From the NCBI GenBank assembly GCA_001724265.1, contig MEDY01000006.1:124001-165813 (forward strand): a DNA stretch of 41,813 bases, given 5' to 3'. The translations under genes and the position numbers were made by a program. The notes beneath the pieces are model-generated. The model saw nothing but the letters and a program-made list of their open reading frames with translations. It searched no databases and was not told where the DNA came from. Below are positions 1 through 41,813 of the stretch, in pieces. Source of the stretch: Rhizaria sp. SCN 62-66. Taxonomy: Eukaryota. The stretch's first letter is position 1. The number at the start of each line of letters is the position of its first letter.

Positions 1-1
1 C

Positions 2-238
2 ATCTCCGCCTCCGCCGCGCTCGCCGCCGCTGCCGCCGCTGCCGCCGCGTCCAGCGACGCCAGCCGCGAGCTGGCGGCAGCCGCACGCCTTGCTCCGAGT
101 GCCGGCGGTGTCGGTGTTGGCGTCGGCGTCGGTGTGCTCGACGTGAGGCAGCAGGACGCGGCGCTCGTGGCCGCAGTGACGCATGAAGCGCTGGAACTCG
201 TGGCGTCGCTCTCTGAGGACGCGTGGCGATACGAGTGA
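2..238 (+). CDS. 3' end of a gene truncated by the window edge; Ala-rich, ends ...ALELVASLSEDAWRYE* (weak resemblance to the APC16 C-terminus)
   Basis: Frame 2 is open from base 2 to TGA at 236-238 with the same GC-rich codon style as the other genes; GC content drops sharply after the stop. Not in the ORF track because it has no start. Confidence 0.7.
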   Translation: MSASAALAAAAAAAAASSDASRELAAAARLAPSAGGVGVGVGVGVLDVRQQDAALVAAVTHEALELVASLSEDAWRYE

Positions 239-2305
239 AGTGCTGGCACGCATCTATTCGCGATTCATTCGACGCAAGTGGCGTCTACTTTGCTGTGTCA
301 TTTGTGAGCGTACTTGTGCAGTGGCAGCTAAATTGTCATGTTTACCTATTAAAGTAATGTTACCTAGCCGAAACACTCCCAGTGTGTATTGTCGAGTCAT
401 AATTTTTCAAAACTCACGCGCTTTATATTACCAAAAGCTGAAGTAAGTCACAAATGTACTCTACTTATTAATACAAGTGCTTTAAGGTCTATTTGTGACA
501 ACTTTGGCTACATAAGTACGTCCTATGTACAATAGCGGACGCTATTTCGACGTACAGGGTATTTGGCCCAAATCTGAAAGCCGTCAGGTCAGGAGGAAGG
601 CCGACACCATCCGTACACACGCTTATTAGATCAAAAAGTACGTGCTCACGATTGAAGAGCACCGGCGGGACGTATTCAGCGGTTGCTTAGTCGGTTACAG
701 CAAGTTCTCTGATGGGTGTGATGAGTGGATCATTTGGTCAACGGCACTGCGCGAGCTTATCTCAGTCATCGAGATTGTTGATGTGACATTAGAAAATATT
801 GAAGCTCGACTAGTGACTTCACATGCAATCTTTGACAATTTGTTTAAACAAAAAAAAAGTATGTCTACTAGTATGAGCTTCCATATACAATGTACATTGT
901 AAGCTTATAGATATACAAGCGGGGAGTGTCGTGCGGCGTTATGTGATGTTAAAACAAAGCGTGTATTAAATAATAAGGGCTTGTAGCTGAGAAGGTAGAC
1001 AAGGACAAGAGTACACAAGTGTACGATGTGCATTCCATGCTCAAACTGACAGTGAGACAAAAAGTATGAAAATAGTACTATTTAGCTTTGACAAAGCAAA
1101 TTGTGAACGTGCATATGATCACTGTCAATAAGTGCCTGGGTGGGCATGACGGACGAAACACGAACACGTGTCAGAAGTACTTCATCAGTTCGCTTACATG
1201 TACATCAAAGAAGTGATAAAGTAATTATGTAGACGCTTGTGGTTGAAAAGCAACGAAATATATAGTACAATACAGGATAACTAATTGTAGACAATTACAA
1301 CATATCGAAAATAATTTCGACATCGGTAGTGATTAATAGAATGACAAAAAGCGTGATGGATAGTTGGGATACTAATTGTGAAAGCAAAACAGCCACAACA
1401 AAAGAAACCAAAAAAGTTATCCTCTGGTTTGTGATCTGCTGAAGATGAAAAATAGACAACAGTAGAAGACTTGAGGGATAAAAGAAAAACGATGAAGAAA
1501 TACAAAAATGACCGCAACAACAAAACGAGCTCAATGAAACTATAATCAAGCAACCAAGAGACCGTGGAATCGCCATCAACAAAGTCACGGACGAAGTGAA
1601 GACCAAGTCGCAAGGAGCAGAGAACCAATCATATGCTTGCTCAGCCTTCAATGACAAGAAAATGAGTTGTTGTGGTTGTTGTTACCACTGATGAAGTTGT
1701 GGTTGTTCGTTCAATGGTAGGTGTGGTACAGACAATAAAAGGCAGACAAGCGCATGCAAAAGACTGACATAACTGACACAGGCAGAGATTGTGACGAGTG
1801 ATCGTCACTGACGTAATTGAGCTAAGCGAAGATAAGTGTCGCTTAGTTTTGAATTAGCTTACTTTAGTTTGAATTACTTTAGTTCAGCTTAATATCAGCG
1901 GAATGAATTGACTCGATTGCTTCTTTCGAATCACTGGTATCATTGAGCGTCATCGCGTTGCCTGTTCGACGTTGACATTGAACACGAGCACATTATGCAA
2001 GAGCGAGAGCAATAACAGCGAATGAAACAGCGAATAACAAGATACAAACACCAAGGGGCAAAAGACAAAAAGCGCAAAATATTCAATAAAACAAAGAATA
2101 ACAAACGATCACGGAAAAATATCTTAACAAAAAAATGAATCAAAGCAAAAAGCGGAAGTGAGAAAAACTCAAAGACGCACAATATACTATAAAAATGTGC
2201 GCGGTTCCGATGTACATGTACTTCGCAAACGACACAAACACTCAGTCTCATATCTCAACTGAGTTATCTGTTTGATCGAGTAGGTTGATGTATGTTGTTG
2301 CTCCT

Positions 2306-5300
2306 TTACTCAACAAACATGCGTCCCATGCAGTACACGTGAAAACCGGGGTTATTGGCAAAGAACGCCAGGAGATCTGCTCGCGCGATGGCAAACACGA
2401 CGCTCTCTTCGCTGGCAATCAGCGAGCATTGGTGCACGGCGCCCAGCTCGGGCCCGTCGAGCAGCGCCGTCATGTCGCCCACCAGCGCGCCCCGCACGAA
2501 GGGCGCGGCGTCGGGCGCGGCGTCGAAGACCAACGCGCCGTCCGAGACGAGGAACGCCGCGTCAGGCACGCCGCCCGTGACCCACAGCGGCTCGAAGGCC
2601 GCCACAGTGCGCTCCTGCAGCAGCGACATGAACGAGTTCTTCTGCGCCGACGTGAAGCGCGAGAGGATGGTGTTTTGCATCACCGTCTGCCACGTGCGCG
2701 ACGTGCGCTGGTCCGACAACGCGCGCAGGCGGGCCGCTATGGCCGTCTCGCGCACCAGGTACAGAAAGTCGGGCCGCGAGAAGGCGATGAGCTCGGTGCG
2801 CGTGGCGGCGACGATCGAGGCCGAGCGCGGGGTGCCGAAGAGCACTGAGAGCTCGCCGAAGTGGTCGCCCATGGAGATGTGGCGCACGAAGCGGGTGCCG
2901 ATGGTGACGGCGACGGTGCCCATGGAGATGAAGTACACCATTGCTTCGCGCGGGTCGTCGTCTAACGGGGTGCTCACGATCGTGGGCTTAGAGTCCGAGC
3001 TCGTCTTGCTATCATCACCGTCCGCCGCAGTCGTCGTAGAAGTGTTGACGTTGCTGTTGTTGCGCGTGCTTAAGATGTGGGTATCGCAGTCGCCCTCGAG
3101 GATGATCGCCTCGCCCGCGGGCACCGTGATAAACCGCGCGGCCTGGATCAGCTCCACAGCGCGGTGCAGCGGGAAGTCAGCCAGCCAGTCGAGCGCGAGC
3201 ACGACGTCGAGCACTTCGAGCGCGCGCGCGTCGGGCGCCGCGGTGTCGGAGATGACCACGGTGTGCTCGGGCCCCACGCGGCACATCTGCAATTGCGTCT
3301 CCTCGTACGGCGGGAACTTGGCCGGGTTCGTGTGCACGACGCGGAGGCGACGCTTGACGTCGTCCGGCAGCGCCTGCAGAGTCGAGATGGGCGTGTGGAT
3401 GGGCGGGACGCCGGCCTCGTGGAGGATGAGGTCGTGGTGCCACGGGAACTTGATCAGACAGTTCATGCGCTGCTCGGAAATGAGGCCGCGGTCGTAGAGC
3501 TGCTTGATCCCCGCAGGGTCGTTGAACGAGTCACCGGAATACACGAGCGACTTGCCATTGCAGTAGGCGGAGAAGCCGACGCACGGAATCGAGTGCAGCG
3601 CGTAGAAGAAGTTAAGCCGCCCGCCGTAGACGGTGACGGGCTCGCCCGGAATGACGGGGCGGAAGACGAAGAGCTCCTTGAGCAGGTCCTGCGAGAGGCC
3701 CGAGATGAGCGAGTACTTCTCGAGGAACATGGTGTAGATGACATCGGTCGTCAGCAGCGATACGCGGCCCTCTTCGAGGATCTTCTGGAACGTGCCGGCG
3801 TCGTGGTCGGCGTGGCAGTGAGTCAGAACCACGCACTTGATGAGGCGCGGGTGGATGCCGTACTGCTGCAGCAGGTAGGAAGCGTGCGGTGGGGGATCCA
3901 CCATCACGCCGCGGCGGTTCATCCAGATCACAAAACCAGTCGTCGTGCCCTACAATGTCAAACAAGAACAAGCGACAAAATAATCATGGTGAGAACGAAG
4001 AAGTGCAAAATGAAACAAAGCGTGTGCAAAATAAAAAAAAAAACGTTTTCTTCTTCGAAATAATAAGTTGTTGTTTCAGAGCATTTGATCCGTACCTGTG
4101 CGTCGAAGCCATCGGACACGCCGAGCATCGTAACGCCGAAGTGCGGGGGCACGAACGTCTGCTCGGGCTTGATGCCCGCGGCAGCGGACGCCGCGGCCGC
4201 AGCGGTCGCAGCGCGGGCGCGGCGGAACGCTGCGTCGTTGGTGACTGCGCTGTTGTTGTTGTGCGAAACCGTGAGCGTGGAGCAGGGGCTTGCGCCCGCC
4301 GCAGTGCTGGTGGCCGCCGCAGTGCTTGCGTTGTTGTTGCCGCTGTTGCTCGGGCTCGTCGCGGTGTTGATCACGAGCAAGTCGTTCGCGCTGCCCGTGT
4401 GCGCGTTGACGCCGTTCGCGCCCGCGCCGCCGCAGTTGCTGTCGTCGTTCGGCGACGCCGTGCCCGCCGCGACCGCCGCAGCGGCCGCCGCAGCGGCAAC
4501 CGCGGCCGCCGTGGCCGCGACACGCACGCCGGTGCTGGTGGTGCTGCCGGCCGCGGAGGCGACGATCGACGCGCGCCGGTTGCGCGCAGAGGCGGCGGGC
4601 GAGAAGGGGTTCTGCGCGACGGCGATGCTGCCGGGAGTGCCGTTGTTGTCGGTATTGATGATCGAGTAGCCGCGCGTGCGGCCGGGCGTCGCTGGTGGCA
4701 GTGCGGCGCCAGACGCGCCGCCAGAGGCCGCGGAGCTAGCTGCGGCGGGCGGCAGCGGCAGCAGCGCGGAGGTGGACGCGACGGGGGACGTGGCCTTGAT
4801 CGCCGCCATGGAGGGGGATGAAGGGTCCGCATGGCTGCTGTCGTGGCCGCCGCGCGCGCTGTCGCGCGCGCTGTCGGGTCCCGATGTCGGGTTGGCGGTG
4901 TTGCTGTTGATCGGCAGAGTGACTGTGGGGATGACGCCCGCCGCGGCCGTCTTGGGCGTGTTGCTGGCCGTGCTGTCGGCCGTGCTGTCGCCGCCAGTCG
5001 CGCCCGCCGTCTTGGACGTCGGACTGGTCCCGCCCGAGGCACTTGCACCCGCAGCGGCGCTGGGACTGCTCGCGTGAGCCGCGGCAGGCGCGGCAGCGCT
5101 CGAACTAGAATTAGAACTTGACTCAGTGCTACTAGTCGGGGCAGCGGCAGCGCCGGAGGCGGTGGTGCTGGTGGTGACGGGGGTTTGGATGATTTCCTTC
5201 GGTGCGGACGTGCGCAGAGCGGGGTGTGCCGGCGACAGAGCGACGGAGCCGGGGACCGTGGCGACGATGGCGCCTTGCTCCCAGAACACGAACTCGCCTG

Positions 5301-6469
5301 CGAGAGCAAGGTTGGGAAATAAAGAAAGGGAATGGAATAGAGTGAATGGTATAAAGAGAAAACGAGTGCGATGAAAAGCGCGATGATATAATGATACGTT
5401 TCATGGTGATGCGAGAGAATGTACGTACCACTCGGTGCGTCCTGCACGCAGACACCACTGCCCAGATCAGCGAAGCCGCCGTCGTCGAAGTGCACGAACT
5501 CAAGCACGGAATCCACGGTCAGCGGCGTGCGGTCGAACGGGTTGACGCGGAAGAAAGACATTTCCTTGTCCAGGTCTGGGTAGGCCTCCTTGGGCACCGC
5601 GGAGGAGTAGTACGGCGGCGGCTTGATCGACTCGGCGTCGGGACCCAGCAGCGTGAGCGAGAAGATGCGCCGGATCAGCGGCTCCGCCTCCGGGTGCACA
5701 ACCAGACGCACGCGCTGGCGCTTAATGAAGAATGCGAAGTAGGCCGGGAACTCAAATTCGGCGACTGAGATGCCCATTTCGAGGTTGAACCGCTCGCGCG
5801 GCAGCACGTACGTGGTCGGCAGCGTGAGTCCATGTGCCATCGAGTCCTTGATCGTCTCGGGCGGGCAGCCGACCTGGACGGGGCCGACCGTGGTGCTCAC
5901 GTAGGATCCGCCGCGCGGCAGCGCCACGACCGTCTGCGACTTGTCCGTGATACCCGCGCGCTGCAGACGGCGCTGCTCGCCCGCCACGGTGTTTTGCTTG
6001 CGCACGGACGCGACGTAGTCCTCGAGGGAGGACATGCCAGCGCTGCCGAGGCCGCTGCCGCTGTTGTTCAGCCTGTGAAAAGATAGTAAAACAAAAATCA
6101 TACGACGCAATTTGAGATAAAAAGAACATTGAAAGATGTAGGATTAGGTTCGAATAGAATGACTTTGATTGCATGTGACATGCTACGTACGGGTTGTTGT
6201 TTGTGGCGGAGCTGTGCGTGGACAGCAGCGCGGGCGTGAACCCGTTGCGTGACGGGAAGCTCGGCGTCGGCGTGGGATACCCGTGGAACGACTGCGCGAC
6301 CGACAGCGTGCTGCCGGGGCCGACGCCGGCGTGGAAGAGCATCCCGCCCGCGGCGGCCGGGGGCATCGAGGTGAACGACGCACTCGACGGGCTCTGTACG
6401 CCCGCGCCGTGGCTGCTGCACGTGCTCATCGCAACATTCGCGGTGTTATTAAAGCCGCCGCCGTTGTTA

Positions 6470-6502
<33 letters not shown>

Positions 6503-8173
6503 CAAAGCATGAGCGCGCTGCCGCCGAAGCCGCGGCTGTGCACGTGCGTCGGCGTGGGCGTTTTGGCAGACGCGGCGAGCGCGCTGCCGTACACGAAGCG
6601 AGGCGAGTTGGAGTACCCTTGCTGCTGTTGCTGCTGCTGGTACTGGAACTGGAGCTGCTGCTGTGCGGACGACGGCGACAGAGAGAGTCTATTGCTTGAG
6701 TAGTCGAGGTCGCTGTGGCTGCTGCTGCCGCCGGTGGTGGTGTTGTTGTTGTTATTGCCGGGGGTTGTCAGCAGCATCATCTGCGCCCCGTTGTTGGCCG
6801 CCGCGGCCGCGAGGCAGCCAGGGCACCCGGGGCCGGTGCACACGTCGTTCATTACGCTGCTGCTGCTGCTGCTGTTGTTCATGTTGGTATTGTTCAGCAC
6901 GGGCGTGGTGTCCGCGGTCGACAGCAGCAGCACGGTCGACGCCTCGATCGGCGTGTTGTTCAAGCTGTCGCTCTCACCGGCGCCCGCCGTGGTCGTCGCA
7001 GTGGCCCCGCCGGTGGTGCTGCTATACGCGTAGCTGTTGTTGCGCCGGTGTTGCTGCTGCTGCTGCTGTTGTTGCTGCTGATGCTGCTGATGTTGCTGCT
7101 GCTGCAGCTGCTGCATATCCATGGCCTGCTGCTGACGCGACAGCGTCTGCTTGACGCCCATGGCGACCGTGGGCAGCGGCCCGGGGGTCGAGGTCGTCAT
7201 GCTGGCGTGATCGTGGTCGTCGCCAGCTGACGAGTCGCCCACCGAGTCGAGCCCCACGTTGACGCCGACGCCCGCGCCGGTGCCCGCGCCGGGGCCGAAC
7301 GCGGCCGTGGCGTCGCTGCTGCTGCTGTTGCTGCTGACGCCAATGGCGAGCCCCGCAATGCTGCCCGTGACGATGTTGTACACAGTCGTGTTGGGGGAGC
7401 TGCTGTCGGCGGCGGTGTCGGGCGGCGGCAGCAGGTTGCTGCTGCTGTTGCTCGCCGAGTTGCCCATCGCGCCATTGCTGTTGATGCCCGTGTGCGTGTT
7501 GCTGTTGGCCAGACTGCTATTGCCGGCGTTGTGGCCCGCGACCGAGATGAGCGACAGCGACGCAGCCGAGGGCGCGCCGGGCATCGGGATCGGCGTCGTC
7601 GCCACGGGCAGCATCCCGCCCTGCTGCTGTTGCTGCTGCTGTTGACTGGCGGCGGCCTGGTGGTGGTGGTGCAGGTGCACGCTGTGGCCGTGCGCCGTGA
7701 CGCCCGCGCTGTGCTGGTGCAGCGCCACGGACCCCGGGCGGCTGCTGGGGCCGTAGTGGCCGTGTGCGCCGCCGCCGCCGCCGCCGCCAGTGTGGCCGTG
7801 CGCGAACTGGTGGCCGTGGCCGTGCAGGTGCGGGCCCGAGAGCAGCGAAGTCGAGTGCGCGCCGGGCGACGGCAGCGAGGGCGTCGCTGCCACGCGCCGC
7901 AGCGCCGCGATCGCGCTGCCGCTCACCGCGCCCGCGCTGCCGGTCGGGCCGCCGCTGCCGGCGACGCCAGAGACGCCGGAGCCGGAGCCGGCGCCCGATG
8001 CGAGGCCGCTGCCCGTGACGCCCATGTGCGTGGTGGCACCGCCGGACGCGGCGTAGGGGTTCGGGTTGGGTGTGGAGGAAATGCGGTGCGTCTGCAGCGC
8101 GGGGGTCGCGTTGGCGCTGCCCGCGGCGCCGTGCGCGGCCATCGACGTCGCCAACGGGGTCGACGGCTGGCTG

Positions 8174-8205
<32 letters not shown>

Positions 8206-11001
8206 TTGTTGGTGGTGCTGAGGGGTGCGGTTGTGGACGGCACCGAGGGCGCCGGTGGGTTGCACCTGCACCTGGTGGTGGATCTGGTAATGCTGGTAGT
8301 TCTGCACCGCTCCCTGGCCCTGGCCCTGGCCCTGCTGCTGCTGGAGGAGTTGCTGCTGGTGGTGAAAGAGGCTGTTGACGCTGCTGCGGCCGCTGCTGCT
8401 GTGCGTCTGGTTGAGCTGCACGCCCGGGCTCGAGCTGTTGTCGGCGTGGTGCAAGTGATACTGCTGCAGCTGCTGCTGCTGATGCTGATGCTGATGATGT
8501 TGCTGCTGCGGCTGCGTAGCCAGCGCGTGGCCGTGGTGCGACGGCGAGTGGCCGGTAGCCCCCGCGCCGCCGGCGAAGCGGTGCGTGGGCGTCTGCGAGA
8601 ACTGCGCCCCCGCCCCCGCCCCCGCGCCCGCGCCCGCGTTCTGGGACAGCGGGTGGCCGTGGGTCGCCGCGTTGACGTTGACGCTCATGCCGGTCGCGTT
8701 TACGTTCGCGGTGTTGTTATTGTTGTTGTTGTTGTTCGCAGCCGGACTGCCGTTATTCCCGTTGGGGCTGGTGGGGGTGGTGACCGTGGTGATGGTCGCC
8801 AGCGGGGAGCTCGGCGCGCGCGACAGCACCGTGGCCGCCATCTGCTGCCCGACACTGCCGCCGCTGCCGTTCTGACTGATGCCGGAGCCCGTGGCCGTGA
8901 GCGCAGCGGGCACGCGGGCTGTGGAGCTGTTGCCGCTGCCGGGGCGCGGCACCTGCGGCGACAGCTGGCTCGAGCCCGACACGCTGTGGCTGAGCGCGTT
9001 GTTGCTGTGGTTCGCGGCAGCGGCGCTGGCCAGCAGGGCGAGAGCGCCGCCGGGGGTGCTGCTAGCGCCGCTGCTGTTGCCGCCGTTGCCGCTGCCGCTG
9101 CCGCCGGCGCTGCCGGGGCCGGTACTGGGGCCGGTGCCCGTGCAGACGCTGCTGCCGCCGGTCGTGGTAGCCGCGATCGCGACGGACAGGCCCAGGCCGC
9201 CGCCGTTGTGGGTCCCGGCGCCGGTGCCGTTGGCGTTAGCGTTGGAGTGGCTGTGCGCGGGGGGCCGGCCGAGTCTATGGCCGGACCGGGTGGCCGACAG
9301 CACCGTAGTCCCGATGCCGTGGCCGTGGCCGTGGTGACCGTTGTTGCCGACGGCGAAATGGCCGTGGGCGCCCGCGGGGCTGCCGCTGCCGTTGGCGCCG
9401 TTGCCGTACTGGTAGTGGTGCTGCGGCGAGATGATCGGGGGCGCGGCAGTGTTCGCAGCAGTAGCACCGTTGCCGGCGCCCGTGGAACCGGTGGAACCCG
9501 TGGAACCCATGGGGCCGGTGGGGAACACGTGGTGCGCTCTAGATCTGCTCCCGCGAGCGCTGACGCCGCCACCCTGGCCCTGGCCCTGCTGCTGCGCCTG
9601 CGAATGCTGATGCTCTGGGTGGGTGACGGTGTCGAGATCGGACTCGGAGTCGTTGGCGTAGTCGTTGAGTCTCAGCATCACGTTGTTGCCAACGACACTC
9701 ACCAGCGGCTGCGGCGGCTGTTGCTGTTGCTGTTGCTGTTGATGTTGATGTTGCTGCGACTGGCTGTCACCGAAAGATCTGAACACAGGCGCACCGGCAA
9801 CCTTGGCTGCGTCCGCCGCAGCGGCAGCGGCGTCGGCGGCGTTGCTGGTGGCACCGGGCGACGTGCTGCTGGTGGCGGAGCCGGCGCGACTGGGCCGCTT
9901 CATGTTGGGCTTGAAGTTAAGCCGCGCGGCGTGCGCGGGCATGGTTATCGTCACCACCGGCTGCGGCTGCGGCAGCGGCTGCGGGTGCTGCTGTGGCTGG
10001 AGCTGATGCGGCAGCGGCTGCGGCTGCGCGGCGGGCTGCTGGAAGTGGTGTTGCGGCGAGTGGCGCGAGCCGGCCAGCGCGGAGCCGGTGCTGCTGTAGC
10101 TGTTGCTGGTGTTGTTGATGTTATTGGCGGCGGTCGCGGAGGCGAAGGAGGAAGCGTTGAACGTGTGAGACGTGTACGTCGGTGCCTTGCGGCCGCGGAG
10201 GCCAAGCCCGGTCATGCCTCCGCCGACACCGGCGCCGGCGCCGACACCGGGGTTGACCCCAGAGCCAGTGCCATTGCCAGTGCCGGTGCCGAGCGAGGCG
10301 GCGCCGTGGCTGGTTGCGACCACGGGGTGCGGGGAGCGGGACGTGGGCACGCGCCGCTGATTCTGCTGCTGGGTCTGCTGATTCTGTTGGTTGTTGCTGT
10401 AATGCAGTTGCTGAGTCTGCGGGTGGCCGTGCGCGACTGCAGCGCCGGCGAGCGCGAACGACGAGGTCGGGGACCCCGAGGCCGAGCTCGACGCCGACCC
10501 CGACGCGGCAGACAGCGCGGAGCTCGACGAAGAGGTCGTGGCCGAGACCGAGGACACGAGAGCGCCGCTGGCACAACTGGCACTGTTCGAGGCGCCTGAC
10601 GCGGAGGCGGGCTCGGCGCTGTGCAGGTAGCCGCCGTTGCCGACAATGTACGCGCCCGAGGCCGCGATGGGCCCCGTGGGGGCGTTGGAGCCGGCGCTGT
10701 TGTTGGCGGAGGCCGAAGACGAGGCGCGCGAGGAGCCGGTCGCCGACGTCGGCGCCGCGGCGGTGGCGGTGGCGGCAGCGGCAGTCAGGATCGCCAGGGC
10801 GTCGTTGTTGGCGCACGGCGCCAGCGAGCCCGCGGGGACGACGCGCGTGGGAACCGGACGGGCCATGTTCAGCGCGTTGCTGCCCGCGGTGGCACCCGCG
10901 TGGGCCGCGGTGCTGCAGCTGTGCGAGCTGTTGTCGCTGGAGCCCGGACCGTGCACGCCCGAGGGAACGGGCGCGGACGGGGGCGGGCCGGTGAACGACA
11001 T
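2306..11001 (-). CDS. Metallo-beta-lactamase-fold cyclic nucleotide phosphodiesterase with two C-terminal cNMP-binding domains (Dictyostelium PdeD/PdeE, GbpA/GbpB type), ~2766 aa, with a ~1600 aa low-complexity N-terminus
   Basis: Exons 11001-6191, 6072-5429, 5297-4096, 3949-2306 join in frame through GTACG..AG introns (8301 nt, TAA stop). Motifs: GPVQVGCPPETIKD, FGVTMLGVSDGFD, VMVDPP, THCHADHD (HxHxDH), ALHSIP, YSGD, HEAG..IHT, and cNMP cassette FGELSVLFGTPRSA. The exact start is less certain. Confidence 0.85.
3950..4095 (-). other. Spliceosomal intron 3 of the PDE gene (146 nt)
   Basis: GTACGG...TTGTAG, AT-rich; splicing gives DGFDAQ|GTTTGFVIW in frame. Confidence 0.9.
5298..5428 (-). other. 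Spliceosomal intron 2 of the PDE gene (131 nt)
   Basis: GTACGT...TCGCAG; splicing gives DAPSG|EFVFWE in frame. Confidence 0.9.
6073..6190 (-). other. Spliceosomal intron 1 of the PDE gene (118 nt)
   Basis: GTACGT...TCACAG; splicing gives NNNP|LNNSGSG in frame. Confidence 0.85.
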
Positions 11002-11899
11002 TGCGCGCAGACGGCCAGAGGGCGCACGGGGGACGCGTTAGACCGCTGCGGGGCAAAGCTCGTGTGGTTGAGCAATGAGCGAGGAAAGGATGGGAAAGAG
11101 GCCCGGGGGCGCGCGCAGGCGAGGGACGCGGGGTGTCGACGAGGGGAGAAAGCACGGGGGCCAAGGGAGGTTGCAGTGGGGTGGACGTTGGCGTGGGGGC
11201 GCAAAAAGAGATGGAAACGGCCTAAGTGCGTGTGTTCAGTCACTGTGAGCGAAACCGAAGTAAACCGCGGTGGTCTGAGACGAGAGAAGCGAGGCAGGAG
11301 AGAGGCGGCGTGGGGTGTGCCAAGGGCAGTGAGAGGGGGGTCAGTCTCTGACAATACAGTCAATAGTGGTAATGTTTAGAAATGCAGAAAAAATATGATG
11401 TACATCGGTGATCATGAAATATATCCGCGTTATTATTCCTGCATAACAGCGATCATATCCCCTCGGCGGGAAGCTTCTCAGTTACGTCTCCACAACACGC
11501 CTGCCGCCTTCTTATTCTTCGCTGACTGCGATCACCCGACCGAGCTCCAGTCAGCCCTGCTGGTCCGTTTGTGGTCAGCAGACTTTCTTGACCGACAACC
11601 GAACTTGCTGGACCTCAAAGTCAAGCCGACAGAGAGCTCAGGCGTGACCCTGACCGCGTAATTGCATTTCAGGGTCGTGGTTTTATTGTTTAGGGGATGT
11701 ATTAATATAATTAGATAAATCGCTGCGCTAATTTTCCTCCTCTGCCATAATAGTTTCACCAACGGTTTCTCTGCATCGTTTTGAACACTTTTGTTGCGAC
11801 CCCAGAAAACGGACTGCTGGTCCCTCCCATCCCCGCGTCTTCGCTTCTCCCCACCCATCCCCGTTCCGAGCGCACGTGCAACCTTTTTTGCGGCCTGCC
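11002..11899. promoter_or_regulatory. Divergent intergenic region (candidate bidirectional promoter) between the PDE and GAF-kinase genes
   Basis: 898 bp between opposite ATGs; C/pyrimidine-rich leaders on each coding strand with AT-richer patches between. No specific element identified. Confidence 0.5.
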
Positions 11900-14800
11900 A
11901 TGACGACCCGCATCCCCACGGGCGGCGCTGGCGCCCGCAGTGTGCTCAAGCTGCGTCCCAACGCCGGTGCCACACCCTCCTCCACCAACGCTAACAGTAG
12001 TAACGCCTCCTCCTCGGCCGCATCGTCCTCTGCCGCCTCAGCGTCGACCACAAACACCGTCGCACACCACGGCATGGCCGACAACCCATACCAACGCCAC
12101 GCGCCCGTTGTCTCGGGCCCCAGCGCTGCGGCGGGCGCGCACGGCAACCAGGGCGGCGTGAATGGAGGCGCTTCGGGGGGATTTGCTCGCGTCCCCACCG
12201 CCTCGGCAGCCCCGGCGCCGGGCACCGTGCTCCCGGCTATCGGCAAGCGCTCGCAGTCGCCCCTCGCGTCCGGACACCACACCAACTCCGCGGGACTGCT
12301 GCACGCGCCCCCCAGCGCACTCAACACCTCGTCCTCGAGCCAGGGCCTGTCAGTGTCAGGCCCCGCCGCCCCTGTCACTCCGCTCGGCCGGCAAAACCCC
12401 GTTCTGACGCCTTCGTCGCCTTCATCTGCCATGTCTGCCTCTGCGTCTTTTTCCAGCCGCCCCTCCTTCTCCGGAATGCCCGGTGCAGGCTTTAACAGTA
12501 CGTTCACTGCTCATACTGCAGCCACAAGTCGATGGTGGAAAGAAATCTGCCCTGCTTCGGCATATTTTCGCCCATCCTCGTCTTGAGCACTCGATTTGAC
12601 TTGCATACTCTCAACAAAGCAACAGCAAATGTCGAAATGACATGATTTATACATGCTTTAACCAGTTCGCAATTGTTCTATCTTCAAACTCTTGCCCTAC
12701 ACTCATATATCTTCTTTGTCGCGCTTTACTTGTTTTTCTCTCTACTATCTGTTCTTAGGCAGCAACAGCTCCCTGACCACGACGCCGCGCGGCGCGCCGC
12801 TAGGCTCTGCCACGTCCACGGGCATCGGATCTGACTTCGTGCTCGCCTCTTCCCCGGCGGCCGTGGCGCCCAGCCCCGCGGAGCTAGCCTCCGCGCAGTC
12901 CCTCACCGGGGACGGCGAGGACCGCCGCTCGCAGGCGCTCAGCGCGCAGATCGTGCGCGTGGTGCAGGTCGCCGCGGCGCAGACGTCGACGCTGCGCATG
13001 GCGTCGGTGCTTGCGTACCACATCTCCACGCTGGTCGCCGCCGACTGCGTGCGCGTCGTCTCGGTCCGCCCCGGTGAGGGACTGGTCCGCATCAGCTCCG
13101 CGTCGCAGGCCAAGCCGTCCGACTCGGTCGGCTTCGTCGGACTCATGGGCCACGCGGCGCAGTCGCGCGAAGTCGTCAATCTGCACAACCCAGCGCAGGA
13201 CCCGCGCTTTCAGCCTACGGATAATTACCCGCAAAACTGCGTCATCGACGGCGGCTACCTCGCGCGCTGCGCCGGCACGGGCCCCTGCATCCGTGAGATG
13301 TCCGCCTCGTCCTTCGTCCAGCCCAACTACGCAGACCCCATGGCCATGCCCGCCGCCTCGGTATCCCCCGCGGCCGCCGCCGCCGTCGCCACGCTCTCGT
13401 TGCCGCCGGTCGAGGCGCTGCTGGCTGTGCCAGTCGAGTGCGACGCGACGCCGGACTGCCGCGGGAAGCGCGACGTGGTCGCCGTCATCCTCTGCATCCG
13501 CCGCCCCCACGACGGCATCCACATCGGTTCCGGCCCGGAGCCCTCTGTCTTTTCGCACCGCGACTGCCGCACCGTCTGGCGCATCGCGCAGCTCGTCGGC
13601 AACACGTTCCGCTCGATGGCCGCGCTCGACCGCGCGCAGGCACTCTACAAGGACTCGATGGCCTGGCACTCTCGGTTCGCGTCCGTGCTTAAGGTCGCCA
13701 ACACGCTGCTGTCGCAGACGGAGCTGGAGAGCGTCGTCACCAACATCGTGTCGCAGGTGCCGGACCTGCTCGACGCGGACCGGTGCACGCTCTACTTCAC
13801 GGACCGGACGAAGGAAGAGCTCATCGTCACCAAGGGCGCGTCGCACGGCCGTCCTAAGTCGCTTGTGAGCTGGGTCTTCGGCCAGTCCAACGCACCTGAG
13901 CTGCCGTTCCCCGAGGGCAAGAACGAGATCCGCTTCAGCATGTCTAAGGGCCTGGCGGGACACGTCGCGCGCACGGGCGAGACGCTTAACATCGTCGAGG
14001 CGCACTCGGACCCGCGCTTCAACGCGCAGATCGACAAGGAGACTGGCTACAAGACGCGCAACATGCTCTGCGTGCCGATGTGCGACGACAACAAGAACGT
14101 CATCGGCGTGCTGCAGGCGATCAATAAGAACCCGAGTGCGCCGTGCTTCGATTCCGAGGACGAGGCGCTGCTGCACACGTTCGCGGCCCAGGCCGTGCTC
14201 GCCGTGCACAACTCGATGCTGTTCGGTGCCACGAAGCGCGCGCGGCAGCAGTCGGACGCCCTGCTCGAGGTCACCAAGGCGCTTTCTTCCGAGCTCAACA
14301 TCGAGGCGTTGCTGCGCATCATCGTCACTAAGGTGCAGAAGCTGCTGTCGTCGGACCGCTGCACCGTGTTCATCGTCGACAAGGACAACAATGAGCTCTA
14401 CACCAACGAAGACATGAGTTATGGCATGGGTCCCGCGCTGCCCATCAACCACGAACGCTCCACTCTGATCCGCTTCCCCCTCGACCGAGGCATCGCCGGC
14501 TCCGTCGCGACCACGCTCACCACGGTTAACATCCCGGACGCGTACAAGGACCCGCGGTTCAACCAGCAGATGGACAAGGCCACGGGCTTCCGCACGCGGT
14601 CGATTCTGTGCATGGCGATCCGCGTACCGCGCAAACCCGAGTCGATCGGCGTGATCCAGTGCATGAACAAGTGCACCGCCACCGGCGAGTGGGTGCCGTT
14701 TGACCAAAGCGACGAGAAGCTGCTCCAGGCCTTCTGCACGCAGGCCGCAGTGGCGATTGAGAACTCGCGGCTGTTCACGCAGACTGAGAAGGCGCTCAAC

Positions 14801-16462
14801 CACGCGCTGCTCGAGAAGCGCAACAACAAGTTCTATATGTCCGTCACCAAGAATCTTGTTGCCAGCACGCAGCTCAACGCGCTGATCGAGCAGCTGAACA
14901 TGCAGGTCCGCATGCTGCTCAAGGCCGACGACTGCGCGCTTTATCTTACCTGCCCCGCGACGCGGGAGTTCTACCTCGCCAAGGAAGAGGTCGACCCCCA
15001 CCACCGTCGCTTCCCATACGGCATGGGCGTCGCGGGCTCTGTCGCACTCAGCGGACAGACCATCTCGATCTCCACTGACGCGTTCAACGACAACCGGTTT
15101 CACCCGGACGTTGACCAGCGCAAGGGCAAGGTGACGCACTCGATCCTATGCAGCGCCATCAAGGCCGACAACCCCGACGGCACGCTCGCGATCGTCGGCG
15201 TCATCTCGGTGCGCGACGAGAAGGACCGCGGCGGGTTCGAGTCGCAGGAAGAGCGTCTGCTCAAGGTCTTCTGCTCGCTGGCCGCCGTGTCAGTGCTGAA
15301 CCGCAACAAGCTGATGCAGCTCATGGACGGCCAAGACAGCAAGGACCACGACCGCACCGCCGCCGACTATCTCCAGCGCGAGCGCGGCATGAAGATCGCG
15401 TCGGACGACATCACCACGTTTTCGTACAATATGGAGGATATTGAGCTGCTCAACACCATCGGCTCCGGCTCCTATGGTGAGGTGTACAAGGCCAATGTGC
15501 GCAACAAGGTCGTCGCCGTCAAGAAGCTCCACGTCAAGAGCATCAAGGCCGAGCAGGTCGAAGCCTTCTGCCAGGTACGCATATCTTATTATCTTCCGCT
15601 ATCACGAATGACGCATTTCTATTTTGTTACATTGACTCATAGTATGTCTGTTTTTACTTAATATTCATTCAATACTACCATCATGTTCTTTTTATTATTT
15701 TGCGCTCTTTAGGAGGCGTCGCTGATGTGCCAGCTGCAACACCCCAACATCGTCGGCTTCGTCGGCGCCGTTACTGACCCTGCTTCTTTGTGTATCATCA
15801 CCGAGTACTGCCACCGCGGCTCCCTCGCTGACCTGCTGCTCAACCACGCGGTGCCGATGACTTTCCAGCAGAAGATCCAGTTCGCGCTTGACGCCGCACA
15901 GGGCATGAGTTACCTGCACTCGTCGAACCCGGTGATCTTGCACCGTGACCTCAAGAGCGACAACCTGCTCGTGGCCGAGGACTGGCATATCAAGGTCGGC
16001 GACTTCGGTCTCACGCGTTTCATGTCCGCTAAGAAGGCCATGACGCAGGTCGGTACGCCCATGTGGATGGCACCCGAGATCATCATGGGCAAGAAGTACA
16101 CCGAAAAGGCAGATGTATACGCGTTTGGCATCATCCTCTGGGAGCTGCTCACGCGTCTCGAGCCCTACGAGGACAAGGAGCCGATGCAGATCGTCGTCCA
16201 GGTCGTCAACGAGGGTCTGCGCCCGCTGATGACGCGCGAGTTCGACCAGTCCCCGCTCTCGCCGCTCATCCGCGACTGCTGGTCCGCCAACCCCGACGAG
16301 CGGCCCTCGTTCGACATCATCGCCGAGCGGCTGCAGGGGCTGCTCAACAAGGTCAAGAACGCGTTCTTGAACGATTTGGGTAACCCGCTGCCGGCGGGCG
16401 CGCCCGCGACAGCGACGTCTACTGTCACAGCCGCCCAGATTGTTGCTGCGCTAGCGCGCTAA
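11900..16462 (+). CDS. Protein kinase with four tandem GAF domains and a C-terminal TKL (Raf-like) kinase domain, ~1387 aa
   Basis: Exons 11900-12497, 12759-15574, 15713-16462 (4164 nt, TAA). GAF signatures ADCVRVV, DADRCTLYF, SSDRCTVFIVD, ADDCALYL, each followed by G.aG.vA and DPRF/DNRF; NK..F..DE motifs in GAF2 and GAF3. Kinase motifs GSGSYG, VAVKKL, HRDLKSDN, DFG, GTPMWMAPE, DVYAFG are intact. Confidence 0.9.
12498..12758 (+). other. Spliceosomal intron 1 of the GAF-kinase gene (261 nt)
   Basis: GTACGT...TCTTAG with a pyrimidine tract; phase-1 join FNS|SNSS. Confidence 0.8.
15575..15712 (+). other. Spliceosomal intron 2 of the GAF-kinase gene (138 nt)
   Basis: GTACGC...CTTTAG; join AFCQ|EASLM restores the helix-C Glu. 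Confidence 0.92.
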
Positions 16463-17501
16463 GCAATAGCAGAAGCAGAACAACGACCGCAACAACAACA
16501 CCTCGCAGGGGTCGAAATCGGCTGTGCTTAATTCACTGTAAATCTAAAGTGAAGCTGTGTCTTAACTTGTTGATGAGTTGAAGCAACAACGCGAAGGTTT
16601 CACGAAAGCTCGTGATTGTCGTTGATATTCTGACTTACTGACGATTTGACTTCCATTATATAGCCGCGCGAAGCGGGTGGACTTGTATAAGTTAAGCCAC
16701 ATGACATCGTTGTTGTGTGTGCATGATAGATTTGAATCTTTGTGATATACGGGTATAGCTTGCGTTTCTGACTATTGTTAAGTGGGTTAGTTTCATTGAG
16801 ACCGACCACGAACAACTCAACCTTCCAAACAAAAGCAGCGACACCCCCGAACCACACCAAAAGCAACAGTTATGAGTACTTGCATCGCGATTATGTTGAT
16901 AGCACTGAAGGCGTTTGTTTTAATTATGTTTTGATTACTAATCGTGCTCAACATTTTTGAACATGGTTAGTCGTGTCACATATTGATTTTGCGGAAGCGG
17001 AAAGCGCTGTTTTTTTGCAGCTGCTAGAGCTTGGTTTTCATCAATACTGTGCGACACTGCTTTTGCGACTGTTTAGTCGCGCCGTGACGCATTCTTCTTT
17101 TAACTTGTAACTGCTGTGTTGTATCTAGTTGCGGCGCGTCTCTTGTTTGCCGATGTGTTTGTAAGTGTTACTTATTATGAGTCAGCCTCTGCTGCATTGT
17201 ATAAGTTTGCTCTCATTTTTTTATTTTTCGCGTATTTCGCGGTGTTTATTTGCATGTATTCTGTTCCTTTTGATTGTGTTTTGTTCTGTCTTCCGTCCTG
17301 TATTCTTGATTACGTATTATGCCTTTCTAATACTAACTCCCATCGTCACCGTCATCGTTGATGCTGTATGTTTTAGATTGTACCCATTGTCACTGCCGCT
17401 GTCTTGTGCGCATGTGACTCTCTCGTTTTGTCTGTTTGTCCTCTGCCTCTTTTTTTACACTCACCGTCACTGCTGATGTTGCTCTCGGTGCTGCTGTCAC
17501 C

Positions 17502-17549
17502 GTCAGTCAGTCAGTCAGTCAGTCAGACAGTCAGTCAGTCAGTCAGTCA
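17502..17549 (+). repeat. (GTCA)n tetranucleotide microsatellite with one interruption
   Basis: About 12 GTCA units with one GACA variant, read directly. Confidence 0.9.
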
Positions 17550-18407
17550 CAGACACAGTCACGATCGCCTTCGCACGCTCTCCTGATCATGATATCAATC
17601 TTTCACCTCTAAACTGTAGCGTCGCTGCTGTTGTTGCAGCTTCTATGGAGTAGGAGTTACAGCGCGCACATGCAGCGCAGCTTTCAAGATTTGAGCAAAT
17701 ATAACTGTAGTCCGCGTCGTCCGGCGTCGATTGCGTTGTTTCTTTTTTCTTGGCTGACTCCTTGCTGCAAGTTGTGCTGACTGATCGAAGTTCTTTCATT
17801 TGAGACGATGTCAATTTGTACACGTGTGTTAAGGGGTCTGTACGATTGTGTTTTGATGTTTGACTTCCTTTTGTCATTCGCCAGTTATCTTAGCTAATTT
17901 CTCCAGTTCTTTGTGTATGCCCAATGTTTCTATACGGTCATGTGTTTCATTGACATGTGTTTATTTCTATCAGCGTTCACCTAAAACGTGTTATTACACT
18001 ACCACTCCGACATCACACCTCAATACCAAAATCGCGACCAAACCATCATGAACAAATGCAGCTGAACCAAACGTTAAACAACAACAATTTCAACCTGTTC
18101 TAGTTGTCGTAGAACCTTTGTCCTGTGCTCGTATTTAAGTACTTGTGCTTTTGTATAAGACTACCAACTATTATTTTGTCTGTTCATGATGTACCTGTGT
18201 CTTGTATAAGTGTGCGTAAGTCCGTGCGTACGTATGTTCAAACAATCCGATGTAAGGATGTGCACTTACCCAATAACCTATCACTGTTGTATTGGTATCT
18301 ACTTAGATCTATTATGTAATAAATAGGTGTATATTTTGTTTTATCCATCAATATGCTCAAACATTTTCGCGATTCGTAATCATTGGTCATATTTGTATTC
18401 ATTTCTG

Positions 18408-18445
18408 GCCCGATATCAGCTTGATAGCCCGATATCAGCTTGATA
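18408..18445. repeat. Perfect 19-bp tandem duplication GCCCGATATCAGCTTGATA x2
   Basis: Copies at 18408-18426 and 18427-18445, just downstream of the UBX gene stop. Confidence 0.9.
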
Positions 18446-18501
18446 GATCGTTGTTGAGACCATCTAGTTTGTACACTTTACACGTCACTCACTAGCGGGA
18501 T

Positions 18502-20244
18502 TCAGCCAGTCTTGACCCCCGGCTTGACGACCTCGTCCCAGCCGACCGCACCGACGGGGCTCTGCAGCCAGCACAGCTGCACGCGCGCCATCTTGGCGAA
18601 CTTAGCCTCGCGGAACGACTGCGAGCCCATCGCGAACCGGTGGAAAGGGGGCGTCTTAAACAAGTAGAAGGGGTATTCGCGCAGCAGCTTGCTGTTGCGG
18701 GTCAGGTCCATGCCGGCGGAGCCGCGGGAGCTGACGAGAGTCGGGCCATCCTCCTCCTCGTCTTCTTCCTCATCGTTGTCATTGTCGTCATCGCCAGTCA
18801 CCTCGGTGATGACAACACCGCCGGCGTTGCTGCTGCTGTTCGCCTTAGCCGCCGCCTTGCGCTGCTTCCGCGCCGCAGCCGCGGCCGCCGCAGCCGCCGC
18901 CGCGGCGGCCGTGGCCGCGGCCGAGAGTCCGGCGTCGGTCGAGTCAGCCTCCGTCACGGCCACGGGCTCGAACTTGGCCACGGCGCTGAACTGCGCCTTG
19001 ATGTGCGCGTACAGCCGCTCCACGGGCTCCGAGGCGCGGAACACGGCCTCGATGGTGAGGCCGCCATCGCTCCAGTCCGCGGCCGCGCCGGTCGAGTCCG
19101 TCTCAGCGCCCGCGGCCGCGGCCGTGGCGGTCGGCGGGGGCGCCGGGGCGACAACGCGGACCGTGATGAGCTCGTCGTCGTCAAGTCCGCTGGGGCGGGA
19201 CGGGCGCGCCTTGATCGAGGCCTCCAGGAGGCGGCTGTCGGCCTCGGTGACCTCGTAGAAGCTGTCGCTGTCATCATCGTCGTCGTCGGCGGCGGCGTTG
19301 TTGTTGTCGTTCGCCTTGACGCTCTTCGCTGCGTTGAGACTAGGGGCCGCAGCAGCAGCAGCGGAAGCGGGAGCAGCAGCCTGAGTGGGAGCAGTGTTGG
19401 TAGTGTTGCTGTCAATACTTGCGCCTGCGTTCTCAGCCGGAGCAGTGCTTTGAGCAGCGGAGACGTGAGGATTGGGCTTGTTACTTATCCATGTCACCTT
19501 ACTGGCCCTGTTGGTGGGAATCTCGGGCCTGCGACGGCGCGATGCGGTCACACTGATGCTCGCCTTATTGCCACCAGGCTGTCCCTGCTGTTGCTGCTGC
19601 TGTTGCTGCATAGCGGAGGGGAAGAGAGTGTTCTTAGCCAGGCCGCCGCCCATGAGCTTGGCATGGAGGTTCGCCACAGCCTGGCGCTGCTCCTCGGCGC
19701 TCAGCACGGGGCGCTTGTACACGTGCGAGAGCTCCAGGTGGACGAGGGCGGGCTCGTTGTCGCCGTCAGTCATCGCTGACGCGCCAGCAGCAGTCTCGGT
19801 CCCAGACGCAGCTGCAGCGGAGCTTGCAGTGGCGTGGGAAGGGAAGAACGAAGCAAGAGTGGCGGACTTGAACTCGTTCAAGGCCGCGGACGTCGCAGTG
19901 ACAACAGCGGCGCCGTCCGCGATCTCAGTGGTCTTGGAACTCGCGCCAGTCGGTGCAGCCTTGTCAGTCTTGACGAACACGCAGAGGGAAGGCAGCATGT
20001 CGCCGATCATGTTCGTGTGCATCTCGATCGCGGCCTTCTTGCCGTCACCGCCGCCGCCGATGTACTCGGGCGGGGGCACGCCGCGGTAGGCCGTGAAGTG
20101 GCGCCGTGCGTCGCGCGGGCGGGTGGACTCGAGTCGCTCAAAGTGGGAGATAATCTCGAACAGCGTCGCGTTCGAGGGGAAAACGCCCGAGACGACAGAG
20201 CGGTCAGGCAGCGACACGTGCAGACGTAGTGTCGGAATAGACAT
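18502..20244 (-). CDS. ASPSCR1: TUG/ASPSCR1 (PUX1/Ubx4)-like UBX-domain p97/Cdc48 cofactor, ~580 aa, intronless
   Basis: ATG 20244 to TGA 18502. Ubiquitin-like N-terminus LRLHVSLPDRSVVSGVFPSNATLFEIISHF; family motif DSFYEVTEAD; split UBX domain TIEAVFRASEPVERLYAHI ... FYLFKTPP. Confidence 0.75.
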   Translation of the reverse strand: MSIPTLRLHVSLPDRSVVSGVFPSNATLFEIISHFERLESTRPRDARRHFTAYRGVPPPEYIGGGGDGKKAAIEMHTNMIGDMLPSLCVFVKTDKAAPTGASSKTTEIADGAAVVTATSAALNEFKSATLASFFPSHATASSAAAASGTETAAGASAMTDGDNEPALVHLELSHVYKRPVLSAEEQRQAVANLHAKLMGGGLAKNTLFPSAMQQQQQQQQGQPGGNKASISVTASRRRRPEIPTNRASKVTWISNKPNPHVSAAQSTAPAENAGASIDSNTTNTAPTQAAAPASAAAAAAPSLNAAKSVKANDNNNAAADDDDDDSDSFYEVTEADSRLLEASIKARPSRPSGLDDDELITVRVVAPAPPPTATAAAAGAETDSTGAAADWSDGGLTIEAVFRASEPVERLYAHIKAQFSAVAKFEPVAVTEADSTDAGLSAAATAAAAAAAAAAAAARKQRKAAAKANSSSNAGGVVITEVTGDDDNDNDEEEDEEEDGPTLVSSRGSAGMDLTRNSKLLREYPFYLFKTPPFHRFAMGSQSFREAKFAKMARVQLCWLQSPVGAVGWDEVVKPGVKTG

Positions 20245-20825
20245 GAGTCTGCCAGGAGAGTGGGGATCGTATAGGTTAAGGTACGAGGTAGGAGAGGGCG
20301 TGGAAAGAGTGAGATAAGGGATCAACGAAAGCGTTTGTGGTCAGGTAGCAATGGATGCACATATACCACACAGCGATGTCCTAGAGACGTATTGTTTTAA
20401 ACACAAAGAAAATAATTCTTAAACATATCGGGCAAAGTTGCTTCAAGCTATTCTTATGATCAGATGTTGCACATTACATCCTGTCCAACTTGATGCATCA
20501 TCACTGCAGTGCGATCTCCATTTTTTTCGGAACCCGGTCGAGGGCAACCACTGCGCGAAGGCCACATTTGCCGTCCGCATAGACTGTTGTGAGCCTTGAA
20601 CAAAACGTCGCTAAAGACGCCATATCACTATAATTTTTAAGCATATCTTGTCCGTTTAATTCCGATTTTACACTCACTCGCAACTTGATCTGTGTCGTTT
20701 CCCGCCCGCTTTCCTTAGCAGTCGCTTTTTCCTTTTACACTACCAACACCTACATCCCTTTCGGCCTCCGTCCCGCGCTTCCCAGCTCCGTTCGCTCCCC
20801 CAGCGCGCCGCCGCCGCCGCCGACA
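20245..20825. promoter_or_regulatory. Divergent intergenic region between the UBX and DHX37 genes
   Basis: 581 bp between opposite ATGs; pyrimidine-rich leaders on both coding strands. Confidence 0.5.
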
Positions 20826-23800
20826 ATGTCCTCGCGCAAGCACGCCGCCGGCAGCGATGGCGACACTACAGAGATTCTCTACGACGAGTCCCGTAACAAG
20901 TCCGCGGTGGACGCCAACGGAGATGTGCTCGTGATGAAGCCCAAGGACAAGAACGCGCCCAAAAAGGTCAAGGAAGTCAAGGGCCCCGTCGCGGCCCCGG
21001 TCTCCAAGACGGTGCTGAAGAAGCTGGCGCGTCTGGAGCGCGAGCACGCGCTGAAGAAGGAGCGCGCCATCTCGCTCAAAGTGGTCAACGAAAACGCCAT
21101 CGACGAAAAGCACCGGCTCTTCATGTCCAAGTCGGGCTCGCTCGGCAAGGCGCTGACAATGAAGGAGAAGCTCACGATCGCGTATCAGGCGCAGAAGCTG
21201 GGCGTGACCGACGCGGACTTGCCGCTGCTGACCCAGGACGCGCTCGACCGCCTACAGACGGGCAACGAGGACGAGGACCTCACCGCGCTCGCTGTCGCCC
21301 GAGCTGAGGCCGCCGGCACGCTTAAGAGCTCCTCGCTCTCGGGCACCACCAACGCGTTCCAGTCGCGCTCCAAGATTTCCCACTCAGCATCTGCGCCCCG
21401 CACCACGATCTCCGGTCTGACCTCCACTGCGGCGACGGCGGCGCTGCTTGCGACTCTGAGCAACGAGGCGTCCCGCGCCGCCACGGCCGCCGCGAGCGCG
21501 AGCGGGAAGAAGGGCGGCAAGGTCGACTACGTCAAGATGGCCGAGGCGATGGTGCCCAACGCGATGGACGTGACGCAGGTACGCAAGGACAAGAAGAAGG
21601 CGCGCCACGCCGAAAAGAAGGCGCTCATCAAGGCCGCGCTCGACGCCACCTCGTCCGACGACGACGGCAACGGCGACAAGGACGGCGACGACAGCGACAA
21701 CGCCGGTGGCGACGAGGGCAAGGAGGCCGTTGTGGCCGTGCCCGCCGCGCTGGCCGGTCTGGTCGGCGCCATGGGCCTCCAGTCGGCGCGCACTACTGTG
21801 GCCCACATCAAGACCAAGGCCACCGGCAAGGGCGCCGACTACGCGCAGTCGGCGGCCGACGCCGCGGCCAAGCCTGCCGCGGCGGGGCGCGGCGCGGGCG
21901 GCAGCAGCAGCGTGCTGAGCAAGGCCAAGTTGGGCCACTCGCAGGCCGCCGTCGCCGCCGCGCAGGCCATCGCGATGGGGCTGGTGAGCAAGAAGAACAG
22001 CTCCAACACGCTCAAGGGCATCTTCGACGCCGCGTCCTTCACGTCCTCCGAGGACGAAGCCAACGGCGCCGAGGCCGCGAGCGATGATGACACCGAGAGC
22101 GGTGAGAGCGATCTTAGCGATTCCGGCTTCCGCCCCAGCGCCAAGCGCGCCCGCGCCGCCTCCGCCCACCCTAACGGCTCCGACTCTGACGATGACTCTG
22201 ACGCTGAGTCGGGGACCGGTTCCGGCAAGCAGAAGTTCGACTCGCTGACCGGCGTTGCGCTGGCCAAGAAGGACATCCGCGAGTTGGCCAACGTGCGCAT
22301 CTCGCGTCCGTTGATGACTGGCCCCACGGTGGTGCACACCGACAAGGCCGCTGTGGCCTCGCAGTCGATCCAGACGTTTGTCGCGCCCGCGGGCGGGTTC
22401 ACCTTCAACAAGGGCGGCGTCAAGCTGCTTATGAAGCCCGGCGCCGCCACCTCTGCCACCACCGCTGTGAACACGGTCACCGGCAGCGCACCCGCCGCTG
22501 CTGCCGCCGTGGCTGCCCCTGTTGTCACCCCTGCGCCTGTGGCCGTCGCCCCCGTCGCCGTCGTCGTCTCCAAGGCCGCCATCAAGGCGAAGGCCATGAA
22601 GGACGCCGACGAGGAAGAGGAGGAAGAGAACCCTTACGCGGTCAAGTTCAAGGTCAAGTCGGCGCGCGCCTCTGCCGTGCGCGCGCGCGTGGTGGCCGAG
22701 CGCGCGCTCATGTCCGACGCCGACAAGCGCAAGTATGACCATAGGCTCAAGAAACGCAAGGGTGCCGTCAGCAAGCTTGCAGGCTCTGCAGTGGGCTTCG
22801 CCGCAGGCGGCGAGTTCGACTCCGAGGATGATGACGAGGACGAGGATGACTCTGAAGCCGACGACGAGGACGACTCTGAGGCTGATGACGAGGACGAGGA
22901 TGATGACGACAAGGATGAGGACGACAGCGATGACGATGAGGACGAGCCTGCTCCTGCTCCAGTCGCCGCCACCAAGTCCAAGTCGACCGCCGCCGCCGTC
23001 GCCAAGCCCAGTGCGACTGCGGCCGCTGTCGTCCCCGCGAAGAAGCCCTCTGCGGTCGTCCCCGCCGCGGGCGGCAAGACGACGGAGCAGGTCGAGGAGG
23101 AGGAAGAGGAGGTCATCGACCGCGCCGCGGGCGTGCGCCGCGTGATCCGCACCGTCACCCGGTCCACGCGCACCGAGAGCGGCGGCATGAAGCGCACCAA
23201 GACCGTTACCACGGAAGAGTTCCCGCTTGAGGACGACGAGGGCAGCGCGAAGAAGAAGGCTAGCAAGGGTGACAAGGCCAAGGCTGAGAGCAAGGGCTCC
23301 AAGTCTTCCGCCGCTGCTGTTGCTGCTGCTGCTGCTGCTACTGCGAGTACGAAGAGTGACAAGAAGAGCAAGGTCCGCTTCGATGGGTCTAAGATGTCGT
23401 TCGAGGAGCTGATGCGGCGCGTGGCTAAAGATCTGAGCCGGCCTCTCAGCAGCGACGACGAGTCCGAGGCCGAGGGCGCGGCGCAGACCGCGGGCGTGGA
23501 CAGTGCCAGCGACGTGGACTCCGCCGAGGAGGACGAGGAGGACGCCGAGGAGGACGAGGAGGACGCCGAGGAAGACGACGACGAGGACAACGAGGATGAG
23601 GACGAGGATGAGGACGAGGATGAGGACGAGGACGAGGACGGCGTGATCGACAGCGAGGACGAGGATGCCGACGAAGCCGCCAAGGCTCGCGCCGAGGCCG
23701 AGGCCGCCGCCGCCCGCCGCGCCGCGGACGTCAAGCGCGTGTCAATGGCGGCGGCCAGCGCCGCTGACGCTGCGGCCCCGTTGAAGCAGAACCCGTTCCA

Positions 23801-26800
23801 CGTCCCCGTGGTTCGCAAGGAGGCGATCCAGGTACGCAACAAGAACAATAACAGCAATATCAATGCTGGCAGGAGCATTCCCGTTACCTCGAACAAGAGC
23901 AATGTGAACGCGAATGTCAACAACCAGAATAAGAACAAGAAGTAATTTATTTGTAGATTCATTATTGAAATGCAATCCAATCCAATGCGGGTTTTGTTTG
24001 AGAAGTTTAACATAAGAACGAGCAATACACACGTTGCAGCGGTGCACGTGTGTGCTTTCGCCTCTTTTAACTAAACTTTACAAGACAAAGCAAAACCAAA
24101 ACATCAAATCTATTTTAATGTACTCTACCAAACTCATCTCTATTCAACTTCGTGTTTGTTAAATCCTCTTCTTTTTTTTACGCCCCCGCAGTCAAGCCGT
24201 CTGCTGCTGCCCGTCGCGGCGCAGGAGCAGGAGGTCATGGAGGCCATCACCGCGCACGACGTGCTGATCCTCTCCGGCGAGACGGGCTCCGGCAAGACAA
24301 CGCAGGTGCCGCAGTTCCTCTACGAGGCGGGCTACGCGCGCGAAGGCCTGCTGATCGCGGTGACGCAGCCGCGCCGTGTCGCCGCGATGGCCTCGGCGAA
24401 GCGCGTCAACGAGGAGCTCAACGCACCGCCCGGGAGCAACCTGGTGGCGTATCAGATCCGGTACGACTCGCAGGTGCAGGCTGACACGCGCGTCAAGATG
24501 ATGACGGAAGGCATCCTGCTCAAGGAGGTCCAGGCCGACTTCCTGCTGCGCAAGTACAGCGTCATCATCGTCGACGAAGCGCACGAGCGCGGGCTCAACA
24601 CTGATGTGCTCCTGGGCCTGCTCTCGCGCATCGCTGCGCTGCGCAACTCGCTCATCGAGAAGCGCGACGCGCTGCTCGCGCGCGGCGTCCCGCTGCTCAA
24701 GGCGCAGGAGCCCGAGCCCGGCGCCAAACTGGCCGGGCTGCCACTGACGGGCCAGTCCGTGTCTGGCGGCAAGCTCAAGGTGATCATCATGTCGGCGACG
24801 CTGCGTGTGACCGACTTCACCGAGAACCCGCGGCTGTTCCCGACGCCACCACCCGTGCTCGAGGTGCCCTCCCGCCAGTACCCCGTGTCAATGCACTTCT
24901 CCCGCGTCACCACGCACGACTACGTCGAGAAGGCGCTGCAGAAGGTTGCACGCGTGCACGCGCGCCTCCCGCCCGGCGCCATCCTAGTTTTCCTCACCGG
25001 TCGCCAGGAGATCGAGGACTTTTGCCGTGAGCTGACGAAGATTTTCCCCCCGCCGACGCAGGAGCAGCTGGAGAAGCTGCAGGCCGCGCGCGACCAGGAG
25101 CAGAAGGCCGCTACCGCCGAAGCCAACGCCATCACCCACAACAAGGACGGTGCCGACGCCAAAGCGAGCGTGAACGCTGACGGCGCGGTTGTGACAGCGA
25201 GCGGCGCGACTGTGGGCCGTGTGGTCAAGGGCCGCGACGGCAAGGTGATCCTCGGCAAGGACGGGCAGCCGCTGATGGTCGGCCACGACGGCAAGGTCAT
25301 CCGCAACAACGCCAGCGCCGCCGCTAGCAGCGACAGCGGCAAGAAGGACGCTGATGCCAAGAGCAAGGGCAAGAGCGGCTCTGGCGGCAACGCGGCTGCG
25401 AAGCGCAAGGGCGTCACCCCGTTCACGGACGCTGAGCTGCGCCGCATTGAAGCGGGCGAGATGACCGACTCTGACGCCGGCTCCGGCTCTGGCTCGGACT
25501 CCGAGTCTGAGTCCGAGTCCGAGTCCGAGTCCAAGGAGGGCGACGCCAAGGACGGCGCCGGTGTTGCCATGACTGACAGCGCGAGCGGTGGCTCCGTGGT
25601 CACCGACGCCGACGCGGCGGCCGTCGCGGAGGCCGAGGCGATGTTCTTCGAGCTCTCCGACGACGAGGACTACGTGGGCGGCGGCGACAGCGACGAGGAT
25701 AAGCTCGACTCTGACTCTAGTGACAGCAACGATGACGATGACGACGACGCTGAGGGCTCGGAGTCCGAGTATGAGGCTGGCCCCGACGGCGAGATGATTA
25801 AGAAAGTTAAGCCGCCCAAGGCGAACAAGAAGGTTCTGCCTGAGAGCGGGATCAAGAAGAAGAAGGGGGAGTCCACGCTCGACGCCGAGACGCGGTCCAA
25901 GTCGTCCATTTCGGGTGATAAGTGGGCTGCTGAGCGCGCGGCCCTCATCGAGCAGAAAGACAAGCCGCCGATGATCGTGCTGCCGCTGTTCGCGCTGCTG
26001 CCGACGGAGCAGCAGATGAAGGTGTTCGCGCCCTCGACGCACAACTGCGGCGCGCGCGTCGTTGTCGTCTCCACCAACGTCGCCGAGACCTCGGTCACGA
26101 TCCCCAACGTGCGCTACGTCATCGACGCCGGCCGCGAGAAGACCAAGCTGTACGACCAGTCGACGGGCTCGTCGCGCTTTGCCGTCGGCTTCATCTCGCA
26201 GGCCGCGGCAAACCAGCGCGCCGGTCGCGCCGGTCGCGTCGGGCCGGGTCACGCGTACCGCCTCTACTCCGGCGCGGTGTTCGGCGAGCACTTCATCAAG
26301 CACACGCAGCCCGAGATCCTGCGCCAGCCGATTGAGGCCACGGTGCTGCAGATGAAGTCCATGGGCATCCGCGACGTCGCCGCCTTCCCGTTCCCGTCGC
26401 CGCCGCCGTCGCTGGCGCTGCGCGAGGCCACGCGCACGCTGCACACGCTCGGCGCGCTCACCGTCGCCGACCCGGATCTTGCGCGCAGGCTCGACGCGCT
26501 CGCCACGGCCAAGATGGCCGCCACGGCCGCGACTAACTTGGCGGCCGCGCAGACCGGCCGCGCCGCGGGCATGCCGGGCTCGCTCGCCGAGGCGCGCGTG
26601 GCGGCGATCGCGTCCAGCGTCGCGGCCCGCAAGGCGCGCGAGGCGGCCGAGAACGGCGGCATCGGCAGCGCCGAGAGTCTGTTCCGCTCCGGCATTGTGG
26701 GCCGCGACGGGCGCCGGCGGCTCGCCAACGGCAAGCTGGCCCCGCGCGCGCGCATCGCTGACTACGGCGACGACCGCGACGACTTTGGCAACGTCGTCGA

Positions 26801-29417
26801 GGAGGCCACTGGCATCACGCCGCACGCGGTCGTCGATCAAGGCCCCGCGTGGGGCTTCGACTACGACGTCGCCGCCACGGCCGCCGCGCTCGCCGTGACG
26901 CCCGCCGGCCGCGCCATGTCGCTGTTCCCGCTCCACCCGCGGTTCGCGAAAATGCTCATGATGGCAGCGAACCAGGGCATCACGGACAAGAGCAACGCCG
27001 CCGCCGCGGCGGCCGCGAGCGTGTCTGCGGGCGGCGCCGCGGGCGTCAAGGGCGAGCAGGCCGCACTTCTGCCGCTGGCCGTGATCGTGGCCGCAGTGCT
27101 GACGGTGAGCGAGATGATCGTGAAGCCGCGCGTGCTGCAGCAGTTCGAGGACCGCGAAGAGGCGGAGAAGCGCCGCATGGCCGGCGTGGCCGCGAAGCAG
27201 GACAACGGCAACGAGCGCAGCGACGAGGAGAACGACGACGATGCCAACGCAGGCAAGGGCAAGGGTGACGACGACGGCGACGACTACGACGACGGCTTCC
27301 CGCCCCTGGGCGAGGAGAATAGCGACGACGAGTACGACCCGCTCGTCCGTGAGCGGCGCGCGCTGGCCGAGGCCCGCCGCATCGCCAAGGAGGAGAAGAA
27401 GAAGGCCAACGCGGCCGCGGAGGAGGCGCGCCGCGTCCGCATGCGCGCGCTGCAGCTCAAATGGGTGACCTCGCGCGCCAAATTCGCCGTGCCGCACTCG
27501 GACACTCTTACGGCGCTGCGCGTCGTCGGCGCCTACGTGCACCTGCGGCAGACGCTCACCGACAAGTACACCCGCGCTCTGCAGCGTGCGCGCGCCGCCG
27601 CGGGGACCGCCGCCAGCGCGGGCAACTACAAGGGCAAGAAGAGCGCATTCGAGCGGCTCCCACTGGCCGTGCAGCGGACGATCAACGCGAAGCTGCTTGA
27701 GTTCTGCAATGACAACTTCGTCCGCCCCAAGGCCATGGGCGAAGTGCTGCTGCTGCGCGACCAGCTCACGCGCATCGTCATGCAGCGCCTGGCGGGCGCG
27801 CGCGCCGTCGCCCCCGCCGCGGCCCCCAAGCCCGCCGCTCCGAAGAACAACAACGGCACCAGCGCCGCGCTGGAGCAGTCGCTGATGTCGACCCCCGCAA
27901 GCGCCGCCAGCAACGTCGATGACGGCGCTGACGGCGAGGCCGGCGCGGCCGAGAACGGCGTGTTCAGCGGCGGCGTCGGCGACATCACGGCCGCGCTTGA
28001 GTCCGGCGATGCCGACGAGGCCTACGACGACCTGTTCGCGGACACCGAGGCCGCCGAGGCGGCTGCCGAGGAGGCCGCCGCCGCCGAGGCCGCGGAGGCG
28101 GAGGCGGAGGCGCGCGCCGCGGCGATCATGGCGGCCCCGGTGCAGGGCAAGGAGCGTGTGTACGAGACGGGCGGGTTCAAGATCAGTTCGATCTCCACCA
28201 ACGCTACAAAGCCCGCAGCCGCCGCCGCCGCCGCCGCCGCAAGCGCCCCCACTGCGCCGGCGAGCGGCGTGACCGCGACCGTGAATGGCAAGGTGGTCGC
28301 GCCCGTGGTGGGCGAGTGGGAGCGCGCGCGCCGCAGTCTGTTGGCCGCGCTGACCAACCCGACGCTCTCGGTGCCGACACCGCACCAGGAGCTCGCGCTG
28401 ACGCAGATCCTCCTCACGGGCTTCGCCGACAAGGTCGCGCGCAAGATGACGCAGGAGTCGAAGCTGCTTACCATCCAGAACAGCCACAAGTACCCGCAGA
28501 TCCCGCGCCGGCGCCTCAAGGCGATCCGCGACGAAGAGCGCGCCAAGGAGGAGGCCAAGAAAGCGCTGCTGGCGAGCATCAAGATTAAGGTCGGCGGCGC
28601 GCGGCCGACGCTGATGGCGCCGCCCACGGGCCCGCAGGACGTGGCTGATATCCCGCTAGACCTGTTCGACCTCGAGGGCGCGTACGAGACGCTCGATGGG
28701 ACCGGTGAGCCTGTGTTCCTGTCGCCCGATTCGGTGCTGGCCGACACACTGCCCGACTTTGTGTGCTTTCACGAGCGCAACACGCACGTTGGCCGCCGCA
28801 ACCGCACCATCATCGCGGGACTGACCGCCGTCAAGGCCGAGTGGTTCTCCACCCTGGTCCCGCCCACGGTCGGCCTGCTCTCGGTGTCGGCGCCGCTGGA
28901 GGAGCCGGCGCCGGTGTGGGACCCGCGGTCGGACCGCGTGGTGTTCTGGGTTGGCGTCACGCTCGGCCCGCGCATGTGGCCGCTGCCCAACGCCAAGCGC
29001 CAGTACGAGGACTCGGTCAAGGTCATCACCGTCCCCGCAGTCACTAACGGCAGTCTCAACAACAAGGCGGGCGGGAACGCGGCGGTGAAGCACCGGAAGA
29101 TCTTGGTCAAGCCGCCGGTCTACTACAAGCAGTTCGCGCGCTTGCTGCTCGAGGGCCACGTCGTGCCGGCGCTGCGCGCGTTCCGCCCCTTCTACGTCGC
29201 CAAGACCGGCTCGCCGCTGGCCGTGCCCACGCCCGCGGCGGCGCTGCGCCTCGTCGAGGAGATTCGCAGCAACAACATCCGCGGCGTCGAGGACCTGCGG
29301 CGCATGTGGGCCAAGCCCGGCGCCAACGGGGTCAAGTTCCTGCTCGAGGAGTTTAGCGCCTTTGTGCACCCGAGTAAGAAGGCCGAGATCGCGGCGATGT
29401 GGCCTCCTCTCAAGTAA
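20826..29417 (+). CDS. DHX37: DEAH-box RNA helicase DHX37/Dhr1 (SSU processome), ~2743 aa with large acidic/Ala-rich insertions
   Basis: Exons 20826-23831 and 24192-29417 (8232 nt, TAA). Motifs GETGSGKTTQVPQFLYEAG, TQPRRVAA, YQIRYD, DFLLRKYS, DEAHER, SATLRV, FLTG, STNVAETS, QRAGRAGR; Dhr1-type N-terminus (SGSLG..TMKEKL) and acidic insertion in RecA2. Confidence 0.9.
23832..24191 (+). other. Spliceosomal intron of DHX37 (360 nt)
   Basis: GTACGC...CCGCAG; join RKEAIQ|SSRLLLPV restores the conserved R..LP pre-helicase segment. Confidence 0.9.
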
Positions 29418-29771
29418 ACGCTAAGAAAAAGATTCTCTGTTATCTTGCGTCTATGATGTTATTTTGTGATATATGAACGATTACTTTATATAGTGGATAT
29501 TATGTTAACGTGATGGTGTTGATAAATAAAACATCTGTATTTGCATCTATACTCGTGCTGTACCACATTTCAGTTAATTGCGATCCGCTGTGCAACTTGA
29601 AATAGAATCGGTCAAGGACGCGCTTCAAGTTGAAACTTGGAAACAAACAATATCCCAAGGATCCCGTCGCCGATCAATACCATTCTAGCTGCACATCACC
29701 AATTTTTACTCATTCAACCTAGTCGCGTTCACATATTTCTGTCATATTTCCGTTTCTTGCTCAGAACACGG

Positions 29772-31002
29772 ATGAGCGATCCCACTCGTCCCACTGCGCC
29801 ATCTCTCAATCAAGCAGCGGGGAGAAACGCCAGCGCAGGCGGCACGGGCGGCGACTTTAAGCCTGTCCGTCCCAGCGGTGGCAGTCCCTCTGCAATCCTG
29901 CGTCCGCAGCCGCTCAAGTTGCAAGGATATCCTATTTCACCCCGTCCAGCCGCAGCCGCCGCTGCAGCGCCAGCGTCTTCTGGGGTGAACCAGAGCACCG
30001 CCGGCACCGCTGGGGACGCTGGCAGTGCGGCAAACAACGGCAGCAGTGCTCCATATGGTGGCTTTGGATCTGGGTTTGCGGGGTGGGACGACGCCGGCCA
30101 GATCCAGAGTCCGTATGCAATCACCTCGCACATGAACTCGCACTCGCAGCAGCAGCAGCAGCAGCAGCAGCAGTCCCAACAGCAGTCCCAACAGCAGCCG
30201 CAGTCGCAGCCACAGCAACCGCAGCACTACTACAACGCTCAGCAGTCGTCGCAGATGCGCTCTCAGGTCAGTGGTGACAGTTATGCCGGTGACCACAGCA
30301 GCAACAACACACTCGACTACCAGCAGCTGCAACAGCAACAGCAAAATATTCAGTATCAGCAACAACAGTTGCTACTGCAGCAGCAGCTATATCAACAACA
30401 GCAACACCAGTATCAGCAACAGCTCCAGCAACAGCAGTCGCAACAGGCAAGTGACCGGGCGTCGGCATACTTCAGCCAAGCCGGCTATGTGCCCTTGACA
30501 TCACCGTACTCGCAATCTCAGTCCCAGTCCGGCACATCGCACGCAAGGCCGCCGATGCATCACGCTCACGGCCACTCCGCAAGCGGACAAAGCCAGGCGT
30601 TCTACGGAATTTATAACAGCAGTGCGTACGGGCACATCAACGCGAGCAGTCCTCACTTCAACAACAGCAACACAAGCCGTTCACAGGCCCACGGCAGCAG
30701 TAGCGCCAACTATCACGGCCACGGCCATAGCCAAGGCCAAACCCACGGTCAGCAGCAGCAGTACAGCAGTGGCAAGGGCAGCGGCAAAAAGCGCGGCGCG
30801 GCCGCGGGCACGCCGACGCAGGCCTCTCTGTTGGCAGCGGCGCTGCACTCGCCGTACGGCCCTTCCGCCAGCGCCGCGCACGGCGCGGCTGGCCCCTATT
30901 CGCACCATGCGGGCGCGGGGGGCGCGGCTGGGGGCGCACTTGCCAGTCCCAGCACAGTCGCTGGCGCTGGCGCCGGCGCCAACGCCGGCCCTGGTGCTGG
31001 TG

Positions 31003-31055
<53 letters not shown>

Positions 31056-31836
31056 TTCGGCACCAGTGCGCTGAGCGCGCCGCCCGGGCTGAAGGACACT
31101 CTGTGGAAGACGGAGCTGTGCGTGAACCACGAGCGCGGGGGCTGCCGCTACGGCGCGCACTGCCGGTTCGCGCATGGTCCCGCCGAGCTCCGCGCAAGGT
31201 ACGCACGCGTAACGTGAAATTCTCGCGATATACGACGATCAATATCACGGTAAACTATGTATCGTATGTATTGTGGTAGTACAGAGATTGTCTTAAAGAT
31301 TATTTTTAAAATGCACGTTCATAACGCATTAAGTCGGTTCTTATGTGGTTTTTTTTGCTCGTTTCTCACTGTGACATTTCGATGCTATGCTTAGGGTGCG
31401 CGAACTGGGGTACAAGTCCCAGCCCTGCCCAGACCCCGTGCGGCCGCGCGGCACGCAGGCTTTGCTGGCGATGTCGGCCACGCCCAACACGCTCCTCTCG
31501 CAGCAGCAACAGCAGGAGAACAGCAGCGGCGGCGGCGGTGGGAATGCGGGCGGCTACTTCTCCTTCAACGTCAACGCGCCAACGTTTAAGTCCGGCGGCA
31601 CTGGCGGCGGGGGCTGGGGCACGCCTGGTGTAAGTACCCCCTTACACGGGAACGGCGGCGGCGGGCACTGCGCGTACGCGGCGCGGTGCGATTACTGCCA
31701 CCCGGGGGAGGCGCTACGGCGCGTGTTGCCAGGATCGAAGCTCGCCGCGCAGGGCACCTACTGCGACGCCGAGTACACGGCGTACATCAAGGAGGAGTTC
31801 CCAAATAACCCCGCCCCCTGGGGGTTCTATGTCTGA
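29772..31836 (+). CDS. TIS11/tristetraprolin-like tandem CCCH zinc-finger RNA-binding protein with a Q/S/G-rich N-terminus, ~622 aa
   Basis: Exons 29772-31198 and 31395-31836 (1869 nt, TGA). Finger 1 WKTELC-x7-C-x5-C-x3-H; 18-residue linker ending YKSQP; finger 2 C-x80-C-x5-C-x3-H. Confidence 0.82.
31005..31055 (+). repeat. Perfect (GGC)17 coding microsatellite (poly-Gly)
   Basis: Read directly; lies just upstream of zinc finger 1. Confidence 0.9.
31199..31394 (+). other. Spliceosomal intron of the CCCH gene (196 nt)
   Basis: GTACGC...GCTTAG; join ELRAR|VRELGYK gives the canonical 18-aa inter-finger linker. Confidence 0.88.
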
Positions 31837-31996
31837 AGAGGGGGGTTAAGTTTGCAATAATATATATAACCTGATATCGCGTGGTGTAGTCTACGGACAT
31901 CAGCTCGAAAGCAATACAGAAATACCTAAGGCTTCGCATCGTCACGCGACCTAACAAGTGACTCATGTTCACTATATGTCACAAGTCATTCACTGT

Positions 31997-32443
31997 TCAC
32001 AGCTGCTCGCTGCTGACAGGTGCAAAGCTGTTCATAGCAGGCGCTATCATCGTTGTCCGCGCCGCAGCTTCCTTCTCCTTCAGTTGCACCGCTGCCTCCC
32101 GCGCTGCAACGGCGCTCTCGCGCTCACGCAGCGCGGCTTGCCTTTGATCCGACGCGGCCTGACTTTTCTCCACCGCTGCGAGACTCTCCTTGCACGCGGC
32201 CTGGTTTTGTGCCAGTGCAGCTTGGTTCTGCGCCAACGCGGCCTGACTTTTCGCGAGCGCGGCTTGACCTTGCGCCAGCGATGCTTCATTGTGTGCTAGC
32301 AAGGCCTCGCGCTGCGCCAACGCTGACAGCTTGAGCTCAACCTCTGCGCTCTTACGCGACAGCTCACGCTCCAACGCTTTCAGTTGCGCCTCTTTTTGGG
32401 CTAACATGACGAGCTGGGTTGTTACAGATGTTGCTGACTCTAG

Positions 32444-32479
<36 letters not shown>

Positions 32480-34735
32480 GGAGGATGATAAAGTTGGTGA
32501 CGGTAACGGCGCCTGTGCTTCAGCCAGCAGTGGTGACGGCTGTGTTGTTGCATGCTGCAAGATCGAGCCAGTCGTGTGCGTCTCATCAACAACAGCGGCA
32601 TTAACCCCGCCATCGTCACTCGCAGCGTGGATATCAGTGTTCACAATTGTGGTAGAAACGCTGTTCGTGGCCGTGATATCATCCCTGCCGCGGTGTGTCG
32701 GCGCCGGACTCAACAGCGACGACACGTGCTTCTGCTTAGGGGGAGCGCCCTCCTTCGCATTCTCCTTTGCATTCTCATTCGAAGCAAGCGTCACGACAGC
32801 GTCTTGTGCGGCTGCGCTCTGCTCCCGCTGCAACAACACCTGCTCTCGCGATGTGAGCGCCCGCTGCTCGTACGACAGCACCGTGCGCTCATCGCCAGCC
32901 GCAAGCGTCTTGCCGCCATCGCTGCTAGGAGATGCAAACCCCTTGTTGTTACCAGCGTCATGACTATACGTCCCCTTCGCCGTCAACAGCGTTGTCGGCT
33001 TCAATGGCGCCGGCGGCGTCAACGGCGTCGGCAATGTCGGCGGCGTGAGGACTTCGGCAACCTGGCTGATCGCCAGCACCTCGGCCACACTCGCGCGCTT
33101 GGTCGCGTCGACGACGAGCATGCGCGCCGCCGCCGCCGCCAGCGCGCGGCTGTAGGCGTCGCCGAGTGGCGCGTAGCGGCCGCGCTGGATCTTGGCGGCG
33201 AGCGCGTACTGCGTGAGCGCGTGGAACGGGGGCGCGCCGGTGCACATCTCGTACACAAGGCAGCCCAGCGCCCAAACGTCGGCCTTGGCACCATAGCTGC
33301 GGCCTAGGCACTGCTCGGGCGACATGTAGTACGGCGTGCCCACGTGCGTGCGCGCGCTGTCGGCGGCGCTCGCCAGCACGCGTGCAAGCCCGAAGTCGGC
33401 GAGCTTGGCCGCGACGGCGCCGTGGTCGCGGGAGATCAGTTCGTGCGTCGCCGCTGCCCTCGCGGCGCTCTTTGCCGCCGAGTCGTCCGTGTGAGCGGCA
33501 CCGTTGCTGCTGATGTTACTGCTGCTGTTCGGCGGCGTCGCGGCGACCGCGAGGAGGATGTTCGATGGCTTGAGATCGCGGTGCAACACCGCTGTACCCG
33601 TGGGTCGCGAGTGGCACGACTGCAGCGCAGCGGCCACGTGCGCCAGGACGCGCCACACGAGCGGCTCAGGGAGGCACGCTGTCGCAGTCGCGGTTGCGGG
33701 CGCGGCGTAGAGCGGGTTCGGCCTGGCGCGGCTGGCAGCGGTCGCGCCGCCATTGGCGTTGGGTCGCGAGTAGTACTTGATGAGAGAGGTCAGATCGCCT
33801 GCGTCGCAGTACTCCATCACGATGAAGATGCGCCGGCGCTCGCGGTCGATGATGCGGTCGTGGTAGCGGACGATGTGGGGGTGGTCCAGCTCGCGGAGGA
33901 TGTTCACCTCTGCAGGAGACGCAAACACGCGTTTAAACAATGAAGACGAGGATCGCCCAAAAACGTATCGTATAAGCACAATAGTCGTGGAATTTAAGAA
34001 TTTAAAAAGACACAAGCTGTAAATTGCGCGATATATGTTATTCAAGTCATTGATGGAGTGCGATTGGCGCGTACCTGCGACGAGCTGTGTCTTTTCGCGT
34101 TCGCTCATCCCGCCGTAGCACAGCTCTTTCCACACGAACACGGCGCCGTCAGCGCGGCGCCGAACCTTGGTGACGCGGCCGAACGTGCCCTCGCCGATGA
34201 CGGCGAGTTCCTCGTACGACGATAGCGAGGATGACGGCGACGACGATGACGGCGACGACGGCGACGGCGACAGCTGCGGCGGCGGCGGCTGGTGATGGTG
34301 TTGTTGCTGCTGAGAAGGCGACTGAAGCATCGAGTGTGGCTGCTGCTAATGCTGCTGGTGTTGTTGATGATAGTAGTTGTGATGGGGCGGAGAGGTTGGC
34401 TCGTAACTTGCTTTAGCGCGAGGTGCGACTGAGCTAACTGTGTTCATGTTGAGTAGCGTGCGGTGCTTCTGTTGCTGCAACTGCTGTTGATGGAGCTCGA
34501 GGGCATGCGCCGCTTCGTATGCGTGGTTATAGCGGTGTTCTTGGCCCTGCTGCTGTCCATAATGTCCCTGTTCCTGGTGGTGATGTTGGTGAAAAAGTTG
34601 CTGCTGCTTCTGTAAAGAAACTGAAGCAGCCGAGTGAGGGCGAGCGCCGCCATACAGCTGCTGTGCCGTGTCTGCTTGCTGCGCCGGGCGAAAAGCTGCG
34701 GAGTGCAGCGGGACAGCGGCTGAATACCTGCTCAT
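31997..34735 (-). CDS. NEK2: NIMA-related kinase (NEK2-like) with C-terminal coiled coil; ~857 aa if the in-frame TAG at 34346-34348 is decoded, otherwise starting at ATG 34330
   Basis: Exons 34735-34075 and 33909-31997 (TGA). Motifs GEGTFG, FVWKELCYGGMSEREKTQLVAEVNILREL (NEK2-typical), IVMEYC, HRDLKPSN, DFGLAR, GTPYYMSPE. Upstream Q/H-rich ORF 34346-34735 is in the same frame, separated by one TAG. Confidence 0.85.
33910..34074 (-). other. Spliceosomal intron of the NEK gene (165 nt, stop-free in frame)
   Basis: GTACGC...CTGCAG, AT-rich; removal restores QLVAEVNILREL. Confidence 0.92.
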
Positions 34736-35841
34736 ATCAGCGCTGGTGAGTTGTGAGTGCTTAGTGTAGCACGCTCACGAGTGAGAAGCTGACCGGATGG
34801 TACAGGAAATAAAACTTCGAATATCGAGACCAAAAAGAGTATGTTGAAAATACAATTGAGGAAATAGTAATGAAAGGCCATTTTAATACAGCGACAATTG
34901 CGTATACTTGACGTGGCGGTGACTGTGTGTCACAACGATTGTCTTTGGTAGCAGCATCTCAACGAACGTCTCACAACGGCTCTCGAGTCGATGTTGCTCC
35001 CGGTCATGCGTAAGATGATATTGGCCATTATAAGCGCGAGGATGATCAACTCATACTAAAAATGGCATAAGCCGACTGCATTCGGAACATATCTCTGTAT
35101 ATTATCTTGGTTCCACGCATACATCTTCTCCGGAGACACTGCCACAGTGAGTGACCCACTCCCCTCCTGACGCAGAGATTTCCGTCAATCTCGCGTTGAT
35201 CGTGCTCGGTGCGAAGTGCGGAACCCATGTTGCTTCGAGAGCTCTGGTTTAGGTACTGCATCATATGCGTGCGGTTGCGGTAGTGCCTGTTGTGGACTCA
35301 CTGCTTGTCCTGCTCCTGTCCTTCGCGGGGTTCATGCCGCAGTGATGACATTCGTACTGCTGTGCATATATTTGATTCTGGGGCCACGGACGATTGTCAA
35401 TCGGCTCTTATTACGAACAACATAGGATATTCAAGATAACCTGTGTAAATGTAATAAAACAAATCAATTTAATGTCAGATAATAGTACGAAGAAATATAT
35501 TTTCTTAAAAAATAATGTTTGCTCGAAAATGTAGCCTTAAAATTATACGTGTACGTATACAAGTCACCAGCAACCTCATAGTTGGGTAAAATATGGGTTT
35601 TATTTCGTTCTTTGAATAAAATATCGAAAAATTGGTTGTGTCGATAACACGTGCTACATATAAAACAGCCCTTTGTCATTCTCTTTCGCTCGCTCACCAG
35701 CATTCACTCGCTACACAACGCAAGCACTTATGACACTGAGGTTAGAGTGGGGCATGTGAGAAGGAGAAAGGGTACGACACCGGGGCTTTGTCGGGTGTGT
35801 GGGGGGTTGGTTTGAATGGTTAATGTGCTGCGGCGCAGTGC

Positions 35842-36478
35842 TTACCGGGCGAGGTACTCAAGAGCTGTCAACAGGCATGCGGGAGCAAGCAACGGTCACA
35901 TAGTGGGCGAAGAGAAGGAGCGCGCAAATTGGTGAAACGTGAGCATAAAGGGTCGTAGATTGATGTAAAACTTCGCGTTAAAATGCATGACGTCAATGAA
36001 TATCTTCTGAAAGAGTATTGGGTTCATAATAAAATACGCTGCTGAGATATAGCGAATGTAGCAATGATGCATGAGAGAATGAGTCTGTGTGAAGAGTGAA
36101 CGTACGACGGCGCTGGCGCATCTTGTAGAGGATGCGGTAGCCGCAGCTGTGGCAGACAACGTTGTCAGCGCCAAGGGTAACCTGGTTCTGAGTAGAGCAG
36201 GCTAAGAAACGCAACCGAGAGATCGCGCGTGCGAGAGAGATTGGGGGAAAGGGGCAGTAGGAAGGAGAGTGAGCGAAGGGTAACAATGCATGCTCTGACA
36301 AAGCGAAACGAAGTCGAGACAGGCTGCGGGAGAAACAAAAGGGTAGAGAGAATGAAGACGTACAGCCACAGATGAAGCCGGAGGGACGGTTCTCCTCGCG
36401 GTAGTTGCGGGTGAGGTGAGAGCCGATGACAGCCTTGGGGGCAGCAGCCGCGGGTGTGGTGGTCGCGGTCTCAGACAT
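35842..36478 (-). CDS. RPB12: RNA polymerases I/II/III shared subunit RPABC4 (RPB12/POLR2K), 77 aa
   Basis: Exons 36478-36364, 36201-36106, 35864-35842 give ...GFICGSCSTQNQVTLGADNVVCHSCGYRILYKMRQRRPLEYLAR* (TAA): zinc ribbon CxxC..CxxCGYRILYK and terminal AR. Confidence 0.93.
35865..36105 (-). other. Spliceosomal intron 2 of RPB12 (241 nt)
   Basis: GTACGT...TGACAG; supplies the conserved C-terminal EYLAR*. Confidence 0.88.
36202..36363 (-). other. Spliceosomal intron 1 of RPB12 (162 nt, stop-free in frame)
   Basis: GTACGT...TCTTAG; removal restores the first CxxC (CGSC). Confidence 0.9.
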
Positions 36479-37050
36479 GTCTGCGCGCAAGACAAAAGAC
36501 ACATGGGATGTAATAAAGAGAAATGTTAGAAAATCGTATCTAAAATGACTGGGTGTCGCGGCACAAGCGAATGACGGAAGCAAGATGATCAGAATTGGTG
36601 TGAAGAAACAACTCCGCGACGGCTTCCGAGAACTAGGCCCGCCAGCCACGGTCGCTGGGCGCCTCTGTGGTGTAGCCTAATTCTACATGCAACTTCACAT
36701 GATCAACATTATCCGCACTATATTCCAGGGAATTCAATTTATTTTTGCAACTTTTATATTAATCCGTTTCTCATTTCCCACATGACGATATAAGCCAAGT
36801 GTCCCGACCTCTGCCCACGCCTCCACCCCCCTACTCTCACCACTTTCCCGCGTCCATCCCCATTCGATCCTCACCCGCGCTATCCATCATCCTGGACTTC
36901 AATAGCGATATCAATTGAATATCTTGGTTTTACGAGTGGTTATTACGTGGTTATTTAGGTTTTACGTCTTAACCCCTCCACGGGGGCGACATACCCCCCT
37001 AATTCGCGTTCCTGGCACCCAGCTGCAACAGCTCTCGCACCCTCGCTCCC
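36479..37050. promoter_or_regulatory. Divergent intergenic region between RPB12 and RMI1
   Basis: 572 bp between opposite ATGs; AT-rich core near 36720-36780 and a C-rich leader on the + strand. Confidence 0.5.
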
Positions 37051-40000
37051 ATGCCACCGCAGCAGCGCCCGCAGGCCCGCGCCGCGCCCGACCCAGCACT
37101 CGTTTCCGCCGTTGTCGCCGCCCTTCGCGCGACGGGCTTGCCCGCCTCCGAGCCCTGGCTGCTCTCGTTCCTCGCCTCACACCCGCACCCGCCGCCGCCG
37201 CTCCCTGCCAGCGCCGCCAGCGGTGACGCCGCGGGCTCGACCGCGCTGGTGCCGGCCGCGCGCGTGCCGTGGTGCCCGGCGTCGCTGTACTTTGCGGGGT
37301 ACGCGGCGCTGATGGACCTGGACTGGGCGGACCCGGCGGCGGACTCGCCGGCGCGCCTGCTCAGCCCTCTCGTACCACAGCACAACAACAACAACAATTA
37401 CAACATCAATCACAACAACAGTATCACTCAGAATGATAAAGGCAGCAATAACGCTGCTGGCTTGTTATATCCAGCTCCCATTCAACCTCCCCAGAACAAC
37501 AGCAGTCTCGGTCCCGCTTCCACAGCTCTGGTCCCAACAACGTCATCGTCAGTCGGCACTAGCTCGCATCCGCAGGATACGGCGACCGCCCCTTCATTTT
37601 CCTTCGCCGCGGCGGCGGCCGCGCAGCCGTGGGTGCTGCGGGGCCCGCTCGTTGCGCAGGTGGCCGCGCGCCGCGACGTCGCGCACTGCGCGCAAGACCG
37701 CGCCAACGCGCGCGCGCGAGCCGCCGAACGGGAGAAGGCGCGCGCCGACGCCGAAGCGCTCAAACAGGTCGCCGCCGCGGTCGCGGTTGCCGGCAGCGCG
37801 GGCGCCAGTAGTGGCGCTGGCGCGGGGTTTAAGGGAAAAGGCAGGGGCAAGGGCAAGGCAGGCGATATTGCAAACGCGAGCGCCGGTGATAATGAGAGTA
37901 GTGCAGTTGTTGTTGCGGCTGTGCCGACGGGAGTCGTGTTTGGCGTCGATTTGAACACAAAGGACGACGACGACAGTCTCGGCAACGGCCTATTCGGCAA
38001 AGGCAAGGACACCGACGATGACGACGATGATGGCGACAAAGACGACGTCGACTTGGCGTTGCTTTCTAAGCCGCAAATGAAGCTCAACTTCTGCTTCGGC
38101 GGCAGCGCAACGGGAGTTGGAGTCGAAGTCCTGCCGATCCAAGGCATCTCAACTGCGCCGGCACCCGGACTGCTGCTACCGAACAACGTCGGCAACAACT
38201 ACACTCAACCCTTCCCGTCGACATCGTCAGCCGCAAGCTCCTCCGCCTCAGCCTCAGCCTCTGCCTCCGCGACTGCAGCAACTGGTGGGTTGAGTGCGAG
38301 CGCGACGTCGGCGTCCCCGCTGCTGTACCTTTGCGACGCGCTGACGCGGGCGCGCGCGGCGAGCGTGGGCATGCCCGCGACCGCGCTGGCGCACCGGGCG
38401 GCCACGGCCACGCGAAAAACTACCGTGATCACGCCCAGCGGCCCGAACAACCCCGCTAACACCAGCCATGCTGACAATGCCAACGCTGTGGGATCTGGAG
38501 GCGTGAAGGGCAGGGGAAGCAAAGCCATCGCTGCCGCTGCTGCTGCCGCCGCAACTGCTGCTGCTCCTGGCAGCAGCGCGGCGGGCAACGCCAGCGGTGC
38601 GGCGGGCAGCGCCAGCGGGGCGATCGCGGTCGGCAGCGGCGTCGTGCTGGTGCGGCCCACGGTCAAAGTGCTGCTAACCAACTGCCCGGTGCACGTGGGC
38701 CTGCTGCTGTTGGATCCCGCGAACTGCTACCTCGTGCCGCACCCGCCCACGGTCACGCCCTTACACCTGACCCCATTGTATCGGCACAACAGCGCGAAAC
38801 ACGGCAAGTTCGGTGGCGGCGGTCTCGACCCCGGCTCGAGTGTTGCCGACGCTCTCAGTGGAGTGAGTGGTGGTCCCGCCAGTGGCAGTGGACGGGGCGC
38901 GCAGTTGTGGGCGCAGTGGATCCCCCACAGCCAGCTCAGCCTCGCTCTGATTAACGCCACTGCTCACAGACACTTGTTCTCTGCCTCTGCTGCTGGCTCT
39001 GCGACTGCGGCTGCGGCAGCTCGCGGTCACAGTATCCCGCCGCCACAGCCCGTGCGCGTGCCCGCCGCGTGTGTGGCCGAGCGGCCGGTCGCGCACGGTT
39101 TCCCGGCCCCGGTGCCGTGGCGCGGCTGGGAGGAGCGCGAGACGGCCCGGGCCAAGGAACACGAGAAGGAACTCGAGGCCAGGGCCAAGGAACAGGATGC
39201 CAGGGTGAAAGAGCATGAGGCCGCGAAGGCGAGCAGTGTGTCGCTGTACACGCGGCAACGGGATATTGTCCCCAGCGCGGGTGCGACCGCCAACACAAGC
39301 GCCACCACGAACCTGAATGCCATCAGTAGCGCAACTGCGGGTGCGTCTGTTGCTCTGAATGCCACTGCTGCTTCTTCGGCAGCAGTAACGGGCAATTCAA
39401 GTGCTGATGTGGGCAGTAACAGCAGCTTCGCTTACGGAAACAAAAGCACCGTCAACCCCAGTCACGTTAACGCCAACGGCACTGTTAGTAATGCTAAGAG
39501 CTTTAACGCATATTCCGCAATGTCTTCTATCTCTTATGATCTCAAAATACGCAATCACAACGTCACAATGCGTGACAATGACAACGACAGAGACAGTGAC
39601 CTCGAGATTACTTCCGTGTTCACTCAAAAAGACTCTTTCACGCAAGGTAAAGAAAACATATGTCGTGCTTACGCAAGCGCGGGCTTCAAAGTGGAGCAAC
39701 AGCAGCAACAACAGCATCTAGGGCAATACTAGACACACCTTAGCTCGAGCTCAAGCATTGCCAACTACAACGGAAGCTCTAGGTCAAGCTCCAATGCTAG
39801 TCCTCCTGCTGTGGCCGGTGATATTGTCGTCGCGACTGCCGCAAGCGTCGCCGTCGCCTACACCGCCGGCTCTGCCGCCTTCTTGCACTCGCTGGGCGTC
39901 CCCTCCACCGCTGCCGTGAGCGCGGGCAGCGAGTTTATGGCGACTCTGCCGCTGCCCAACGTGCCAGCAAGCTTTACACCCGGGCAGAGCAGCGTGCTGC

Positions 40001-41460
40001 GGCGGAAGAGCAGCTGGAGCAAGAGCCAGGGTCAGGGCAGCAACGACAACAACACACAGCTGAGCCGGAGCCAGAGCCAGAGTCGGAGTCAGAGCCCGAG
40101 CCAGAGCCAGAGCGACATCAATGCGAGTCCCAACGAGTTCGAGACCGAGGCTGACGCTGCGCTGCTGTGGCTCGAAAAACTGCTGCCTTCATCACGCCTG
40201 CCGCTGTTCACGTTGTTCTTGGTGCTCATGCACAAACTCTCCAACGTGTCGTCGACTCAAGCTACAGCAGCGCCGCTTGCAGCCGCAGGCGCCACTACAA
40301 AGACTGTTGAGGCGGCGTCGGCAGCGGATAACGCCGCTTTCACAACGGTGTTAACCGAGGCGGAGCTGGCCACCGCGGCGCCTCTCGCTGACATCATTAC
40401 AGCGCGCACGACTGCTGCTGCGGTCATGAAGCAATTCTGGCCCACGTGCGGCTTGACTTCTCCGAATGGCGGCCTAACTTCTCCGACGGGATCTGACTCC
40501 GCACCGGCAATTTCGCCGACTGCGAGTGGTGTTGTCGCCGGTGCGGTAAGCGTGTGCATCACTGACCCTGTTGACATAAAGACGTTCACGATTGTTCCTA
40601 CAAGCAACGCGAGCAATTCGGCAGCGGCGACGAGCCGTGAGTGCGTTGCACTTCGGATCACGCACTCACACTGCTATTGTGCTGCTAACAACGCGCACAT
40701 CAATACCAACTCTTATAACAGCAGCAGTGCGACTTCTGCGAGCGCCACTGCTGGTGACACTTCTGCGCTCATGTGTCACATTTGCTCTCAGGCACGGGAG
40801 CAGCAGCAACAACAACACCGCTCGCAGGCGCTGTTTGAGCACGATGTCGTCGATGTGCTCTGTGCGCCTCCTCGCGCGCGGCTTACTTTGAATTCCCCTG
40901 TGCGGCTGAACTTCCCCGCGCCGTGGCAACTCGCGCAAGCGTGGTCGCGGTGGACGCATCAAGTCCTGCGCTGGATTAGTCTGAGCAGTGCATTTGGCGC
41001 TAATGCTCTCGCGAAAGCCGGCGCGGCGGCAGCAGCGGCGATAATGGCGGGCGACAGCGACGGCACTCTGTGGGAAGCAATCGTGATGTCCACTCTCCAC
41101 GCTGCAATCCTCTCGCGCGCCTCCACGGCCGCTGACACGGCATTAGCAGCAGCAGCAGCAGCAGCAACGGCAGCGTCACCCGCAGCGGAGGACGGGCCGT
41201 GGGCAGTTCTCACGGTTGTGACCAAGGTCCTGAGGGTGTTGGTGGCGATGCAAGGCAAACTTGTGTTTGTGCCTGTCACGCCTGCGCGCGACATCAAGCA
41301 CAACTTCCTCGGTCTGCAACAGCCAGTAGCAATGGGGGGCGCGAGTGCGAATGTTACTGCTTATGGTGGCGTGAATCGTGCGAACGCTGTTGTCCCGCGC
41401 GAGTCGACGAGGCTGGCTTTGTCTTTCAATGTTTGCGCAATTGCGGAGCAACTTGAGTAA
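37051..41460 (+). CDS. RMI1: RecQ-mediated genome instability protein 1 (RMI1)-like, ~1469 aa, one reading frame containing an in-frame TAG at 39730-39732
   Basis: N-terminal RMI1 elements: LPASEPWLLSFL, LRGPLVAQV..RDVA, QMKLNFCFG..GVEVLPI, VKVLLTNCPVHVGLLLLDPANC. The frame resumes directly after the TAG and runs to TAA 41458-41460 with weaker RMI1_C-like elements (PLFTLFLVL, IITART, VSVCITDP, LRVLVAMQGKLVF). Confidence 0.7.
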
Positions 41461-41732
41461 TCAGGTGACAGTCACACACTCAATATTTATGGAGCTGTAT
41501 CCATGATATTTGTTATAATAGCATCGATATTTAGTTAAACAACTTTGATTTCGAACTCTAATGCAATAAATATACTTAGATTTGATTGATTCACTTTCTA
41601 TTTACCGGAATCATGTCAAGATTTCAGCAAAGACACTACAGGTCAAAGTTATCGTCAATGTCACAATGAGGATTTTCATGTTTATGTGTGCTGTATTAGA
41701 TTTGCTTACTTTACAGTAGTATAGGATGGAGC

Positions 41733-41813
41733 GGACTATAACTCACACGAACAAAATGAACTATCACAACTCACACAATCACAACTCAGTCACTGAGGAC
41801 TATAACTCACACG
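41733..41813 (+). repeat. 17-bp direct repeat GGACTATAACTCACACG x2 with related ACAACTCA units between; truncated by the window end
   Basis: Copies at 41733-41749 and 41797-41813. Confidence 0.75.

Follow-up and report, generated by a model that had tools for sequence, protein, structure and literature searches.

Two in-frame TAG codons in an uncultured GC-rich wastewater protist do not establish a reassignment of UAG

Two in-frame TAGs do not establish that UAG has been reassigned in the uncultured, GC-rich wastewater protist studied here. Ordinary stops and recent nonsense mutations account for the two TAGs better than a changed genetic code, because there is so little sequence to go on: our tests of the code cover the window, i.e., the whole 41.8-kb stretch of DNA that was analysed. 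We consider it probable that UAG has kept its role as a stop in this organism, and rather unlikely that it is translated. The genes in the window have a GC content of 0.6-0.7, and a tree of the helicase DHX37 places the organism, weakly, beside a rhizarian; it is without a close sequenced relative.

The two TAGs in independent assemblies

Both in-frame TAGs that an earlier inspection of the letters (hereafter, the sequence-only reading) had pointed out are present in the window, one at 34348-34346 (minus strand) in the leader of a gene for a NEK-type protein kinase and the other at 39730-39732 (plus strand) in an RMI1-like gene. It is extremely unlikely, and already largely refuted, that these are sequencing or assembly errors or represent a minor allele of a true CAG. 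Both sites lie in repetitive low-complexity DNA and the sequencing depth there is low (about 5-9), as would suit an error; however, the suspected CAG did not turn up in other data. The X2 and X3 contigs, which cover 33793-34526 and 38907-41391 with 0 differences from the window, read TAG unbroken at both sites; the two probably represent one data set, since the lengths and depths of their contigs are identical. The X4 contigs, from another study, read TAG at both sites as well. They cover 34259-35820 and 39111-40079 with 1 difference each (at 35289 and 39748), and these SNPs of their own lie away from the TAGs, the one at 39748 being 16 nt downstream of the RMI1-like TAG. Furthermore, P0002 (777 aa) was called identically on 4 contigs and P0162 (549 aa) on 6 contigs, in each case with a start just behind the respective TAG. 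The TAGs are not assembly errors, and their constancy across independent assemblies is in line with a translated UAG.

Coverage by the contigs of X6, a poly(A) RNA library, stops at 34334 and at 39711 and starts again at 39753, and none of these contigs bridges either TAG; stretches that this library leaves uncovered say nothing about the TAGs. One of its contigs (34004-34334) crosses the 5' junction of the NEK intron unspliced, and the library may therefore hold DNA or pre-mRNA. Relatives were found in P0042 (78% identical over 666 conserved columns) and in P0044/P0163 (on 337-kb contigs), and scans of metagenome and viral contigs returned no DNA of relatives. A scan of genome contigs yielded 80 loci, which were rejected as relatives, all of them being bacterial kinase loci with 25-38% identity.

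Gene ends, codon usage, and introns in the window

As the sequence-only reading had it, the window contains nine gene ends, none of which is TAG (5 TAA, 4 TGA). The TGA ends are located at 236-238 (plus strand), 18502-18504 (minus strand), 31834-31836 (plus strand; CCCH zinc-finger gene), and 31999-31997 (minus strand; NEK gene, stop confirmed). The TAA ends are located at 2306-2308 (minus strand; a giant gene with a Lactamase_B and cNMP-binding C-terminus), 16460-16462 (plus strand; GAF-domain kinase), 29415-29417 (plus strand; DHX37 helicase), 35842-35844 (minus strand; RPABC4, three exons), and 41460 (plus strand; the frame behind the RMI1-like TAG). A tenth ORF end, TAA 23945, was discarded as a gene end, being inside a 360-nt intron of DHX37, and had therefore rightly been left out before. 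The TAG bounding the ORF 2306-3949 was likewise rejected as a signal of the code, since a normal intron has its acceptor there. In two AT-rich stretches (1-2300 and 16463-18500), no gene was credible, even when TAG was taken to encode Gln.

If UAG is translated, which we regard as doubtful, it would be either a rare sense codon, resulting from an early or low-efficiency reassignment of UAG only with a tRNA of CUA anticodon, or the object of efficient natural suppression. Going by the NEK context, it could stand for Gln, and UAA and UGA would stay terminators. The absence of UAG as a genuine terminator (0/9) is one mark of a UAG-only code and favours this reading. However, TAG typically represents 20-25% of stops, and with this share 0/9 would arise by chance with a probability of about 0.08-0.13, which makes it a weak test. 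Also in favour of translation, both in-frame stops are TAG, and no gene model has an in-frame TAA or TGA, consistent with what had been reported.

The frequency of TAG points in the other direction. Only 2 in-frame TAGs occur in the window's approximately 9,000-11,000 codons (previously put at 2 in roughly 10,000), and none is in a conserved domain; the other mark of a UAG-only code, i.e., many in-frame UAGs including some at conserved columns, was not seen in the 41.8 kb. The well-modelled genes contain 0 TAGs in 6,654-6,902 codons, as compared to 307 CAG/CAA codons (269 CAG and 38 CAA) in 6,902, and TAG, if it encoded Gln, would therefore make up less than about 1% of their Gln codons. This absence counts for UAG as a stop. 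Both TAGs are found in low-complexity tracts without a Pfam domain, which bears out the earlier statement that neither is at a conserved column. The two genes concerned are those whose codon bias is weakest, with CAA accounting for 20/65 and 23/55 Gln codons (1/69 in DHX37). While this placement counts for ordinary stops, the restriction of TAG to the two weakest-bias genes would also be expected of a poorly decoded codon. The window is without a tRNA gene (ARAGORN, 0; Rfam, 0 matches), and this, together with the far greater number of in-frame UAGs in known reassigned lineages, counts for UAG as a stop. The gene for eRF1 is likewise absent from the window.

The TAGs could also be removed or changed in the RNA, through frame-keeping introns with non-consensus splice sites or through RNA editing, but this is very unlikely. 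Frame-preserving GT..AG pairs do exist (73 across the RMI1-like TAG and 49 across the NEK TAG), one verified intron, that of NEK, is itself in frame without stops, and the ORF-bounding TAG of another gene has proved to be a 3' splice site. However, the donor GTACG, common to 8/8 verified introns, is found in none of these GT..AG pairs, and the candidates have a GC content of 0.43-0.62, whereas verified introns are AT-rich (for example, GC 0.38). Furthermore, both flanks of the RMI1-like TAG score as coding. Splicing had been named as a check on the reassignment, and no intron with the GTACG donor can remove either TAG, which favours translation.

The TAG in the leader of the NEK gene

The main ORF of the NEK gene (31997-34345, minus strand) encodes a protein kinase domain (Pfam Pkinase, E = 4.5e-42) followed by a coiled-coil tail, and its 165-nt intron (33910-34074, minus strand; ends GTACGC...CTGCAG) interrupts the kinase motif between ...KTQLVA and EVNILREL. 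"NEK" as a subfamily name goes back to the sequence-only reading and to motif resemblance, with no curated model behind it. P0006 and P0040, which had appeared as close NEK homologues (68-71% identity over a short stretch), were rejected as such, being generic NEK2-like kinases with 31-33% identity. The alignment of P0006 with the gene product spans the whole kinase domain, and in P0006, a typical NEK relative, this domain begins at residue 4; a long N-terminus is therefore not needed for NEK.

The TAG (34346-34348, minus strand; ...CAG CAG CAT TAG CAG CAG CCA...) is codon 130 counted from an upstream ATG and lies approximately 45 codons upstream of the kinase domain. The next ATG (34328-34330, minus strand) follows 5 codons later and starts the 777-aa product P0002, which includes the whole kinase domain. 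The frame had been described as continuing for hundreds of codons; this holds downstream of the NEK TAG, with 782 codons, but upstream there are only 129 codons to the ATG and 139 to the next stop. These 129 codons (34349-34735, minus strand) form a Gln/His-rich open frame of ambiguous coding status. Their codon score of -0.13 is below 48/48 true-frame windows (minimum 0.34) and above 96/96 off-frame windows, and is near the -0.23 to -0.33 obtained for a non-coding, GC-rich leader that belongs to another of the window's genes; the chance of such a leader being without a stop was P = 0.046 in a simulation, which is weakly significant.

The score outside the true-frame range and this P value count for an ordinary stop, and so does the whole Pkinase domain obtained from ATG 34330. 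The NEK TAG has an ordinary reading, namely that of a leader stop before an ATG giving a complete kinase, and this weighs against a translated UAG. Conversely, the upstream ATG (34735; GAT ATG AGC) is situated at an AT-to-GC boundary and is followed by Ser, a Met-Ser start shared by 5/7 other first ATGs listed, which supports translation and counts against an ordinary stop. If ribosomes started at this upstream ATG, termination at the TAG would be an obstacle to NEK production, which is a further point against the ordinary-stop reading.

The TAG in the RMI1-like gene

The stronger of the two cases is the RMI1-like TAG (39730-39732, plus strand; ...GGG CAA TAC TAG ACA CAC...), which is codon 894 of a 1,469-codon reading frame. 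It is preceded by an ORF of 893 codons from ATG 37051 (37051-39729, plus strand), for which the label "RMI1" is tentative: the Pfam match to RMI1_N_C, the RMI1 N-terminal OB-fold (PF08585), comprises only 26 residues (profile positions 105-130 of 146) and, at 21.2 bits, is below the cut-off of 23. A sequence search of the PDB gave no RMI1 match for the product. Towards the TAG, the last 110 codons have a higher AT content and encode many N, S, and T residues; their codon score is 0.49, and the probability of their containing no stop is 0.0115.

Behind the TAG, the frame is open for 575 codons. The first 68 of these (39733-39936, plus strand) are without an ATG and show coding-type codon usage, their score of 0.51 being at the 5th percentile of 94 true-frame windows, above 188/188 off-frame windows (maximum 0.14), and above the GC-rich non-coding leader with which the NEK leader was compared. 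The rest, from the first ATG to the TAA (39937-41460, plus strand), encodes an orphan protein: word-index and full HMMER searches for homologues retrieved nothing besides the ORF and P0001, an allele of it with a 10-residue deletion. No real match was obtained in Pfam, the PDB, or the Atlas, the last of which has the sequence and no model, and an AlphaFold single-sequence model of 40420-41457 reached a mean pLDDT of 34.9.

The coding-type usage directly after the TAG speaks for its translation, but the site is compatible both with translation through UAG and with a nonsense mutation of recent date; with 575 codons open and 68 codons scoring as coding, any nonsense change must be recent. It is quite unlikely that the TAG is instead the ordinary terminator of an 893-residue gene and that a separate gene starts at ATG 39937, which would give a TAG stop in 1/10 genes. 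In line with such an arrangement, the RMI1-type N-terminal match is wholly before the TAG, the 330 nt that precede the TAG have a raised AT content (GC 0.42-0.47) like that of promoter regions, gene callers treat the downstream ORF as a separate protein (P0001, P0162), and GC-rich leaders exist in the genome, as upstream of the giant gene's ATG. However, the downstream ORF shares the upstream frame (a 1-in-3 chance), and the 68 codons in between are without stops (P = 0.196) and coding-type in their usage. Moreover, the spacer would have 204 nt and a GC content of 0.60, as compared to 355 nt and 0.31 in the one clear tandem pair, DHX37-CCCH.

Termination or translation at UAG

On balance, we lean towards UAG still being a stop and the two TAGs having separate, ordinary causes, although which proteins are made is a step that we infer. 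In the NEK gene, the TAG would close the Gln/His-rich leader frame 5 codons before ATG 34330, from which a complete kinase, with 722 residues after splicing, would be produced; the leader may be a 5' UTR, a uORF, or what was once an N-terminal extension, separated from the kinase when a CAG changed to TAG. The RMI1-like TAG would be a premature stop within a linker of low complexity that follows the RMI1-type N-terminus. It would go back to a nonsense change that took place recently and is fixed in the population sampled, and the 575-codon frame left behind it would be intact and still coding-like. Several observations count against the ordinary-stop reading. Two interrupted frames among nine genes are many for chance nonsense, both interruptions are TAG while none of the terminators is, and the TAGs are fixed in X2/X3, X4, the allele P0001, and the 4 and 6 contigs.

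The alternative, to which we give a clearly lower probability, is that the organism decodes UAG, with Gln as the probable meaning, and retains UAA and UGA as stops, and that it thus represents a further, independent, early, low-usage UAG-only change. Under such an early change, terminators might already have been purged of TAG, and its entry might so far have been confined to weakly expressed low-complexity coding regions, a scenario that we likewise find rather improbable. If UAG is translated, the organism adds one more to the very few nuclear codes separating UAG from UAA, offers a rare view of reassignment at low codon usage, and bears on the routes of stop-codon capture (ambiguous intermediate versus codon disappearance); it would also change metagenomic gene prediction for every gene of the organism and its relatives. 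If UAG is not translated, the two sites represent an ordinary pair of leader or nonsense stops, and the main warning is that two in-frame stops in low-complexity tracts are too few to call a new code.

Comparison with known systems

The two sites resemble stop-codon readthrough or UAG suppression in that a single UAG is followed by a long coding-like open frame. However, readthrough extensions are usually short and readthrough gives no expectation of absent TAG terminators, whereas here the extension has 575 codons and 0/9 terminators are TAG. Furthermore, folding of 120 nt from each TAG revealed no readthrough-stimulating RNA structure (z-scores of +1.02 and +0.66 vs shuffles). Like ordinary premature, uORF, or leader stops, each site has one stop within a tract of low complexity and weak constraint and, as in leader stops, the NEK ATG 5 codons downstream yields a complete domain; unlike ordinary stops, there are two cases in nine genes, both TAG and fixed in all assemblies, and one of them with a 575-codon frame intact.

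Concerning code changes in sainouroids or rhizarians, a literature search gave nothing new beyond Panek et al. 2017 (PMC5304391). According to that paper, UAG encodes Gln in Iotanema spirale and Leu in the rhizarian exLh. It lists 384 in-frame UAGs for one set of 71 genes and 204 for another of 126, i.e., 1.6-5.4 per gene, many of them at highly conserved columns, and terminators comprising 56 UAA and 15 UGA, or 104 UAA and 15 UGA, with no genuine UAG end. The window is like these cases in having in-frame UAG and genes that end in UAA and UGA, and unlike them in that its nine long genes contain 2 TAGs, neither of which is at a conserved column; its TAG density is lower by an order of magnitude than in the UAG-reassigned lineages described there, which argues against a translated UAG. 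In phyllopharyngean ciliates, known from metagenome-assembled genomes, UAG encodes Leu or Gln and UAA is kept as a stop; each genome has 1,131-2,431 in-frame UAGs at conserved sites, and two of the genomes have tRNA(CUA) genes (PMC11687900). Our DNA shares its metagenome origin with these cases, but, with a GC content of 0.6-0.7 in its genes, the organism differs from the ciliates and their AT-rich genomes.

Gene content and gene ends

The window is eukaryotic, with a GC content of 0.6-0.7 in genes and 0.3-0.45 in introns and spacers, and since its DNA was found in bioreactor and wastewater metagenome runs, the source organism is uncultured. Nine genes were recognised, and, as had been claimed from the sequence alone, none of them ends in TAG. 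TGA terminates four: a partial gene (238), an orphan gene (18502), a CCCH zinc-finger gene (31836), and a NEK-like kinase on the minus strand (31997). The remaining five end in TAA: a giant multi-exon gene of at least about 2,900 codons (2306-11037, minus strand; TAA at 2306), a protein kinase with three GAF domains N-terminal to it (11732-16462, plus strand; TAA at 16462), DHX37 (20826-29417, plus strand; TAA at 29417), RPABC4 (35842), and an RMI1-like gene on the plus strand (41460). When the first in-frame stop 3' of these nine ends and of a tenth ORF end (TAA at 23945) was determined, TAA was found seven times, TGA three times, and TAG not at all, an absence that has little meaning in so small a sample.

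The giant gene encodes Lactamase_B (metallo-beta-lactamase fold) and cNMP-binding (cyclic-nucleotide-binding) domains, both at its C-terminus; this pairing is an architecture known from the Dictyostelium cGMP-stimulated phosphodiesterases. The approximately 340 nt 5' of its first ATG (11040-11380, minus strand) have a GC content of 0.5-0.73, yet contain stops in all three frames, and represent a leader that is GC-rich and non-coding or else an upstream exon that has escaped recognition. In the GAF-kinase gene, the GAF assignment has an E-value of 1.3e-58, and one intron lies within the kinase domain.

Introns and the DHX37 gene model

Conserved motifs in the proteins or the continuity of ORFs allowed eight introns to be verified. 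They measure 130-360 nt, are without exception AT-rich, and all start with GTACG; the donors lie at 15575, 23832, and 31199 (plus strand) and at 4095, 6190, 34074, 36105, and 36363 (minus strand). This 5' splice site is unusually uniform and may be useful for gene prediction and for recognising the lineage. The longest case (23832-24191, plus strand; 360 nt, GTACGC...CGCAG, GC 0.38) interrupts DHX37: its removal unites the ORFs 20634-23945 and 24075-29417 into a single gene and fuses a conserved helicase motif, joining ...VVRKEAIQ to SSRLLLPVAAQEQEVMEAI... in a product of 2,743 residues. The TAA at 23945 falls inside this intron and was rejected as a gene end. The product has an N-terminal extension of approximately 1,000 residues. 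It also contains acidic and Ala-rich inserts of great length, and these recur in P0042, a protein of a relative.

The NEK intron (33910-34074, minus strand; 165 nt) contains no stops and keeps the frame. A contig from the poly(A) RNA library X6 (34004-34334) is unspliced through its 5' junction, which points to a retained intron, pre-mRNA, or DNA within the library.

Relatives of the source organism

Public metagenomes contain at least two related uncultured organisms, one of them on 337-kb contigs, and the relatives are known as proteins only. Gene calls of the source organism itself were found on contigs of up to 168 kb. P0042, from a 20-kb contig, shares long inserts with the DHX37 of the window and is 78% identical to it across 666 conserved columns, while P0044/P0163, from the 337-kb contigs, is more distant. 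In a DHX37 tree of 19 rows, these sequences and the window form a clade with full support, which adjoins the chlorarachniophyte Amorphochlora (SH-aLRT 90) and lies apart from opisthokonts. Because the taxa of this tree were restricted to the top matches from one search, it does no more than hint at an affinity with Rhizaria or SAR.

Two in-frame TAG codons

Both TAG codons reported by the sequence-only reading, at 34348-34346 (minus strand) in the NEK-like gene and at 39730-39732 (plus strand) in the RMI1-like gene, were located in frame at these positions. They are genuine rather than errors of sequencing or assembly, as the same reading was obtained from assemblies of other runs. Contigs of X2 and X3, which match in length and depth and therefore probably represent one data set, span 33793-34526 and 38907-41391 without any difference from the window. 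Contigs of X4, from another study, span 34259-35820 and 39111-40079 with one SNP each (35289 and 39748), both away from the TAG. Furthermore, gene calls begin directly behind the TAGs on four contigs for the NEK product (P0002) and on six for the product of the ORF behind the RMI1-like TAG (P0162), and P0001, an allele of the latter with a 10-residue repeat deletion, has an identical start. The deletion lies in a Ser-Gln hexanucleotide repeat (40070-40111, plus strand), the length of which differs among assemblies and at which many foreign contigs pile up.

The possibility that the TAGs are spliced out was addressed through the GTACG donor. None of the 73 frame-preserving GT..AG pairs around the RMI1-like TAG and none of the 49 around the NEK TAG has this donor, and GTACG was found neither on the gene strand 3' of 37303 nor on the minus strand between 34218 and 35353. 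Contigs of the RNA library bridge neither TAG, and no RNA structure was found 3' of either of them. We regard other RNA-level explanations as highly improbable.

The NEK TAG lies five codons 5' of ATG 34330, from which a product with the whole kinase domain is encoded; in a typical NEK relative, this domain begins at residue 4. Upstream, 129 codons are open between ATG 34735 and the TAG. This ATG is situated at the turn from AT-rich spacer to GC-richer DNA and is followed by Ser, as are five of the seven other first ATGs listed. With a codon score of -0.13, the leader ranks lower than any of 48 true-frame windows (minimum 0.34) and higher than any of 96 off-frame windows, and it resembles the GC-rich, putatively non-coding leader of the giant gene (-0.23 to -0.33); in a first-order simulation, 131 codons stayed stop-free in 4.6% of trials. 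Since the evidence for coding in the leader is thus weak and the kinase is complete from ATG 34330, the NEK TAG is explicable either as a leader stop of the ordinary kind, in frame, or as a nonsense change within a dispensable N-terminal tract.

The RMI1-like TAG looks as if it lies inside a single continuous coding region. The 110 codons 5' of it form the sole open frame (0, 1, and 12 stops per frame; P = 0.0115) and have a codon score of 0.49. The 68 codons 3' of it lack an ATG and score 0.51, which exceeds every one of 188 off-frame windows (maximum 0.14) and corresponds to the 5th percentile among 94 true-frame windows. From the TAG onwards, 575 codons are open up to TAA 41460. While the nine accepted stops are followed by another in-frame stop within 6-38 codons and by a GC content of 0.30-0.55 in the next 150 nt, the next stop after this TAG is 576 codons on, at a GC content of 0.60. 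A separate gene downstream of the TAG is therefore unlikely, which leaves either a nonsense mutation that is recent and fixed or translation through UAG. The assignment to RMI1 is itself weak (21.2 bits, below the cut-off of 23). For the ORF behind the TAG, a homologue search matched only its own allele, searches of Pfam, PDB, and Atlas returned no matches, and a single-sequence structure model did not yield a confident fold (pLDDT 34.9).

Assessment of UAG as a sense codon

The sequence-only reading had proposed that UAG is translated, probably as Gln, while UAA and UGA remain stops. This would fit several observations: both frame interruptions are TAG, in-frame TAA or TGA is absent from every gene model, TAG is missing among the terminators, neither TAG varies among the assemblies, and the RMI1-like TAG is hard to account for through gene structure. 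However, the missing TAG terminators have a chance probability of roughly 0.1, neither TAG occupies a conserved column, and the 6,902 codons of well-modelled genes contain no TAG, compared to 269 CAG and 38 CAA. Of all genes in the window, the two that carry a TAG show the weakest codon bias: CAA accounts for 31% and 42% of their Gln codons, compared to 1 of 69 in DHX37. This is compatible to the same degree with a rare codon that is decoded poorly and with genes under weak constraint. Searches for tRNAs and other Rfam RNAs in the 41.8-kb window found none.

From approximate likelihoods, taken together with how rare such codes are, we consider it probable that UAG is a stop and that both TAGs have ordinary causes. 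The observation of the two TAGs withstood every check that was run. Nine genes are too small a sample, and the NEK site, one of the two, has an ordinary reading; a variant code is an unlikely, minority possibility. Known cases point in the same direction: phyllopharyngean genomes are given with more than 1,000 conserved-site UAGs each (PMC11687900), compared to none in the window, and the rhizarian exLh and Iotanema spirale with 5.4 and 1.6 in-frame UAGs per gene, respectively (PMC5304391), whereas the window, with two per about 9,000-11,000 codons or 0.2 per gene, is far sparser.

Follow-up and report, generated by a model that had tools for sequence, protein, structure and literature searches.

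The locus examined here raises the question of whether a single in-frame stop codon ends a putative RMI1-type protein or is decoded within a much longer one. The window, a stretch of 41,813 nucleotides analysed as a whole, belongs to a metagenome contig from an intron-poor eukaryote. On its forward strand, two long open reading frames (ORFs) in one frame, 37051-39732 (893 aa) and 39811-41460 (549 aa, with a GTG start), are split by a single TAG at 39730-39732, which lies in the context CAA TAC TAG ACA CAC. The stop-to-stop frame past the TAG, 39733-41460, comprises 575 codons, and decoding of the stop would yield a full-length protein of 1469 aa. Between the TAG and the first GTG (39811) there are 26 sense codons (39733-39810, THLSSSSSIANYNGSSRSSSNASPPA), and the first in-frame ATG (39937) follows after 68 codons. 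A first-pass annotation of this DNA had given the same ORF coordinates, shared frame, 26-codon gap and first ATG, all of which were reproduced from the sequence. The junction is the only one in the window at which long ORFs of the same frame are separated by a single stop. Gene callers on six other contigs let the downstream ORF begin at the earliest start codon past the TAG. They do likewise on the variant allele P0001, which is 10 residues shorter in a Ser/Gln/Arg-coding hexanucleotide repeat (40062-40112, forward strand) whose length varies by allele. In the ESM Atlas the upstream and downstream ORFs are separate records.

The TAG is genuine and not an assembly error, since contigs of two other studies cross it unaltered. 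A DNA contig from an independent study (X3, depth 5.1) spans 38907-41391 with no differences, the TAG included, and a second contig (X4, depth 9.4) spans 39111-40079 with one difference, A>G at 39748, outside the TAG. An assembly chimera at the TAG is ruled out by these two independent contigs, which run across it. The site is covered by neither X7 nor X5. The latter, a run taken as polyA-RNA and available as assembled contigs of low depth, has contigs at 39451-39711, 39753-39954 and 40833-41100 and leaves 39712-39752 uncovered, with the TAG within the gap. The site could be heterozygous or polymorphic, with the TAG as one allele and a sense allele, present in the same cells or population, dropped by the assemblers: contigs lose rare variants, the RNA contigs break on either side of the TAG, and the substitution at 39748 shows some variation nearby. 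Such a hidden allele is very unlikely, however. The TAG is common to three assemblies of three studies, with samples dating from 2015 to 2025, and to two alleles; the X3 and X4 contigs are unbroken there and their comparison gives no alternative letter at 39730-39732, while the gap in X5 starts off the TAG and fits the low depth of the contigs flanking it (2.1 and 3.6). Diversity within the species is very low, with 1 SNP in ~3.5 kb of X4 pieces.

The upstream ORF (37051-39729, forward strand, 893 codons) is probably a divergent RMI1-type protein with long low-complexity inserts and a low-complexity tail, because it has two collinear, sub-threshold Pfam matches. RMI1_N_N (PF21000) matches residues 25-56 (E=0.12, 13.5 bits) and RMI1_N_C (PF08585) matches residues 536-561 (E=2.7e-4, 21.2 bits), both below the cut-off of 23 and the second spanning only profile positions 105-130 of 146, the end of OB1. 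The two follow one another in the expected arrangement of a helical domain and then OB1, and the RMI1 identity earlier given to this half is supported as probable. The codon log-ratio of the ORF is +0.07 in frame 0, whereas the five alternative frames range from -0.34 to -1.1. No RMI1 chain was found in the PDB by phmmer with either ORF or the OB1 piece as query, a word-based search revealed no homologues of residues 515-700 among 8000 scored candidates, and the ESM Atlas held no usable match for the upstream ORF. The last 143 codons before the TAG (39301-39729, forward strand) are rich in N, S and T, with a GC of 0.44-0.55, and are still coding-like: the segment is open in only 4 of 2000 shuffles and its codon likelihood is greater than that of 20000 out of 20000 shuffles.

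The first-pass annotation had also proposed that the downstream part resembles RMI1_C and that the TAG is probably translated. The claimed likeness was not borne out. Pfam has no match to the downstream ORF, whole or in three sub-segments, even at E<=10, and the PDB sequences contain none at E<=1. When downstream residues 124-575 were compared by phmmer with 1.84 billion representatives, the single match was the query's own cluster; the ESM Atlas yielded no usable match, and JGI metagenomes, scanned for the downstream ORF, contained 596 pattern matches and, by tblastn, 0 relatives. The structure predicted by AlphaFold for 40150-41457, without an alignment, has a pLDDT of 37 and is too poor for fold comparison. 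Profile and structure comparison of each half, which the annotation had put forward as a check, therefore stands divided: the upstream half has its weak RMI1_N matches and the downstream half has none to RMI1_C. Because the suggestion that the TAG is probably translated leaned on the RMI1_C resemblance, it loses its basis. From its first ATG to its TAA (39937-41460, forward strand), the downstream ORF is an orphan of low complexity without a recognisable domain. OB2 is not universal in RMI1 proteins. Yeast Rmi1 is described as lacking OB2, and in Arabidopsis OB2 is reported to be dispensable for both somatic and meiotic HR (PMC3814364).

A coding-like signature continues past the TAG. The frame-0 codon log-ratios of four segments along the locus are +0.07, -0.03, +0.09 and -0.04, those of the alternative frames lie between -0.34 and -1.5, and the downstream open frame (the 575-codon continuation, with its part 39937-41460) is open in 0 of 2000 shuffles. 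The stretch of 42 codons that begins with the GTG at 39811 and ends just before the first ATG (39811-39936, forward strand) contains no ATG and carries a strong coding-like signature, with 0 of 20000 shuffles matching its codon likelihood. The 26 codons directly after the TAG (39733-39810, forward strand) have a codon signature like that of shuffles, 3660 of 20000 being equally good on codon likelihood, and are open in 690 of 2000. As the earlier annotation had noted, no AT-rich spacer follows: GC over the 200 nt past the stop is 0.64 after the TAG, versus 0.32-0.46 after seven of the seven other gene-end stops in the window. Just before the TAG, GC falls to 44-47%, as it does at gene ends.

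These observations bear on a reading in which there are two genes, with RMI1 ending at the TAG and an unrelated orphan, overlapping it or set off by a very short intergenic region, starting at the ATG at 39937, at the near-cognate GTG at 39811, or by reinitiation on a shared transcript. The drop in GC before the TAG is consistent with a gene end, the first 26 codons past it look non-coding by codon likelihood, and the downstream protein belongs to no family in common with RMI1. If the two genes were unrelated, they would share a frame with a chance of 1/3, and the 68-codon spacer is free of stops in 368 of 2000 dinucleotide shuffles; the product, ~6%, is not striking in itself. Two ordinary neighbouring genes are unlikely, however, because composition and codon signature run on across the TAG, unlike the AT-rich flanks found after all seven other stops. 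Coding-like codon use is already present 126 nt or more before the first ATG, and spacings in the window are larger, for instance ~385 nt between the stop of DHX37 and the ATG that follows it. The RNA contig at 39753-39954 starts 21 nt past the TAG at a depth similar to that of the contig before it, so a separate promoter would have to sit inside the RMI1 coding region. Taken with all its modes of initiation, the two-gene reading is thus quite improbable.

Splicing was considered as another means by which the TAG might be bypassed. All introns in the window start with GTACG (10 of 10 recognised donors); this motif occurs 71 times in the window, for the last time at 37371-37375, and is absent from both strands beyond that point. 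The absence of a GTACG donor near the TAG, asserted in the first-pass annotation, is confirmed, and its reading of the donor-like GTAAAG at 39647 also holds. This site is in phase 1 and lacks a phase-compatible AG just past the TAG, the sole one up to 40100 being at 39967, 321 nt away; an AG near 39928 was rejected as its acceptor, because its G, at 39929, is out of phase. The X5 contig 39451-39711 crosses GTAAAG unspliced. The joints listed, all in X3, X4 or X7 and none in X5, have sides of 20-24 nt in low-complexity repeats and were discounted as repeat artefacts.

An unconventional intron with a donor other than GTACG might take the TAG out of the mRNA. The segment 39301-39750 is intron-like in composition (GC 0.44-0.55, GC3 ~0.5), a near-consensus donor, GTACAC at 39246, has three AGs in the matching phase (39743, 39782 and 39800), and the verified DHX37 intron also holds N-rich, coding-looking text. 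Against this, GTACAC departs from the donor type shared by every recognised intron and is without the invariant G5, and no pyrimidine tract like those of the two verified introns is present at the candidate acceptors. Read in frame, this putative intron runs for 161 codons without a stop, as do 5 of 2000 shuffles, and the X5 contigs 39451-39711 and 39753-39954 are unspliced inside it. Removal of the TAG by an intron had been named in the earlier annotation as an outcome contrary to its proposal; no conventional intron exists there and no X5 joint skips the TAG, and an unconventional one is extremely unlikely. As a separate observation, the best named matches of the DHX37 core belong to fungi, oomycetes and amoebozoa, at 49-56% identity, and the best match overall reaches 63%.

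Decoding of the TAG would produce the 1469-aa protein, either in addition to the 893-aa form or in its place, through programmed readthrough, restorative A-to-I editing of UAG to UIG, or a rare sense reading of TAG in this lineage. This is a possible explanation of the locus, albeit an unlikely one. It would account for the single frame of 575 codons without a further stop, for a coding-like signature that reaches back before any ATG, for the GC-rich flank after the TAG, and for the presence of the TAG and an intact continuation in two alleles and three studies. It is also favoured by the other seven gene ends in the window, of which four are TAA, three TGA and none TAG, a sample too small to judge terminator use.

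General reassignment of TAG is unlikely, because six confident exons contain no in-frame TAG in 6124 codons, compared with 251 CAG and 262 GAG. The window contains no tRNA genes. Pyrrolysine or selenocysteine at the TAG was set aside: selenocysteine uses TGA, and pyrrolysine machinery is not known from eukaryotes. Of the features associated with readthrough, an in-frame stop followed by a long coding-like ORF is found here save for the first 26 codons, whose lack of a codon signature argues against decoding, and a favouring 3' context or downstream structure is not found at the TAG. A purine at +4 favours termination, and the base at this position is A (TAG ACA CAC), which makes the context unfavourable for decoding. 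Folding of the RNA downstream of the TAG (z=+0.53) and of the RNA surrounding it (z=+0.63) gave no stable structure, and in the second of these folds the A of the TAG sits in a weak stem and not in a hairpin loop. No X5 RNA contig lies over the TAG, where editing could show, and the continuation is without a recognisable domain, so there is no rationale for a long form. The more specific proposal that programmed recoding, by readthrough or stage-specific restorative editing, gives two RMI1 isoforms from one mRNA, a yeast-like short one and a 1469-aa long one with a lineage-specific C-terminal module, is doubtful.

Precedents for decoding do exist. Drosophila kelch is one example, in which an ORF1-stop-ORF2 arrangement is reported to be expressed by readthrough (bioRxiv 10.1101/2020.06.22.165522). 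As in kelch, two long ORFs of one frame are split by a lone in-frame stop, apparently on one transcript; unlike in kelch, the TAG here has no favourable context, no downstream structure and, among the sequences searched, no conserved counterpart in another species. Another example is found in filamentous ascomycetes, for which restorative A-to-I editing of premature UAG codons is reported (PMC11156358, PMC10776026). The resemblance lies in a premature UAG in an otherwise intact ORF, U at -1 being inherent to UAG. The differences are that the A here is outside a hairpin loop and that the host is not identified as an ascomycete.

The explanation that is tentatively preferred, although it is held at somewhat less than an even chance, is a recent nonsense mutation that leaves a yeast-type short RMI1. 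The ORF at 37051-39732 and the 575-codon continuation would constitute one transcription unit and, until recently, one reading frame, in which a point mutation would have made the TAG within a low-complexity linker. Given the Q-rich context before the stop, CAG to TAG would be the natural candidate. The stop would now be the common state in this wastewater protist. Translation would end at the TAG and produce an 893-aa RMI1-type protein without the C-terminal half, as in yeast; this short protein would keep the helical domain and OB1, which form the TOP3/RecQ-binding module of other eukaryotes. The continuation would be an orphaned remnant, subject at most to translation by basal leakage and too young to have acquired further stops.

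We infer the mutational origin, its recency and the untranslated state of the continuation. Because within-species diversity is so low, it is plausible that the mutation is young and the remnant still intact. The intact 575-codon ORF implies either that the mutation is very recent or that the continuation is still selected, the latter being denied by the nonsense reading. Since the stop is shared by the samples of a decade, by three studies and by two alleles, it is not a transient lesion. Both of these points count against a recent nonsense mutation, as do three others. The phmmer, word-based and JGI searches found no relatives, which leaves the ancestral sense codon undocumented; the window itself, with none of its seven other gene ends in TAG, gives no example of TAG termination; and a single transcript over the TAG would have to bridge the X5 gap at 39712-39752.

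The candidate can be compared with two known architectures. Its weak Pfam matches come in the order of the short fungal-type RMI1/BLAP75 (RecQ-mediated genome instability protein 1), a helical domain and then OB1, and, should translation stop at the TAG, it would lack OB2 as yeast Rmi1 does (PMC3814364). Unlike the short fungal type, it is 893 aa long with very long low-complexity inserts, and its Pfam matches are sub-threshold. The long-form RMI1 of animals and plants consists of DUF1767, OB1 and a C-terminal OB2 that binds RMI2. With this form the locus shares a long disordered linker past OB1 and a same-frame C-terminal region of several hundred residues; it differs in having no RMI1_C similarity and in the in-frame TAG between the halves. 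The locus resembles a recent unitary pseudogene or truncating nonsense allele in its lone stop without a frameshift, its intact remnant, the low diversity and the low-complexity linker around the site, whereas a stop common to three studies over 10 years and to two alleles is unlike such an allele.

Judging from the sequences compared, the source eukaryote has no close relative in the databases searched. The genes of the window have a GC3 of 0.85-0.9, strictly GTACG-type splice donors, and mostly TAA or TGA terminators. Should the TAG be a plain truncating stop, this fast-evolving gene would carry a young nonsense allele of an ordinary kind, and the locus would serve mainly as a caution that a same-frame ORF past a stop does not by itself point to recoding. 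Decoding of the TAG, on the other hand, would make the locus a rare instance, outside animals and ascomycetes and in a genome-stability factor, of a very long extension (575 aa) dependent on readthrough or editing, and would open a way to study how translation ends in an unsampled lineage of eukaryotes that is common in wastewater reactors.

The in-frame TAG at 39730-39732, the position the first-pass annotation had given it, is no artefact, because independent DNA contigs from two other studies cross it without change there. One of these contigs (set X3) spans 38907-41391 with 0 differences from the window, and one from a third study (set X4) spans 39111-40079 with a single difference, an A>G at 39748 that replaces Ser with Gly 16 nt past the TAG. 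A sense allele hidden at the site, which neither contig carries, is very unlikely. As also proposed earlier, the upstream ORF (37051-39732, 893 aa) and the downstream ORF (39811-41460) occupy one frame, with 26 codons between the TAG and the downstream GTG and the first ATG at 39937; read from stop to stop, the continuation (39733-41460) holds 575 codons. The downstream ORF is called from the first start codon past the TAG on six contigs. It is also called in P0001, a variant allele without 10 residues of a Ser/Gln/Arg hexanucleotide repeat (40062-40112), and the ESM Atlas holds two separate records for the upstream and downstream ORFs. The TAG within an otherwise continuous frame is thus a real observation. 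Further along, a 1-nt insertion variant lies within an A run at 41752 in all four runs compared.

Most probably the upstream and downstream ORFs form a single reading frame, or did so until very recently. A codon table was trained on 6124 codons from six confident exons. By this table, frame 0 has +0.07 bits per codon at 37051-39300, -0.03 at 39301-39729, +0.09 at 39733-39936 and -0.04 at 39937-41457; values for the remaining five frames run from -0.34 to -1.5, and those for intergenic controls from -0.57 to -1.2. Of 2000 dinucleotide shuffles, 4 keep the 143 codons preceding the TAG open, 368 do so for the 68-codon stretch between the TAG and the first ATG, and none for the entire continuation. 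Codon likelihood at 39811-39936, 5′ of any ATG, exceeds that of all 20,000 shuffles, while the first 26 codons past the TAG do not stand out from shuffles (3660 of 20,000 equally good). The TAG is followed by no AT-rich spacer, in line with the earlier reading: the next 200 nt are 64% GC, versus 32-46% after the seven other gene-end stops. Putative polyA-RNA contigs (run X5) match 39451-39711, 39753-39954 and 40833-41100 with 0 differences; the 41 nt around the TAG lie outside them, no loose ends are listed where they end, and no joint spans the TAG. Taken together, the codon scores, shuffles, GC flank and X5 contigs leave only a small chance that these are two ordinary neighbouring genes. Codon signatures are suggestive rather than proof, since a verified intron in the DHX37 gene scores fairly well (-0.20) in one frame and GCC-periodic text is found in a 5′ UTR. 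The first third of that intron reads as in-frame N-rich "protein" text, a warning for codon-based coding measures. Directly before the TAG, a T-poor stretch of 320 nt (39397-39721) leaves three of six frames open for more than 100 codons: 39401-39721 (+), 39397-39717 (-) and the RMI1 frame.

Splice donors in the window are highly uniform. Both introns anchored by protein domains begin CAG/GTACGC: a 360-nt intron (23832-24191) in a DHX37/DHR1-type helicase gene (20823-29417, +), and a 139-nt intron (15575-15713) that splits the kinase domain of a gene encoding tandem GAF domains and then a protein kinase domain (12662-16462, +). Scanning the window for GTACG with a GC drop after it found 10 donors, among them 15575, 23832 and 31199 (+) and 36363, 36105, 34074, 6190, 5428 and 4095 (-); introns other than these two are inferred from the sharp GC drop. 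All recognised donors are GTACG plus C, T or G, usually preceded by AG. A 5′ splice site this extended and close to invariant is characteristic of eukaryotes with few introns, which makes the window a contig of such a eukaryote, with a tightly constrained donor. Exons are GC-rich (GC3 0.84-0.90 in the best genes), spacers AT-rich and introns few. A giant multi-exon gene (2306-11037, -), with putative donors at 6190, 5428 and 4095 and a terminal TAA at 2306, has one exon of 1761 codons (GC3 0.85) that gave no Pfam match at E≤0.001. The DHX37/DHR1-type product is about twice the usual length owing to very long inserts of acidic, Ala-rich, Ser-rich and Lys-rich sequence; its core shares 49-56% identity with named fungal, oomycete and amoebozoan sequences and 63% with one metagenomic protein. 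The public runs in which the window stretch occurs come from metagenomes of bioreactors, wastewater and activated sludge.

That an odd intron takes the TAG out of the mRNA is hardly credible. GTACG is absent from both strands beyond 37375, so none is available near the TAG, as had been noted. At the best near-match donor, GTACAC at 39246, the invariant G5 is missing, and no pyrimidine tract accompanies the acceptors in phase with it. The supposed intron would hold 161 in-frame codons free of stops, a run left open in 5 of 2000 shuffles; X5 contigs sit unspliced inside it, one running across GTAAAG at 39647. This GTAAAG is indeed in phase 1, and up to 40100 the one AG compatible with its phase is at 39967.

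The upstream ORF is probably a divergent RMI1. Its residues 536-561 match Pfam RMI1_N_C, the OB1 domain (E=2.7e-4, 21.2 bits, under the cut-off of 23), and its first 116 residues match the helical RMI1_N_N below threshold (E=0.12); the two stand in the right order, which makes this designation fair. A word-based search gave no homologue and PDB sequences no RMI1 chain. The downstream part had been thought to resemble RMI1_C, the C-terminal OB fold (OB2), but this finds no support: the ORF, whole or in three pieces, has no Pfam match even at E≤10, no PDB match and no usable ESM Atlas match (Atlas model pLDDT 0.32), and it forms its own cluster alone among 1.84 billion representatives. Its AlphaFold model (pLDDT 37) is too poor for any fold comparison. 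The earlier inference that the TAG is translated therefore loses its key premise. OB2 is not universal either; according to the cited reports, yeast Rmi1 lacks it, and Arabidopsis RMI1 without it still rescues defects in both somatic and meiotic recombination (PMC3814364; PMC3182221).

General reassignment of TAG is unlikely, with 0 in-frame TAG in the 6124 confident codons versus 251 CAG and 262 GAG. The window cannot show TAG ending genes, because the seven other gene ends are TAA (2306, 16462, 29417, 41460) or TGA (18502, 31836, 31997). Terminators are mostly TAA despite a GC3 of 0.85-0.9, in a small sample. The window contains no tRNA gene, and 39730-39732 is its only single-stop junction between long same-frame ORFs. 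Programmed decoding of this one TAG is doubtful: the stop context is TAG-A, and stable structure is absent after (z=+0.53) and around (z=+0.63) the stop. Drosophila kelch is described as a precedent for long ORF1-stop-ORF2 readthrough. Restorative A-to-I editing of UAG is reported from filamentous ascomycetes, with hairpin loops preferred (PMC11156358; PMC10776026), whereas the A of the present TAG is not in a loop and the X5 contigs do not reach the site.

No relative for comparing the site was found among the 1.84 billion representatives, by word-based search or in a JGI metagenome scan. The simplest account, held tentatively, is a young nonsense mutation, with which the very low diversity (1 SNP in ~3.5 kb of X4 pieces) fits. 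The intact 575-codon continuation and a stop common to two alleles and three studies weaken it and keep programmed decoding in play. The mutation would have fallen in a low-complexity linker, leaving a short, yeast-type RMI1 and a continuation that may be its remnant, as yet undecayed.
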